From a bacterium (lineage in GTDB: Bacteria; Electryoneota; Electryoneia; Electryoneales; Electryoneaceae): DNA of 64,000 nucleotides. The stretch spans positions 2,560,001 through 2,624,000 of the forward strand of contig CAXXKJ010000002.1 in assembly GCA_963675295.2 (NCBI GenBank), read 5' to 3'. The stretch's first letter is position 1. Each line of letters opens with the position of its first letter. Below, in pieces: positions 1-64,000 of this stretch. The notes below the pieces were generated by a model. That model searched no databases. It was not told the origin of the DNA and worked only from the letters and a program-made list of their open reading frames with translations. Both the position numbers and the translations under genes were made by a program.

Positions 1-594
1 GTAAGGGCTCAAGTGCCTAAAATCAGGCTGGATGACGTATTCGAGAAAAAGGATGATATCGCAAACATTGTCATGAGCGAGCTCGCTCAGGTCATGGAAG
101 GGTTTGGTTATGGAATCCTCAAAGCTCTAGTCACTGACATTGACCCTGATGCGAAAGTGAAAGAGTCGATGAACGAGATCAATGCCGCACAGAGAATGCG
201 TGTGGCTGCAACCGAGCGTGGTGAAGCGGACAGGATCCTGAAAGTGAAGTCTGCTGAAGGCGAGGCACAAAGCAAAGCCCTTCAGGGCCGTGGCATCGCG
301 GATCAGCGGCAGGCAATCGTTGCCGGCCTCCGGGATTCAGTCGATGAATTCCGCAAATCCGTACCTGGTACGACAGCCAAGGACGTCATGAACCTGGTTC
401 TGATGACCCAGTATTTCGATATGCTCAAAGAAATCGGCGCGTCTACAAGAACGAATGCGATTCTGATTCCGCACTCGCCGGGGAATCTTACGAGCCTTAC
501 AGAACAGATGCGAAATGCGATGATGGAGTCAGAACTGACCGTAAGCTCGTCCAAAACCGCTACGAACGATGTTCCATTGCCGTCAAAGATATAG
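1..594 (+). CDS. SPFH/band-7 domain protein (5'-truncated by window edge)
   Basis: Frame open from base 1 (VRAQVPKIRLDDVF); DIDPD..VKESMNEINAAQR, AEGEAQSKALQGRGIADQRQAI and TQYFDMLKEIG motifs typical of HIR/stomatin-like SPFH. Confidence 0.9.
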   Translation, partial: VRAQVPKIRLDDVFEKKDDIANIVMSELAQVMEGFGYGILKALVTDIDPDAKVKESMNEINAAQRMRVAATERGEADRILKVKSAEGEAQSKALQGRGIADQRQAIVAGLRDSVDEFRKSVPGTTAKDVMNLVLMTQYFDMLKEIGASTRTNAILIPHSPGNLTSLTEQMRNAMMESELTVSSSKTATNDVPLPSKI

Positions 595-733
595 AGTGGA
601 AGAGGTTCGGCAGCGTAGGCTCTGTCTGAACGCAACGGAAGTGCAAAGACAAATACAGGCAATAATACGCAAAAAAGTCGGTCCATGATAAACAGGACGC
701 AGGTTTTACCTTTAGACAGGATTGGAGTAGTCG

Positions 734-1222
734 ATGAATACCAAGCGATTGGTTTTTGGATTGGCAGCGTTGCTTCTGTCCTTCACTGCGGTATATGGCA
801 CCCAGGCAGCAGAGAACAAGTTTCGACTGGGCTTGCAGGGAACGCAGTTTGCAGCAGGGCTCAGCGGAATCATTGATTTCTCAAGCCCATGGGCAGTTCA
901 GGGCATCGTGGATTTTGGTGCGGACGCCGCTGCGATTCGGATTTTGAACCGATTTACGCAGAAAGAATTCTGGAACGCCTATGGCCAGGGAACGCTGGGG
1001 TTCTGGAATCACGACAACCGGCGCTCCTGGGGATGGTCGGAAGACGACTATCTGAAAAATCATGATGATGGTTTCGGTGCGGGAGTTGGGATTGGCATCG
1101 AGTACGATTGGCGTGGAATTGAGTCTTCACTTCCCCCGATCGGATGGAATATCGAGTTGGGGGCGAGCGTCGTGCCCGCGTTCTATTTCGATATCGGAAT
1201 CGGGGTACATTGGATGTTTTGA
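734..1222 (+). CDS. small secreted outer-membrane beta-barrel-like protein
   Basis: Signal peptide, alternating amphipathic strands, C-terminal aromatic signature (GIGVHWMF); GGAG RBS upstream. Confidence 0.65.
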   Translation: MNTKRLVFGLAALLLSFTAVYGTQAAENKFRLGLQGTQFAAGLSGIIDFSSPWAVQGIVDFGADAAAIRILNRFTQKEFWNAYGQGTLGFWNHDNRRSWGWSEDDYLKNHDDGFGAGVGIGIEYDWRGIESSLPPIGWNIELGASVVPAFYFDIGIGVHWMF

Positions 1223-1354
1223 ATTGATATCAGGTCTTCTTCCGTAGAATTCGGATAACGTATATCCTGCTACAGAAGAGGCAGTATTTAGATATTACTC
1301 GGTTAAACGGGTAGTGTACGGTATGTGATACACGTGAAGAAGTAAGGAGTATGT

Positions 1355-1993
1355 ATGAATTCCATGACCAAGCATTCTGATCGCTCGCTGAGCCGATGGA
1401 TATTAGTTATTGCCATTATTATAGCATCTGTAGTGATAGGAACTTCGTCATGTCGTTCACAAATGCCACATGAACCGATTCATCCAACAGCATTCTCAGT
1501 TCAGACTCCACCGCTGAATACCAGCGTGCCAAGTTCTGAAATCAATGGAGATGTTCGTTGGATTCCGGTCACTGATCCTGAGCAGGTTGGATTGACAGCC
1601 GCAGCAGTAGCGGCCCTTATCGACGCTGTCTATGCCGGCGAATCCGCTGGTTCGACATTCGCAGCTGTGATTCTCTCTCAGACTACCGGTGATCTGACAA
1701 TCGTATACAACGATACGGCGGGGCAGACACCCGTTCCAGTTGGTGGTGTTTTTATTCCGGAAGTTGGATCATTTGCGGAATTTCGCTGTGTTCCTGCTGT
1801 TTACCAGTGCGATAGCGAGGTGTCCCTGGTTGAATCCAAGGTGACGGCAATGGGTGCTACTGGCTCCGTGTGGGTACTCCTCATCGGATACCAGCGCAAT
1901 GTCACGAACGGTACTCACATCGTGAATGAACTGGAAACCAGCAGCTATCAGACCGAATGGGATGCTCCACTAGTTTGGCCGCTTGATCGCTGA
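1355..1993 (+). CDS. hypothetical exported/lipoprotein
   Basis: AAGGAG RBS; hydrophobic N-terminus followed by TSSC. Confidence 0.55.
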   Translation: MNSMTKHSDRSLSRWILVIAIIIASVVIGTSSCRSQMPHEPIHPTAFSVQTPPLNTSVPSSEINGDVRWIPVTDPEQVGLTAAAVAALIDAVYAGESAGSTFAAVILSQTTGDLTIVYNDTAGQTPVPVGGVFIPEVGSFAEFRCVPAVYQCDSEVSLVESKVTAMGATGSVWVLLIGYQRNVTNGTHIVNELETSSYQTEWDAPLVWPLDR

Positions 1994-2152
1994 AAATTTC
2001 AATACCACCCGGAAATTGGTGCGGATAGATAGAATCTACGCCAGTCGTTTCGCGTGTAGCGAGTCGGATACAAGGTTTTAACAGCACTGAAGAATCGAAC
2101 GTTGCCAGTTGTGCTTGTTGAGTGCTGAACGAAGACAGGTCCTAAGGAGCAG

Positions 2153-2734
2153 ATGATGGATGGAATACAGTCAGATAGGTCAGATCCGCGTGATGAGGAA
2201 CACGATCTTCCTGTTCAACGCTGGAGGAAAAGGCACCGGTACACGTTTGGTATTGCGCTGGTACTTCTCGGCGTGCTGTTTCTTCTGAAGTTCACTGGGT
2301 TGATCGAGTTCACCTGGCCATTGATTCTACTCGTGATTGGCAGCGCCATTCTCGTGGAAACATGGCTGAACCACCGGTCGGGAGGTGTATTTCCCGGAAT
2401 CCTCCTCTGTCTGCTGGCTCTGATCTTCGTGGCGGACAACAACCAATGGGTAGCCGGGGGAGTAACTCGCAATTGGCCGTTTGTGGTGCTCGCAGTCGGA
2501 CTGTCGTTTCTGATTTCAGCCCCCTTTGTTCAGGCTCAGCGAAAGAACTGGATCCCCGGAGTGATCGTACTTGCCGCTGGCGGTTTCTTTTTGTTGTCGG
2601 AATACGAGTGGATCCAATGGGGTGTGGTCAGCGAAGTGCTGAAATGGTGGCCATCTGTCCTGATTATCGTCGGTATCTGGTACCTGTTCCACAACCCTTC
2701 ACATCTGGTTGGGAAGCGAAAGACCGCCGTGTAG
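2153..2734 (+). CDS. LiaF/LiaI-like (DUF5668-type) membrane protein
   Basis: AAGGAG RBS; repeated TM hairpins with WP-x-x-L-I-x-x-G motifs. Confidence 0.75.
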   Translation: MMDGIQSDRSDPRDEEHDLPVQRWRKRHRYTFGIALVLLGVLFLLKFTGLIEFTWPLILLVIGSAILVETWLNHRSGGVFPGILLCLLALIFVADNNQWVAGGVTRNWPFVVLAVGLSFLISAPFVQAQRKNWIPGVIVLAAGGFFLLSEYEWIQWGVVSEVLKWWPSVLIIVGIWYLFHNPSHLVGKRKTAV

Positions 2735-2927
2735 CTGGTTTCCGGGCAGGATGAACGTTGACTTCGAAAGATTTCACCACGGATCGGCGTTCTTCTTCCA
2801 AGGGGTGGAGAACGGAACACCTGGCCCGAATTGGGTGGTCATGCAGGATATCTGTTTGTCGAACATGAATTCATGAGGCGAACAGAAACGTGACCACGAA
2901 AAGAATTTCCACAGACAGAGGTTACTT

Positions 2928-4373
2928 TTGAGATTACTGCTGATAAATCCGACGAATCCGATCGTCAGCATCGTGAACGTGAAAGAAAGCAGATGGAACC
3001 GGTTCCGCGTGTGGAAGCCGCTCAGCCTGATGACCATTGCGGGACTTACCCCAACGGACTGGGATGTTACCATCGTGGACGAAAATCTCGGCCTGCCTGA
3101 TTATTGGACGATGCCGCAGCCCGACCTGGTGGGTATAACTGCTTTTACGTCGCAGGCCAACCGCGCCTACGAAATCGCAGCGTACTTTGAGCATCTCGGC
3201 GTTCCGGTTGTCATGGGTGGAATTCATGCGACCATGTGTACCGATGAAGCGTTGGAGCACGTTGCTTCCGTGGTCACGGGTGAGGCCGAATCGATCTGGC
3301 CGGATATTCTGGCCGACGTGAAATCGGGCAACTTGAAAACGCTGTATACCGACGAGCGGACGGATTTGTCGAATATTCCACCTCCCCGTCACGACCTGCT
3401 CCCACCGCGATATCCGTTTGGCTCGATTCAGACCACGCGGGGATGTCCGCTGGATTGCAACTTCTGCAGCGTGACGGCGTTCAACGGCACTCATTACCGG
3501 CAACGGCCGATTGCCGATGTCGTGCAGGAATTCAGCCAGATTCAGGAGAAACGTGTCCTCGTTGTCGACGACAACCTGATCGGGACACGACCAGAGCACA
3601 TCGATCGTGCAAAAGAACTGTTTCGAGCTCTTGCGGATGCCAACCTCGGAAAGGAATGGGTTTCGCAAGCCACGATCAACTTCGCGGACGATGAGGAGCT
3701 GCTGACGCTGGCGGAGAAGGCCGGCTGCAAAGGCGTATTCGTTGGATTTGAAACCCCTTCTACGGAAGGACTGAAAGAACTCGGGAAAAGATTCAACTAC
3801 CGGAAACAAAGAGATTTTCGCGCTTCGGTGAAACGGATTCAGAAACACAAAATACTGGTTGTCGGTTCATTCATTATTGGTCTTGATGTGGACGAACCCG
3901 GGATTGGGGTGCGAATCGCGCAAACAGCCAGTGAGTACGGCGTAGACACTCTCAACGCTCTCTTTCTTACTCCCTTGCCCGGCACACGCCTGTGGGACCA
4001 GATGGCCGTGGATGACAGAATCACGAGACATAACTTTCCGGATGATTGGCAATATTTCACCCTCAGCCTGCCAGTGGCGAAATACAAACACTTTTCCGAG
4101 GCGGAAGTCATGACTGAAATGACCAATTGCTACAGTTACTTCTATTCCCTCCCACGGATGTTTAAACGAATCTGGGATGCCTTCTGGTGTCGTCGTCAAC
4201 CGCTGATTTCCTTTGTCGGTAATTTCTCGTTCAGAAGAAACATCAAGCTGGATACCATCGCGTTCAATGATTTCGCGCGCCAGGGAGATCGTGCAACACA
4301 GCCTGCTCTGGACATGCCTTTTTGGCCGACTGATACAAAGCCTGCAACTCTTGAAGCACGAAGCCAGGTTTAG
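2928..4373 (+). CDS. B12-binding radical SAM protein
   Basis: N-terminal DLVGIT...VVMGGIHAT..GEAE cobalamin-binding-like domain; TTRGCPLDCNFC CxxxCxxC motif. Confidence 0.9.
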   Translation: MRLLLINPTNPIVSIVNVKESRWNRFRVWKPLSLMTIAGLTPTDWDVTIVDENLGLPDYWTMPQPDLVGITAFTSQANRAYEIAAYFEHLGVPVVMGGIHATMCTDEALEHVASVVTGEAESIWPDILADVKSGNLKTLYTDERTDLSNIPPPRHDLLPPRYPFGSIQTTRGCPLDCNFCSVTAFNGTHYRQRPIADVVQEFSQIQEKRVLVVDDNLIGTRPEHIDRAKELFRALADANLGKEWVSQATINFADDEELLTLAEKAGCKGVFVGFETPSTEGLKELGKRFNYRKQRDFRASVKRIQKHKILVVGSFIIGLDVDEPGIGVRIAQTASEYGVDTLNALFLTPLPGTRLWDQMAVDDRITRHNFPDDWQYFTLSLPVAKYKHFSEAEVMTEMTNCYSYFYSLPRMFKRIWDAFWCRRQPLISFVGNFSFRRNIKLDTIAFNDFARQGDRATQPALDMPFWPTDTKPATLEARSQV

Positions 4374-4727
4374 AATTTCTTGCCGTAATTCCAAAATCAA
4401 TCGTGAGAATTGCGGCAACTCTTTTGCCACGCTGAGTACTTCTGGCCACAGTTGCTTGGTAACGATTGCGGAATATTCAGTCGCATCATCCACCTGCTTC
4501 TCTTTAAATGCAGTTGAATCTGGCGTGTAAGACGAATGGGCTCCTGGTTGATCTTCTACCTACTCAGGTTCGATTCGTGCAAATCAGCAAGGCTTTCAGA
4601 AACGGCCCCCGTAGTGGAGATACCGCCATGCTGGAAATACCGCCATGTTCGGTACCTACGGAGCCCCGGGGTCGAACGCGATTTTCCATAACTTTTCCTT
4701 TGAGAACCTTCGTATGTAGAGTTACTG

Positions 4728-4760
4728 AAAAAGGCGCCCCGATGTGACCGAAGCGCCCTC
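4728..4760 (-). terminator. probable intrinsic terminator
   Basis: ggcgc...gcgcc hairpin with A-run on + strand (U-tail on -) downstream of the 4791..6593 gene. Confidence 0.45.
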
Positions 4761-4790
4761 TGCTACCTAACCTGTCCTTGGCTGATGTAG

Positions 4791-6593
4791 CTAACTAACC
4801 AACATCACCTTCTGCACCTGGTCGATGTGGCCGGGAACAACTGCGTGCACGAAGTACACACCACTCGCCAGATGGTTGGCGTCAAACGTAAGACGGTGAT
4901 CCCCGGCAGAATGTTGTCCATTGGCAAGGACAGCCACCTGGCGCCCGAGTACGTCATAGACGGTGACGGTGAGCTCTGCCGGTTCGGGCAGGGAAACCGT
5001 GAGCGAGGCGCTGGCATTGAATGGGTTCGGGTATGCGGGGGAGACGCTGAACTCGGTCGGGAGCGGTTCCAGGTTGGTTACCTGTGCATCTGTTGTTTCC
5101 CATGCTTCGTTGCGCCAATCCTCCACATAATATTCACCTAAGCTTGGAACTTCACTTGGCTCTTGTGATCTCAAATCAGCAGACTTCGTGAAACTAAAGT
5201 CTATTGCAAATGCTACGTCCGGATAATAACCAAGAATGCAGCTGTATAAATACACTCCATCTGGCGCGTAGTTTGGAATATATTGCCTGATCTCGTTGTA
5301 CGATACAGTTTGATATCGATGAATCGTACATGTTTCTAAATTTAGTGCGCCTATTATTTCACCATTGGGCAATAATACTTCATTCCAAAAATTAACATCA
5401 TCGTAAGTAACAGGTCTGCTATTACTAATTATTAGGCTATAACTAATGTACCCTCCATCAGGTCCAATTATCGTGTTTAATGGTGTTACTTTATGTGGTG
5501 TAATAGATTGATCGTAATAGAGTAGCCCTTGTGATGAATTGCTTATTAGTTCAACTAAATCATCTTGATCTAAATTAGCAGAATATATAAGTCTTTGTGA
5601 GGTATATCCATCGATTATATGTTTATTCCATACATCATCGTAACTATTAACGTTTTCCCACCAGGCTAAATCGTGTCCAGGACATTGACTGGATATAATA
5701 TCAATATTACTATCATAATCGATATCAGAACAACTTATATATTGTCCTATTGCATCGTAATCTGTAATAATATGCAAAATGAAACTATCATTACCATTAT
5801 TCTCCCACCATGCAAGCCTATTACCGATAATAGGTATAGTTGTAACTATAGATACAATGTCTATGTAGCTATCATTATTAATGTCAGATAGTACTGTTTG
5901 ATTACAATAAATATTATCCTGAACCGTATGATTAGTAAAACTATTGTCGCCATTATTTTCCCACCACGTTACTTTTTCAAACGACAAGTATGAGCAGACT
6001 ATATCCATATATCCATCATTATTAATATCACCTATATCATAGTCTTCAGCTTCATAATCGGTTTGTACGAGATGATATTCCGTAAACTCGTAAGAACCAT
6101 TGTTAATATAGTAATATATGCCATTTATAGTACTTAAAATAATATCATTATCGTTATCTAAATCCAGGTCGCAAGAATATACCTTCTTTGCATAACTATA
6201 AGGAGTTGGCTCAGTTAGTATATGACTTATAAAAGTATTATTTCCCACATATTCCCACCAGAGCAAATAATAGTCCGGTGCAGCAATTCCTAATATGTCA
6301 ACATCGCCATCGTTATCAAAGTCAATCGGGAAGATATCATATAAATAATCAAGATCATGATATAAATCATGCAGTAAAAATATGCCATCTCCGTTATTTA
6401 CTAATATCTTAATGCTATTCGAAGGGTAATCTGTAAAAAATATATCGTTGTCGCCATCGCTATTATAATCTGCTATCTTTATAATATCAGCCTCAAATCC
6501 TGCGCCAACAACGTTTTCAATCCAAAACGGCTGCGTCTGTGCGAGTAGCAATGTCGGAAATATAAAAATAATAAGCGCAAACCACCGAGTCAT
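4791..6593 (-). CDS. FG-GAP/VCBS repeat protein with T9SS type-A C-terminal sorting domain
   Basis: Signal peptide; about 7 DxDxDGDxD repeats with WWEN motifs; C-terminal YPNPFN..YDVLGR..ASGVYF..KVMLV. Confidence 0.9.
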   Translation of the reverse strand: MTRWFALIIFIFPTLLLAQTQPFWIENVVGAGFEADIIKIADYNSDGDNDIFFTDYPSNSIKILVNNGDGIFLLHDLYHDLDYLYDIFPIDFDNDGDVDILGIAAPDYYLLWWEYVGNNTFISHILTEPTPYSYAKKVYSCDLDLDNDNDIILSTINGIYYYINNGSYEFTEYHLVQTDYEAEDYDIGDINNDGYMDIVCSYLSFEKVTWWENNGDNSFTNHTVQDNIYCNQTVLSDINNDSYIDIVSIVTTIPIIGNRLAWWENNGNDSFILHIITDYDAIGQYISCSDIDYDSNIDIISSQCPGHDLAWWENVNSYDDVWNKHIIDGYTSQRLIYSANLDQDDLVELISNSSQGLLYYDQSITPHKVTPLNTIIGPDGGYISYSLIISNSRPVTYDDVNFWNEVLLPNGEIIGALNLETCTIHRYQTVSYNEIRQYIPNYAPDGVYLYSCILGYYPDVAFAIDFSFTKSADLRSQEPSEVPSLGEYYVEDWRNEAWETTDAQVTNLEPLPTEFSVSPAYPNPFNASASLTVSLPEPAELTVTVYDVLGRQVAVLANGQHSAGDHRLTFDANHLASGVYFVHAVVPGHIDQVQKVMLVS

Positions 6594-6746
6594 TTTCCCA
6601 TCCTCCGGTCGGGTGTTGAAGTTTCAATCGATGTTGAAAAGATACGGACCATTGTACGCAGATTCGCGAAAACCCCAACGCTGTTTATCGCTGGGGCTTG
6701 CTTTTGCTCTCGGAGATTAGCTGGTAGGCATCGGTTAGGGGATCGG

Positions 6747-7877
6747 TTATCCAATCCGTTTTTGGTCAGGGAGCACGCCGGAGATCAGATCACTTGCCAG
6801 TTCTGATCCTCGCCGGAGTGCTTCATCCCGAAGGTGAGCGTATCGCTGCGTGGGCTGAGGTGATTTGTGCGTCAGGAGCCGTTGCAGGATGTACAGATCA
6901 ACTTGTCCTGACGAGGCGAGCATGGAAGCGAACACATGCCTCAGACCGTGAAACGGACGGAATTCCTTCGGGAGATCGGCAGCTTCTTTGATTCTATTTG
7001 CTTGTCGTCTCACGTCTACACGTTGTCCGCCGTTCCTGCCGGGAAATACATAGGAGCTGGTGCGAGGCTGTTTGGCAATGATCCGCCAGACTTGCTCGTT
7101 CAAAGGGATCGTTTCGTTCAGGCCACCCTTAGGATCACGAAGAATGATGAAACCTCGCTCGGAGTTCACGTCCTGCCATTCCAACCGTAGAATCTCGCCG
7201 CGACGCATGCCGGTCAGTAGCGCCAGTTTCATCATCGCCGCTACCTGTTGGTCTTCAGCTTCTTCAAGTGCGTTCCACAACCGCCCGATCTGTTCGGGAG
7301 TGAGGTCTTCTGTGCGGACGTTGTTCACGCGAGGCATTTCACCGAGATAGGATGGGGTGGGGCAGAGCCCGCGCTTGGAAGCATAGTTTATCAGCCTACG
7401 TAACAGTTCCATCACATGGTGAACGGACGCAGCCGCAAGTCCCTTAGCTTCCAGTTCCTGCCGGAGCTTGTCAAACTCAAGCGGGGTAATCTGCTTCGGC
7501 TGCTTGTCGCCTACCGTTTCGGCCAAGTGCTTTTCAAACCGGTTCTTGTCCTGAACTATACCCTTCAGGGAACGTGAACCACTGTATTCTTCCCATAAAC
7601 GGTCAATAGTCCAAGGCTCGGTTTGTCGCTCACGTTCACGCCGTTGCCGTACTTCCTGCCGGGATTCGCGTCTACCTTCGATCCGAGCGGCTCTGATCTT
7701 GGCAGCCTTGGCCGGAGTCATGTTATCCGCATGCTGCCGTCCGGCTTTCTCTTCCAGCACCTTGCCGTCTCGTTTGAATATGACGTAGTAGCTTTTCTCC
7801 GTGCCGTTACCACCAGCACGCGGGACCTCGCGATAGAACACGCCAGGGTAGTTTGTCTTGAATCGTTTCCGGCTCAT
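6747..7877 (-). CDS. tyrosine recombinase/integrase
   Basis: Catalytic set present: TGMRRGE (R), PKGG (K), HGLRH, LTHK, TQRYAH (Y); adjacent to tRNA fragment. Confidence 0.95.
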   Translation of the reverse strand: MSRKRFKTNYPGVFYREVPRAGGNGTEKSYYVIFKRDGKVLEEKAGRQHADNMTPAKAAKIRAARIEGRRESRQEVRQRRERERQTEPWTIDRLWEEYSGSRSLKGIVQDKNRFEKHLAETVGDKQPKQITPLEFDKLRQELEAKGLAAASVHHVMELLRRLINYASKRGLCPTPSYLGEMPRVNNVRTEDLTPEQIGRLWNALEEAEDQQVAAMMKLALLTGMRRGEILRLEWQDVNSERGFIILRDPKGGLNETIPLNEQVWRIIAKQPRTSSYVFPGRNGGQRVDVRRQANRIKEAADLPKEFRPFHGLRHVFASMLASSGQVDLYILQRLLTHKSPQPTQRYAHLRDEALRRGSELASDLISGVLPDQKRIG

Positions 7878-7907
7878 TTTGCTCGCCCCTTTTCAAGCCC
7901 AAAGGTC

Positions 7908-7945
7908 GGTTGGAATCATCCCGTTCCAACCTCTGTTCCAACCTC
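7908..7945. repeat. putative integrase arm-type binding sites
   Basis: Tandem GTTCCAACCTC at 7923-7933 and 7935-7945 plus inverted GGTTGGAA at 7908-7915, between integrase start and att core. Confidence 0.5.
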
Positions 7946-8069
7946 CAGCAGAAAGTAAAGGGGAAAAAGAGCGAAAGCAAGAGTAAAACGCTAAGAACAT
8001 AAACAGCGTATTAACAACATAATAGAGTGATACAGGGGAATTCGGAGGGGTGGGGAGGAAGGCAATTTC

Positions 8070-8119
8070 TTGGGCTCATAACCCAAAGGTCGCGGGTTCA
8101 AATCCCGCCCCCGCTACCA
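8070..8119 (+). tRNA. 3' fragment of initiator tRNA-Met(CAT), att site; not a full tRNA
   Basis: TTGGG-CTCATAA-CCCAA anticodon arm with three G-C pairs, GGTTCAAATCC T-arm, ACCA end; no D-arm or acceptor 5' strand upstream. Confidence 0.9.
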
Positions 8120-8127
8120 AGAAATAG

Positions 8128-8160
8128 ACGGGACTTCCGAAGATTCGGGAGTCCCGTTTT
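8128..8160 (+). terminator. intrinsic terminator (original tRNA terminator, likely bidirectional)
   Basis: acgggacttccga-agat-tcgggagtcccgt followed by T-run. Confidence 0.8.
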
Positions 8161-8231
8161 GTGTGTTGTGCTTGACGATCCCGCCGAGATTCAACCCGGG
8201 ACCCAGACGCCGTGTGTACGTCCAGTCCGGG

Positions 8232-8705
8232 TCAGTCGCCACTGCGGTACATCGCCCGCGTTTCTTCGATCCAGAACAGTGGCTCTTTGTAGATGGAGCA
8301 TTCCGAACAGGTCTGGCTCAGGCAGCCGCCGGAGTCCCGGTGGTGCGTCCAGCATGGATTTGACGGACTGTTAACGAAGGCGCATTTGTCACGATCTTCG
8401 CTGGAGCAGCTGTGAATCTGCCAGCAGGGAAGCAGGGCGCACAACCGCACCAGTGACTTCAGGTTCAGCTTGTTCGCGTCCATGTATTCACGCAATCGGG
8501 CGATCCGCTCGACCTCGACTCCATTGACCCAACGGTAACCGCGCCGGTCGCGTGGGAACACTGTCAGCCCGATCGAATCGTAGTTTCGCAACGTGGACGC
8601 CGACACGCCCAGCTGTTCCGCGGCATCGCTGATCGGGATGGCATCCGGCAGAATGCCCGGCTCATCCTGAAGCAGAAGTTGATCCCGCGGATCGTTGACC
8701 GTCAT
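8232..8705 (-). CDS. MerR-family HTH regulator with Cys-rich (two CW motifs) C-terminal domain
   Basis: ISDAAEQLGVSASTLRNYD..RGYRW MerR HTH; CWQIHSC..C..PCW..C..CSEC. Confidence 0.85.
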   Translation of the reverse strand: MTVNDPRDQLLLQDEPGILPDAIPISDAAEQLGVSASTLRNYDSIGLTVFPRDRRGYRWVNGVEVERIARLREYMDANKLNLKSLVRLCALLPCWQIHSCSSEDRDKCAFVNSPSNPCWTHHRDSGGCLSQTCSECSIYKEPLFWIEETRAMYRSGD

Positions 8706-9088
8706 GACGGAACGCTCAGCAGGTTGTCGACCAGACGAAGCATTTCGTCCTGATCCACCGGCTTGGCGAGGTAGCCGTCCGGCGCCGGGACCTGCTTGCG
8801 TGTCGAAATAAACGTCTTCATGTCGCGGGCAACACCGCTGATGACGATGATCGGCGTGTGCGGTTCACCCTCACCACGCATCTCGCGGTAAAACTTCAAG
8901 CCGCTAACCTCCGGCATGCTGAGGTCGAGTGTGATCAGGTCGTAGCTTGTCGCGGCAGCTTTTTCCAGGCCGATCTGGCCGTCTTCTGCGGTATCCACGG
9001 AATACCCGTGGTCCTCTAGCAATGCCGCGAAAAACGTTCTCGTATCGGCTTCGTCGTCAACGACCAGGATTCGTGGTTTGTGCTCCAT
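8702..9088 (-). CDS. single-domain response regulator
   Basis: ILVVDDE, LDLSMP (phospho-Asp), ISG, KP. Confidence 0.95.
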   Translation of the reverse strand: MEHKPRILVVDDEADTRTFFAALLEDHGYSVDTAEDGQIGLEKAAATSYDLITLDLSMPEVSGLKFYREMRGEGEPHTPIIVISGVARDMKTFISTRKQVPAPDGYLAKPVDQDEMLRLVDNLLSVPS

Positions 9089-9091
9089 CGA

Positions 9092-10564
9092 TCAATCCCC
9101 CGTTTCGATCAGCGCATCCATGCGCTCGAGTGGTGTTGGTTGGTCCTCATTGTCTACGGGCGTGCGTGGCAGCTCAATGGTAAAGCGGCTGCCCTCGCCT
9201 TCGGTGGTGTCCAGCTGAATGCTGCCACCGTGAGAGGTGATAATCTTGTCGGCGATGAACAGGCCGAGACCGGTGCCCTCGTTGCCCTTGGACGAAAAAA
9301 ACAGGCTGAAGGCCTTGTCCCGGGTTTCACGGTCCATTCCAATCCCGTTGTCTTCAATGGTGAAGGTGACCAGCTTGTCGGAACCTTCGACGTTTACGGA
9401 TACCTTGTGTTCGTCCTTTTTCTTGTCAACACGGCATGCGTCCAGAGAATTCTCGATCAGGTTGACCATGGTTGCGCGCAGAGCTTTGCGGTCGGCCTTG
9501 AATTCACCAGCTGACTCATCTGCGTGAATCGACAAATCAATGCCGAGATCGTCCGCTCGTGGTTGCACGACTTCCTGGATCACGTCGGCGAACTCGGTGG
9601 CGTCAATGCTCTCCCGGTCCAGATCACGGTCTTTGGCGTAGTAGAGGATATCCAGTACCATGCTGCGAATCCGGGCAACGTTACGCAGCACAATCTCCCA
9701 GCCCTGTTCGACCCGTTTCTCGTTGCCGTTTTTCATGCCGGAATTGACCAGGTATACTCCGCCGTCGAGCCCGTTCAGCAAGCCCTTGACACCATGCGAA
9801 ATTGAGCTGATCAGCAAGCCGATGTTTGTCAGCTGGGTTTGCAGTTGCCGGATCGGGGTGATGTCGGTGCTGATTTCGATGACGGCGTCAATCTCGCCGT
9901 CCACATTGCGCAGGGGGGAGGTGTGCACGAGTACGTTCAGCTTGAGATCATCCCGCGTGGCGACGACCTCCTCGTGTACATGAACCTCGCCGTCATCGAA
10001 GGTTTTCATGACGATACACGGCATGCAGGCCTCATTACGGTGCTTGTAAAGTTCGTAGCACTTGCCGCCGTATTGTTCGCCAAAGGTTTCCCGGTGAAGA
10101 CGGTTGGCATCGATCACGTTCAAGTCGCGGTCCTGGATTGAGATGAAGCAGGGCACTTCATCAAACAGCATCTGGTAGCGTTGCTGGCTTTCCCGCAATT
10201 GTTTCTGCAGGACTTTCATCTCGGTGACATCGGTCGACATTTCCATGACCGCCTTGATGTCGCCGTTGTCGTCAAGGATCGGGGTTGTGTTCACCAGTAC
10301 GGAGACGGTTTGGCCGTTGAGGCAGGTGACCACTTCGTCGCTGCGATGACCGAGACCGTCGCGGAAGGTGCGTTCAACCGGACACACCTCGCATTTCTCC
10401 GGCCGTTTCTTGTACACCTGGTAGCAATATCTGCCTTCGATGTCACCGAAGTTCTCCCGGAAACGACGATTGGCTGCAACGAGCTTCAGATCCTTGTCCT
10501 GCACGGAAACGTAGCAGGGCATTTCGTCGAAATACGTCTCGAAGTGAGCTTCGTTCATCACCAA
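9092..10564 (-). CDS. cytoplasmic PAS-PAS histidine kinase
   Basis: Two PAS repeats, H-box SISHGVKG, N-box NLIENSLDA, DNGIG, GTGLGL. Confidence 0.95.
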   Translation of the reverse strand: MVMNEAHFETYFDEMPCYVSVQDKDLKLVAANRRFRENFGDIEGRYCYQVYKKRPEKCEVCPVERTFRDGLGHRSDEVVTCLNGQTVSVLVNTTPILDDNGDIKAVMEMSTDVTEMKVLQKQLRESQQRYQMLFDEVPCFISIQDRDLNVIDANRLHRETFGEQYGGKCYELYKHRNEACMPCIVMKTFDDGEVHVHEEVVATRDDLKLNVLVHTSPLRNVDGEIDAVIEISTDITPIRQLQTQLTNIGLLISSISHGVKGLLNGLDGGVYLVNSGMKNGNEKRVEQGWEIVLRNVARIRSMVLDILYYAKDRDLDRESIDATEFADVIQEVVQPRADDLGIDLSIHADESAGEFKADRKALRATMVNLIENSLDACRVDKKKDEHKVSVNVEGSDKLVTFTIEDNGIGMDRETRDKAFSLFFSSKGNEGTGLGLFIADKIITSHGGSIQLDTTEGEGSRFTIELPRTPVDNEDQPTPLERMDALIETGD

Positions 10565-10597
10565 CCTCCCGGGTAAATCCTCCAGACAACGGGTTTA

Positions 10598-10626
10598 TCC
10601 CCGGCGAACCCTGTGTTCGCCGGGGA
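10598..10626. repeat. intergenic hairpin within the operon
   Basis: tccccggcgaac-N5-gttcgccgggga perfect 12-bp stem. Confidence 0.6.
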
Positions 10627-10638
10627 ACAAGGCCGAAT

Positions 10639-12426
10639 TCAGTTCGATTCCACCGAATGCGTTTGATCACGCCTGGACAGATCGAGGATCTTCCGCACGT
10701 TTCGCATCAGCATCGCTTCATCGACCGGCTTGTCAACGTATCCCTCCGGTGGCGGAACCGAGCGTTCGTAGATTAATCGCCGCAGCTCGGGTTTACCGGA
10801 AATGATGCAGACAGGTATCTGGCTCGTTGCCTTTTCTTCGCGCAGACGCGAAAACACCCAGCCGCCGTCTTTGCCCGGCATGTTAATGTCGAGCGTGATC
10901 AGGTCAGGCTGCTCACGCATGGCGATTTCGACTGCTTCCTCGCCGTCCGTGGCGGTAAGAATCTTCGCGCCGTTGTCCTCCAGCACGGTGCTGAAGAATG
11001 TCAGGATGTCGGGTTCGTCATCGACGATCAGGATTGTCCGGTTAACCAGCGACTCAGCGTGTGCGACCACCTTTTCAGCCTCCTTCTCCACCGGCACGAC
11101 TACCGGCTTCTCCGGAATCACGAGCGCGTTGGCGACCAGGTTGACCAGCTGCGTGACTTCCATGCCCAGCTCATAGTGCTTGATGCAGTCACTGAGTCCG
11201 TCGACGCAGTTGTGGCATGAGGTGACGACGACCTCTGCGCCCGTTGCTTTCAACTGATCCGCTTTCACTTTCGCTGACTTCAGCCGCCGCGGGGCATACT
11301 CCGACATCGACATCGCGCCGCCGCCACCAGTGCAGCAGTAGTTTTCCGCGCGGTTCGGATACATTTCGCGGAAGTCTTCGCAGACCAGACGCAGCAACTC
11401 GCGTGGTTCCTCGAACAGGCCGCATGACCGGGCGTTGTTGCAGGAATCGTGGAAGGTGACCGGCTGAGGGTTCTTCGACTTGTCAACCTTGATCCGGCCT
11501 TCCTTGATGTAGTTCAGCATGGTGATCACGCTGGATTCCATCTCGAACGGGACATCCTTCTTCGCCCAGTTCGGGCCTTCGCAGCGGGTGGAACGGTAGC
11601 CGTGTCCGCATTCGCTGATCACCAACTTCCGTCCCTTCAGCTCAACCACCTTGTCGTACAGCATCCCGGCGACCGCACCGCCGAGGTCGTCATCACCGGA
11701 AAAGAGACCGAAGTTGGTCATGTCCCAGCCCTCGCTGGGCATGGTCCAGTCTTCACCGGCCATGTGGAAGATCTTTGCTGCGTCGGAGATGGTGCGTGGA
11801 TCATATTTGACTTCGCGCGGGTTGATCGAGTAGACCACGTTCGCGTTCTTCTTGTCGATCGGGATCTGAGCGGACTCATCGTCCAATTCGATCTGCATTT
11901 CGTCGGCCATCCATTCGAGCGTGTCGAGGTAATCTTCCTTCAACACACCCATCTGGTTTCCGATTTCCCATTGGTCCTTCGAAACCACTGCGACGCCTTC
12001 CGGCATCACGCCGACGCTGACCAGCATCCCGCGCAGCATGCGATTGAAGGTGGCAAAGTCAACGCCCATCGGGCAGTTGATCGTGCAGCGGCGGCAGTTT
12101 GTGCACTTGCCGAACGCGATATCCTTCAGCTCTTCCAGGTCCTCGTCGCTGAAGACGCTCTTTGCGCCGACCCACCACGGGAAGACTCGTCCGGTCCAAT
12201 CCACCTCACGCTTGAAGATCTTCCGCAATCGGTCCGCTTTGTACGCTGGCGCATACGTCACGTCTCCCGGATTGGTCTGCACGTAGTGGCAGGACTCGGT
12301 ACACATTCCGCAATGGACACATCCTACCAGCGACCCGACCACCTGACGGTTCAGCTTGCTCTTCATCCGGTTGAGCGCCATCTCCGCCTTGTGGGACCGC
12401 TGTTTACCGTTCGTCTGAACGCTCAT
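10639..12426 (-). CDS. HdrD/DsrK/TmcB-like Fe-S oxidoreductase fused to a C-terminal receiver domain
   Basis: CVHCGMCTESC and CTNCRRCTINC 4Fe-4S motifs; CCG-domain motifs ECGHG, HDSC, CCTGGGG, SCHNC; REC ILIVDDE..LDINMP..KP. Confidence 0.9.
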   Translation of the reverse strand: MSVQTNGKQRSHKAEMALNRMKSKLNRQVVGSLVGCVHCGMCTESCHYVQTNPGDVTYAPAYKADRLRKIFKREVDWTGRVFPWWVGAKSVFSDEDLEELKDIAFGKCTNCRRCTINCPMGVDFATFNRMLRGMLVSVGVMPEGVAVVSKDQWEIGNQMGVLKEDYLDTLEWMADEMQIELDDESAQIPIDKKNANVVYSINPREVKYDPRTISDAAKIFHMAGEDWTMPSEGWDMTNFGLFSGDDDLGGAVAGMLYDKVVELKGRKLVISECGHGYRSTRCEGPNWAKKDVPFEMESSVITMLNYIKEGRIKVDKSKNPQPVTFHDSCNNARSCGLFEEPRELLRLVCEDFREMYPNRAENYCCTGGGGAMSMSEYAPRRLKSAKVKADQLKATGAEVVVTSCHNCVDGLSDCIKHYELGMEVTQLVNLVANALVIPEKPVVVPVEKEAEKVVAHAESLVNRTILIVDDEPDILTFFSTVLEDNGAKILTATDGEEAVEIAMREQPDLITLDINMPGKDGGWVFSRLREEKATSQIPVCIISGKPELRRLIYERSVPPPEGYVDKPVDEAMLMRNVRKILDLSRRDQTHSVESN

Positions 12427-12476
12427 GACTTTATCCTCATCGATTCGTCGTTATCCAAGGGTTTGCAACCTGCCTG

Positions 12477-13151
12477 TCATCCAGCCACACCGCCACGGCG
12501 TATCGGGTAGACCCCGCGCCGTCCCATCGTCTTGCCGAGATACCAGCGGGTAAAGGGGTAGTACAGGTAGTGGCTGATCTTGCTGAACGGCACGTACAGC
12601 AGGAAAAACATCGTCATCCAGAAGTAGATGTACTGCGCCCAGCCACCAGCCATGTCCGTAGCAAAAAACGCCAGCCCGAACCAGACCGTCAGCAACCACA
12701 CCGCGAAGTGATCGTCGGGAGTGCTGATCGCACGGACGTACTTGTCGGTCATCCGGCGAACGATTCGAAGCATCCCGACCAGGCAGGCCGCGCCGAGGAA
12801 GATCTTGAACAGCAGATGAACCACCGGTGATGCCGTGAATTCAGGTGCGAAAGGGATGGTGAAAGAAAGCGTAATCCCGGATACCACCCCAAGGTGGAAG
12901 AGGACGAACTGCATATAGAAGAACGGCTTTTTGCGTGTCGACTCCATCGCCCAGGGCATCGCGATGTTCATCAACGAATACATGCTGCCTTTTTTCGGAG
13001 TCGTGTCTGCCGCGCCGGTCGGTGCCTGGCGCTCCTTTCCGGCGGTGAAGCCGAAAAACCAGCGAAGACGAAGTATATACACGATGGCCATCACGATCAG
13101 GGCGTAATGGGCCATCGATTCAGCGAGGTGCATCGATTCAGGCGTTATCAT
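12477..13151 (-). CDS. TmcC/HmcE/NarI-like membrane (cytochrome b) subunit
   Basis: About 5 TM helices; LFHLG and PFSKISH conserved His; RAISTPDD motif; adjacent to TmcB-like gene. Confidence 0.8.
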   Translation of the reverse strand: MITPESMHLAESMAHYALIVMAIVYILRLRWFFGFTAGKERQAPTGAADTTPKKGSMYSLMNIAMPWAMESTRKKPFFYMQFVLFHLGVVSGITLSFTIPFAPEFTASPVVHLLFKIFLGAACLVGMLRIVRRMTDKYVRAISTPDDHFAVWLLTVWFGLAFFATDMAGGWAQYIYFWMTMFFLLYVPFSKISHYLYYPFTRWYLGKTMGRRGVYPIRRGGVAG

Positions 13152-13681
13152 GCCGCCACCTCCTTCGTATCCTCGTGCAACAGTTGAGCGAACGGTTGGT
13201 ACTCACGGTTGTTCATGGTGACAATCACGATTTCCTTGATCGACGATCCACGCCGGGCGTGGTCGACGAAGGTGTTGACCATCACCTTGGCACATTCCTG
13301 GATCGGAATGCCGTAGAAACCAGCACCCATCGGCGGGTAGGCGATCCGTGTGATGCCCTTTTCCACCGCAGCCGCAAGCGTGTTCACCAGCGTTGTTTTC
13401 AGCTTGCCGGCCATGTCCGTTTCCTGGAACTTCGGCCCGTTGGCGTGGATGATATATTCCGCTGGCAGGTCGCCCGCGCTGGACACCACAGCCTGGAGCG
13501 GGGCAAGGGGGGCGAGATTGTTGAGTTCCTCCTGCACGGACGGACCTCCGCGCATCGAGATCGCATTCCCGAAGCCGGTGCCGAGCTTCAAATCCTCAGT
13601 CGCATAGAAGGCGATCGCTTCGATCTCAGTCAGTGTCATGTCGCCTTGTTCGACGCGAATCGTTGTCCCGTTTACGTGCAT
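13148..13681 (-). CDS. macrodomain protein (degenerate active site)
   Basis: QGDMT, IIHANGP, IAYPPMGAGFYG macro-fold motifs; ATG at 13681 after GGGAGAG. Confidence 0.85.
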   Translation of the reverse strand: MHVNGTTIRVEQGDMTLTEIEAIAFYATEDLKLGTGFGNAISMRGGPSVQEELNNLAPLAPLQAVVSSAGDLPAEYIIHANGPKFQETDMAGKLKTTLVNTLAAAVEKGITRIAYPPMGAGFYGIPIQECAKVMVNTFVDHARRGSSIKEIVIVTMNNREYQPFAQLLHEDTKEVAA

Positions 13682-13683
13682 AC

Positions 13684-13944
13684 TCACTCTCCCCCTGATG
13701 ATGTGGGTTGGTTGTCGGTGTGGAGTTCGGGGATGTCCCAATGGCCGGACTGGATGTGCATCGAACGTTCGCGTTCTGCTTCCCGCCGCAGTTTCCACGC
13801 GGCGTCGCGCAGTGTGCCGTACAACACGCCGCAGCTGGAATCAACCCGGTCACGATCCCCGAGGTCAGCGAGAACCATCATTTCGCGCGTGAGGCGCAAG
13901 ACTTCCTGGATGTGTTCGTTGAACGGCTCCGGCATGATTCGCAT
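13684..13944 (-). CDS. small helical hypothetical protein with a single Cys
   Basis: GGGAG RBS; first gene after sigma54 promoter; ADLGD..CGVLYGTLRDAA. Confidence 0.75.
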   Translation of the reverse strand: MRIMPEPFNEHIQEVLRLTREMMVLADLGDRDRVDSSCGVLYGTLRDAAWKLRREAERERSMHIQSGHWDIPELHTDNQPTSSGGE

Positions 13945-14010
13945 GCTCCCACGCTCGTGACGAACAGCCCCGGTTGCCGAGCGGCAACCATTTCGTTCAA
14001 TCCTTCACAA

Positions 14011-14027
14011 AGCATGCGGCGTGCCAA
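14011..14027 (-). promoter_or_regulatory. sigma54 (-24/-12) promoter
   Basis: Minus strand TTGGCACG-CCGC-ATGCT about 70 bp upstream of 13944. Confidence 0.8.
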
Positions 14028-14103
14028 TCTCGAAAAGCGGAGTGCGGCAACGGCGAAAGCTGTGAAATAGAAAGGAGTTAGCTTGTGATGATTCCTGGGA
14101 GAA

Positions 14104-14306
14104 TGTGAACACGATTTGTCCAGTGTCCAGCGGGTTTCTGTACACTGTCGAAAGCGGAAACTCAGTTGATGATGTCGGTTTGGATGGATCGTAACAAACT
14201 GTTCGTGTTACAATTAGCAGAGGAGTCTTGAGCGCCGGCAACTGTGGACAGGGGTGTTCAACTATGTTTCTGGACAGATGTGTTCAATGGACAGGGTTGT
14301 TGGACA
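14104..14306. promoter_or_regulatory. candidate enhancer (UAS) region for a sigma54 activator
   Basis: Clustered TGTCCA/TGGACA/TGTTCA/TGAACA/TGTACA half-sites 80-290 bp upstream of the sigma54 promoter. Confidence 0.55.
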
Positions 14307-14390
14307 GGATGGGACGAGCTGTGGGTCGCGGACTACGGACTGCGGACCACAGGATGCGGGCTATTGTCCTGAGCCTAGCGTCGTGAGTCG

Positions 14391-14419
14391 AGAGACCAGA
14401 GACTAGAGACAAGAGACTG
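14391..14419 (+). repeat. degenerate heptamer tandem repeat (AGAGACN x4)
   Basis: AGAGACC AGAGACT AGAGACA AGAGACT. Confidence 0.7.
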
Positions 14420-14430
14420 CCGTATCAGGT

Positions 14431-14521
14431 GTCATTCTGAACATCGCGAAGCGGTGTGAAGAATCTCCTGACAGGCAGCAGGTTGAACAATCTGGAGATC
14501 CTTCACTTCGTTCAGGATGAC
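14431..14521. repeat. REP-like palindromic element
   Basis: Ends GTCATTCTGAAC / GTTCAGGATGAC; internal GTGAAGAATCTCC / GGAGATCCTTCAC inverted arms. Confidence 0.7.
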
Positions 14522-14554
14522 GTCCTTAATAACTCATCACCCATGACTCAAGAC

Positions 14555-16366
14555 TCACGGCTCATCCAGCATCTTGTACAGCGTGGTCCGGCTGACACCG
14601 AGCAGGCGCGCGGCCTTGGCCTTGTTACCGTCCACCTGGGCCATCACCGCCTGGACTTCGCCGAGGTGCAGTTTTGCCGGTCGGCCGGGCTGAGCGACTT
14701 TCTTCGGTTCGGCCAGTCCCTCCAACACTTCCGGCGGAAGATGGTTGGGCTGAATGACGCCGGTCCGTGTCTTGATGATTCCGTATTGGATCGCGTTTCG
14801 CAGCTCACGCACGTTCCCAGGCCACGGATACCGCATCAGAATGTCCATCGTGTTCTGGGAGACCTGCACCCGTTCCGCGCCGATCTGCGTGGACACCTGA
14901 TCGAGATAGTAGTCCACCAGCGCGGGGATGTCGTCGCAACGCTCACGTAACGGCGGCAGCGTAATCGGCACGACCGCAAGCCGATAGTACAAATCCTCAC
15001 GGAACTTGCCCTGTTGCGTCATCTCTTTCAAGTTGCGGTTGGTTGCGCAGAGGATCTGAACGTCGACCTTGATCGAACGTTCCCCACCAACCGGCACAAA
15101 CTGTGATTCCTGCAGTACGCGCAACAGTTTAACCTGCAAACTCGGTGTGATTTCGCCGATTTCGTCGAGGAACAGGATGCCGCCGTCCGCCAGCTCGAAG
15201 CGTCCCTTCTTGTCACGGATCGCGCCGGTGAACGCGCCGCGTACGTGCCCGAAAATCTCGCTTTCGAGGGTTCCTTCCGGCAATGCCCCGCAATTGACCG
15301 GCACGAATGGTTTGTTCGCCCGTGGGCCAATTTCATGCAGGGCTTTGGCGATCATTTCCTTGCCGGTACCGCTTTCGCCCTGGATCAGGATCGGCACGTT
15401 GACATGCGCCAGCTCCTCCACCGAATCGTAGACCCGCTGCATGGACGGATGCGATCCGATCATGCCGTGGAACCCGCCCTGCCCGGATGATTTCCGCCGC
15501 AATGTGTTGAGTTCGGTCATGTCGCGGAACAGCACCAGTGCACCGATCACGCCGCGATCATCGGTGTCGAGTGTGACCACGGACATTTCGATGTCGCGCA
15601 CGATGCCATCCCGCTTGACGAACGATGTCGGGTAGCGAAGGCGTGCTTCCGAATGGTTGGGGGTGAGGCAGAACGAACAGTCCCCGCCGCAGAAGCGATC
15701 GGGAAACACCTTGTGACAGTCAAGACCGATGACTTCATTGGCGCTGTAACCGGTGATTAATTCAGCAGTTCGGTTCCAGAGGAAGATGCGCCGGTTGCGG
15801 TCGTGCGCCATTACGCCATCGGTGAGGTGATTGATCAGCGAACCGAACGTCAACCGAATCCGCAGGCCGGCCTCGAGCAGGGGATCGTTGAACAGGTCGC
15901 GTAATCGGGCATTCAACAGGTAATCCAGCTCAGGCAGGCGGTCGTTCGATGGCTGATTCGTGTCCATCGGATCCGGGAAACCCAGCTCACTCGGCCGCCA
16001 GCAAATGCGTATCGGCAGCCCTGCGAACACGAGATCCGGTGGCAACGGGTGATTGTTCATCTGGATCACGATGTCATGCGTGGATGCGGTGGCATCCTGC
16101 TGGGAATAGAACACCGGGATCGGGTGGCCGGTAGTTGGATCGGGATGGTCTGCAGCGCCGGCGGTGAAAGAAGCATCCCCCGATTCAGCCGGCTCGGCGG
16201 CGTGCATCAGGGGATGGATAGTTGCTTCAGACGTGGTGCTGGATGGTATGGCATCTGATCCGGCGTACGCTACCTGCCAGACTCGTGGAACAACCTGGCA
16301 GCACAGCCGGGCCGTGCGTTCCGCAAGCCAACCGGCCTCGGTCGAGAAGAACAGGATTCGCGGCAT
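14555..16366 (-). CDS. sigma54-dependent enhancer-binding protein (PAS-AAA+-Fis HTH) with an N-terminal extension
   Basis: GESGTGKE, GAFTGA, LFLDEIGE, WPGNVREL, C-terminal HTH NKAKAARLLGVSRTTLY; PAS at about aa 175-285. Confidence 0.95.
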   Translation of the reverse strand: MPRILFFSTEAGWLAERTARLCCQVVPRVWQVAYAGSDAIPSSTTSEATIHPLMHAAEPAESGDASFTAGAADHPDPTTGHPIPVFYSQQDATASTHDIVIQMNNHPLPPDLVFAGLPIRICWRPSELGFPDPMDTNQPSNDRLPELDYLLNARLRDLFNDPLLEAGLRIRLTFGSLINHLTDGVMAHDRNRRIFLWNRTAELITGYSANEVIGLDCHKVFPDRFCGGDCSFCLTPNHSEARLRYPTSFVKRDGIVRDIEMSVVTLDTDDRGVIGALVLFRDMTELNTLRRKSSGQGGFHGMIGSHPSMQRVYDSVEELAHVNVPILIQGESGTGKEMIAKALHEIGPRANKPFVPVNCGALPEGTLESEIFGHVRGAFTGAIRDKKGRFELADGGILFLDEIGEITPSLQVKLLRVLQESQFVPVGGERSIKVDVQILCATNRNLKEMTQQGKFREDLYYRLAVVPITLPPLRERCDDIPALVDYYLDQVSTQIGAERVQVSQNTMDILMRYPWPGNVRELRNAIQYGIIKTRTGVIQPNHLPPEVLEGLAEPKKVAQPGRPAKLHLGEVQAVMAQVDGNKAKAARLLGVSRTTLYKMLDEP

Positions 16367-16687
16367 GGTTCATCCAGAAGTGGGGGCTCCTGCCGCAAAT
16401 ATAGGAAAATGTGTCACCCAACCTCTAGTGAAGTTGATCAAAAAACAAACTTTTACCGGACGGATCGGACGATGGTTGCTGATTGTACCCGTTCGGTAGG
16501 GCGGCAAGATCGGCTGGGACGCACCTGATTTTGCCTGGCAGCATGCCGGGGAATGGAAAAACCTGGTTTTTATATCCTTGTTAAATCAACAATTACAGAG
16601 TAGTGAACGGTTACGAATCCCCGGCACATGAGTTGCATTCCTCACGGTGGATACGTTTCTCCGAACGTGAAGCTGGCTGGAGCAGAC

Positions 16688-17599
16688 ATGCGCAAGACCC
16701 TCGTGCTGCACATCGGGATGCACAAGACCGCGACGACCTCGATTCAGTCGCACCTGCTGCACCATCGAGCAATGTTGCGGCAGATGGGGGTGGAGTATAT
16801 CCCCGGGTTGGTCAAGATCGCGAGATTGATCCGCAACCGCGCCCCGATGACAGAAGAAAGCGTGCGGGAGCTGCAGGCGCACATCGAACCACTGCTATCC
16901 CTGCAGGCACCGATTCTACTTGGCAGCGCGGAAGCGTTTTTCGGGCGTTTCATGGCGAAACCGCCGGTGATGATTAACTCGCACGCATGCGCGTCCGACT
17001 TGAAGCGTATTCTCGAACCGTTCGGCCTGGATGTGAAGCTGTTCGCGGCAGTCCGGCGGCAGGATACATGGCTGGAGTCGGCGTATCAGCATTCAGTGAA
17101 GTGGAATTATGACCTGACGTTTGACGAATGGCACGCTCAGCTGGACCTCGATCTGTTTCACTGGGATCGCCTGCTCGACGGGTTCGCAGAACAGTTCGGG
17201 AAGGCCAATCTGCACGTACACCCATACGAACGCTTGTTCAAGCCGGATGGAGAGGGTGTGCGACGGTTGTACCGCCTGTTTGGAGCGGAACATCTCGCCG
17301 ATCCGAAGACCTTTCCGCGCAGCAATCCGGGTATCTCGAAACGCTGGCTGGAGGTGTTACGCCGGGCGAATTCGCTGATCGACCGCAAGGAATGCCAGCG
17401 GCTGCGGTTCTTCCTGGAACACGAATTTCCGCGCAAATCGGGCGACAAGACGATCTATTTCAGCGACGAACAACGGGTAGCGTTGCTCGAGCACTTCAGC
17501 GAATCAAATCAACGACTGTTCGACGAGTACGTTCCGGAAGGGATCGACAACAGGTACACTGTCGCGGCGGTGATGGGACGGGAAACGTTGACCGTGTGA
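16688..17599 (+). CDS. sulfotransferase-like P-loop protein
   Basis: LHIGMHKTATTSIQ 5'-PSB-like motif, SAE, RRQDTWLESAY; GGAG before ATG 16688. Confidence 0.65.
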   Translation: MRKTLVLHIGMHKTATTSIQSHLLHHRAMLRQMGVEYIPGLVKIARLIRNRAPMTEESVRELQAHIEPLLSLQAPILLGSAEAFFGRFMAKPPVMINSHACASDLKRILEPFGLDVKLFAAVRRQDTWLESAYQHSVKWNYDLTFDEWHAQLDLDLFHWDRLLDGFAEQFGKANLHVHPYERLFKPDGEGVRRLYRLFGAEHLADPKTFPRSNPGISKRWLEVLRRANSLIDRKECQRLRFFLEHEFPRKSGDKTIYFSDEQRVALLEHFSESNQRLFDEYVPEGIDNRYTVAAVMGRETLTV

Positions 17600-17614
17600 T
17601 GGATGAAGGTCTGC

Positions 17615-18742
17615 TCAGAAGCGCTCTTTCTTCGCGTACATCCCGTGCAACCCTTCAGTGCAATTGGCGCACATTGGCGGGCGTTCGCCGGTGAGGATGC
17701 GTTGCCGGAATGCACGGAAGGCGTCTGATCGCCAAACCGCCGGGAAACCGGCATCGTGGGCGTTCCCGATGACAAACTCACCGTCCTTGTCGAAACAGCA
17801 GGGCACCACGGTCCCATCCCACTGCACCACCGCGCTGCCGTAAATGCGGGCACAGAAGGGCCGTTCCGCACGTTTCAGCACCCAGCGATCCTCTTTCAGC
17901 ACATAGCGCCGCAGTTTCGGATCGTCCGGCAGCCAGCGCTCGCCTTCTTCCTTTTCGAACGCTTCCAGTTGCGCTGTCTTGAACACCAGCTCGTTGGCGC
18001 CCCATTCACGCGCGAGGCGCAACGCGTCGTCGCGTTCGTGCAGGTTGTGCTTGAAAAGCAGGAACTGCCACTGCAGCACGGGGAATTTGCGGTTCAGCTT
18101 GCGTTTGATCTCGGCGACATTACGCACACCGCGTTCGACTCGATCCCATTTGCCGCCGACACGATACTGCACGTGACTTTCCGCGGATGCGCCGTCCAGC
18201 GACAGGATCAGCGTGTGCAGCCCGGAGCGGACAATCGCTTCGGCTGTGCGTGGGTTGGCGAGTGCTTCGACGTTGGTTGAGAGGATGACCCGGCTGCCAG
18301 ACGCGGTCGCGTGGCGGATGATGCCCGGAGTATCCGGATGGACCAGCGGTTCGCCCTGATTCCACAGCTGCAGCCGAATTGGGGCGGGGTGGATGCTGTC
18401 CCAGAGTGTGCGAAACTTCTCCAGTGTCATGCGTCCGCCGGGCCGGCCCAGTTCACCACGGCCGGTCGGGCAGTGCGGACACTTGAGTTGGCAGGCGGTG
18501 GTCGGTTCCAGCATCAGCATCGTCGGCGATCCCCACACCTTCGCGCGCCGGGTGACGGCTGTCGCGGCAACGGCTGCGGTGATCCTGCCGAGGTTGATGA
18601 GTTGCGGGAAAGTGATCAGCTTGATCGGATTGAGGGGGACGAGTTCATGCCAGCGTATCCGGGTACGTGACGCGGTCCGGACAGAGGTGGCGGTGCCATT
18701 GGATGTTTCGCGGGAAACGGTTGACAGTTCAGTTGACTTCAA
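17615..18742 (-). CDS. radical SAM protein with SPASM/twitch domain
   Basis: CQLKCPHC; NQGEP; C-terminal C..DGTVVPCC..C..C. Confidence 0.9.
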   Translation of the reverse strand: MKSTELSTVSRETSNGTATSVRTASRTRIRWHELVPLNPIKLITFPQLINLGRITAAVAATAVTRRAKVWGSPTMLMLEPTTACQLKCPHCPTGRGELGRPGGRMTLEKFRTLWDSIHPAPIRLQLWNQGEPLVHPDTPGIIRHATASGSRVILSTNVEALANPRTAEAIVRSGLHTLILSLDGASAESHVQYRVGGKWDRVERGVRNVAEIKRKLNRKFPVLQWQFLLFKHNLHERDDALRLAREWGANELVFKTAQLEAFEKEEGERWLPDDPKLRRYVLKEDRWVLKRAERPFCARIYGSAVVQWDGTVVPCCFDKDGEFVIGNAHDAGFPAVWRSDAFRAFRQRILTGERPPMCANCTEGLHGMYAKKERF

Positions 18743-19535
18743 TGAACTCCACCTCGTACAAACGTGGCCACAGCTTGCCAGTCAGATAAATCTGGCCGGT
18801 CTTATGGTTGATCGCGATTCCGTTCAACACATCCGGCTTACGGATCGTGTTCACGTCCAGCAGGCCTTCGAGATACATCCACGCGACCACTTCGCCGGTT
18901 TCCGGGTCGATCTTCGCGATCAGGTCGGACGGGATCACGTTGGCGTAGATGAACCCGTCGATGTATTCCAGCTCATTCAACCCGCGTACGCCACCGACAG
19001 CATCCCATACTGGCAGGGTGTGGGTGATGCGGAATGTTACCGGGTCACGGAAGTCGATCTCGGATGTCCCATTGCTCATGATCAGCTCCGTGCCATCATC
19101 CGTCAACCCCCAGCCTTCGCCCTGGTAACGGAATTCGCCGACCCGTTCTAAGGTATCCGCGTCATACAGATGCGCGATCCCCGCTCGCCAGGTCAGTTGG
19201 ATAATCCTCCCGTTGAACAGGGTGATGCCTTCACCGAACTGATCCTTCGGAACGTCCACCTGTTTCAGCACTTCACCCGTTTCGAGATCCACGATACGTA
19301 AGGTGGATTCATTAAACTGGCCGGTGCTCTCGTACATAACACCGTCGTGAATCAGCAGGCCCTGAGTGTAGGCGGTTGTGTCGTGTGGGTAGCTGTTGAG
19401 CACGTCATAGGTGTACACCGGCGCGCCGCGGAACGTGCCCGGAATACCGTTCTGCGCATGGGACGTACCCGGATTGATGATCATGCCCAGGCAGAAGAAG
19501 AGTATCAGCGAAACAAATCGTGTCCAGAGGTTCAT
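18729..19535 (-). CDS. glutaminyl-peptide cyclotransferase (plant/bacterial beta-propeller type)
   Basis: YTQGL, YESTG, FGEGI, QLTW, EGWGLT, LNELE, VLNGIA, TGKLW; signal peptide. Confidence 0.95.
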   Translation of the reverse strand: MNLWTRFVSLILFFCLGMIINPGTSHAQNGIPGTFRGAPVYTYDVLNSYPHDTTAYTQGLLIHDGVMYESTGQFNESTLRIVDLETGEVLKQVDVPKDQFGEGITLFNGRIIQLTWRAGIAHLYDADTLERVGEFRYQGEGWGLTDDGTELIMSNGTSEIDFRDPVTFRITHTLPVWDAVGGVRGLNELEYIDGFIYANVIPSDLIAKIDPETGEVVAWMYLEGLLDVNTIRKPDVLNGIAINHKTGQIYLTGKLWPRLYEVEFIEVN

Positions 19536-19547
19536 GACCGTTCCGGC

Positions 19548-20696
19548 TTAACGCGTTGCCATGCGTTGTTGAAGTTTCCAACGATTGGCCAATTCGGTCA
19601 ACCGTTCGTCCGCATGCTCGAAAAACATCTTCATCGACGTACAGAAGTGGTTGCTACCATGGTCGGCGGGGTCATGCCGACGGTCCTTGGTGCAGCCGCC
19701 ATAACAGTATTTCAGCCATTTGCAGTTCGTGCACTCCGGTGGAAGATCCGCCTTCATTCTGCCGAATTCACGTTGCCGTGGTGAATTCAGCATCTCGATC
19801 AAGCGGTCCTGCATGATGTTGCCTAGCTTCCACTCCGGCTCGACGAAAAAGTCGCAGGAGAAGACGTCCCCATTGTATTCGACAACGGTGTAGCTGCCGC
19901 ATTCCGGCTGCAAATTGCAATCCGGCGGTTCCGCACCAACGTACGAATGGAACACGGAATCGAAGAAGCGGACTGTGGTGTTTTTCTTGCTGTGCTGAAA
20001 ATCGTGATACCACAGGTCGAAGACAGTCTTAAGAAATTCGCCGTATTCGTCCGCACCCACAGACCACGGGGCGGTTTTGGACGGATCATTCGGATCGAGC
20101 TCGACGCACGGAATGAACTGCATGTAGGTCAGTCCGAGGTCGCGCAGGTAGGTATAAATCTCTTCGGCGTGCTGCACCGAATAGTCGGTTACGACCGTCA
20201 GCGCGTTCGTCGCGACACCGCGATCAAGCAGCAGCTTGGCGGCGTCGGTGACGTTCTGCCACGAGCCCTTCGTCGGACTTTGGTGTCGGTAGTGGTCGTG
20301 AACGTGCTTCGGGCCGTCCAGCGACAGGCCGACGAGGAATTTGTACTTGTCGAGAAACGCAGCCCACTTGCGTCCGATCAGCATTCCGTTGGTCTGCAGG
20401 CCGTTGCCGACGATCTGGCCGCGTCCATACTGCTGCTGAAAGTCGACCGCTTTTTGGAAGAAGGGGATACCCATCAACGTCGGTTCGCCGCCCTGCCAGC
20501 CGAATGTGACCTGGCGGGTGCCGTCGCGCATCACCTGCCTGACCAGTTCCTCGAGCACTTCCTCACGCATCCGGTGCCGCTGATGGTCCTTGAACAGCTC
20601 CGCTTTCTTCAAGTAAAAGCAGTAGCTGCAGGCCATGTTACAGTCAGGGCCGGCGGGTTTGACGAGGACGGCTTGCAGGGGACGGCGAAGGGACAT
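19548..20696 (-). CDS. anaerobic sulfatase maturase (anSME-type radical SAM/SPASM)
   Basis: KPAGPDCNMACSYCFY, WQGGEPTL, QTNG, GDVFSCD, CxxC..CYGGC..R..FC. Confidence 0.9.
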   Translation of the reverse strand: MSLRRPLQAVLVKPAGPDCNMACSYCFYLKKAELFKDHQRHRMREEVLEELVRQVMRDGTRQVTFGWQGGEPTLMGIPFFQKAVDFQQQYGRGQIVGNGLQTNGMLIGRKWAAFLDKYKFLVGLSLDGPKHVHDHYRHQSPTKGSWQNVTDAAKLLLDRGVATNALTVVTDYSVQHAEEIYTYLRDLGLTYMQFIPCVELDPNDPSKTAPWSVGADEYGEFLKTVFDLWYHDFQHSKKNTTVRFFDSVFHSYVGAEPPDCNLQPECGSYTVVEYNGDVFSCDFFVEPEWKLGNIMQDRLIEMLNSPRQREFGRMKADLPPECTNCKWLKYCYGGCTKDRRHDPADHGSNHFCTSMKMFFEHADERLTELANRWKLQQRMATR

Positions 20697-20823
20697 GGAG
20701 ATGACGCTTCGTTGTTAACAGTTCCGTGCTGGAAGATACACCATCGGAACGGGGGAGAGTTCCGCTGTGAGCGTGAATCAGGCAAATCTCCGGGGGAAAA
20801 TCAGGAAACAGCAGGGTGGTGGC

Positions 20824-22632
20824 TCACTCTTCGAGCTCAACCACCACCGTGCTGGGAAGAATGCAGCGGAAACCGATTGTTGAGGCGTACCAACTGGCCG
20901 GATATGCCGTCTCCGGCGGGACTTCCTCAATCAGATCAACTGGCGTGGAGAACGCACCCCCGACGGCAAGGCGTCCATCCGGCGGAACCTTGTCCTGCAC
21001 CCATTCGGAGGCGTTCCCGATCAAATGCACCATGGTCGTTGGGTTGATGACCAGGCCAAGGCCGGGTGCCATCCAGCTGAAGCCGTCCTGCGGGCCTAGC
21101 AGGTTGGCGTATTCACGCGAGTTGATAATCCCACCCGACAGCAGGTCGATCGCCTGCGTGAAGATCTCCTTGCTCGGAAGCCGGAAACCGCCGTTGGGAT
21201 TGACCACAGCGCCAGTATCATCGTACGCCGGCTCAAGCCCGAGTGATTCGGAACGCCAGTTGCAGAAGTCGATCGCGTCCTGCCAGGTTACCATGACCGC
21301 TGGCATGTTGTTACGCTGACTCCAGAACCCACCGGACGCATGATCCGGTTCTTCCGGCAGTTGCCGTTCGGTTTCTTCACAGAAACGTGAATACTCGGCT
21401 GCGGAAACCTCGTCGGCGTCCACGAACCACGATTCACCATTCGGCAAGTCCATCTGCATCATGCCATACGCGACCGTGCGCACAGCCTGCGAAACGGCTT
21501 CAGAAATGGCTTCATCACCGAGGCTGTTCGCACTGATGATGCGGTACGATACATTCAACCCACGGCGGGGCAGATAGTCGGTATAGGTGTTGACATCGGC
21601 GGGTAGCTCGGCAATCGTCTCAAAGTCGCCGCCGTTGATCGAACGTTGCACGAAATACGTGGTCGTAATCGGTGCCGGTTCGTCCCATGTCAGCCCGACG
21701 ACGAGGTCTTCGACCTTATCAACCTGCAGGTTTTCGACGGTGTTCATCTGCAGTCGCGCGGACACAACTTCGCTGTAGTCGCCGATGTTTTCGCCCGCCA
21801 TGCCGCGCACCCGGTAGAAGGTGGTGCGGTCGAAGTCGACGTTTTCATCGACCCAGAAGGTGTCGCCGTACGCCACATCGAAGTACATCGTGTCGAGGCC
21901 TTCCAACTTTTGCACCTCGTACTTGTGTGGCCAGTCGGTCGGCGGTGTCCAGTTCAACTGGATACTGTGGTCGCTTAGCGCGCGCACATACGGACGTGTC
22001 GGCGGCGGGAAGGACAGGTACACCGTGTCCGCCACGGACGGTTCGCTGCGGTTGAAATCAGAAACGTAGAACAAGCGGAACAGCTGTGGTTTGAACGTTT
22101 CCAGGTTCTCCACGCGCACGGTGGTGTCACCCGAGGTGATGCTGCCAACGACGTTATAAACGCCCTTGACTCGCATCTCAACGTCGATGTGGCCTTCCCA
22201 CTGCAAGCTGTCCTGCGGTGCGGTAACGACAACCTGGTCGATACCATCACGTGTCACCAGCGGCGGGGCGGGCGGAGGAAGGTCGAATCGTGCTTCGTGT
22301 TCACCGCCGTACTCGTCCAGGTACCAGACCGGTTTCGGACGCAGGCGGTAGATGTAGTTGGTGTTGACGGTCAGACTGTCATCGAGGTACTCGTTCTCAT
22401 CCTCGAACTCAGCGATTGGCTTGAAATACTTAGCGTCGCCAATTTTGCGTTCGAGAACGACGGTATAGCGCGGACGATCCCACTCGAGCAGCAGCTGATG
22501 ATCAGACAGCCACTCGGATGTGATTGCCAGCGACTGATTGCCGCCCTCGTCGGCTGCTACTGCGGAGCCCGAGGGGAACAAACAGAGGAGACAAAGACTC
22601 AGCAGCAATATCGCGCTGAACTGTCTCATCAT
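20824..22632 (-). CDS. secreted FN3-repeat protein with C-terminal FGE/SUMF1-fold domain
   Basis: Signal peptide; FN3 motifs (LNW..YRVRG, LTW..YRI); EVS..Y..F, PAVMVTWQDAIDFCNW, FRLPS, GNASEW, GFRC. Confidence 0.85.
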   Translation of the reverse strand: MMRQFSAILLLSLCLLCLFPSGSAVAADEGGNQSLAITSEWLSDHQLLLEWDRPRYTVVLERKIGDAKYFKPIAEFEDENEYLDDSLTVNTNYIYRLRPKPVWYLDEYGGEHEARFDLPPPAPPLVTRDGIDQVVVTAPQDSLQWEGHIDVEMRVKGVYNVVGSITSGDTTVRVENLETFKPQLFRLFYVSDFNRSEPSVADTVYLSFPPPTRPYVRALSDHSIQLNWTPPTDWPHKYEVQKLEGLDTMYFDVAYGDTFWVDENVDFDRTTFYRVRGMAGENIGDYSEVVSARLQMNTVENLQVDKVEDLVVGLTWDEPAPITTTYFVQRSINGGDFETIAELPADVNTYTDYLPRRGLNVSYRIISANSLGDEAISEAVSQAVRTVAYGMMQMDLPNGESWFVDADEVSAAEYSRFCEETERQLPEEPDHASGGFWSQRNNMPAVMVTWQDAIDFCNWRSESLGLEPAYDDTGAVVNPNGGFRLPSKEIFTQAIDLLSGGIINSREYANLLGPQDGFSWMAPGLGLVINPTTMVHLIGNASEWVQDKVPPDGRLAVGGAFSTPVDLIEEVPPETAYPASWYASTIGFRCILPSTVVVELEE

Positions 22633-23915
22633 CGGGTGCCCTCACGCCTGACACAACGGAAACCGACGTACTGGTAACGTTCATGCGGGAAGCGCGTTGC
22701 CCGCCGGTTTAACTGCACATTTGCCGGCGGATCGAGGTAGCTGCCACCCTTGATGACAAAGCGGACGGTGGTGTCGACTTCTTCTTCAGCCGCTTGCGGA
22801 CCGACGTTGATCACGTTCAAGCTGTCCGCACCCGTCGAATCCGGAAGTAAAGATTGTTCGCCGACCAGGTTCGGGTTTTCATACTCGGCAGTTTCTTCGT
22901 CCATGGTTGGTTGCGCACGGACTTTGAAGTTCGTCAGTGTCCATTCGGACACGTTCCCGGCCATATCGTACAACCCGGTCGGAGTGATCGAGCTGGGATA
23001 ACTCCGCACATTTTCAGGCGCGCCAATCCGAGTTACATCCAACAGGTTGGCCTGGATCGAATCTGGCTTCGTCTGACCCCACGGATAGAACATGGTCAGG
23101 TCGTTGTCGTCGTAGCTGCCGAGGCAGGCGAGAATCCACTCTTCTTCGGTCGGCAGACTCTTACCAACCGACTGGGAATAGGCGAATGCACCGAACCAGC
23201 TGACAAAGCTCACGGGCAGGTCTTCGCGGCCTTCATCCGCCACGAAGACACCGTCCTCGACCTCGGTGATATACATCCGTTCGTCGAAGAAGACCCGGTT
23301 TTCGTAACCACTGGAAAGGAAGTCCGCGAACTCAGCGTTCGTAACTTCGTTTTCGTCAATGTAGAAACCGTTCGTCCACGCGACTTCCTGCTCCGTGTCG
23401 CGGAACTTGCGGAGTGGATCCGGCAGCGGTCCCGCTGAAATCCACTTCATGTTCGCTGGCGCCATCATTGCCGGTGGGGGCGTCATCACCTGGCCGTAAA
23501 TCGGCATGCCGAGACTGTCGACCATGACCGAATCGGGCATGGTTCCGAATCCACCCAACGAGTCCTGCATCAATGAATCCGGCATCATCATGTCCATCAT
23601 CATTGTATCAGACATCGTGGTGTCCGCCATCATCGAATCAGCGTCCATCGGTTCGGTGTCTTCGTCAAACATCTCGAACACGTCGGGGGCGAGGCTGTCG
23701 CCCGGCTGCTCTTCGAACATCATCATGGTATCGGCAGCCGTCCCAGTGGTGTCCGGTTCCTGCGCGAGGATGCCAGGAGCTGTTCCGAACAGCAGGATCA
23801 CGGCCGCCAGCAGCGACACGCCGGCGGTCAAACGTACCGGCCCGGTGTTTCGGCTCATGCGCATGGTTCGACTCTCTACCATCATGGTCGTCTTCGTGCG
23901 TTTCAAATGGCTCAC
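22629..23915 (-). CDS. exported FGE/SUMF1-fold protein with Met/Asp-rich N-terminal linker
   Basis: FYIDENEVTN, PVSFVSW, LPTEEEW, YPWG, GLYDMAGNVSEW, KGGSY, GFRC; start uncertain. Confidence 0.85.
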   Translation of the reverse strand: MSHLKRTKTTMMVESRTMRMSRNTGPVRLTAGVSLLAAVILLFGTAPGILAQEPDTTGTAADTMMMFEEQPGDSLAPDVFEMFDEDTEPMDADSMMADTTMSDTMMMDMMMPDSLMQDSLGGFGTMPDSVMVDSLGMPIYGQVMTPPPAMMAPANMKWISAGPLPDPLRKFRDTEQEVAWTNGFYIDENEVTNAEFADFLSSGYENRVFFDERMYITEVEDGVFVADEGREDLPVSFVSWFGAFAYSQSVGKSLPTEEEWILACLGSYDDNDLTMFYPWGQTKPDSIQANLLDVTRIGAPENVRSYPSSITPTGLYDMAGNVSEWTLTNFKVRAQPTMDEETAEYENPNLVGEQSLLPDSTGADSLNVINVGPQAAEEEVDTTVRFVIKGGSYLDPPANVQLNRRATRFPHERYQYVGFRCVRREGTR

Positions 23916-24844
23916 TGGGCGGGATCTCCTCCGCCAGGCTCAGGTTCCGTGTTCGTCGTATCCACACCGGCGGCAGCGCCTGCTGGATCCGGCGACTCAT
24001 CTTCGGCAGGCGTTGTTTCCGCCTCTGCGCCACCAGTCTGATCCTCGGGCTGTGCAATGGCTTCACCCGTTCCGGGCTCGGTCGTCGCCGCATCCGGCGT
24101 CATCATCGTGTCCGGTGCAATCGTGGTCGTTCCGGAGGTAGCATCATCAAGTGGAATGCCAACGCCCGGGAAGACCGGCGAATCCATGTCTTCCTGCGAA
24201 ACGAGCACGGGTACGTAAACCGTATCCGTAGTCAGCTCACGGATATACACCTTGAGCAAGTCATAGTTCAGCAGGGTATCGGCGATACCGGACGGGCTAC
24301 CCGCGGAATACCGCATGTCCTCTTCGGAGTAGTTCCAGAGGGTCAGCGTCGCGACATCCCTGTCCTTGGTAATGCGGAACAGTCCCTGGATGTAATTCCC
24401 GGTGTAGTAGTACTGCACACCCTTGACAACGGTTGCGAGAATGCCAGCGAACGGCGATTCGAGCACACGCGCGTCTTCCTGAATCTGGGTGACATTCAGC
24501 GTCGGAGCGGAATACGTCTTGTTTTCCTCGAACTCGTACAAGTTGAGGATCGACCGTTCCGTCTCGTTGATCTCGAGCAACGGGAACACTCGTTCCTGCG
24601 GATAGACGATCATCAGATCGCCCTGTCCGAAGCCGTTCCGGGTCACATCGATGAACTCGACAGAGTCAATCGCAATGGTGGGGCTGATCAACTGTCCCCG
24701 CCGGAACGTCTCAATGACTTCCGAATCAGCCACCTTGACCGAGTGGACTTCCTTCGGCTTCACTTCTTCATCCTGCGCCAGCAGGAGGGAGGAGGAGGCC
24801 AGAAGGAGCATGATGGCTATCAATCCCCCAAGCCTGCGCGTCAT
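23912..24844 (-). CDS. secreted hypothetical protein with acidic Thr/Pro-rich tail
   Basis: Signal peptide LLLA-QDE; 4-bp overlaps with both neighbours. Confidence 0.75.
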   Translation of the reverse strand: MTRRLGGLIAIMLLLASSSLLLAQDEEVKPKEVHSVKVADSEVIETFRRGQLISPTIAIDSVEFIDVTRNGFGQGDLMIVYPQERVFPLLEINETERSILNLYEFEENKTYSAPTLNVTQIQEDARVLESPFAGILATVVKGVQYYYTGNYIQGLFRITKDRDVATLTLWNYSEEDMRYSAGSPSGIADTLLNYDLLKVYIRELTTDTVYVPVLVSQEDMDSPVFPGVGIPLDDATSGTTTIAPDTMMTPDAATTEPGTGEAIAQPEDQTGGAEAETTPAEDESPDPAGAAAGVDTTNTEPEPGGGDPAQ

Positions 24845-26547
24845 CCTGTCTCCTCGAGCAAGTGGAAGTAGTGCTCAGCTCGGTTGAGATCGTTGAGATT
24901 TCGATATGCGGTGACAAGCAACTCGTAGAGGATTCGCCGGTCCGTAGGCGCAAGTTGGCTTGGCAGCTCCTGTGCGAGGGCTGCTTCACCGTAGCGCACC
25001 GCCCGTGTTGGATCCTGCTGGCTCATATTCGCCAGCGCCATCAGTGCGAACGCCTGATCCTTGTGCGGAAGCAGGGCGGACTGATAGTAGTAGACAAACG
25101 CTTTTTCACGTGTCCGGTCGTTCTTTTCAAGCCGGTTGGCGTAAATGGTTGCGAACGAGCCATACAGCTCGAGGACGCGTTCCATTTTGCCTGGCAGCTG
25201 GGTCAGCTGCGAGGTCATCAAGCGGCCGAAACCATCTTCGCCATTGTGAACCAGCAGCGTATCGAGGCTGGAGTCGATTTCGGTGTAGCCGACGCCGACC
25301 AGCATGTTGCGCAGACGGTCGAGCGCGGCTTCCGGTTCGTCGAGGTAACCGAAATCCAGCACCGCGGCCAGCGTATCCATCTCGAGCTGGGCGTTCCCGG
25401 CGACGAGGTCGTCACGAATCCCGCGGATTGCCTTCCGCGCTTCTTCGTGCTGGCCTTCGTTGATCATCTCGATGATCGGGATGCGAGCGGAGGCTGTGTA
25501 GATGTTGCCTTCGTCCCAGCCGATCCACTCGAGCATGTCCTTGGCGGTTGCGGCGAATACGGTGTCCGAAGGTACGCCGGGCCGGGCCATCGCCTGCAGC
25601 CGATTGGCATTGCTGATGAGGTCATTCCCCATCATCAGGTCCTGTTCGAGGTACATCTGTTCTCGAACGAGTAACAGCCAGTCGAGATACTCCAGGGAAT
25701 CCAGCTGGGTACGGCGTCTCAGCGGTTCGCCCGACAACCCGAACTGCGAGATCGGCGCCCAGGTCAGCAGCAGATCCTCTGACCGGCGGTACATGCGCAG
25801 GGCAGAAAGTGAATCCCCTTGCAGCATGTAGCGGTCACCCAGGTGCAGGGCGGTCAGGTAGTCGGATTGGTTGGTGCCGAACAGAATTTCTGTCTGTTCA
25901 ATCGCCTTGTCGAGGTTGTCGAGTGACTGGTGCAATTTCGCCAGGTCTTCCAACACTTCGATAAGACGGACACGTGACCAGTTGTCCCACGGGTTGTAGG
26001 TCAACGCTTCCTGCAGGAAGTCGCGAGCGGTTTCCAGGTGTCCGGCAGCCCGTTCGCGGATGGCGGGGCGGATGCGATCCAACTCCGTCATCGACAGGAC
26101 ATACACCGGTTCCCCGAGAATATCCTCGACGGCGACAATCTGCTCATCGACTTCGAGCGTAATCTCGAAGGCGCGCATGGTGTCGGCCGGATCCGGCGGA
26201 ATGTCAGGGGGAGTTGCACCCTTTTCCCAGAGTTCGACCAGCGGATGGCCTTGCGCGCGCACCTTTTCGGCTCGTTCGAAGTACGAACCGCTGATCGAGT
26301 CGGCCTCAGCGCCGACCATGACATGGCGGGCCGCTCGTGTTGCTTCACGTGCGACAGCCGTGTCAACCCCGGTGAATGCGACCAGGCTCAAGTCCATGGT
26401 ATCCGCCACGGATATGTCGCCGGGTTCCAGTGGCTCGGGCGGCGGTTCACGCCGTACCTCGCCTCCGGACGTGCAGCCATACATCCATAATGCAGCCAGG
26501 ATGAGGATGGCTGGGATCAGAGTTCGGAAGAATGCTGGTTGTTTCAT
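24841..26547 (-). CDS. TPR-like lipoprotein
   Basis: Lipobox WMYG-C; all-helical with TPR-like patterns; start placed at MKQPAFF. Confidence 0.75.
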   Translation of the reverse strand: MKQPAFFRTLIPAILILAALWMYGCTSGGEVRREPPPEPLEPGDISVADTMDLSLVAFTGVDTAVAREATRAARHVMVGAEADSISGSYFERAEKVRAQGHPLVELWEKGATPPDIPPDPADTMRAFEITLEVDEQIVAVEDILGEPVYVLSMTELDRIRPAIRERAAGHLETARDFLQEALTYNPWDNWSRVRLIEVLEDLAKLHQSLDNLDKAIEQTEILFGTNQSDYLTALHLGDRYMLQGDSLSALRMYRRSEDLLLTWAPISQFGLSGEPLRRRTQLDSLEYLDWLLLVREQMYLEQDLMMGNDLISNANRLQAMARPGVPSDTVFAATAKDMLEWIGWDEGNIYTASARIPIIEMINEGQHEEARKAIRGIRDDLVAGNAQLEMDTLAAVLDFGYLDEPEAALDRLRNMLVGVGYTEIDSSLDTLLVHNGEDGFGRLMTSQLTQLPGKMERVLELYGSFATIYANRLEKNDRTREKAFVYYYQSALLPHKDQAFALMALANMSQQDPTRAVRYGEAALAQELPSQLAPTDRRILYELLVTAYRNLNDLNRAEHYFHLLEETG

Positions 26548-26596
26548 CTCGCTCTCGCTGTGCGGGAACGTTCTGCCTGTTGTAGCATGGCGTTTT

Positions 26597-27613
26597 TCAC
26601 TGGGACGAGTTCCACCAATCGATGAAGATGTCCATGGACTCACCGGCGCGCGGATCGCCAGGGCTGATCTGGCTCATCTGCAAGCTCATACGATTGCCGC
26701 GAACCAGTACTCGACCTGCCTGGAAGCTCTCGCTGCGAGAGCCTTTTGCGCCAATGTCTGTTAGCAGGACGCCGTTAGTTCCTTGCACAAGGAAAATCTT
26801 GATCTCGGGCGGATTACCGTCACGTCCGAGCAGGTAAATCGTGTACTCCGTACCGTTGGGCGCCTTGTATTCAGCCGTTGTCGTCAGGTCGCCCGCCTGG
26901 TAGTTGAAATATTCCGGTTCTTTCAAGTCCTGCGGGATCTCGCGCTGATTGTCCCGCATCCACTCGATAATGGGGGAGACGTCTGATTCGATACTCCCCG
27001 TCGCGGCTTCATCTTCCAGTGTTGGTACGCTCGGACCTTCGCCAACGTCGAGAGACGCACGTCCAGCGGAACGATCAGAGCGGTTTCGTACGGAACCGCG
27101 ATCACCACGTCCCAGGCTGGCACGTGAACCGGCACCGACTTCGACGGACGCGTCACCACGCGGCACGACGATCGCAGAGGTGGAAGCGCGATCTGTTTCA
27201 CGCCGTGCGCCGAGGTCCCGGTCACGTCGCATATCCTGACGGCTGCTGCGTTGCCGCTCCAGATTCAGATCGATTTCCTGCTGCAGCGCGACTTCCTGCT
27301 GCCGCATGCGTTCGCGATCCATCGGTTCACGTTCACGCCGTTCTTCACGCCGTTCTGTCTGCCGGCGTTTAGGGGCTTCTTCCTTCTCTTCCTCTTCCTG
27401 CTCGTCTTCCTGCCGGACTTCCTCGCGTTCTTTCGCCTTGACGATGTCCACAATCACTTCACGGAGTGCTTGCGGCATCTGGGGCGACGTCACGAGGACT
27501 CTCAGCATTGGGAAGACCGTGAACAGGAACAGCATGATCAGGCCGCCCAAAGCGAGCGAGATCCATAAGGCTCGCTTCCGCTTTTTTTGTTCTGGTTCAA
27601 TATCCCAGAGCAC
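26597..27613 (-). CDS. TonB/TolA-like membrane-anchored periplasm-spanning protein
   Basis: Single N-terminal TM after KKRKR, long E/R-rich coil and G/S/R linker, globular C-terminus; follows ExbD genes. Confidence 0.6.
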   Translation of the reverse strand: MLWDIEPEQKKRKRALWISLALGGLIMLFLFTVFPMLRVLVTSPQMPQALREVIVDIVKAKEREEVRQEDEQEEEEKEEAPKRRQTERREERREREPMDRERMRQQEVALQQEIDLNLERQRSSRQDMRRDRDLGARRETDRASTSAIVVPRGDASVEVGAGSRASLGRGDRGSVRNRSDRSAGRASLDVGEGPSVPTLEDEAATGSIESDVSPIIEWMRDNQREIPQDLKEPEYFNYQAGDLTTTAEYKAPNGTEYTIYLLGRDGNPPEIKIFLVQGTNGVLLTDIGAKGSRSESFQAGRVLVRGNRMSLQMSQISPGDPRAGESMDIFIDWWNSSQ

Positions 27614-27615
27614 AA

Positions 27616-28152
27616 TTACTCCCCGGCTGAAGCTTCGTCTTCAGTAGGCGAATCGCCGGACAGGTCGACACCCGGGAAGGGTAGTTCGAGCTGCTGAGCG
27701 ATATCGTAAATATCGATCGTGCCGCTGACCGGTGACAATTCTGTCGGGATGACGTTGACGGCTTCGATTTCCTTCCCGAATTCGTCCATCAACGATCGTA
27801 GTTCCCGCTTCAGTGCCGCCGGGCTGTCAGCCACACGGTTTACGTCGACCTCGTCACCCTGCCGCCAATTGATCAGGTACTCCGGGTTGAAGAGTTCGAC
27901 GGTATACTGGCGAACCTGGCCGTCTTCGTCAAGTCGTTCACGGTTTTCCGCGCGCATGTTCTCCACGGTTGCCGTGACGATGATGCTGATGATCGCCAGA
28001 TTCTGCTCTTCCTCGGACTGTTCCTGCGCTTCCTTTTGAGTATAGGGGAAGCGTATCCGGGATTTTTCAGACAGGTCTGCGATGGAAACAAAGCCGACGA
28101 GGATGATCAGCACCACGTCGATCAGGCGCAGGATTGTTCCTTGGCCTCCCAT
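27616..28152 (-). CDS. ExbD/TolR-like protein (extended)
   Basis: ILRLIDVVLIILVGF TM with conserved Asp; paralogous to neighbour. Confidence 0.75.
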   Translation of the reverse strand: MGGQGTILRLIDVVLIILVGFVSIADLSEKSRIRFPYTQKEAQEQSEEEQNLAIISIIVTATVENMRAENRERLDEDGQVRQYTVELFNPEYLINWRQGDEVDVNRVADSPAALKRELRSLMDEFGKEIEAVNVIPTELSPVSGTIDIYDIAQQLELPFPGVDLSGDSPTEDEASAGE

Positions 28153-28165
28153 GGCTCACCTCTCG

Positions 28166-28549
28166 TTAGCGTTGATCGTGGAAGACGACAATCAAGCTGC
28201 GTGCGAGATCATGTCTGTCGGCAGCCTGAATCACCTTCTTGACTTGTCCCATCGGCGCGCCTTCATCAGCCCGAATGCGAATGTGGAGACTGTCGCCGAA
28301 AACCGACGTTTCGCCAGCGCTGGACAGGTACCGCTCCAGCCTGACAAGGTCCCACGGTTCGCGCTCGTCCTGGAAGAAGATATCTCCCCAGACATCGACG
28401 CTGATCGTAACATTGCCCTCGGTACTGATGTCCGGGGTTCGAACAGTTTCGGTTTCCGCGAGTTCCAGTTTTCGCTGGTTCTCGATGGTTGCCATGCTGA
28501 TGAACCCGAAGAGCACGATCAACACAATGTCGATCAGGCGCAAAATCAT
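28166..28549 (-). CDS. exbD: ExbD/TolR family protein
   Basis: LIDIVLIVLFGF TM; IRADEGAPMGQVKKVI. Confidence 0.9.
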   Translation of the reverse strand: MILRLIDIVLIVLFGFISMATIENQRKLELAETETVRTPDISTEGNVTISVDVWGDIFFQDEREPWDLVRLERYLSSAGETSVFGDSLHIRIRADEGAPMGQVKKVIQAADRHDLARSLIVVFHDQR

Positions 28550-29310
28550 TTCGCGCTCTCCTCAGACTTCTGTTGCTGACGCTTCTGCTGTGCGCGGTTG
28601 ACGAAGTGGAAACGAAGATCGTCGGCCTTGTTGTACATCTGCTCGAGCTGACGTTTGAACATCGCTTCCAAGGTCGTAGCAAACAGGTTCAGCATCACGG
28701 AAATCGCAATACCGACAAGGGTGGTAACCAACGCAGTACCCATCCCGGCGAGGGTGGTCTGGGTATCCAGAACGCCGCCGGTGAAATAGAATACCTGGTA
28801 CATGCCCCAGACGGTACCCAACAGACCAAACGAACCAGCCGAGTCGGACAGGAAGATCATCCAGGACCGGAAGGAGGCGAAACGCTCTTCACGCACCTTG
28901 GTGATCAAATCGACTTCCGCGTGGAAGTTCAGGTCCCCTCGAATCCCCATCGCGTACAGAATCGCGAGCAGACGTCCCATTTCGCCCTTGTTCGCGCGGC
29001 TACGCACGAGCTTGTCAACCTCTTCGGGGTTGCCACGGGCAAAACGGAAGCCGATCAGAGGCTTCGAGTTATTGGTTTCCATGGTCAGCGTGCCGAACTG
29101 ATAGAAGCTGACTACCAGACCGGCGAAGAGCGCGAGCCCCAACGGCCAGACAAAGCCCTGAAGCTGGTCGATCAGGTCACCGACCGTGAAGTTGCGGGTC
29201 GTATCCGCAGCATCCGAGGTTTCCTGTGCGTACCCCATGGACGCCAGCAGAACCAGGCCGGCAACCATACCGCCGACTCCGAGGAGCCGCTTCACTTGCT
29301 CTGTTCTCAC
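28546..29310 (-). CDS. exbB: MotA/TolQ/ExbB proton channel protein
   Basis: FGLLGTVWGM and GMGTALVTTLVGI signature helices; cleavable signal peptide. Confidence 0.9.
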   Translation of the reverse strand: MRTEQVKRLLGVGGMVAGLVLLASMGYAQETSDAADTTRNFTVGDLIDQLQGFVWPLGLALFAGLVVSFYQFGTLTMETNNSKPLIGFRFARGNPEEVDKLVRSRANKGEMGRLLAILYAMGIRGDLNFHAEVDLITKVREERFASFRSWMIFLSDSAGSFGLLGTVWGMYQVFYFTGGVLDTQTTLAGMGTALVTTLVGIAISVMLNLFATTLEAMFKRQLEQMYNKADDLRFHFVNRAQQKRQQQKSEESAK

Positions 29311-29349
29311 TGCACCACCTCTTCGATTCGTGACTCTATGTGACGTGTT

Positions 29350-31212
29350 TTACTCGTTCGCTTCCGTGTCCTCAACTTCATCTTGAACCGGAAGTGGGCG
29401 ATTTCGTTCAGGATTCAGGATCAGCTCGAAATCGGTCGCTGTCCGGTCACCCCCAGCCAGAGCTTTACGAATATCGATATTCCGATGGACCTCGTGGTGA
29501 ACAACTCGCATCCGTCCTTGTCCACCGAGCATCGTTACACCATCTGGCCGGTCATACGTAAACATGTATTCGTAAACTCCCGGCGGGAGCAGGGAGCCAT
29601 CAGCCGCGCGTCCGGTCCACACGATCTCATCCGGCATCGTTGTGGGCGATCCGAGGTCCAAGATAACCTCATTAGCCCCCAGATCGCGAATAGTAAATCT
29701 CCAATCAGCAGAAAACTCATTACTGAAAGCTTTGACGATGTAAAATGGGACCTCACCGACGAAGCGATCTTCAATAAATACGGGGCCTTTGCCCATCAGA
29801 GAGTCGACCGTGGCCAAGCTGAGTTCGTTCGTAAACTCGTTCTTAATCGGGACTTTCTTCTGAACTTGATAACCCCCACCGGTGATCACCTGCTCGAGCC
29901 CCTTGGCGCGGAACACGGATAACTGCGGTGCGATCACCTCGGCCTCGACATCATCCTTCTTCAGATAATGGCCCATCGTTTCCAGAGCACCGAGGTACTC
30001 CGGGGTGTACATCCCGACAGGCGGACGGCTGCGCACACGGTTCGCGCCGGGAATTTCCGCTTCGGCTCGAACGCTGATCTGGCGTTCGTCACCGAAGTCG
30101 CGGGGGCGCAGGTTCATCCGTTCCACCTGACCAAGCGCATCATCCACACGTGCCGTGGTATTGATGTGGCGGATGTTCAGCTCCGTATCCGGCGTGTACA
30201 GATAGATCTGGCCACGAGGGTCTGGAATCGGCCATTCGACACCCTTCGGGTCGTGCAACGGAATCGCGGGGAGGTCCTTGACCTCCGGCAGCGGACGCCG
30301 CTTGTAGGCATCGTAGACAAAGCCGAAACGGTGCGTACCATCCGACAGCAGATCGATCTCTGTCATCGGGTAGTCGTACCGGTAATTGAAGTACCAATTG
30401 TCAACGAGGTGGAACTCAACTTCCGACCAGATGGAACGCTGCCCGCCGTTCAATCGGATCATTGCGCCGTTCCCGATTACCCGGGCGACACCAAATTCCA
30501 GCCGGTCCTGCAGCTCAGTCCAATAGGATGTCTGTCCTGCGGAGCTGAAGTGCGCGTTTTCGACGCTGACCATCGCGGCGCGTAGCTGCCACCACTGGTT
30601 GATACGAAAGACCGCACCACCGCTGAAATGCCAACGTTCCTTCCACTCGCGTTCGCCGACACTCAGGTTCGGCCTGTTGATATCCTCCCACACCGCTGCG
30701 ATCTGCAGGCTCGGAATGGGGCGGAGGAAGATGCCGACGCTTGTGGACCAGTTGACCTTGAAGTCTGCTTCCTGAATGATCGGGTCGCTGAAATCGAACC
30801 GGTAGAATTCCAGCTGATCGTAGTCCATCATAAATGCGTCGAAACTGGCACCCACCGACAGTTGCCGCATGATGGGAATACCCAGTGACGCGCGCCACTG
30901 CGTTTCGCGGTACAAACCGGATTGCAGGTATTGAATGCCCGTTGCCAGCCCACGCCACTTCCACGGGAAGTGATAGCCGAGCATGCCCCCGTGAACCGTC
31001 GTGAAGTTGTCCGTCAGCGACGGATGGTAGAACGTACCCGTGATGCTGAATTTGTCACGGATCCAAGGGTTCAACGCCGGGTTGACAAAAACCGACTCGA
31101 GCAGGTTCAACTCCGCCGGATTCTGCCCATAACGATTGTACGCATGGGCAGTCGTTGCTCCGAGCTGGAGCAAAAACGGCAGTAGCAGGATTCCGAGGAG
31201 TTGTCGTCGCAT
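29350..31212 (-). CDS. PorP/SprF-like outer-membrane barrel with C-terminal periplasmic and FlgD-like Ig domains
   Basis: VFVNPAL, DINRPNL, YRYDYP..GTHRFG barrel motifs; C-terminal IVWTGRAADGSLLPPGVYEY. Confidence 0.7.
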   Translation of the reverse strand: MRRQLLGILLLPFLLQLGATTAHAYNRYGQNPAELNLLESVFVNPALNPWIRDKFSITGTFYHPSLTDNFTTVHGGMLGYHFPWKWRGLATGIQYLQSGLYRETQWRASLGIPIMRQLSVGASFDAFMMDYDQLEFYRFDFSDPIIQEADFKVNWSTSVGIFLRPIPSLQIAAVWEDINRPNLSVGEREWKERWHFSGGAVFRINQWWQLRAAMVSVENAHFSSAGQTSYWTELQDRLEFGVARVIGNGAMIRLNGGQRSIWSEVEFHLVDNWYFNYRYDYPMTEIDLLSDGTHRFGFVYDAYKRRPLPEVKDLPAIPLHDPKGVEWPIPDPRGQIYLYTPDTELNIRHINTTARVDDALGQVERMNLRPRDFGDERQISVRAEAEIPGANRVRSRPPVGMYTPEYLGALETMGHYLKKDDVEAEVIAPQLSVFRAKGLEQVITGGGYQVQKKVPIKNEFTNELSLATVDSLMGKGPVFIEDRFVGEVPFYIVKAFSNEFSADWRFTIRDLGANEVILDLGSPTTMPDEIVWTGRAADGSLLPPGVYEYMFTYDRPDGVTMLGGQGRMRVVHHEVHRNIDIRKALAGGDRTATDFELILNPERNRPLPVQDEVEDTEANE

Positions 31213-31216
31213 ATGC

Positions 31217-31939
31217 TTAACGGAGTACGTAAATGACACCGGAAGCTAGAATTTCCAAGTCTTCTTCCACGATGATGAAGTAGGGGCCGGGACGAACTTC
31301 ATGCCCGAGCCTGTCCACTCCATCCCAGATAATCTCGCCGTTCCGCAGGCTGCGTTTGCCCAGCGACATCACTCGGATGCCGTCCAGCCCAAAGATCCGC
31401 ACCAGCGGCTTCGTGAAGCCCTGGCCCGGACGCGCAACATGCAGCTCGTCGTTATACCCATCCCCGTTCGGCGTGAACGGAAGGGGATACACCTCAACAC
31501 CGTTTTCAAGGTACCCGTCCGCCTTGGTTTCACGCGTCGGGGCTTTCTGCATCGCCTGTTCGATCTCGTCCCACTTATCGCCCTGCACGAACAACGTCAA
31601 TGTGGAAGGACCGGAATATGGGCGTCCCTGCAGGCGGAATGTCGTGTCCAGGGTCACGGTCAGCCGGCTGTTCTTCGGCCATGTTCCAACCGGCCGCAGT
31701 AGGAGATTGTTGCCAGACACGGTCACAGACGCAGGAACATTCTCGTCGGTTGCCGTCGTGACGACGACAGCGGAGCTCACACCATCTGCCATCACCGGGC
31801 GGTCGAACTGCACGATCACGGGGTCGCCGGGCTTGACGATTCCTTCGGTCGCGCCGCCGGCTTCCGGCTGCAAGGTGACTGGCCACGCCAGCACCGGCAG
31901 CAGGCAGATCAACAGTATATATAGAGGAGTGCGAACCAT
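31217..31939 (-). CDS. Big_5 Ig-like protein with T9SS type-B (gliding-associated) CTD
   Basis: Signal peptide; VQFDRPV..LLLRP Ig-like domain; FTPNGDGYND..IF..G..WDG..GPYFIIV..G.IYVLR. Confidence 0.85.
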   Translation of the reverse strand: MVRTPLYILLICLLPVLAWPVTLQPEAGGATEGIVKPGDPVIVQFDRPVMADGVSSAVVVTTATDENVPASVTVSGNNLLLRPVGTWPKNSRLTVTLDTTFRLQGRPYSGPSTLTLFVQGDKWDEIEQAMQKAPTRETKADGYLENGVEVYPLPFTPNGDGYNDELHVARPGQGFTKPLVRIFGLDGIRVMSLGKRSLRNGEIIWDGVDRLGHEVRPGPYFIIVEEDLEILASGVIYVLR

Positions 31940-33072
31940 TACGGACGCTCCAACTGAATGCGAGTTGTGTCAACTGGCGCGTAATCGCGCGGCGTCATCA
32001 CCGTGCCACGGTCGATTTCCCGTGCGACCGCGAACAGCGAATCCGCTGCAACCCGTTCACCCATGTTGAACCGGCAGATCGCGAGGTACTGCACAACATC
32101 TTCGTTCTGCGGCTCCACCAGCAGGGCCTGTTCAAAGACTTCCGCTGCCTTCTCGAAGTTGCCTTCGTAGAAGTAGCTCTCCGCGATCAGCGAAAGGAAT
32201 CCGACTTCGTTTCCCGGCTCGGTCTTCAGGACCATCTCAAAGCGGAACCGTGAGTTGAGCCAGTCATCCATCCCGTAAAATGAGCTCCCGAGATGGCTAT
32301 CGACCATCGGACGTTCGATCAACTCCCGTTCCCGGATCAACGGGTCGTAATCGGTGAGCAGGCTGTCGGTCAGGTAATCCACCTGCCGCAGCTCTTCGTT
32401 GAACAGCAATATCCCCGCGCCACCCTTCTGCGGGGTCATGATTTCCTTGATCAGATCGTTCGAGTGGTTGAACTGCCCGCTCGCATAATAAATATAGGCG
32501 AGACGTTCGTGCACGTTCAGGCTGCGCATTGAGTCGGCAGTCAGGTGTAGCAAATGAGTCCGTGCTTCGTCGTACCGTCCTTCCTTCACCAGCGACTCGC
32601 TGGAGTACTCGAGCATCTCCGAAACAGACAGCGCGCGATCCGCGAATGGGGTCAACACCCAGTCGAGGTAATACCGAACACGCAGGTCGAGATCAATCAG
32701 GTGCCGAGCTTCGGAATAACGTCTGCGTTCGAATGCATTGTACGACTCCTCGGTCAGCTCGATATCAGCGAGCTTCAGCAGATAGAGGAGGTCGTCGCGG
32801 AATTCGTCACTCTGGCGCAGGGACCGGCTGGCGGCGTCAACGAAGGCGTCGTAATCTTCGAGGTAGTACGACACCTCGGCCAGCAGCATGTTGTAATGAG
32901 CGTCATGCGGCCAAGTGTCGAGAATTTGCTTGCGGGCAACCTCGTAGTTCTTGTTTTCCAGCTCCTGCCGGATCGCGGCATAGCGATTCGCGCATCCAAA
33001 CGAAGTAAGGATGAAGATCGCTAGAAGCGGAAAAACAAGCTGCTTCAGGTTTCTCACACAAACGATTTGCAT
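31939..33072 (-). CDS. TPR lipoprotein
   Basis: Lipobox SFG-C; TPR-like helices (AESYFYEGNFEKAAEVFEQALLVEP). Confidence 0.8.
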   Translation of the reverse strand: MQIVCVRNLKQLVFPLLAIFILTSFGCANRYAAIRQELENKNYEVARKQILDTWPHDAHYNMLLAEVSYYLEDYDAFVDAASRSLRQSDEFRDDLLYLLKLADIELTEESYNAFERRRYSEARHLIDLDLRVRYYLDWVLTPFADRALSVSEMLEYSSESLVKEGRYDEARTHLLHLTADSMRSLNVHERLAYIYYASGQFNHSNDLIKEIMTPQKGGAGILLFNEELRQVDYLTDSLLTDYDPLIRERELIERPMVDSHLGSSFYGMDDWLNSRFRFEMVLKTEPGNEVGFLSLIAESYFYEGNFEKAAEVFEQALLVEPQNEDVVQYLAICRFNMGERVAADSLFAVAREIDRGTVMTPRDYAPVDTTRIQLERP

Positions 33073-33336
33073 ACGTCCAGTTCCTGCCTCCGGTCGAAGA
33101 TGCGGAATCGTTGCGAATCACGGAGGGGTCGCGGTCTCATCGGTCTTTGAGTGGCAAATCTAAGAAAAAAAGACCGCATGCCAAGGGATAAGTCCCCTCG
33201 AAATCGTGTTTCTGGTTCCTTTACGAGTGCAGCGGAACGGATATCCACGCTACTAACCAGATTTGGTTGCGGTTTTAAAACAGTGCAGGCTAAGACCGAG
33301 ATTCACAAAATGTTGGTACCGGCAACACAATTAACA

Positions 33337-33477
33337 ACCCGATACCTGACCGCGCAATATACGCGCATTTCTTGCTCGAGTGGAACCCATTTGAGCTTCA
33401 AGAGAGTGCCCGGGTACCCTCGGAACCAAATACTGCCAATCGCCCGGGGCTTTCGCACGGCCTTGTCAGGATTCGGT
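33337..33477 (-). ncRNA. candidate structured RNA / leader upstream of the motor-T9SS operon
   Basis: Closing stem CCGA..CCTGAC / GTCAGG..TCGG plus several internal hairpins; strand inferred from G-U pairs. Confidence 0.35.
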
Positions 33478-33548
33478 GTATTCTACCTTCGAGAGGGTCA
33501 ACAAGAAACAGCGAATCTCACAAAATGTGTCATCGTGAGGGAAAAACA

Positions 33549-33572
33549 AAGCCCCCGGTGGTCCGGGGGCTT
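33549..33572 (-). terminator. intrinsic terminator of tricorn gene
   Basis: aagcccccgg-tggt-ccgggggctt with U-rich tail on - strand. Confidence 0.8.
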
Positions 33573-33599
33573 GGGTTACAACTCAGGCAATATCAAACA

Positions 33600-36500
33600 T
33601 TAGCGTCTGGCACGCTTTGGCCGCGGGTCCGGATTCGGCTCCGGCGGATCAAAACCGTCCAATTGCTGATTGATGATCTGGATGGCTTTATCCAGCTGCG
33701 GATCCTTGCCCGCGATCACATCCTTCGGCGTCTGCTGGACGTACACATCGGGAGCCACGCCGTAGTTTTCGACTCCCCAGGAACCGTCCGGATTGAAGAA
33801 TGCCCAGTTGGGAACGGTGACCGCGCCGCCGTCCAGCAACTCCGGCATGCCACTAATCCCGACCAGTCCGCCCCAGGTGCGCGTACCGACAATCGTGCCG
33901 ATGTTGCGCTTCTTGAATGCGAATGGTAGCCAGTCGCCACCGGACCCGGCGCTCTCGTTGATCAGCATCACCTTCGGACCGAGCACTGTCGCGGTCGGTG
34001 ACTGCTCGAAGCTGCCGGACCGGTTGGTCCAGTAGTTGACCAGCGGACGGTCGAGCATGTCGACAACGAAGTCGGCGATGTGGCCGCCGCCGTTGAAACG
34101 CTCGTCGATGATCACGCCGTCCTTGTCAAGCTGCGAGAAGAAGTAGCGGGTGAAGAATTCGTAGCCAGCGCCGGCCGTGTTCGGCATGTAGACGTATCCG
34201 GCGCGTCCGTTCGTCGCCGCAGCAACCTTGTCGCGGTTGCCATCAACCCAGTCACGCAAGCGCAACGCACGTTCGCTGCGCAGTGGCTCGACAGTGACCT
34301 CGCGCGCGTCATTCATCGACGGCTTGTCGTTCACCGTCAGCACGACCTGCTTGCCGGCCAGGTTCTGGAAGAATTCGAACAGGTTGTCGTCGTCCGTGAT
34401 CTCCATGCCATTGACCGCGAGCAGGTAGTCACCAACGCTGACATCGACACCCGGTTCGGTGAGCGGGGACCGTTCTTCCGCATCCCAGTTCAACCCGCTG
34501 AAGATCGTGTCGAAACGGTAACGGCCGTTTTCAGGCGAGTATTCGGCGCCGAGCAGACCGACGTTGACGCGGTCGACATCCGGCATGTCGCCACCCCAGC
34601 GGTACGCGTGGCCAACAACCAGCTCGCCGATCAGTTCGCCGATAAGGAAGTTGAGGTCTTCGCGATGGCCGACGTACTTCACGAACGGCTGGTACTTCTT
34701 ATACGCGGCGTCCCAGTCGACCCCGTGCATGTCCGGATCGTAGAAGAAGTCGCGCTCGTAACGCCACACTTCGTGGAAGATCTGTTCCCATTCCTTGCGC
34801 GGTTCGACGCGAACCTGCATGTCGGACAAATCGAGACTACCGTCGCCCGGGCTCGGACTGCCGGTCACATCAACAATGCCGTAGGAACCGCTACCGCTGT
34901 ACATCAGCTTGTTGCCGTCGGCGCTGATCATGAAGTTGTAGCTGCCACTGAGGAAGTCTTCCGATTCCTGGTCGTCAATGCTGAAGCGCTTGATGCTTCC
35001 ATCATCGATGTAGAACAGGTAGCCGCCCTCAGCCGTCTGCAGGCCCCAGAACATTCCGCTGCCCGCCGGAACCGAAATGATGCGCTGATCGATGCCGGCG
35101 AAGTCGATGGCAGGCATGCCGTCATCTTCTTCCTCGCCGTCGTCATCATCTTCCGCATCTTCCGCCTCGTCAGCGTCGTCTTCGTCATCCTCTTCATCGG
35201 CGACAACTTCTTCTTCGTCGCTTTCGGGCGCGAACGGCGACGGCTCATCCGCCTGTAGCACGGCCATGTAGATCTCGTCGCTCATCTCGCGACCATAGGA
35301 CGACATCTCCGACCCGGCGATTTGCAGGCCGACGTCGGTGCTGGAGGTGAAGAAGAGGTACTTGCCATCACGGCTGAATGCTGGATCGCCGACCAGGGAG
35401 GTACCATCCGTGATCTGGTGCGTGTCTTTGGACTCGGTGTCATAGACGAAGATCGCGCCAAACTCGTTCGGCAAGGTGCCACGGTAGGCGATGTAACGGC
35501 CATCCGCGGACCATGTCGGGTCGAACCAGCGGCCCATGCAGTCGGTCGCGACCTTCACGACCTTCTTGTCTTCAACATCATAATAGAATAGGGAACGCAG
35601 GTTGTCGGTGTAGAGGACCTTCTCGCCTTCCGGATCCCAGGACTCGAGGAAGTAATAGTTGTCCGGGCCGATCTTGTGGATTTCCGGCTCGTCCTTGCCG
35701 AGCTGATCAACGATGTGCAGCCGGTATTCGCCGGACGCATCGGACAGATACGCAATCATTCCGCCCTTGGGTGACCACAACGCATAGCGTTCGTTCACGC
35801 CAGGCGTGTTCGTGATGTTACGCACCTCGCCCTTGTCTTCCGGTACGGTCCAGACATCACCACGGGCCGTGAACAGGCCGCGCTTGCCGGTGGGGGAGAC
35901 CTCGAACCAGTGCGCCATGTTGCCAACGTCCTCAAAGTGCGGGCGCGTGTCCGGCAGGTCCGGGTTGATGTAGACATCGACCACGTTGATGCGGCCGCTG
36001 GTGGTGTCGAGCGTGTGGATCTCGCCTGCCTGCTCAAACACCAGCGTGTTGTCGTAGCCCTTCAAGGACTTGACATCGTAATCGCGGTAGGTGGTCAGCT
36101 GCGAGACCTCACCCGTGTTCGTGTTGTAGGAGAACACGTTCATCGTGTGGTTGCGGTCGGAGAGGAAATAGATCATGTCGCCGAGCCACACCGGGTAGGT
36201 GTCGTTGGCGTGCGTTTCGCCGCCGGTCACCGGGTCGGTGAAGCTGGCGCGCGGGATCTCGGTGACGTCCATCGACGAGCGGTCGAAGATCCAGATCCAC
36301 GGGCTCAGGCCACCTCGGTAACGCTTCCAGGTCGCGAACGGATCTCCGACCATGGTGTACGCAATCTGCTGGCCGTTCGGGGAGAAGCAGGCGCGGGAAA
36401 CACGCGGCAGTTCGACCTGTTCCGGCCAGCCGCCGTCGGTGGAAACCGTAAACAGCTTGCCGTAGCGGCGGGTTTCCGAATTTCGTGTGGAAAGGAACAG

Positions 36501-36884
36501 GACGTCACCGTCCGGGGTCCAACCGCGCACAATGTCGCCTTCCGGGTGGTAGGTCAGACGAATCGGCGCGCCGCCGTCGGTACTGACAACGTAGACATCC
36601 GTGTTGCCATCGTACTCACCGGAGAATGCGATCCACTTTCCATCCGGGGAGAAGTAAGGGCTGCCCTCGATGCCATCGTGAACCGTTAGCCGGCGCGGGT
36701 CGCTGCCGTCCCGGTTGGCGATCCAGATATCGCCGGAGTAATAAAAGGAAACATGATCATCATGAATGTCGGGGAGTCGAAGTAATTTTGTCGGCTCCAT
36801 CTGGGCGCTGGCCATCCCCGCAAACAGGAACAGGGAAAACAGTGCCACCATGCCACACATCCGCACGCAGGTTCGCATGCGCAC
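33600..36884 (-). CDS. tricorn protease (S41 family)
   Basis: PD40 beta-propellers, GELVVGHAY, PDZ, IIDERFNGGG, GSGGD catalytic Ser, GTRTWGG. Confidence 0.95.
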   Translation of the reverse strand: MRMRTCVRMCGMVALFSLFLFAGMASAQMEPTKLLRLPDIHDDHVSFYYSGDIWIANRDGSDPRRLTVHDGIEGSPYFSPDGKWIAFSGEYDGNTDVYVVSTDGGAPIRLTYHPEGDIVRGWTPDGDVLFLSTRNSETRRYGKLFTVSTDGGWPEQVELPRVSRACFSPNGQQIAYTMVGDPFATWKRYRGGLSPWIWIFDRSSMDVTEIPRASFTDPVTGGETHANDTYPVWLGDMIYFLSDRNHTMNVFSYNTNTGEVSQLTTYRDYDVKSLKGYDNTLVFEQAGEIHTLDTTSGRINVVDVYINPDLPDTRPHFEDVGNMAHWFEVSPTGKRGLFTARGDVWTVPEDKGEVRNITNTPGVNERYALWSPKGGMIAYLSDASGEYRLHIVDQLGKDEPEIHKIGPDNYYFLESWDPEGEKVLYTDNLRSLFYYDVEDKKVVKVATDCMGRWFDPTWSADGRYIAYRGTLPNEFGAIFVYDTESKDTHQITDGTSLVGDPAFSRDGKYLFFTSSTDVGLQIAGSEMSSYGREMSDEIYMAVLQADEPSPFAPESDEEEVVADEEDDEDDADEAEDAEDDDDGEEEDDGMPAIDFAGIDQRIISVPAGSGMFWGLQTAEGGYLFYIDDGSIKRFSIDDQESEDFLSGSYNFMISADGNKLMYSGSGSYGIVDVTGSPSPGDGSLDLSDMQVRVEPRKEWEQIFHEVWRYERDFFYDPDMHGVDWDAAYKKYQPFVKYVGHREDLNFLIGELIGELVVGHAYRWGGDMPDVDRVNVGLLGAEYSPENGRYRFDTIFSGLNWDAEERSPLTEPGVDVSVGDYLLAVNGMEITDDDNLFEFFQNLAGKQVVLTVNDKPSMNDAREVTVEPLRSERALRLRDWVDGNRDKVAAATNGRAGYVYMPNTAGAGYEFFTRYFFSQLDKDGVIIDERFNGGGHIADFVVDMLDRPLVNYWTNRSGSFEQSPTATVLGPKVMLINESAGSGGDWLPFAFKKRNIGTIVGTRTWGGLVGISGMPELLDGGAVTVPNWAFFNPDGSWGVENYGVAPDVYVQQTPKDVIAGKDPQLDKAIQIINQQLDGFDPPEPNPDPRPKRARR

Positions 36885-37289
36885 CTCCTTCAGCTGGTTG
36901 GTGTCCTGCCACTTGGACTATGACTTCAATCATCTGGAATTCGATAGTGCCAGTCCTGACGGCAACTTGAAAGTTCGCCATCTCCAACGACAAACGGTGT
37001 CGCGTTTCTTGTTTCATGTGCATCCAGAGAGACGAAACCGATAACTCTGTGCAACTCAGAAACAGACCGCAGACCACGAGTTCTTGTTGCTTCATCCATT
37101 GAGTGAACTCAAAGAACAAAGGATGGAGCAGTTCTCGAAATACGTCGCCCGTTCAGCGGAATTTCCGCGAAGTGGTCACTCTATGTTACGCTTCTGGCCG
37201 TTGTGTCGTTGGGGGAACCACGTCCTGACCCTGCCTACTTGACGCGAAGCAGGTACAATTGGTTACACAACAGATGGCAGTGAGATGAA

Positions 37290-37318
37290 ACAGGCCGAAG
37301 CGTGATGCTCCGGCCTGT
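37290..37318 (-). terminator. probable terminator after S8 gene
   Basis: acaggccg...cggcctgt hairpin. Confidence 0.55.
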
Positions 37319-37343
37319 GGCGTCATTTGCTGAACTGGAGGAT

Positions 37344-39482
37344 CTACTTCACCAACATGATCTTCTGCGTGTGATGCAGATGACCTGGTACGGTCGCCTG
37401 CACGAAGTACATGCCACTGCTGAAGTTCCGGGCGTTGATGCTGAACTCGTGCACGCCGGCCGTGTACGATCCGGACGCAACTCGCAGTGTTTCCCGTCCG
37501 AGTATGTCGTAGACGGTGACCGTCAACCGGGAGGTCTCCGGAAGCCGAACGTTCAAGGTGGTCATCGCGTTGAACGGGTTCGGATACGCCGCGCCGACTT
37601 CGTACTCCTGAGGCAGGGTGGAGGGGGCGCCGTGTTCGCCGTACGCCACCGCTTCCGGCCAGTTGCCGGATTCCCATTTGTCAACAGCACTCGGTTCGTT
37701 GCCGGAAACCTTGGTGAAGATGAGGTGGTCGCTGTCGGCCACCGCGCCATTCAGGTCGCCGATATTCGCGAGGAAGTTGTAGACCCCACTCGGCGCACCG
37801 CCGGGAACCGCGACCTGCAACGTGAACTGCGCCGTCGCACCAGCGGCCATGCTGTAGTTCGGCTGAGCGAGGATCGGACCGTACGGGGAGCCGTTCGGCA
37901 GGATTGCCGAGGTCCACGCGTCGAAGGTCTGCGCAGTGCCGGTGTTGTTCGAAATGGTGACGTTGTACCCGAACGATCCGCCGGACGCGTTGACGTTCAC
38001 CGGTGAAACCAGCGGAACGAGATCGATGTTCGGCTCGTCACTCGGCGGATAATCGGCCTGCGCCAGCTGCAGCGAGTTGTACACGTTCACCCGGCCGGCA
38101 CCCAACATGCCGATGTAGCCCGGGTTCTGAGCGTCGATGTTTTCGCAACCGGCAAGCATGTACGACTCGAGATCGGCGACGGTCATGCTCGGGTTGTAGC
38201 TCTTGACCAGCGCGGCGCACGCTGCAGCGTTGGGGGAAGCCATCGAGGTGCCGTCATAACTGTCGTAGGACTGGCCCGGGACGGTGCTCCAGATGTTCAC
38301 ACCAGGCGCGGACAGGTCAACCCATGTGCCGTAGGTGCTGAAGGAGGCGCGCACGTCGTTAACATCCGTCGCGGCGACGGAGATAACGTTGTCGTAACCC
38401 GCCGGATAGTTGATCACCTGGTTGTCCGAGTTGCCGGCTGAGGCGAAGATCAAAACGCCCAGCGAACGTGCGTAGTTGACAGCGTCCTGGTAGAACTGGT
38501 CGGCCTGGGTGCCGCCGAAGGAAATGCTGACCACATCCGAGCCGTTCTCCGCGGCGTACTGGATCGCGGCGGCAAAGTCGACTGCATCACCAACGCCGAG
38601 GATGATAAACAGGAGGCGATAGGCGTACCCGGCACGCAGTGGCATGTTCGACACATTCCACGAGGCCGACGGAACACCACCAACATTGTTCGTGGTCGAG
38701 GCCGTGGTGCCGGAAACATGGGTGCCGTGACCGACAATGTCAGGCCAGACACGGTTATCACGCGGGCCGTAGTCTTCGCCCGGAGCCTGGAACAGTCCGC
38801 CAACCGTCGCCGATACAAAGTCCCAACCGGCGATGTCGTCGACGTACCCGTTGTTGTCATCGTCCACGCCGTTCAGATCGGACGCATCCCAGTAACCATT
38901 GCCGTTGAGATCTTCGCCCGCGTTGATGTGAATGTTTTGCTGCAGGTCGGGGTGGGTGAGTTCGCAGCCGGTGTCGATCGTGGTCACGATCACGTCGTCA
39001 TTACCGATCTGTTCGTCCCACGCATCGTCCGCCTGCATCTTCTGCATCGCCCAGACATTGTAGTTGCCGTCATCCATCGGGGTCAGATCAGCGAACTGAA
39101 GGGCGGAAAACTCGGCGGATTCCACCGATTCCAACGATTCAAGGGCTGTGAAGCTGGAACGATAGGGGGTGACATCGACGTTCGTCACCTTGAACCAGCG
39201 GTGCAACCCATGCTGACGCCACAAGGCTTCATGTTCTGGATTCACTGGGACGGTGAAAAGTGGCTCATAGCTGGCAGATGAAAGGACGCTATTCAGGTCC
39301 TGAGGCGCAGCCTGCGTGTTGCGCAGCACGTCGGCGGCATTGTCCGTCAGTTCGAGTACCAGGGTTGGAGTGTGTTGTGCGATGATTTCGGCTTTCGCCT
39401 GAGCATAGTCCGGGTTGGACCGTGCGAAACCGGCTGGGACGCAAAGCAGCAATGCCAGTCCGATCAACAGTACGTTTTTCAT
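37344..39482 (-). CDS. S8 subtilisin-like protease with T9SS type-A CTD
   Basis: IDTG, GHGTHVSG, SAGN, GTSMASP catalytic motifs; YPNPFN..YDILGR..SSGMYF..KIMLVK. Confidence 0.95.
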   Translation of the reverse strand: MKNVLLIGLALLLCVPAGFARSNPDYAQAKAEIIAQHTPTLVLELTDNAADVLRNTQAAPQDLNSVLSSASYEPLFTVPVNPEHEALWRQHGLHRWFKVTNVDVTPYRSSFTALESLESVESAEFSALQFADLTPMDDGNYNVWAMQKMQADDAWDEQIGNDDVIVTTIDTGCELTHPDLQQNIHINAGEDLNGNGYWDASDLNGVDDDNNGYVDDIAGWDFVSATVGGLFQAPGEDYGPRDNRVWPDIVGHGTHVSGTTASTTNNVGGVPSASWNVSNMPLRAGYAYRLLFIILGVGDAVDFAAAIQYAAENGSDVVSISFGGTQADQFYQDAVNYARSLGVLIFASAGNSDNQVINYPAGYDNVISVAATDVNDVRASFSTYGTWVDLSAPGVNIWSTVPGQSYDSYDGTSMASPNAAACAALVKSYNPSMTVADLESYMLAGCENIDAQNPGYIGMLGAGRVNVYNSLQLAQADYPPSDEPNIDLVPLVSPVNVNASGGSFGYNVTISNNTGTAQTFDAWTSAILPNGSPYGPILAQPNYSMAAGATAQFTLQVAVPGGAPSGVYNFLANIGDLNGAVADSDHLIFTKVSGNEPSAVDKWESGNWPEAVAYGEHGAPSTLPQEYEVGAAYPNPFNAMTTLNVRLPETSRLTVTVYDILGRETLRVASGSYTAGVHEFSINARNFSSGMYFVQATVPGHLHHTQKIMLVK

Positions 39483-39774
39483 GCGTTTCTCCCCGCGTTA
39501 ACCAATGAGTAACTGAAGAACGGCAAGGTAGTAAAACCAGAGTTCGGAAAGCATAATTATGACGGAGAAAATGCGAAAAATCGGGAGGCGAGAGGGCAAG
39601 ATGATTCAGAAGCTCGCATCGAGACTGTTGCGGCTGTGAAGTACTAATGTGCCCGTGTCAGCTTGCTGACGCGGATGATCCCAGACATGAATGTCTGGGG
39701 CATGGTTGTAGATATTTGTCTTCAGGACTCAGGATCATAGCACCCGATTTGGCAACGGCACCAACCCGGGCCAC

Positions 39775-39906
39775 ACCACAGACCACAGACCACAGACCAC
39801 AGACCACAGACCACAGACCACAGACCACAGACCACAGACCACAGACCACAGACCACAGACCACAGACCACAGACCACAGACCACAGACCACAGACCACAG
39901 ACCACA
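39775..39906 (+). repeat. perfect heptamer tandem array (ACCACAG)18
   Basis: 18 exact copies 39775-39900 plus partial ACCACA. Confidence 0.97.
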
Positions 39907-39971
39907 ACGGGGGGACAGGACCAGTCAACACCAATCCAATACTGGATATCCTCAATTATACATAACGTACC

Positions 39972-41279
39972 TTATCGGGTCAAGCTGGTGATGCGGGAAT
40001 GGGTTGGGCGACGGGCGGAAAAGCCGGCCGCCAGTCCGACAGCGTTCTCGCCGTACCGGTCACGGAGACCGTCCACCGCCGAAAACAGATCGTGTCGGCG
40101 TTGCCGGTTGCTCTCGTTGAACACGTCCGCCTGGATCCCGTGCGGTTCCCCGGGACGAATCAGTCCGGCCACACTCACGCCGACCAGACGTACCGGAATG
40201 CCGTCTTCTTCGCGCCAGATGTCATTCAACAGATCACGCACGACCCTGTAGATCTCGACCGGATCATTTGTCCATTCCTTGATCACGTGCTGGTGGCTGT
40301 GCGTCGCGAAATCGTGCGTCCGCAGCTTCAAGGTGACTCGTCGTCCAAGGAATCCGTCCCGGCGCATCCGTCTCGCCACCCGTTCGCACTGGTTCAGCAG
40401 CGTGGCGTGCAATGTGGCCGCGTCGGAAACATCCGCATGAAACGTATTTTCGTGCCCTTTGGACTTGTCAATCGTCGGCCGCTCAATGCCGACATCGTCC
40501 AATCCGGACGCGCCCTGCATTTTCGCGGACAGGTCCCGCCCGTATTTACCGAGTTTCATCGTCAGCAGCGACCGTGGACAGTCAATCAGGTCCTTCACGG
40601 TGTGGACATTCAGCGCTTTCAGCACCATTTCGGTCGCCGGACCGACGCCCGGGATCTTGCGAATTGGCAACGGGCCAAGTTTGGCCGCGACCTGATGTGA
40701 TTCGATGATGGTCAGGCCGTCCGGTTTGTTGAGCCCGGACCCGATTTTGGCGACCACTCGGGACGGTCCGATTCCGACGGACGCCGTCAGGCCCAGATTG
40801 CCGCGGATGGTGTCCTTGATCGCGTTGCCATACGCATTCAGATCTCCGTACAAATGAAAGCATCCGGTGGCATCGAGGAACGCTTCGTCGATGCTGTACG
40901 GTTCAACATCCGGGCTGAAGCGCCGCAGAATCTCCATCACTTCCAGCGAAACCCATGTGTATTTTCCACCTTTGGTGCTGACATGAATTGCATCCGGACA
41001 CAGTTGTTCCACCCGTGCGATGGACATGCCGGCGTGCACCCCGTACTGCCGGGCGACGTAATTGGCGGTGGTGACCACGCCCCGGCTGCCTTTCGGGCCG
41101 CCTACGACGACCGGTTTGCCGCGCAGGGACGGGTTGTCCCGTTCCTCGATCGCGGCGAAGAACGCATCCATGTCAACATGGACGACCACGCTCGCCGGTT
41201 TCAGCGCTCGTGGTTTACCGTTGTCGAGATGTTTGCGCCCGTCCGCAGCCAGGCGTTCTCTGACTTCCGCGCGCATCAT
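39972..41279 (-). CDS. dinB: DNA polymerase IV (Y-family)
   Basis: HVDMDAFFAAIE, NYVAR..GV..GM, SIDEAFLD, KPDG, RLVGV. Confidence 0.95.
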   Translation of the reverse strand: MMRAEVRERLAADGRKHLDNGKPRALKPASVVVHVDMDAFFAAIEERDNPSLRGKPVVVGGPKGSRGVVTTANYVARQYGVHAGMSIARVEQLCPDAIHVSTKGGKYTWVSLEVMEILRRFSPDVEPYSIDEAFLDATGCFHLYGDLNAYGNAIKDTIRGNLGLTASVGIGPSRVVAKIGSGLNKPDGLTIIESHQVAAKLGPLPIRKIPGVGPATEMVLKALNVHTVKDLIDCPRSLLTMKLGKYGRDLSAKMQGASGLDDVGIERPTIDKSKGHENTFHADVSDAATLHATLLNQCERVARRMRRDGFLGRRVTLKLRTHDFATHSHQHVIKEWTNDPVEIYRVVRDLLNDIWREEDGIPVRLVGVSVAGLIRPGEPHGIQADVFNESNRQRRHDLFSAVDGLRDRYGENAVGLAAGFSARRPTHSRITSLTR

Positions 41280-41409
41280 GAGTCAGTCTCTAGTCTCTGG
41301 TCTTTCGTCTCACGGGTCTTTCTACATGCGTCTCGTCCGCGTTTGCAAGCAAACACGGGCACATTTCACATTTTCCGCAGCCCACAGCCTCAAGTCTCAC
41401 ATCTCAATT

Positions 41410-41664
41410 TTATCCCACCAGGCACACCCGGCTCAGCATCCAACCTCGTGTGTCGCTGTTGTAGGTCAGCTCATAGACATCGGGTCCCGTGGTCATCACT
41501 GAATAGTGGTAAAACCGTGTCTGGCCCTGGTCGGAAACCCACTCGCCGTTGACACGCTGGATCCGGTACACCCGGTCCCGCCAGCGGAATTTCAACGGCT
41601 GGATGCGTCCGTCGCGAAACAGCGCGATCAGTTCGATTCGATCTCCGATGTCTTCGTACCGCAT
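41410..41664 (-). CDS. small DUF6504-like protein
   Basis: PLKFRWRDRVYRIQRV..W..YELTY..W.L pattern; ATG at 41664; upstream of dinB. Confidence 0.7.
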   Translation of the reverse strand: MRYEDIGDRIELIALFRDGRIQPLKFRWRDRVYRIQRVNGEWVSDQGQTRFYHYSVMTTGPDVYELTYNSDTRGWMLSRVCLVG

Positions 41665-41719
41665 GGATGAGCAAACCTTTATAAATAAAGGATCTATGTT
41701 TTCTCTGTACTCCCAGCCT

Positions 41720-41731
41720 GTACAAATGTTC
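41720..41731 (-). promoter_or_regulatory. putative LexA (GAAC-N4-GTTC type) SOS box
   Basis: Minus strand GAACATTTGTAC overlapping a TTGAAC -35-like hexamer, upstream of the dinB cassette. Confidence 0.55.
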
Positions 41732-41824
41732 AATTGAAAGATACGACCACTGAACACGGGGATCAAGGGGCAGGTTGGGAGTCGTGCAGGTTGCCGGGTG
41801 AGGTGGCTCCACCCCGCTCCGGGC

Positions 41825-43357
41825 CTAGAAGAATGTGCCCAGGCGAATCCGGAACAGGAGGCCGTCGGACGGATACCGCGCGCTGCGCATCACTTCAGCG
41901 CGGATCATATCGCGATACGGGATGTGCAGGATCAGGCCGAAGCCGTAGGCAACGTCCCAGCCTTCGGTCTCTGGGGAGTCGGAAAACGGTGAGGGTTCCT
42001 CCACCCCGCCGACGACGCCGTAATCGGTGAACAGGGCCGTTGAGATGCCGAACTTGAGGTTGCGGGTGTACTGGTTGACCGGTTCCCACAGCTTGAAGGT
42101 GAGGTAGCGAACGGGCAACACATCGGTGCGGAACTCGACGGTTGACAGCACCCGCCAGCTCCCTTCGAACACACGTTGCATCGAGGTGCGGATTCCGTTT
42201 TCCCGGTCCAGCAGCACTCGTTCGTAGATCGGGATATCGCCAATGTAGGTTGTCGCGCGGACACGTCCCGCAAAATGAATCCGGTCCACGGGTGTGTAGT
42301 AGGATGCGCCATACACTTCTGGTTTGACGAAGCGGCTGGCGATGTGGTTCAGGCCGATGCCGGACCCGAGAACAAACCGGTAGACGTAAGCGTTGTCCGG
42401 CCAGGCCTTGTAGGTACGTGTGTCACGTTCGTAGGCGATTTCAACTTCACCGACGATATCTTCCCCGCTCTCGGACTCGGTCAGCCACAGGTGGCGGCCA
42501 TCCCGGGATTCGAATGCTCGGGACCGCGCGCCGAGTTTGAACCAGCCGTAATTCTCCAAAGAGAAACGATAGCCGACTTTTCCGCTGACCAGGCGTTGCC
42601 GGCTGGTGACACCGGTGCGGTCCTTGAGGAAGCGAGGCTCATCTTCATTGGTGAAGCTGCCCTGCGTATTCAATGACCACTCGGTATGTTGCGGCGAGAG
42701 GTAGGGAATGTCCCATTCGAACTCAAAGCCGGTGATGTAGCCGTAGCGCCCGCTGATGGACAGCGTTTCGTTGCGTCCGCGGAAGTTATCGTGGGTGACG
42801 ATGCCGCCGTAGGACGCTCGGGTCGGATCGTTTTCATCCACCGCGAGGTACAAGCCGGGCCAGATGTACCATAGTTCGGTAACGTCCACAATCAGCGCGG
42901 TACGGTTGCGTGTCATCGAGCCGAGCTTCAGGTGTGCGCGGCTGAACAGTCCGAGCGATTCGAGACGGTCCTGGTCGCGTTTCATCGCTTCCGGGGTGGC
43001 AACGGAACCGGAATCAAGCTCCATTTCAGCGAAGAGCACGAATGGGTTGGTGACCTTGTTGCCGACAACGATTATGGTGTCGATCACCGGCGCTTCCCGG
43101 TTCGATTGCATGAAGCGGATGCTTGGGTCGAACTTGACCAACGATGGGTGGACACCGCCGATGGCCGGTTTGCTGGTATCGGCAGGGCTCCAGGCGAGTT
43201 CGGTGAACAGGTCGCGCTCCAGAGTACCGGCAAATCCGGACGCAGCAAACACACCTGTTCCCAGCATCAGCAGCAGGAACAGCAAGATGTGGGACTGGAT
43301 CGGCGATCCTGTACCGGCAGGAAACTGTGTCGCAAACAACTTCAGGGATATCACCAC
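41825..43357 (-). CDS. Omp85/BamA-TamA family protein with a single POTRA domain
   Basis: IIVVGNKVT..RLESLGLFS..VTE POTRA; NFRGRNE; FTDYG; C-terminal Phe; start uncertain. Confidence 0.85.
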   Translation of the reverse strand: MVISLKLFATQFPAGTGSPIQSHILLFLLLMLGTGVFAASGFAGTLERDLFTELAWSPADTSKPAIGGVHPSLVKFDPSIRFMQSNREAPVIDTIIVVGNKVTNPFVLFAEMELDSGSVATPEAMKRDQDRLESLGLFSRAHLKLGSMTRNRTALIVDVTELWYIWPGLYLAVDENDPTRASYGGIVTHDNFRGRNETLSISGRYGYITGFEFEWDIPYLSPQHTEWSLNTQGSFTNEDEPRFLKDRTGVTSRQRLVSGKVGYRFSLENYGWFKLGARSRAFESRDGRHLWLTESESGEDIVGEVEIAYERDTRTYKAWPDNAYVYRFVLGSGIGLNHIASRFVKPEVYGASYYTPVDRIHFAGRVRATTYIGDIPIYERVLLDRENGIRTSMQRVFEGSWRVLSTVEFRTDVLPVRYLTFKLWEPVNQYTRNLKFGISTALFTDYGVVGGVEEPSPFSDSPETEGWDVAYGFGLILHIPYRDMIRAEVMRSARYPSDGLLFRIRLGTFF

Positions 43358-43460
43358 ACGTAAATTCAGTGCAAACCGTGACGTTACACCGGCGGACCGG
43401 ACCCCGTCAACTCAACAGACCACAATGTATCGGTTGTACGCACGAGGTGGGGATTTGGAT

Positions 43461-45302
43461 TCACCAACGGTACACAAGTACCGCTTCCACCTGGTCGAGC
43501 CTGTCTCGTCCCGTTGCACTACTATCATCGACATCCTGCAGTACAACTTCGATGCCAACTCGCAGGTTGACGAGGCTCTGCGTTTCCAGCCGGAAGAAAG
43601 GGCCGGTAACGGTATATGTGCTCACTCGAGATCGCAATCTGCCTCCGTCTGGAGCCTCATCGAAGCGGTCCTCCTCGCGACGTTGCGAACGATAGCCGAG
43701 TTCGATCAGCAGATGCGACCAGTACAATTTGCTCAGGGACGCGGACCAGTACCACGCGCGTTTTTCGTCCGACACTTCCTGCACGAATTCACTCCACCGC
43801 AACCGTCCGCGATCCTCGAGATCAAGCCGACCGCTGAACGTCCCGCGCAGCCGCATCAGCAGGGGTACCTGGACCGTGTCCGCGACGGACCAGCGTCGGT
43901 AAACGTTGCTGCGAACGGTGCCGGTTTCCTCCTCGAAGTCGTAGTCGGTGTAGTTGGCGAGCACTTCGAAGATGGCGTGATTGCGCCAACCGTTGACCGG
44001 TTTCCATTCAACGCCCGGACTGATGCGAAAAACGCGGTTCCAGCGGTTGTCGCTGGAGCGGGTCCGGTGCAGGTTAACGACATGATCCAGCAGCACCAGA
44101 GCATCCATGGTCAGCTGCGTCCGATCCATGACCCGGAAGCTGGCGGACGAATTGAATCGGTGGATCAGGCGATCCCGGTCGGAGGTCTCGAGGCTGTCCG
44201 GCGAATCGTAGCGCCATTTTTCCGTACTCAGCCGGAAGGACAGGCTGTCCGGCCCGTGTTTCCAGTCGGCGGTGGCGCTGAGGATCTGGTTGCGGCCGAG
44301 GATCAGGTCGCCGTAGGTGCGGTCCTCCTGCCCGTACTGATACGACAACTCGCCAAGCCAGTAGCCCCAGAACGAGCGAACGGTGAGCCGATTGGTGAGG
44401 TCCATTTCATCGCCACGGCTCGGCCCGCCTCCACGGTAATCGACGGTGGATTTGCGGTAGCCGAGGTCGTAGATGCCGACCAGACTCGGCGTTAACGGAC
44501 TGCTCAATCGGTTGTCGATCTGGATGTCTTCGCTGATACGGCTGACAATCTGGCCGTTGGTGTTGAAGAACAGGTCGGAGCGCCGGTTCCGCCATGACGC
44601 CGCGAGCTGGTTGGTGGCGTCTCCGAACTGGTTCATCGTCAGTCCGCGGGTGAAGATATAGTGGTTGCGGCGGTTGCCGTACTGGTTTAGCCAACCGTCC
44701 GCCTGTACGTCCACCCCGCTGTCGAGCACATCGCCCCAGTATAATCCCGCGCTGCCGGACGGTCCCTGGCCGCTGCCTTCGTCCTGTTCGTCAAAAGCCC
44801 CACCGAGCAGCAGTTTGCTCTCGATGTTCGGCTGCGGATTGTATTCCACCCCGCCACGGGCCGCGCCGCGTGAAATGCGCGAGTTCTGGCCGAGTGGTGC
44901 GCGGGTGGTGGACGATTCGAGCAGGTCGTAGCCAACTGGTGTCCGGGAGAACACGCCGCGATCCGGGATGTAGGCGGCTTCACGGTCTTTGAACTCCTGC
45001 CCGCTGACCTCCACCAGCATGTTCAGGTCGGAGCGCACCCGTCGGGAGAGCTCCAGGCTGGCGCTGAGATCGTTCTTCCACTGGGATTCGTAGCCGGGCA
45101 GACGGCGTTGAGTCAACGAACCGTACCCGGCGGAACGGAGGGAGTACAGCGAATTCTCGACACGCAGGGTTTCCTGCAGCCGCCACAGCCGCGTGTCGAG
45201 TTCCTGGCGATAGGTAGCGGTGAGCGAATCGCTCACCTGGGCAGTGGCCAGCCCCGGGAGAAAAATCAGGCACAGCGCGATTCTCCGGAGGCGGCTGTTC
45301 AC
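43461..45302 (-). CDS. hypothetical outer-membrane beta-barrel protein
   Basis: Signal peptide ATA-Q; amphipathic strands throughout; ends LVYRW. Confidence 0.7.
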   Translation of the reverse strand: MNSRLRRIALCLIFLPGLATAQVSDSLTATYRQELDTRLWRLQETLRVENSLYSLRSAGYGSLTQRRLPGYESQWKNDLSASLELSRRVRSDLNMLVEVSGQEFKDREAAYIPDRGVFSRTPVGYDLLESSTTRAPLGQNSRISRGAARGGVEYNPQPNIESKLLLGGAFDEQDEGSGQGPSGSAGLYWGDVLDSGVDVQADGWLNQYGNRRNHYIFTRGLTMNQFGDATNQLAASWRNRRSDLFFNTNGQIVSRISEDIQIDNRLSSPLTPSLVGIYDLGYRKSTVDYRGGGPSRGDEMDLTNRLTVRSFWGYWLGELSYQYGQEDRTYGDLILGRNQILSATADWKHGPDSLSFRLSTEKWRYDSPDSLETSDRDRLIHRFNSSASFRVMDRTQLTMDALVLLDHVVNLHRTRSSDNRWNRVFRISPGVEWKPVNGWRNHAIFEVLANYTDYDFEEETGTVRSNVYRRWSVADTVQVPLLMRLRGTFSGRLDLEDRGRLRWSEFVQEVSDEKRAWYWSASLSKLYWSHLLIELGYRSQRREEDRFDEAPDGGRLRSRVSTYTVTGPFFRLETQSLVNLRVGIEVVLQDVDDSSATGRDRLDQVEAVLVYRW

Positions 45303-46051
45303 ATCTCGTCTTCCCGTCGGAAAGGTGGACGAACATCATCGTCGTGCAGCGGGTGCATGCGAATACCGAGCCGGCGGGCCGCATCACGCGATCCACCTCC
45401 CGCGCGTCCGACAATCGCACCCGCCGAGATGATCAGTTTCAACGCCTCCTCGACGGACATATTGAGGAACGCGACATCCTTTTTCGGCACAAACAGCAGG
45501 TAGCCGGAAGTCGGGTTCGGCGTTGTCGGCACGAAGATGCTGATCACATCCTCGGCGACAGCATCCTGCGGGGCACCTCTCGTGTCCTGGGTGACAAAAC
45601 CGATCGAATACACGTGCTCCTTCGGGTACTCAATGATGACCGCATACTTGAACACTTCTCTTTGGCCGCCGAGCAGCGCCTGCGAGATCTGTAGCACGGC
45701 GCTGTAGACCTTGTTCACCAGAGGGATGTGTTCGAACCATTTGTTGACCAGTTTGACCAGTCGGTCACCGAGGTATTGCCGCGAGAACCAGCCGGTGGCG
45801 ATGATCAGCAGAATCAACGTGATGAAGCCGATCCCGTAAATAATCTGCTGCTCGAAGAACGGAATCCCGATAATTTCGCCGAGCAGGTACTGGATCGGCC
45901 GCCCGAGCAGGCTGTCCATCACGATGAACAGATTGATGATGATCCAGAAGGTGACCATCACCGGCCCGAGTACGAGCAGGCCGGTGATGAAGTATCCCCG
46001 GAATCGCTTGAAATCCGTCGGCTGTACGTCTTTGTTCTGCGGCTCGGTCAT
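45299..46051 (-). CDS. DUF502 membrane protein
   Basis: FITGLLVLGP, IPLVNKVY, FVPTTPNPTSG, MSVEEALKLIISAG. Confidence 0.9.
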   Translation of the reverse strand: MTEPQNKDVQPTDFKRFRGYFITGLLVLGPVMVTFWIIINLFIVMDSLLGRPIQYLLGEIIGIPFFEQQIIYGIGFITLILLIIATGWFSRQYLGDRLVKLVNKWFEHIPLVNKVYSAVLQISQALLGGQREVFKYAVIIEYPKEHVYSIGFVTQDTRGAPQDAVAEDVISIFVPTTPNPTSGYLLFVPKKDVAFLNMSVEEALKLIISAGAIVGRAGGGSRDAARRLGIRMHPLHDDDVRPPFRREDEM

Positions 46052-46057
46052 TCACCC

Positions 46058-46906
46058 TCACTTCAGGTATTTAAACAACTCTGTGTTCGGCGGCAGGACG
46101 AGAGTGGTCTGCTCATCCAGCGTCTTCCGGTACATTTCCAAGGTACGGGAAAAATCGTAGAACTGCGGATCACGGTTGAACGCTTCGGCGTAAATCGCAA
46201 TGGCCTTAGCCTCCGCTTCACCGCGGATCACCTGCGACTGCCGGTACGCCTCCGCCTTGATCACCTTGACTTCCTTATCGGCGGTGGATCGCAGGATCTG
46301 CGCCTCTTCCTCACCTTCACTACGATACAGGTTGGCGATCCGTTCCCGCTCCGCCCGCATCCGTCGATAAATCGCGTCCTCGTTCTCCGGTGGCAGGTCG
46401 GTACGTTTGATGCGAACGTCGAGGATTTCGATCCCGTAATCCTGCGATTTGATGCTGGCGCTCTTCCCAACGGCGTCCATGATCTCGTCACGGTTCACGG
46501 AGACGATGTCCTCCATGTCGTGCTGACCGAGCTCACGCAACAGGTCGGAATAGATGATGTCGTCCAGACGTGCCTGCGCTCCACCCTCGGTACGGACCGT
46601 CTGCCGGAACAAGAGCGGATCGGTGATTCTCCAACGGGCGTAGGAGTCAATCACCATGTTCTTCTTGTCCTGGGTGACGACGATGTTCGGCGGGCTGTCG
46701 TAAATCAGCAGCCGCTTTTCGAACCGTTCGATGGTGCGGAATGGCGGTGGAAACTTGAAGTGCAGACCGGGATCAGAAACTGCGATCAGCGGCTTACCGA
46801 ACTGCAGCACGAGTACCTGTTCCGTTTCGTCAACGGTAAAGGTAACCAGGCTGAGTACAATCAGCACGGCGGCGACGCCAATTAAGACACGAATGATCGG
46901 TTTCAT
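46058..46906 (-). CDS. hflC: FtsH modulator HflC
   Basis: TQDKKNMVIDSYARWRI, RMRAERER, FYDFSRTLEMY. Confidence 0.95.
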   Translation of the reverse strand: MKPIIRVLIGVAAVLIVLSLVTFTVDETEQVLVLQFGKPLIAVSDPGLHFKFPPPFRTIERFEKRLLIYDSPPNIVVTQDKKNMVIDSYARWRITDPLLFRQTVRTEGGAQARLDDIIYSDLLRELGQHDMEDIVSVNRDEIMDAVGKSASIKSQDYGIEILDVRIKRTDLPPENEDAIYRRMRAERERIANLYRSEGEEEAQILRSTADKEVKVIKAEAYRQSQVIRGEAEAKAIAIYAEAFNRDPQFYDFSRTLEMYRKTLDEQTTLVLPPNTELFKYLK

Positions 46907-47925
46907 CGTCCACCTCCCGTGCCGCTGCTGGGCTGTGAGGTTCCGGTTTGTGCTGGCACACCGGGGCCGATCAGGTTAATCAAATCGCCACCGTTCGGTG
47001 TCTGCATGATGTATTTCCTCATACCAGGCAGCACGTCCTCCATCGCCTCCAACAGCATGCGCTTGCGAGTAACGGTTGGCGAACGCTTGTATGCCGTCAA
47101 GACGGCTTTGAAGTTTTCAGCGTCACCCTCGGCCTGCTTGACACGTTCCTGCGCGTACCCTTCCGCTTCCAGCACCATCTGTTCAGCGAGACCGCGCGCG
47201 CGTGGAATCAGGTTGTTTGCATACCCCTGCGCTTCGTTGATCAAACGGGCTTTGTCTTCCTTCGCCGAGGCGACTTCACGGAATGCGTCCGCCACTTCCT
47301 TCGGCGGGAGGACGTCCTTGAGCTGCAGCTGAGTGACGGTCACGCCGGTCTCGTAGCTGTCGAGGATTTCCTGCAGGCTGACCATTGCTTCGGCCTGAAT
47401 CTCACCTTTGCCGCTGGTAAGGGCCTCGTCGATGCTGTGTACGCCGACAACCTGACGGATCACCGCCTCGGTTGCTACGTGAATCGTTTCCCGCACATCC
47501 CGCACCACGAACAAATACTTGACCGGGTCGTTGATCTTGTACTGCACGATCAGGTCGATGTCGATGATGTTCAGGCTACCGGAAAGCATCAGCGATTCTT
47601 CCGGAAAGTCGACGACCTGATTGCGCCGTGGATCGGTTCGGAATCCGATCTCAATACGCTTGACCTCGGTGACTTTTGGCTTGTCCACGGTCTCAACCGG
47701 CCATGGCACGCGGTAGTTCAGGCCGGATGATTCGAGCCGCGTGAACTCGCCGAAGGTTCGAACAACGCCAGCCTCGTCTGGGCCGACGACATGGAAACCG
47801 GTCAACAGCCAGATGATGATGATCACGACCACGATTCCGATGCCGCTCTTTCCGAACAGCTTGCCGAAATCGGGCAGCTTGATCACTTCATCGCCGAACT
47901 GGTAGTACTTGTAGGGAATGTTCAT
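46903..47925 (-). CDS. hflK: FtsH modulator HflK
   Basis: PPKEVADAF..AKED, NEAQGYAN..IPRARG, AEGDA. Confidence 0.95.
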   Translation of the reverse strand: MNIPYKYYQFGDEVIKLPDFGKLFGKSGIGIVVVIIIIWLLTGFHVVGPDEAGVVRTFGEFTRLESSGLNYRVPWPVETVDKPKVTEVKRIEIGFRTDPRRNQVVDFPEESLMLSGSLNIIDIDLIVQYKINDPVKYLFVVRDVRETIHVATEAVIRQVVGVHSIDEALTSGKGEIQAEAMVSLQEILDSYETGVTVTQLQLKDVLPPKEVADAFREVASAKEDKARLINEAQGYANNLIPRARGLAEQMVLEAEGYAQERVKQAEGDAENFKAVLTAYKRSPTVTRKRMLLEAMEDVLPGMRKYIMQTPNGGDLINLIGPGVPAQTGTSQPSSGTGGGR

Positions 47926-47963
47926 TCCCCCTCCTTTCGTGTCGTGCGCGAATCAACGTCCAG

Positions 47964-48854
47964 TTAAAACATGCGCACGCCGTACTGCACGTAGTGTCTC
48001 AGGATCTCTCGCTCTGGGTCGTAAGCTGCGGAATAGATGAACTCATAGCGTCCCGCCGCGTCGCTGCGCAGCGCAATACCGCCGGTGGCATACCAGCTGT
48101 CGTCCGGCTCGTGCAGGTAACCACCGAGCAGGTGGACCCGGTTCGCGCCACCGTACTCACCCCCGATGCGGTAGCGTTTCAGCGCAGTGTCCCAGTCTTC
48201 GCCCTTGAACCAGACGACAGACGAGGACATGGTGAGCAAGCCGCCGACGCCGTACGACGCGCCGTATTCGATGCGTTCATGAACACTTTCGAGACCATTA
48301 CTGCCGATGGTCAGGCCGCGCGCGACGATGCCGAGGGTCGCGCCGGAAGAGTGCCGGGCGAGAAAGCCGAGGTCGATCGGCATGTCGAATTCCCATTTGC
48401 CGTCACCACGTTGCTCGAACGCAAAGTGAATGGTTGCCGCGCCGGGAGTGATTTCGGTAAGATTGAACGCGAACGGCAGGCCGAGGTCAAAATAGTGGCT
48501 TTCGCCGCTGGCGCCGTTGTAGTCCCAGCCCTGCGCAATCAGAGCGGCGGGGACACCATAGGCGGTTTCCTTATTGTAGAAATGCATCCACCAGCTGCGC
48601 GGGTGCCGTGTCCACTGGATCGGCTGCATCCCGCCGCTGAAGGTGAGCGTCTGCCAGACCAGCGAGGCGGGATTGTGGTAAATCGCCTCGGGTCCGAGCC
48701 AGACCGCGGCAGAAGCTCCGCCCATGCCGACATGGCGCGCGCCGACAGGATCGAGCGGGAATGTGGTGGCGAACGCGGAGTTCGCCGTCCATCCCGTGAT
48801 CAGGGAAATCAGAACAACCGTGGAAACAAACAGGAATGCCCGTGTCGTCATCAT
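47964..48854 (-). CDS. PorV/PorQ/FadL-like outer-membrane protein
   Basis: Signal peptide; PVGARHVGMGGA..AIYHNPASL N-terminal motif; C-terminal Phe. Confidence 0.7.
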   Translation of the reverse strand: MMTTRAFLFVSTVVLISLITGWTANSAFATTFPLDPVGARHVGMGGASAAVWLGPEAIYHNPASLVWQTLTFSGGMQPIQWTRHPRSWWMHFYNKETAYGVPAALIAQGWDYNGASGESHYFDLGLPFAFNLTEITPGAATIHFAFEQRGDGKWEFDMPIDLGFLARHSSGATLGIVARGLTIGSNGLESVHERIEYGASYGVGGLLTMSSSVVWFKGEDWDTALKRYRIGGEYGGANRVHLLGGYLHEPDDSWYATGGIALRSDAAGRYEFIYSAAYDPEREILRHYVQYGVRMF

Positions 48855-49082
48855 CGTTGAAAGTACAGACGGCTTGAAGTCTGGACAAACGCAACGCTCG
48901 CGCGGACGGCTGGCTCGGGGGTGAATCCGCAACCAATTAATGCCTGGTGAATCGAACCAGATAACCCAGCGAGCCTTGCGGCTTGACGAGTGTTAGCCTA
49001 CCTTAAAGATTGGCCTGAAGGTTCCGACAACGCGCACGTCCGAACGGGCTAACGGACATGCCATGTGGAGGGAAGAATCACC

Positions 49083-51401
49083 ATGCGCTTCGCACTGCTG
49101 ACCTTGACGCTGCTGTTTGCAGTATCCGGGGTACTGGCTCAGGACACGCCTCCCGAGTGCTACCATGATCTGAATGAAACGTACCAGTTTCTCGCGGATC
49201 TAGATGCCAATCAGGAGTTCACTCACAGGATTGAAGTGGACACGGTTGGTTACAGCCAGAAGGATCAATTCCCGATCCTGTTGGTGAAGATCTCCGACGA
49301 CGCAGCGACTGACTACGACCGTCCCACCACACTTTTCATCGGACACATTCACGGCGAAGAGATTCTTGGTGTTGAAATCGTCCTTGAGGCGATCGAGCAG
49401 CTTGTCACCAGTCCCCTGCCGGAATATCGTAACCGTCGTGAAGAAGCGGAGACCTACTTTGTCCCGACGATGAACCCGGAGGGGCTGCAGGTGGTCTTCG
49501 GTGTTCCGGATACCCCGGACCTGGTTCATGGCCCTGACAAGAGCTACCGGAAAAACAAGCGTGATACGGTGGGTGACGACATCTTCCGCTACTTCGTGGG
49601 GATCGGTGCAGATTCGTCCGGCGTGGACCTGAACCGGAACTGGGGCTTGAACTGGTTCCAGGGTGACACGCTTTTCCATTGGCTGGATGAATCGGAACCC
49701 TACGACTACTACCGAGGTGAGACTCCGTTCAGCGAAACGGAAACGCAGATTGTACGTGACCTGCATTACGAAGTGCAGCCGATGTACGGCATTACCTACC
49801 ACTCCTCCCGTTCAGGCACATTCTCGGAAAAGGTGTATTTCCCATGGGCGTTCGGGGACAACGGTCAGAAGACTGCACCGGATATTGAAGTCCTCACGGA
49901 TGTCGGTGAAAACCTTGCAGGACAGATCCCCAAGCTTGCCGAGCCGGGAACGTATGAATACTACCCGAGTTCAGGCCGAAATGCCAAGATGCACGACTGG
50001 ACCTATGCCGCCGGTCACTGGATCAACCTCGAGGTGGAAGCTGGTCTATACCAGCTGCAGCCGGAAGAAGACCAGATGCTGCAGATCATCGCGGACAATG
50101 TTCCGGCGATTTACTATCTGATTGATCGAGCGCGAGGTGAGGAAGATATCGACGGGTTGAGCGGGTTCCTCGAGCTGCATGTACAGGACGAAAACGGCCA
50201 GCCACTTGTCGCTGAAGTTCTGACCCCGGACTACTGGAATAGCTACCTCGAACCACGGTATACCGATCCTGTCTTCGGTGTTCACCGCCGAGCGTTGGCA
50301 GCGCAGAACTACAACCTGATTGTACGAGCGTTTGGCTATGAACCGGACACGTCCGTTGTCAACATCGGGTCTGCTGGTCCGGCGCGCTACACCAAGACGC
50401 TGGTTCGCAAGCCGCACAACTGGCTGCACCTGCGTGCGTTGAATACGGACGGCGACCCGATCCCGGCAACCTTCATCGTCCATCGTGATTTCGGTGTGGA
50501 CACCCTCTATGTCCCCAGCGGCGACTGGGGCGGCATGATGCCGAATAGTGACTACATGGTCGAAACCTGGGCGGTTGGGTACATCCCGAAGATCGAGACG
50601 TTTACCACGGATGATCCGTTCCTGATGGAAGTCACTCTGGTCGAACCGGATGATATGATCCAGGATGGCTTTGAAACCGAGCTTCCAGCCCGTTGGAGCA
50701 CGTCCGGCGATTTCGAATGGACCCGTTCCGGGTTTGACATGGCGGAAGGCGACTTCTCGCTGAAGAGTGATCCGGACTACTTCCTCACGAACAACCAGTC
50801 AGCCTGGACGATGGTCCACTACAGTGTTCCCGCCGGTGCGGAGTCGATGACCTTGACCGGCATGATGCGCTACGAGCTCGAGCCGGAATACGACTTCTGT
50901 ACGCTTGAGATGAGCACCGACGGCAACAATTGGACCGAGGTCGATGTCTACAATGGGTTCAGCCAGTGGCGTCCGTTCCTGCTGGATCTGCGGGACTACA
51001 CCGCTCAGAGCGACCTGTATTTCCGCTGGACGGTGACGACAGACATCGACGAAACCGACCGTGGCATGTTCCTCGACGAAGTCGCGCTGAAGTGGTCGTC
51101 GAATTTCGTCAGCGTGGACGAATCCGGCATCCGTCCGTTGGAATGGGCGTTCCACACGCCATATCCGAACCCGTTCAACCCGAGCACGCGTCTCCGCTTC
51201 GACCTGTCGGAAGCGGCCAACGTGCAGCTGATCGTCTACGATGTGCTGGGACGTGAAGTCGCTCGTGTGGTGGACGAAGAGCTGCAGGCGGGTCCGCATG
51301 TCCGCAATCTCGACATGGCCGGTCATGCCAGCGGTATGTACTTCGCCCGCATCGAGGCGGGTCCGTTCCGTGACATGAAGAAGATCGTGCTGATGAAGTA
51401 A
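49083..51401 (+). CDS. M14 zinc carboxypeptidase with T9SS type-A CTD
   Basis: HIHGEE, NPEG, RKN, GVDLNRN, TYHS; YPNPFNP..YDVLGR..ASGMYF..KKIVLMK. Confidence 0.93.
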   Translation: MRFALLTLTLLFAVSGVLAQDTPPECYHDLNETYQFLADLDANQEFTHRIEVDTVGYSQKDQFPILLVKISDDAATDYDRPTTLFIGHIHGEEILGVEIVLEAIEQLVTSPLPEYRNRREEAETYFVPTMNPEGLQVVFGVPDTPDLVHGPDKSYRKNKRDTVGDDIFRYFVGIGADSSGVDLNRNWGLNWFQGDTLFHWLDESEPYDYYRGETPFSETETQIVRDLHYEVQPMYGITYHSSRSGTFSEKVYFPWAFGDNGQKTAPDIEVLTDVGENLAGQIPKLAEPGTYEYYPSSGRNAKMHDWTYAAGHWINLEVEAGLYQLQPEEDQMLQIIADNVPAIYYLIDRARGEEDIDGLSGFLELHVQDENGQPLVAEVLTPDYWNSYLEPRYTDPVFGVHRRALAAQNYNLIVRAFGYEPDTSVVNIGSAGPARYTKTLVRKPHNWLHLRALNTDGDPIPATFIVHRDFGVDTLYVPSGDWGGMMPNSDYMVETWAVGYIPKIETFTTDDPFLMEVTLVEPDDMIQDGFETELPARWSTSGDFEWTRSGFDMAEGDFSLKSDPDYFLTNNQSAWTMVHYSVPAGAESMTLTGMMRYELEPEYDFCTLEMSTDGNNWTEVDVYNGFSQWRPFLLDLRDYTAQSDLYFRWTVTTDIDETDRGMFLDEVALKWSSNFVSVDESGIRPLEWAFHTPYPNPFNPSTRLRFDLSEAANVQLIVYDVLGREVARVVDEELQAGPHVRNLDMAGHASGMYFARIEAGPFRDMKKIVLMK

Positions 51402-51426
51402 CGTTTCGGCATAAGCAGAGTGATTG

Positions 51427-51461
51427 AGGCCACGTGGATGAACTTCCGCGTGGCCTTTTTT
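51427..51461 (+). terminator. intrinsic terminator
   Basis: aggccacgtgga...tccgcgtggcct followed by T-run. Confidence 0.8.
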
Positions 51462-51551
51462 CGCGCCGGGACTTGTGTTTTGCCGGGTGGGTGCCGTTCA
51501 TTTCAGCGTGACGTTTCCAGGGGGTGCTGCGTTTTTGCGTCAGGGAGATCT

Positions 51552-52823
51552 ATGGACGGCACATCACGCTCCAGCCAGGTGTTGAAAAGCCTCGGTCCGG
51601 GATTGATCTGGGCGGCTGCGGCGATTGGCGTTTCGCACCTCGTGCAGTCAACACGGGCCGGCGCGGAGTTCGGCTTCGGCATCGTCTGGGCGGTGCTGGT
51701 CGCCAACCTGTTCAAGTATCCGTTCTTCGAATACGGGCCGCGCTACGCCGCAGCCACGGGCGAAAGCCTGCTCGAGGGCTACCGCCGGCTGGGCAAATGG
51801 CCGATCGCGATCTACATCATCCTCAGTCTCGGGACAACGTTCACGATTCTCGCCGCTGTCACCATTGTCACCGGGAGCCTCGCGACGCAGCTGTTCACCG
51901 ATTCGTTATCGGCGGTGAATTATTCGATCATCATCCTGTTTATCTGTGTGATTGTGCTGCTGATCGGGCGTTACCCGCTGCTCGACTCGTTGATCAAGGT
52001 GATTGTCGCCATCCTGGCGTTAACGTCATTGCTGGCAGTGCTGGTCGCGTTGAACAACCCGGCGGAACGCGCGCCGGATTTCGTCCCGCCGGACCTGTGG
52101 ACGATGGCGGGGATCAGCTTCCTCGTGGCGTTGATTGGGTGGATGCCGTCCGCGATTGACATCTCTGTGTGGCATTCGCTTTGGACGCTGGAACGGGTCA
52201 AGCAGACGCACCACCGTCCGAGTGTTCGTGACGCGCTGCTCGATTTCAACATCGGCTACATCGGTACCGCGGTCATCGCGATGTTCTTCCTCGGATTGGG
52301 TGCCCTAGTGATGTACGGCACCGGCGAGACCTTTTCCGCCAGCGGAACCGTATTCGCCAACCAGCTGATATCGCTGTACACCCGGTCGCTCGGCGGTTGG
52401 ACATCGCCGATCATCAAGATCGCGGCGTTCACCACCATGTTCAGCACCACGATCACCTGCGTCGATGCGTTTTCGCGTGTATTGCGTCGACTTACCGGGA
52501 TTGTCGCGCCACGAACCGTTCCCGCACGCTTCGACATGCCGCTGTACCTGGTCTGGATGGTCGTCGTCGTAGCGGGTGCGATCCTGCTGCTGACCACGTT
52601 CCAGGCGGGTATGACCGGGATGGTCGATCTGGCGACGACGCTGTCCTTCCTCACCGCGCCCGTGCTGGGCTACCTTAACCTGAAGGTGGTCACCGCGCCG
52701 CACATGCCGGCGAAGGCTCGTCCGAAACCGTGGTTGCATGTCCTGAGTTGGATCGGAATCATCTTCGGCACAGTGCTGGGAGTCGTCTTCCTCTACTGGC
52801 GCTTCTTTCACGTGGGCGGATGA
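51552..52823 (+). CDS. Nramp-family (APC-fold) transporter
   Basis: LGPGLIWAAAAIGVSHLVQSTRAGA, KYPFFE, LIGWMP; about 11 TM; GGAG before ATG 51552. Confidence 0.8.
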   Translation: MDGTSRSSQVLKSLGPGLIWAAAAIGVSHLVQSTRAGAEFGFGIVWAVLVANLFKYPFFEYGPRYAAATGESLLEGYRRLGKWPIAIYIILSLGTTFTILAAVTIVTGSLATQLFTDSLSAVNYSIIILFICVIVLLIGRYPLLDSLIKVIVAILALTSLLAVLVALNNPAERAPDFVPPDLWTMAGISFLVALIGWMPSAIDISVWHSLWTLERVKQTHHRPSVRDALLDFNIGYIGTAVIAMFFLGLGALVMYGTGETFSASGTVFANQLISLYTRSLGGWTSPIIKIAAFTTMFSTTITCVDAFSRVLRRLTGIVAPRTVPARFDMPLYLVWMVVVVAGAILLLTTFQAGMTGMVDLATTLSFLTAPVLGYLNLKVVTAPHMPAKARPKPWLHVLSWIGIIFGTVLGVVFLYWRFFHVGG

Positions 52824-54817
52824 TGGTGTCCTCGAAACGCAAACGTACCGACCCGGTTCAGACGGAACCGACGACTGTCAACCGGAAACCGTTCTTCCAC
52901 GACTGGAAGACGTCGCTGCTGGTGTTCGCCGGGGCGTTTGCACTGCGTGTGGTATACCTGATCAGCCTGGGGGATGATCCGTGGGTCCACAATCCGATTG
53001 TCGACGAAATCGCTTACCGCAACATGGCGCTGGCGTTCCTGAACGGTGCGCCAGACCTGTACCCCTTCTTCCGTCCGCCTCTGTGGCCGATACTGATGGC
53101 GGGGTACTACCTCATCTTCGGTCAGGACGCCGGGTTCTTCGGCATCCGTATCCTCAGCGCGATCCTCAGCTCGCTGGCGATTGTGTCTGGTTTTCGCGTC
53201 GCGGATCGTCTGTTCGGACGCCGGAACGCATGGATCTCCGCAGCGATCACCGCCTCTGCCGGAGTTCTGCTGCACCTGCACACCACCGGCCTCGCCACAT
53301 CATTGTTCACACTGCTGACCGTCGAAGCGGTGCGGTTGACGTTGCACGCCCGCGATCATCGTGACAATCCGCAGTTCGCCTTCCCCGCCGGTGTGATCTG
53401 GGGACTGGCGGCGTTGACACGTCCCAATGCGTTGGCTGGAGCGGTGATTTCGATATTGTGGCTGATGTGGCCCTACTTCCGGGTGTGGTCCCGTCAGAAG
53501 CACCAAGCTTTCGCATCCGGCGGCTGGTTGCTGCTTGGTGTCATCCTGATCGTATCGCCGATTACGATGCTGAACTGGGTCCACGGGGACGATCCGGTTC
53601 TGATCTCTACCAACGGCGGAATCAACTTCTATCTCGGCAACAACACCTCAGCGGATGGATTGAGTCCGCTCCACCCCGTTCTGGGGCCGGATTGGGCACC
53701 GGCGGAAGTGGAGGCGTGGTCGGCGGAACAAGCCGGGCGGGCGTTGACGCCAAACCAGTCCTCCAACTGGTACTACGCGGAGGGGTTGCGGTTCTGGGGA
53801 CAGCATCCGGGCGAAGCGACGATGTTGACACTGAAGAAACTGCTCGTCACGCTCGGTGGCACCGAAACCAGCAACAACGGTGACTGGCGGTTCTTCGCCG
53901 ACCGGCGGATAATGCTGAAACTGCTGCTGCTGGTTGGGTTCTGGTGGATCGCGCCGCTGGGGTTCGCCGGATTGCTGGCGGCACGGCGTGATCCGCAAAC
54001 GGTCTACATCGCGGTGATTATCGCGGTCAACCTGCTGGTCGTCGCGGCGTTTTTTGTCGCCTCACGGTTCCGAGCGCCGCTGATTCCGTTGATCGCGCCG
54101 TTCACCGTGTACGCCTTCCAAATGATGCTCGACCGGCAGCACAGGCGGCGCGCGAGACGGGTACTGATCGCCGTGATCGTGCTGATTGTCGGGTTAAACG
54201 CGGCGGCGTGGCCCTTCGCCCAGCCGGATAATCATGCGTACGGCCATTTGGTGTACGGCATGCTGTACGTCAAGGAACACGATTCAAATCAGGCCGCGGA
54301 GCACTTCCGGCAGGCGTTGGATTTCAATCCAAACACTCCACTGGCGAACCTGTACCTTGGCGATCTCGCCCGCGACAATGAACAGTTTGAGGCGGCGATC
54401 ACCCGTTACCGTGCGGAGAACCAGCTCAAGCCGAAGTACCGTGCGTATCGCGGACTGGGGATCTGCTTCCGGCAGCTGGGGATGCATGACAGCGCACGGG
54501 TTGCGTTTGCCACGGCGTACCAGATGAATCCGGCGGATGATGCACTGCGACAAGCCTACGCGGAGGAAGTTGGCGAACAGGCGCTAACGGCGATGGAGGC
54601 TGGTGATACGGAGTTGGCGATTGCCGGATTTGCCCGTGCGAGCGAGATCGCACCGGAGAATCCGTTCTTCGGTTTCGGCCTGGCGGGCTCGTTGTGGTCG
54701 GCTGGCGAAACGGATCGCGCGAACGCAATCGCCGATTCGCTGTACCAACGTTATCCTGATTTCGTCCCGGCGAAACAGTGGGTTGAAGAGGGGTGGCGAC
54801 CGGAACCGAATCAGTAG
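52820..54817 (+). CDS. GT-C fold (PMT/ArnT-like) glycosyltransferase with C-terminal TPRs
   Basis: DE motif in first loop (PIVDEIAY), FRPPLWP, TRPN, STNGGINFYLGNN, RFRAP; multiple TMs; TPR tail. Confidence 0.85.
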   Translation: MMVSSKRKRTDPVQTEPTTVNRKPFFHDWKTSLLVFAGAFALRVVYLISLGDDPWVHNPIVDEIAYRNMALAFLNGAPDLYPFFRPPLWPILMAGYYLIFGQDAGFFGIRILSAILSSLAIVSGFRVADRLFGRRNAWISAAITASAGVLLHLHTTGLATSLFTLLTVEAVRLTLHARDHRDNPQFAFPAGVIWGLAALTRPNALAGAVISILWLMWPYFRVWSRQKHQAFASGGWLLLGVILIVSPITMLNWVHGDDPVLISTNGGINFYLGNNTSADGLSPLHPVLGPDWAPAEVEAWSAEQAGRALTPNQSSNWYYAEGLRFWGQHPGEATMLTLKKLLVTLGGTETSNNGDWRFFADRRIMLKLLLLVGFWWIAPLGFAGLLAARRDPQTVYIAVIIAVNLLVVAAFFVASRFRAPLIPLIAPFTVYAFQMMLDRQHRRRARRVLIAVIVLIVGLNAAAWPFAQPDNHAYGHLVYGMLYVKEHDSNQAAEHFRQALDFNPNTPLANLYLGDLARDNEQFEAAITRYRAENQLKPKYRAYRGLGICFRQLGMHDSARVAFATAYQMNPADDALRQAYAEEVGEQALTAMEAGDTELAIAGFARASEIAPENPFFGFGLAGSLWSAGETDRANAIADSLYQRYPDFVPAKQWVEEGWRPEPNQ

Positions 54818-54875
54818 ACGTTCAGCACCTGTAGTAAGACTTCAGACCCTTCTGAAGAATTTGAGTGCATCCGGC

Positions 54876-54901
54876 TTACCACGGACTTAAGTCCGTGGTA
54901 A
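54876..54901. repeat. perfect 26-bp palindrome (REP-like), copy 1
   Basis: TTACCACGGACTT-AAGTCCGTGGTAA. Confidence 0.9.
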
Positions 54902-54918
54902 TGTGCTGCGTGCGTGAG

Positions 54919-55305
54919 TCAGCTTTTGACCGGTTGTGGCGGCGGATCGACCGCCTGAACCGGTTTCGCCCGGCCGTCATCATCCAACGCGACAAATGTG
55001 CATGTGGTCCGTACCACCAGTTCCTCCCGCACCAGGCCGAGGATGTCGAAGGTGATGCTGGTCCGTCCCACCTTCGGCGCGCACGCCTCGAAGCGTACGA
55101 TCTCCCCCACCTTGACCGGTTTCTTGAATACGATCTCGGTGAATTTGACGGTGACGACATGCATTTCGCCGGTCCACGTCCGTGCGAATATCGCCCCGGC
55201 TTCGTCCAGCCAGCCCATCATGATGCCGCCGAACAGGTTGCCATGCGTGCCGACATCTTTCGTCATGCACATCTTCGCGGTGATCGGGTATCGTTGCTCG
55301 TTCAT
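54919..55305 (-). CDS. hotdog-fold acyl-CoA thioesterase (YciA-like)
   Basis: DVGTHGNLFGG..WLDEAG, FKKPVKVG, VGRTSI, FVALD..G. Confidence 0.92.
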   Translation of the reverse strand: MNEQRYPITAKMCMTKDVGTHGNLFGGIMMGWLDEAGAIFARTWTGEMHVVTVKFTEIVFKKPVKVGEIVRFEACAPKVGRTSITFDILGLVREELVVRTTCTFVALDDDGRAKPVQAVDPPPQPVKS

Positions 55306-55350
55306 TGATGACTCGTTTGCGTAGTTAACCTATGAGTACTCTCCACTAGC

Positions 55351-55376
55351 TTACCACGGACTTAAGTCCGTGGTAA
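55351..55376. repeat. perfect 26-bp palindrome (REP-like), copy 2
   Basis: Identical to 54876-54901. Confidence 0.9.
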
Positions 55377-55579
55377 TTGGGTGGGCCAGGGTTCAAAATA
55401 AGTGCGCGATGCCCGCGCAAGCTGTGCTGGCGCGGATAACCGAACGGTAATACCATCCCCCGATTGACTCCGGTTCGAGTCGGTTGTTGCCGCGCCTCCA
55501 CGAGAAATCAGCACCGGCGTCCCGGCGCGTTACTTTTCCGCCATCAAACAACACAGAAACGTAGCGATGGAGTCTGACC

Positions 55580-56779
55580 ATGAGTACCTCGTTCCGGGCA
55601 CGTGAGATCGCGGACAATGTCTACTGGGTCGGCGCGATTGACTGGGAACTGGAAGAGTTCCACGGCTACGCCACCCCGCGTGGCACAACGTACAACGCCT
55701 ACCTCATCCTCGCGGACAAGATCACGCTGATCGACACGGTCAAGGCGAAGTACACGGACGAACTGCTGGCGCGGATCTCGTCCGTGGTGCACCCGTCACG
55801 GATCGACTACATCGTCTCAAACCACGCCGAGATGGACCACACCGGCGCGTTGCCGAAGCTGCTGGATATCGTGCAGCCGGAAGCGGTGTACGCGTCCCCG
55901 AAAGGTGTGCAGGCGCTGGAGTTGCATTACGGCGGCGAGATGAACCTCGTTGGCGTCAAAGACGGCGACACGTTGTCCCTCGGCAACATGCAGCTGCAGT
56001 TCATGCTCACCAGCATGGTCCATTGGCCGGACAGCATGTTCAGCTTCCTCGATCACGGCAAGCTGCTGTTCTCGAACGATGCGTTCGGGATGCACGTGGC
56101 GTCCTCGGCGTTGTGGACGGACGAGCTCGAACCTGGCCTGATCCACGAAGAGACGAAGAACTATTACGCGAACATTCTCTGGCCGACCTCCAAGGCGGTG
56201 CAAAAGACGTTGAAGGGGCTGGACAAAGCAGGGATCGCGCCGGGCATCATCCTCCCCGACCACGGTCCCGGCTGGCGCAAGGATCTGGACGTGGTGCTGA
56301 AGTGGTATGCCGATTGGTCTGAAGGTGTGAAAGATCCGAAGCGGGCGGTGATCCTGTTCGACACGATGTGGGGCTCGACGGCGTCTATGGCACGCGCCAT
56401 CGCGGACGGCCTGATCGAAGGCGGGATGAATGTCACCATGCTGCCGATGGCAAAAACCGAACGCGCGCAGGTGGCGATGGAATGCCTCGACGCGTCGTTG
56501 CTGCTGGTTGGTTCACCGACGTTGAACGGCGGGATGTTCCCGTCCATCGCGGACGCGCTGACCTATCTCTCCGGCCTCAACCCGGGCAAACCACGGATCA
56601 AGGGCGGAGTGTTTGGCTCGTACGGCTGGAGCGGTGGCCTGTACAAGAAACTCGCGGCGCAACTGGACGACATGGGCGTCGACATCCCGCAGGACCCGCA
56701 GTCGGTGCAGTATGTGCCGAAGGCCGATGATCTTGCTGCATGCCGGGAGTATGGGTTGGCGTTGGCTAGCGAAGAATAA
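55580..56779 (+). CDS. fprA: flavodiiron protein (FprA/type A flavoprotein)
   Basis: GTTYNAYL, NHAEMDH, HWPD, SND, PDHG diiron ligands; flavodoxin TMWGST, FGSYGWSG. Confidence 0.93.
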   Translation: MSTSFRAREIADNVYWVGAIDWELEEFHGYATPRGTTYNAYLILADKITLIDTVKAKYTDELLARISSVVHPSRIDYIVSNHAEMDHTGALPKLLDIVQPEAVYASPKGVQALELHYGGEMNLVGVKDGDTLSLGNMQLQFMLTSMVHWPDSMFSFLDHGKLLFSNDAFGMHVASSALWTDELEPGLIHEETKNYYANILWPTSKAVQKTLKGLDKAGIAPGIILPDHGPGWRKDLDVVLKWYADWSEGVKDPKRAVILFDTMWGSTASMARAIADGLIEGGMNVTMLPMAKTERAQVAMECLDASLLLVGSPTLNGGMFPSIADALTYLSGLNPGKPRIKGGVFGSYGWSGGLYKKLAAQLDDMGVDIPQDPQSVQYVPKADDLAACREYGLALASEE

Positions 56780-56864
56780 GTCCATGTTCAGAGCAGGCTT
56801 GTAGAAAGTGGCTGTATTTGCTCGCAAACGAGAAACCGATAAAGCCTGGATATACGATTAAGAG

Positions 56865-56906
56865 AAACGGGGACCGCCGATGTGTTCGGCAGTCCCCTTT
56901 GTTTTT
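56865..56906. terminator. bidirectional terminator between fprA and dnaK
   Basis: ggggaccgccga..tcggcagtcccc hairpin with flanking A and T runs. Confidence 0.65.
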
Positions 56907-56941
56907 CTCAAACTCAAGTCTCAGGACTCAGGTCTATCGTA

Positions 56942-59005
<2,064 letters not shown>

Positions 59006-59240
59006 AACCGGACGATCGTCTCGCAAAATCCGCCAATTCATCCTGTGGATAAGAAGCAGATAAACGAAAACAGCTATCCACACTTCTTACCCACCGCTGG
59101 AAGGCGCATCAAGACTGGAAATGCGGGGACTTGGTGAGATGTTGTCTTCTCCCAACACCGCTCAAAGACGGATTTGGGGAGGTTTCTGAGGAGAACTCAA
59201 GTTACGGAAAATGATCAACCTGCGATCTGCCGAAAAAGAA

Positions 59241-59265
59241 AAACCCTGCCGATCTGGCAGGGTTT
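59241..59265 (-). terminator. intrinsic terminator
   Basis: aaaccctgcc-gatct-ggcagggttt with U-tail on - strand. Confidence 0.8.
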
Positions 59266-59292
59266 GGCAGGTATTGTCTGACGATGCAGCGG

Positions 59293-60150
59293 CTACCACA
59301 GCAGCATCGCGATCACCAGTGACGGCTGAGTCGAACTGTAGTTTTTGATCTCCACCTGAAATTTATCGCCGCCTTCGTTTTCGTGTACCAGCACGGGCAC
59401 CTTGTCCGACTGTGTATCCGCCTGCAACTGGTTGTCGTCGCGGTCGTAGAGGATCAGGTCGGCGTCGCTGCAATTCTCGTCCGCCGCGCCGAGCAGGATG
59501 TTCAACCCGTCCACGAGGTGCACGTTGGTCACGGTCACGCTCTCCCCCGATCCAAGCGGTGCGCCGTACAACGCCCACTGATTCGGCGTGTCTATGAACG
59601 CGAGGTCGTCGGCGAATGAACTCTGGGCTGCCGTTTCCAGACCGGTGTCAACGCATGTCGTGAGTTGGTCGAGGTCGAGATTAACGCCATTTTCCTGCAT
59701 CAGCACCAGGCTGCAGAAGCTGGAGGCGGTCGCGTCGTAGAGTTTCACCGTGATTCGATAATAGGCGGTTTTGGTCGGCGTGAACTCGAGCAACGGGTTG
59801 GCGTCGGTTTGCGTGTCTTCCTGGATCGTGTTGCCCTTGCTGTCGGAGATGGTCAGGTCGACATCAGTCGCATCGTCATCCCCGGCCGCCATAATAAGAT
59901 AACTGGTCCCGGCCTGGAATTCGGCGGACCAGCTGATTTCTTCGCCAACATCAAACAGCGATCCCATGATGCTGATACCGGGCATGTAGCCCACATTTTC
60001 GACGACCAGGCCGACGAGACCGGAATTAAGTACGATTCGGTCCATCGCCTGCTTCATGTACTTACCCGGCGTCCAGCTGTTGATGTCGGCCATCACAGGC
60101 AACGCCAGCAGAAAAACACAGACAAGTGCAATGAAGATGCCCTTCATCAC
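59293..60150 (-). CDS. secreted protein with two PPC-like beta-sandwich repeats
   Basis: Signal peptide; duplicated DxDLxxxDxxGN....DTQxDxxP motif; GGAGG RBS. Confidence 0.75.
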   Translation of the reverse strand: MMKGIFIALVCVFLLALPVMADINSWTPGKYMKQAMDRIVLNSGLVGLVVENVGYMPGISIMGSLFDVGEEISWSAEFQAGTSYLIMAAGDDDATDVDLTISDSKGNTIQEDTQTDANPLLEFTPTKTAYYRITVKLYDATASSFCSLVLMQENGVNLDLDQLTTCVDTGLETAAQSSFADDLAFIDTPNQWALYGAPLGSGESVTVTNVHLVDGLNILLGAADENCSDADLILYDRDDNQLQADTQSDKVPVLVHENEGGDKFQVEIKNYSSTQPSLVIAMLLW

Positions 60151-60368
60151 CGTCCCCTCCCTTGTGCGTACAACTCAATCAAGATGTCCAACTCGTCCCG
60201 AGTTAGGCGTTTAGCTACATGACGAATATATTCGATCGGAACCTCGAGCGCAAGACATTATTATAAGATATAACACTAAAGTAAGTATATCGTGTTTCAG
60301 CTCGCAACTCGGTTTATAGTCTCACTATCGGCTCGACGGTGGAAGAGCTCCATTCAGTCGTAGAGAGC

Positions 60369-60395
60369 AAACCGGTCTCCGATGGAGGCCGGTTT
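60369..60395. terminator. hairpin terminator downstream of CMD gene
   Basis: aaaccggtctcc-gat-ggaggccggttt. Confidence 0.65.
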
Positions 60396-60434
60396 TCTAT
60401 CGTTGGTGCATGTGCGGAGATCGAACGGCGTAGA

Positions 60435-61091
60435 CTATTTCCAGTCCTGCTTGCTTTCGATGGTACGCAGCAGGAATGGCGCTTCGGAGATGCCGGAACG
60501 GTCGGGGAATTGTTTCGCAAGCGCTTCGAGCAGACGGTCGAGTTCATCAATCGGGACTCCGACCCGAATCGCGCCTCGCAGATGGCTGTAGAGCTGGCGG
60601 GATCGGTTCTTCATCACCAACACGGACACCGTCCCGATTTCACGGGTTTGCATGTCCAGCCCACCACGGGCGAGAACCTTGCCGTAGCCTTCCGCGATCA
60701 TCCAGCTCGCCAGTTCAGGCGAATTGCCGCCAATGTACTCCCGCACCCTGTCGGACATGACGCCGTAGACCAGTTGAAACGTGTCCTGGCCACGATCCAG
60801 CCAGTCATCCCAACCGGCGGATTCATAGAGCTGTTTGTCCTCTTCCCCGCCTGGCCAGATTTTTTCCAGCGTCGCGGTAGCTTCCAGAGCGGTGGCGTAT
60901 CCGTCGTGGAGGTACGTCTGCAGCAGTACCTCGTAAATCGCCCGACGGGTGACACCAGCGTCTTTGAGCTCGCGGATCAGCTTTGTGGTCAACGGTGTCA
61001 TCTGGGCGACGGTGGACGCGGCGAGCACACCGAGGGTGATCGCGTGTTCGCGTGCGGCGGGATCGGGCAGGGTATCGGGATTGTGGGTCAT
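60435..61091 (-). CDS. carboxymuconolactone decarboxylase (CMD/AhpD-like) family protein
   Basis: EVLLQTYLHDGY, YGKVLARGGLD..TRE, QLYSHLRGAIRVG; two CMD repeats. Confidence 0.85.
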   Translation of the reverse strand: MTHNPDTLPDPAAREHAITLGVLAASTVAQMTPLTTKLIRELKDAGVTRRAIYEVLLQTYLHDGYATALEATATLEKIWPGGEEDKQLYESAGWDDWLDRGQDTFQLVYGVMSDRVREYIGGNSPELASWMIAEGYGKVLARGGLDMQTREIGTVSVLVMKNRSRQLYSHLRGAIRVGVPIDELDRLLEALAKQFPDRSGISEAPFLLRTIESKQDWK

Positions 61092-61179
61092 GTCTGTCTG
61101 CTTGGACGTTGTGTTATTGAGAAACGCCCCGATGGGAAAAGTGCACCGGGGCGTGGAATCATCGTGATCGGGTCAACGG

Positions 61180-62190
61180 TTAGAACTTGCCGTTGAGGAT
61201 GTCGATCTGGTATTGCGCCGGCTGCCGGTAGTTGCGGTCGTTCATCGCCTTTTCATAGGCGGTGATGGCGGCGTCCTTCTGCTCCAGATGCTGGCGTGCC
61301 CACCCGAGTTCGAACCACGCGGCGGCGTAGTTGCCGTTGATGCCGGTCGCCTGTTCGGCAGAAGCCGCGGCTTCGTTGTACGATCCGAGCTTATTCAGCT
61401 TTTCAGCCAGCGCGGTGAGGTACTTGTAGTTGCGGCCATCGAGGGCAACGGCGGACTTGATTGCGTCTGCGGCTTCACGCATCTGGCCGTTTTCACTGTA
61501 CGCCTTGCCCATGTTGTAGAACGCGTCGTCGTTAGTCGCATCAAGCTGCGTCGCCTGCTGGAATGCGCTGATGGACTTGCTGTAGTCTTTCTGGTAGTAA
61601 TACGCCAGCCCGAGACCGGTAAACGCTTTCGATTTGTCAGCCGGATCACCGTCTTGCACCTGCACCGCCCGCTGGAACACTGCGACCGCATCACCGAACT
61701 GACGCTTCCGGTTCAGGATCATGCCCTTGGCGTAGTAGGCTTTGACGTAGCTGGAATTCAGCTGCGTCGCCTTGTTGAATGCCTGTTCTGCCTGGTCGAG
61801 CTGGTTGTTGAACTGGTAAGCGAGACCGAGGCTGTAGAAGGTCTTCGCTTCCAGCGGGTTCAGCTCCGCAGACTGGTTGAACGAGCTGATCGCTGCGGAA
61901 TAATTCCGCTGCCGCAGGTACTGATTGCCTTCGTTGTACAGCGAGATCGCACGCGATTTGGACTCGGCGTCCGCCTGCATCGCGTCAATCAACGACTTGA
62001 TCTCAGCGCCGAGAGCCTCATACTGCGCCTTCAGGGTTTCGTACTCTTCCGGCGAAGCGTTCGCCATCTGTTCCTTCAGGGCCTCCATCTGGGCCATCTT
62101 GTCGTCAATTTCCGGCGTCTGCGCGTTAACGAGATTCGCACCCAGAGTCAGCAGCAGAATCGTAAGCAGCAGTAGCGTTAGCCGTTTCAT
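61180..62190 (-). CDS. secreted TPR protein
   Basis: Signal peptide VNA-Q; about 7 clear TPRs; GGAG RBS before ATG 62190. Confidence 0.9.
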   Translation of the reverse strand: MKRLTLLLLTILLLTLGANLVNAQTPEIDDKMAQMEALKEQMANASPEEYETLKAQYEALGAEIKSLIDAMQADAESKSRAISLYNEGNQYLRQRNYSAAISSFNQSAELNPLEAKTFYSLGLAYQFNNQLDQAEQAFNKATQLNSSYVKAYYAKGMILNRKRQFGDAVAVFQRAVQVQDGDPADKSKAFTGLGLAYYYQKDYSKSISAFQQATQLDATNDDAFYNMGKAYSENGQMREAADAIKSAVALDGRNYKYLTALAEKLNKLGSYNEAAASAEQATGINGNYAAAWFELGWARQHLEQKDAAITAYEKAMNDRNYRQPAQYQIDILNGKF

Positions 62191-62312
62191 GTTCTCACCT
62201 GGTTGTAACAAACAGTTTCGTTGCTTCATCGCGGCAAATATAGAACTCGTCTATAATACCCGCAAGCTCAGCGGCGGGTTTCGCCCTGCCGCTCCTTTTG
62301 CTAAAGATTTGT

Positions 62313-64000
62313 TCACTTCGCACGTTTGAAGGAGCGCCCTCCGCTCCCGTACTGCAAGGCTTCGCGGGGTCCCTCGTGTTGCTGCGAAATGCCGAGCCGG
62401 GGTACCTCTCTCGCATGCCCGTTAAAGGACGATTCGGTCTCGATCAGCTGCACCCAGTCGGCTGTCATGCTGAACACGCCGTGATGTTCCTCGATCAGAC
62501 CATGGACCAGGTACGGCCCGTTGCCTCGCAGAATCGGTGCGTGACGCTCATAAACACGCGGGAAGACCGTCACCTCGAACCGTCCGGTGAGATCCTCCAT
62601 CGCGATAAACTCCATCTGCTGCTTGTTTTTGCGCGTGGTGATGCGTTTATGCGAGTACGCCCAGCCGATCATGGTCACCTGCTGTCCACAATAACTTCCC
62701 ATCTCCCGGGACGGAATGCAACCACGATCCGGCAAATCGAGCAACGCCAGCGGATGTGTGCCCGGCGAGAAACCGAGTACCTTGCGTTCCGCCATGTATT
62801 TCTGCTGTTCGCTCCAGTCGTCGGACGGAGGCAGGTGAGTGAACAGATCGTCCGCGTCAATGACGAGCGGTCCCGGCCCGTTGCGGTAGGCCTCGAAGCC
62901 TGCGCGCAGGTTGCGCAGCAGGGTCGGACGGTTGACACCGAGCCCGTCCAGCGCACCGCATGCGATCAACGCCTCGGCCTCGTCACGCGCGGGACGGATG
63001 CGCATGACAAAGTCGCCGAGATGCCGGAACGGACCCAGTTCACGGCGGTTCTGCAGCATCAGGTCGAGGGTTTCGTCCCGCAACGCCCCCACTCCCCGCA
63101 GTCCGAGCTGGATTGTCTGGTTCTTGCCGAAATGTTCGCGCTCGCTCTGATTGATGTGCGGCAGCAGGACCTGCAACCCGTGGCGTTTCGCATCAGTGAC
63201 ATACGCCGCCTGGCTGTAGTAGCCGCCGCCGTTGGCGAGTACCGCCGCGTAGAACTCCGCCGGGTGATAGGCTTTCAGGTAGGCGAGCTGCATCGACAGG
63301 ACGGCGAACGAGGCGCTGTGTGCCTTGCAGAACGAGTATCCGGCGAAGGACTCGATTTGCCGCCACAGTTCGTCCGCGATTTTCGACGTCACACCACGCT
63401 CATGGCAGCCGAGCCGGAACTCCTCGCGCAGCTTGCGCATCGCATCGTGGCTGCGTCCCTTGCCGCTCATCGCACGGCGCAGCAGGTCGGCGCGTCCCAA
63501 CGGCAGCCCGGCGATATGGTGCGCGACCTTGATCACGTCTTCCTGGTAGATCATCACGCCGTGGGTTTCGGCGAGCAGCGTCTTCATCTTCGGGTGCAGG
63601 TAGGTCGCTTTCGACGGGTCGTTGACGCGCTCGATGTACTGCTCCATCATCCCTGATTCGCTGACTCCGGGCCGGATGACGGAACTCGCCGCGACCAGCC
63701 CCTCGAAATTGTCGCAATCCAGCTTCTGCAGCAACGCGATCATCCCGGGCGACTCGACGTAAAAGACGCCCATCGTCTTGCCGGTGCGCAGCATGGTGCG
63801 AGTCGGGACGTCGTGGAAAACGTGTTCGGTGTCGTCTACGAGCGGATTCTGCCCGTCCCCGTTACGTCGCACCATGGCGCAGGTATCCTTGAGCACACCC
63901 AGCGAACGTTGGCTCAACAGGTCGATCTTGACCAGCCCGAGATCCTCGACGCTGTACATGTCATAGTGTGTGATGACAAAACCCTTGTTCGCGCGTTCGA
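62313..64000 (-). CDS. DNA polymerase III alpha, DnaE2/error-prone-like (5'-truncated by window edge)
   Basis: GLVKIDLL, GVFYVESPGM, GVMIYQE, FAGYSFCKAHSASF, YLKAYHP, OB-fold; short C-terminus and FCKAH are DnaE2-like. Confidence 0.85.
   Translation of the reverse strand, partial: ERANKGFVITHYDMYSVEDLGLVKIDLLSQRSLGVLKDTCAMVRRNGDGQNPLVDDTEHVFHDVPTRTMLRTGKTMGVFYVESPGMIALLQKLDCDNFEGLVAASSVIRPGVSESGMMEQYIERVNDPSKATYLHPKMKTLLAETHGVMIYQEDVIKVAHHIAGLPLGRADLLRRAMSGKGRSHDAMRKLREEFRLGCHERGVTSKIADELWRQIESFAGYSFCKAHSASFAVLSMQLAYLKAYHPAEFYAAVLANGGGYYSQAAYVTDAKRHGLQVLLPHINQSEREHFGKNQTIQLGLRGVGALRDETLDLMLQNRRELGPFRHLGDFVMRIRPARDEAEALIACGALDGLGVNRPTLLRNLRAGFEAYRNGPGPLVIDADDLFTHLPPSDDWSEQQKYMAERKVLGFSPGTHPLALLDLPDRGCIPSREMGSYCGQQVTMIGWAYSHKRITTRKNKQQMEFIAMEDLTGRFEVTVFPRVYERHAPILRGNGPYLVHGLIEEHHGVFSMTADWVQLIETESSFNGHAREVPRLGISQQHEGPREALQYGSGGRSFKRAK

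Follow-up and report, generated by a model that had tools for sequence, protein, structure and literature searches.

The same gene set in many Bacteroidota relatives points to an undescribed envelope machine, and we found no description of such a module in the published literature. The set lies in an operon of 11 co-directional ORFs on the minus strand, at positions 20824–33072 of the window (the whole 64,000-nucleotide stretch of DNA analysed). Our leading reading, to which we give about an even chance, is a dedicated proton-motive-force motor acting on one T9SS type-B cargo–carrier pair. An earlier sequence-only reading, which had proposed a T9SS-related apparatus energised by an ExbBD-type motor in place of GldLM, is partly supported.

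The ORFs, numbered G1–G11 from the operon's first gene and all on the minus strand, are nearly contiguous. As listed they overlap by 1–47 nt or are separated by 2–39 nt, and with the likelier internal starts for G3 and G8 every gap is still below 50 nt; spacing and domain searches thus confirm the tight co-directional packing and the domains first described. The conserved core, G1–G9, is strongly kept and comprises a TPR lipoprotein, a type-B CTD protein, a PorP/SprF-like barrel, ExbB, two ExbD proteins, a membrane-anchored protein, a TPR protein and a small periplasmic protein. Domain searches across the 11 genes found no TonB-dependent receptor, TolB-like or OmpA/Pal domains. A promoter-like site (33157–33184, minus strand; TTGGCA-16-TAGATT, 9/12 positions) lies ~85 nt upstream of G1, as a consensus match only, in a search that gave 10 sites against 6.8 expected by shuffling. 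Further upstream, a terminator-like hairpin (33549–33572, minus strand; 10-bp stem with 8 G-C pairs, followed by a T-run) closes the upstream tricorn-protease gene and marks the operon's 5' boundary. One metatranscriptome study contributes small contigs, 95–99% alike, that span the G8/G9 and G6/G7 junctions; they are a weak hint of expression.

Chance is a very poor explanation of the arrangement, since synteny extends to eight further loci of the same phylum and, for G1–G9, to most of the 63 loci that represent other lineages. Conservation thus reaches well outside the phylum, which supports the earlier reading. Among the nine loci of the phylum (the window included), L047 and L048 carry all 11 genes and L050 carries G2–G11 with an extra FGE gene; L051 and L053 are without ExbB/D/D, and contig ends truncate L049, L052 and L054. 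The distant loci are labelled KSB1, Calditrichota, Zhuqueibacterota, Balneolales, Rhodothermales and Ignavibacteriota. They were found through the G7 family, with counts taken at E<1e-8 and many loci cut by contig ends; on this basis G3 and G7 occur together in 49/63, G3, G4, G5 and G7 in 44/63 and all of G2–G9 in 32/63. The surroundings of the module hold no further conserved gene.

The putative cargo, G2 (31217–31939), is a secreted Ig-like protein, only 240 aa long in the window, that carries a type-B-like T9SS CTD. In the domain search it matches Big_5 (27.1 bits) and, under the respective cut-offs of 27 and 35, CHU_C (23.5 bits) and TIGR04131 (17.2 bits), and it is the sole TIGR04131 match across the whole genome. 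Its type-B assignment, below curated cut-offs in the window, leans partly on orthologues of 874–1099 aa that carry FG-GAP, Ig and CARDB domains together with CHU_C at or above cut-off (41.1 bits in L127 and 30.8 bits); TIGR04131 in the L127 orthologue is at its cut-off (35.6 bits against 35). These adhesin-like orthologues are large, with a median length of ~1050 aa (n=48), which supports the earlier reading.

The gene beside it, G3 (29350–31239), encodes the candidate carrier, a PorP/SprF-like outer-membrane barrel (aa ~15–310) with a C-terminal extension of ~300 aa that matched no family in domain searches. The original assignment of the barrel stands: PorP_SprF (PF11751) clears its cut-off of 22.3 with 28.4 bits, carrier orthologues match the same family, and TIGR03519, at 36.2 bits below its cut-off of 90.55, nevertheless covers model positions 6–291 of 292. 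A PorP-family search of the genome returned G3 as its sole match. The end of the tail resembles the CTD/FlgD-Ig motif of the cargo (hhalign probability 55%). The SprF–GldK disulfide is the one demonstrated coupling chemistry; since the G3 tail is without cysteines (zero in G3, and none in the last 40 aa of 47/49 family members), it cannot apply here. Type-B cargo is described, in a part of PMC9143113, as remaining bound to a dedicated PorP-like carrier, and passages of PMC12635249 describe how the SprF C-tail links its carrier with a periplasmic structure that moves, and place the energy-requiring step at carrier ejection from SprA.

Three genes encode the motor. G4 (28546–29310) is a divergent stator protein of the ExbB/TolQ/MotA family (PF01618, MotA_ExbB, 51.6 bits), the most divergent of the small ones among five MotA_ExbB matches in the genome. 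G5 (28166–28549; PF02472, ExbD, 35.5 bits) and G6 (27616–28152) are ExbD/TolR paralogues, each with a transmembrane Asp, in motifs (LIDIVL and LIDVVL, respectively) kept in 50/52 and 47/49 family members. G6 reaches only 18.1 bits (<25.4), over its N-terminal part, so that its assignment as ExbD, below the curated cut-off in the window, leans partly on orthologues, of which that in L127 matches TolR over positions 9–123 of 129. G7 (26597–27613), the membrane-anchored transducer candidate, begins with a TM helix, which a charged linker joins to a C-terminal domain of ~130 aa (aa 205–338). It had been called TonB-like, which holds for its architecture and fails for its C-domain: no Pfam family and no PDB sequence match was found, the TolA N-terminal match is weak (23 bits against a cut-off of 59), and hhalign against the genome's own TonB gives a probability of 0.1%. 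G7 is thus TonB/TolA-like in architecture only, with a C-domain of a new kind; a search of 1.84 billion proteins gives 189 representatives of the domain family at E<=1e-3, mostly ~330–370 aa long with the domain C-terminal. A passage of PMC12204202 already describes motor-linked transducers whose C-domain is not that of TonB, encoded next to a TolQ gene, two TolR genes and a TPR gene. Canonical TolQRA-TolB and ExbB-ExbD-ExbD-TonB-TonB clusters are separately present in the genome, and the operon motor is therefore a third, specialised one. In the loci examined the motor genes adjoin the PorP-like gene and never a TonB-dependent receptor, in agreement with the sequence-only reading.

G1 (31939–33072), a TPR lipoprotein of 377 aa (TPR_19 45.9 bits, TPR_2 42.9 bits), has an N-terminus ending in LTSFGC, a lipobox-like signal read by eye. 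In many distant loci a homologue lies ahead of the cargo gene, mostly as a weak HMM match (10/63 at E<1e-8, more at E<1e-3). G8 (24841–26643), a TPR protein with weak TPR matches, is a probable lipoprotein when read from its internal start (MKQ...WMYGC), and has homologues in 53/63 distant loci. G9 (23912–24844), present in 56/63, represents a new family of small secreted proteins and has a conserved domain of ~215 aa and an acidic tail; 25 members scanned matched no Pfam or NCBIfam family, a PDB search gave no match, and hhalign found no profile similarity to GldN (probability 0.7%).

The last two genes encode secreted proteins of the FGE-sulfatase fold. G10 (22629–23915; PF03781 119.9 bits) has a Met/Asp-rich N-terminal region and scores 71 bits with the GldK model, below the cut-off of 350; in the PDB sequence search it is nearer EgtB (42.7 bits) and FGE (40.9) than PorK (29.6). 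G11 (20824–22632) joins FN3-like repeats to a divergent FGE-sulfatase fold (PF03781 45.3 bits), the fn3 match of 21.9 bits falling under the cut-off of 25 in the window, so that this call too leans partly on orthologues, and had no match in the PDB sequence search. Neither gene was matched in any of the 63 distant loci. The FGE-fold genes are thus an accessory of the window's clade outside the conserved machine, and the suggestion that they are GldK/J-like machine parts is not upheld.

Searches of the window's genome for T9SS and gliding genes favour the earlier reading. SprA scores 830 bits and PorU 708.7 bits, a PorV-like barrel adjoins PorU, type-A CTD matches number about 45, and profile searches detected no GldL, GldM or GldN and no GldK match reaching cut-off. 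GldM was found in 0/79 genomes of the phylum; the model works elsewhere (51/201 genomes of a Bacteroidota sample), as does the GldL model (2/2 GldM-positive genomes). SprA is over cut-off in 20/20 module-bearing genomes of other lineages, of which 19 gave no GldM match and one a weak partial match. In the class of genome G079 (genomes labelled Balneolales/Rhodothermales by submitters) the GldM model has little or no power of detection, with 0/121 over cut-off and six weak matches; non-detection there is not absence, and an anti-correlation between module and GldLM therefore cannot be established.

These data also bear on an alternative that we consider unlikely, in which the ExbB/ExbD–G7–G8–G9 motor and the lone PorP-like barrel would energise SprA for all cargo, type-A included, standing in for PorP-PorK-PorL-PorM-PorN in lineages without GldLM, with the FGE-fold proteins joining in the window's clade. 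The T9SS complement and the Gld non-detections suit it, as do the 19/20 genomes above. The genome's sole PorP-like and sole small type-B-like genes both lie in the operon, resembling the single PorP and PG1035 of P. gingivalis, and barrel, motor, periplasmic and FGE-fold proteins together parallel porPKLMN. Families f6 and f7 of the phylum hold reduced modules (ExbB-ExbD-G7-G8-long G9) without an adjoining cargo–carrier pair, and Rhodothermales-labelled loci likewise lack the pair, so the motor core is not strictly tied to one cargo, a point against the preferred reading. Such a module divergently adjoins sprA, at ~450 bp, in L140 and L142 (direct SprA match) and, by coordinates, also in genome G047, which fits a more general T9SS role better. 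Against this, SprA is present in 79/79 genomes of the phylum but the G9 and G7 families in 34/79 and 35/79 (0–1/16 in f2, 0/4 in f4, 1/9 in f3 and 6/15 in f1, the last leaving out the window's own genome); most relatives with SprA therefore do without the module, which is not that phylum's general T9SS motor, and the proposal that it serves instead of GldLM is not supported by these counts. The distant loci without FGE genes, the dissimilarity of G9 to GldN, the ranking of G10 and the caveat on GldM non-detection tell against substitution as well, and up to five G9 paralogues in some genomes of the G079 class suit cargo-specific units better than one central motor.

Envelope tethering or uptake, rather than secretion or motility, is quite improbable. 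The classical work of ExbB/ExbD motors is in import or envelope integrity, and TonB energises SusC/SusD import; by analogy, the barrel might admit a ligand caught by the surface FG-GAP/Ig protein, or the locus might encode a Tol-Pal-like or PorE-like outer-membrane stabiliser with the barrel as its anchor. PorP-like proteins are indeed 14-stranded FadL-family barrels according to a part of PMC9143113. The TPR lipoproteins resemble the CpoB- or PorE-type tethering parts in a passage of PMC12204202, which also implicates periplasmic Ig-like extensions of Bacteroidota TonB-dependent transporters in TonB contact, comparable to the Ig/CTD-like end of the G3 tail. Yet the genome already has canonical Tol and Ton sets, the 11 genes contain no OmpA/Pal-type peptidoglycan-binding domain, plug domain or TonB C-domain in domain searches, and the type-B sorting domain of the partner gene, with SprA in all 20 module-bearing genomes, ties the barrel to secretion.

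A convergent focal-adhesion gliding motor, like myxobacterial AglRQS-Glt with CglB, is a special case of the preferred reading, listed apart because it predicts motility by propelling the cell on surfaces, and is less probable still. The locus would combine a TolQ-like and two TolR-like stator proteins, a TonB-like protein, TPR proteins, an outer-membrane barrel and a surface adhesin, a parts list of the same kind as that of Agl-Glt, and cargo orthologues are adhesin-like with FG-GAP and Ig repeats. Passages of PMC12204202 mention gliding roles of motor-linked transducers. Against this reading, a cargo of 240 aa, as in the window, would make a poor adhesin, flagellar MotAB and neighbouring flagellar genes are encoded in the genome, and the weak match of the G1 orthologue to GltE (48 bits, where the cut-off is 225) is generic TPR similarity that shows no Glt homology.

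For the preferred dedicated motor we infer the physical contacts, the direction of force and the output. The locus would encode a self-contained trans-envelope machine around one T9SS type-B cargo–carrier pair. By the established rule for type-B cargo, G2, in most relatives a ~1000-aa FG-GAP/Ig adhesin-like protein, would be exported through SprA and then held at the surface by its dedicated barrel G3. A private inner-membrane stator of G4, G5 and G6 would turn proton-motive force into movement of G7, which may pass force to the 300-aa periplasmic tail of G3, with G1, G8 and G9 as adaptors; the FGE-fold proteins, two or three in the window's clade, could be added periplasmic partners. Seven loci that keep G3-G7-G8-G9 without ExbB/D/D (L051, L053, L098, L100, L108, L109 and L111) imply that the motor there must act in trans or is dispensable. 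As its output, the machine may pull the loaded carrier free of the SprA translocon, or it may move or tension the surface protein, as in a device that propels or retracts an adhesin.

The operon occupies 20824-33072 on the minus strand and consists of eleven ORFs (G1 to G11, in order), in which neighbours overlap by 1-47 nt or stand 2-39 nt apart. ORF positions and family scans confirmed the packed eleven-gene arrangement and the domains assigned to it in an earlier sequence-only reading, and, as that reading had stated, no TonB-dependent receptor, TolB or Pal occurs among the domains of the eleven genes. Several family assignments fall below cut-off in the window itself, and for these we leaned on orthologues. 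Family scans identified G1 as a TPR protein with a lipobox-like signal; a promoter-like site lies ~85 nt 5' of this gene, and a strong terminator-like hairpin (33572-33549) ends the upstream gene, which encodes a tricorn-type protease of 1094 aa (33600-36884, minus strand; PD40 repeats, Tricorn_C1, PDZ_Tricorn and Peptidase_S41). Downstream of G11 lies a block at 17615-20696, with a radical-SAM/SPASM gene directly adjacent (19548-20696), a glutaminyl cyclase gene (18729-19535; Glu_cyclase_2, 295.8 bits) and a second radical-SAM/SPASM gene (17615-18742), all on the minus strand. These genes were considered as operon members and rejected, their synteny being confined to the two closest loci. T9SS cargo of P. 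gingivalis undergoes N-terminal modification by glutaminyl cyclase.

The outer-membrane part of the operon is a candidate cargo-carrier pair. The carrier, G3 (629 aa), is PorP/SprF-like over its first ~310 residues and continues in a ~300-residue extension assigned to no family. It matches PF11751 at 28.4 bits, over the cut-off of 22.3, and its orthologues score 28-30 bits in the Pfam PorP/SprF model; TIGR03519 is matched at 36.2 bits, under its cut-off of 90.55, yet over positions 6-291 of 292, in line with the PorP/SprF-like barrel originally proposed. The gene directly upstream, G2, encodes a 240-aa protein containing a Big_5 Ig-like domain and, below threshold, a type-B CTD (CHU_C 23.5 bits against 27; TIGR04131 17.2 against 35). 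At orthologous loci, where a large type-B adhesin was to be sought, the cargo is adhesin-like: it typically reaches ~1050 aa, carries Big_5, FG-GAP/VCBS, ASH/Ig-like and CARDB domains, and ends in a type-B CTD at or above cut-off (CHU_C 41.1 bits in locus L127 and 30.8 bits in L051; TIGR04131 35.6 against 35), while more distant loci of the window's phylum encode cargo of 874-940 aa. Genome-wide profile searches returned G3 as the sole PorP-family match and G2 as the sole type-B CTD match. Across 63 distant loci, described below, each is matched in ~48-51, and the two are neighbours wherever both occur.

Type-B cargo remains attached to its dedicated PorP-like carrier, and porE-like genes adjoin some of the porP-like genes (PMC9143113). 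The barrel-bound type-B CTD protein and TPR-containing lipoprotein partner of the PorP-PorE-PG1035 complex, as presented there, find likenesses in the window (PMC9143113). [quoted passage not shown] Unlike SprF, however, G3 lacks a short twin-Cys periplasmic tail and ends in a 300-aa folded extension that also sets it apart from PorP. A disulfide link is not possible for G3, since the window protein contains no cysteine at all and the last 40 aa are free of cysteine in 47/49 family members. The end of the tail resembles the cargo CTD motif W-x-G...PGxY (hhalign probability 55%), which is a hint only, and a complex prediction combining the tail (residues 318-629) with residues 25-225 of G9 and the C-terminal domain of G7 scored 0.00, giving no answer on binding either way.

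Between the carrier and the remaining genes lies a proton-motor set. G4 belongs to the MotA/ExbB family (PF01618, 51.6 bits against a cut-off of 22.9) and fits no named subfamily, because it scores far under cut-off with the NCBIfam equivalogs for ExbB, TolQ and MotP. G5 is an ExbD protein (PF02472, 35.5 bits; cut-off 25.4) and G6 is ExbD-like, scoring 18.1 bits against the same cut-off, and its orthologue aligns with positions 9-123 of the 129 in the TolR model. The transmembrane Asp motif is kept by 50/52 and 47/49 members of the two paralogous families. In distant KSB1- and Balneolales-type modules (L075, L127), the ExbB homologue is often ~500 aa long and shows weak Ig-like matches (Big_1, MG4) past the channel domain, which is unusual for an ExbB.

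The genome encodes five MotA/ExbB-family proteins, G4 included, as judged by profile search. The other four belong to a flagellar MotAB pair, a canonical TolQ-TolR-TolA-TolB cluster, a canonical ExbB-ExbD-ExbD-TonB-TonB cluster with TonB_C domains, and a set in which a 645-aa MotA-like protein with a weak MotA_ExbB match (G000:C2:1507180-1511222, L073) precedes a MotB_plug/OmpA protein and an ORF of 431 aa. This last set might be a non-flagellar stator system, for instance of defence type. The operon thus has a separate, divergent motor, and the canonical Tol and Ton sets sit elsewhere in the genome.

The gene following the stator had been called TonB-like, a label that stands for architecture and gene position and falls for the C-terminal domain. 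G7 comprises an N-terminal membrane helix, an extended, highly charged linker and a C-terminal region without family, and is encoded after exbB-exbD in a conserved gene order; no TonB_C or TolA-type domain was matched in Pfam for G7 or its L127 orthologue, and profile comparison with the genome's own TonB revealed no similarity (hhalign probability 0.1%). G8 is a further TPR protein by family scan, and the small secreted protein G9 matches no family; comparison of the G9 alignment (A7) with GldN from a gldKLMN locus (L138) likewise gave no profile similarity (hhalign probability 0.7%). No scanned member of the G7 or G9 group could be placed in a Pfam or NCBIfam family, and PDB sequence searches with profiles of both returned no meaningful match. 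By these searches, the G7 C-terminal domain and G9 represent two new protein families without Pfam, NCBIfam or PDB sequence match.

Conservation of the operon extends far beyond the reach of the carrier sequence. A homologue search with the G3 protein gave only four close matches; in a collection of 79 genomes of the window's phylum, the single protein recovered 15, 12 of them strongly, from three families, and locus searches with either the protein or an eight-row G3 alignment found nothing outside the phylum. Eight fetched loci of the phylum are syntenic with the operon: two (L047, L048) contain all eleven genes, one (L050) has G2-G11 plus an extra FGE gene, two (L051, L053) have G2, G3, G7, G8 and G9 with three FGE genes and without ExbB/ExbD/ExbD, and three (L049, L052, L054) are cut by contig ends. 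The wide distribution surfaced only through the C-terminal ~130 residues of G7 (alignment A4). Searched against 1.84 billion proteins, this stretch retrieved 189 representatives at E<=1e-3, and 17 of these fall below 1e-30. With few exceptions, the proteins are ~330-370 aa long and have the domain at the C-terminus; KSB1 and Zhuqueibacterota account for the named members.

A 14-row alignment of distant G7 members led to 63 loci which, by submitter label, belong to KSB1, Calditrichota/Caldithrix, Zhuqueibacterota, Balneolales/Balneolaceae, Cyclonatronaceae, Rhodothermales, Melioribacteraceae and others; one Balneolaceae record (L127) is labelled a cultured strain and not a MAG. The order G1-G2-G3-G4-G5-G6-G7-G8-G9 is the same in most of these loci, which, together with the eight phylum loci, answers positively the question of synteny across FCB lineages. 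Counted at E<1e-8 with HMMs built solely from window-type loci, and with many loci cut by contig ends, G3 and G7 occur together in 49/63 loci, G3, G4, G5 and G7 in 44/63, and the complete G2-G9 set in 32/63; no further gene was conserved around the module in this comparison. In L051, L053, L098, L100, L108, L109 and L111, cargo, carrier and G7 are kept with no ExbB/ExbD genes between G3 and G7, and G8 and G9 are also kept except in L098, which ends at G7; in such loci, G7 may rely on a stator from another locus. Four metatranscriptome runs of one study contain small contigs with 95-99% identity to the window; some of them span the 5' end of G1 and the junctions G6/G7 and G8/G9, and the uncovered parts are uninformative. 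These contigs hint weakly at expression of the operon in a close relative, as contigs in RNA libraries fall short of proving transcription.

The two FGE-fold genes at the end of the operon are accessories of the window's clade. G10 (22629-23915, minus strand) matches FGE-sulfatase at 119.9 bits, and G11 combines FN3-like repeats with a divergent FGE-sulfatase domain. Their description as GldK/J-like did not hold: both are far under cut-off in the GldK and GldJ models (GldK 71.3 bits against 350, for G10; GldJ 27.9 against 458), G10 is closer in PDB sequence searches to EgtB (42.7 bits) and FGE (40.9) than to PorK (29.6), G11 matched no solved structure, and neither protein has a lipoprotein Cys after the signal peptide, as read by eye, or a gldLMN context. 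Residues ~60-150 of G10, between signal peptide and FGE domain, form a striking Met-/Asp-rich low-complexity stretch. FGE genes are found in 6/9 window-type loci, the other three stopping before that position, and no G10 or G11 homologue was detected in the 63 distant loci. In a quick tree of 57 G3 homologues, a branch with SH-aLRT 100 has the eight window-type rows together on one side; their sisters are two loci carrying a Gemmatimonadota label, a topology that fits a single gain of the FGE genes.

Considered as a whole, the operon resembles porP-porK-porL-porM-porN of P. gingivalis in clustering a PorP-family barrel gene with an inner-membrane proton motor and periplasmic and FGE-fold proteins, and the SprA/Sov, PorU and PorV-like components of the P. 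gingivalis T9SS are likewise present in the window's genome. It differs in that the motor is of ExbB/ExbD type where P. gingivalis has PorL/PorM, and the FGE proteins are clade-specific, not lipoprotein-like and not orthologues of PorK; G9 has no profile similarity to GldN. FGE-fold proteins encoded nearby, in the window's clade, recall the GldJ/K/N track (PMC12635249), whereas the motor, unlike GldLM, is private to the operon and of Tol/Ton class. The best-supported explanation, whose chances we put at about even, is that one type-B cargo-carrier pair has a motor dedicated to it. The ExbB/ExbD/ExbD stator would drive G7, which, together with the TPR proteins and G9, would act on the periplasmic tail of the PorP-like barrel, and the output would be either a loaded carrier pulled from SprA or a surface protein moved or tensioned. 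We infer every contact between these parts, and the output as well. Type 9 transport requires energy for ejecting the carrier-substrate complex from SprA (PMC12635249).

The main competitor is a substitute energy chain serving the T9SS at large, in keeping with the original proposal of an ExbBD-type motor instead of GldLM. A survey of the genome (4.81 Mb, two contigs, 92.8% complete) for the components named in that proposal recovered SprA (830 bits), PorU (708.7 bits) and an adjoining PorV-like barrel (153.7 bits, under the cut-off of 250). GldL (TIGR03513), GldM (TIGR03517 and Pfam GldM_1st) and GldN (TIGR03523) had no match; positive controls, covering the GldM and GldL models only, detected GldM in 51/201 genomes of a Bacteroidota sample and GldL in 2/2 GldM-positive genomes. 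The best GldK match reached 86.8 bits against a cut-off of 350, and the neighbourhoods of the two most GldK-like genes contain no gldLMN-like set. The CTD part of the PorU model has 45 further matches, which points to numerous type-A T9SS cargo candidates in a genome without detectable GldL/M/N.

Beyond this genome, SprA is present in 79/79 genomes of the phylum (75 over cut-off) and GldM in 0/79, and among 20 module-bearing genomes of other lineages SprA is over cut-off in all, with no GldM match in 19 and a weak partial match in one. The substitute reading also draws on the uniqueness of barrel and cargo in the genome and on a reduced module in families f6 and f7 of the phylum, comprising ExbB, a single ExbD, G7, G8 and a long G9 (557-604 aa) with no adjacent cargo-carrier pair. 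In L140 (G048:C12:56000-75900) and L142 (G046:C3:7000-22000), this module lies ~450 bp from sprA and is divergently transcribed, and coordinates suggest a similar location near sprA on G047:C167. In L140, G7 and G8 are separated by two inserted genes, one for a type-A CTD protein (Por_Secre_tail, 41.1 bits) and one that is DNA-methylase-like.

Against a general role stands the patchy distribution of the module: most SprA-bearing relatives in the phylum lack it, as the G9 family occurs in 34/79 genomes and the G7 family in 35/79 (one a doubtful weak match), and it is found in 0-1/16 genomes of f2 and 0/4 of f4 and is missing from most of f3 and f1. In the class whose genomes submitters label Balneolales/Rhodothermales, moreover, the GldM model is over cut-off in 0/121 genomes, with six weak partial matches in ORFs of 348-392 aa; GldM there is either very divergent or short, or it is absent, and non-detection is not readable as absence. 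G9 occurs in 24/121 genomes of that class, with up to five copies per genome and no overlap with the six weak GldM matches (~1.2 expected), and in only 2 genomes of the 201-genome Bacteroidota sample. On this evidence, a substitute T9SS energy chain is a tentative alternative that we consider rather unlikely.

Comparison with ExbB-ExbD-TonB and TolQ-TolR-TolA shows the same succession, in which stator genes with a transmembrane Asp precede the gene for a single-pass protein whose long linker leads to a globular C-terminal domain; an outer-membrane barrel is the presumed client here too. The operon departs from these systems in its two ExbD paralogues, in the absence of TonB_C or TolA_III from G7, in a G7 transmembrane helix in which no His is seen by eye, and in a client of PorP/FadL type in place of a plugged 22-stranded transporter. 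A role in envelope tethering or uptake is less supported, and we regard it as improbable. With respect to the vWA-type motor-driven force transducers (Mol Biol Evol 2025, PMC12204202), the G7 C-terminal domain is ~130 aa long with no vWA match, and the operon adds a PorP-like barrel and T9SS cargo. Thus far, literature on PorP/ExbBD clusters, GldM-free T9SS in candidate phyla and T9SS of KSB1/Zhuqueibacterota has yielded no description of the module, the supplements of PMC12204202 lying outside the scope of that search.

The same kinds of parts make up the window operon and a gliding apparatus. The AglRQS-Glt machinery of Myxococcus xanthus and the related Nfs system combine one TolQ-like and two TolR-like proteins with TonB-like inner-membrane proteins, TPR proteins, outer-membrane barrels and a surface adhesin. 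A myxobacterial-style gliding role, a special case of the dedicated motor, is very improbable. The sequence likeness seen extends to the stator families and generic TPR (a G1 orthologue matches GltE weakly, at 48 bits against a cut-off of 225), and the outer-membrane part is of T9SS type, with a PorP-like barrel and type-B CTD cargo.

Collectively, the module is real, widely conserved and apparently undescribed, joining T9SS parts to a Tol/Ton-class motor. Through two new families, a type-B cargo and its PorP/SprF carrier are tied to a Tol/Ton/Agl-class motor, with conservation reaching loci labelled as at least five or six FCB lineages, and the module is a case in which one can test how mechanical energy might reach a type-B carrier without the SprF-GldK disulfide. 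Genetics may be possible, since L127 is carried by a labelled cultured Balneolaceae strain. The T9SS and Bacteroidota gliding are thought to depend on one special motor, GldLM. That ExbB/ExbD-G7-G8-G9 is the long-missing T9SS energy source of FCB lineages with SprA, PorU and PorV and no GldLM is a doubtful proposition, with perhaps one chance among several of being right. If it were true, a Tol/Ton-class 5:2 motor could drive PorP-like carriers and, through them, the SprA translocon by means of a new transducer domain; the clade of the window, with its added FGE-fold proteins, would show the possible recruitment of a GldK-like track; and the GldLM/KN energy chain of Bacteroidota would be one of at least two solutions, with the module as a candidate second chain to energise type IX secretion.
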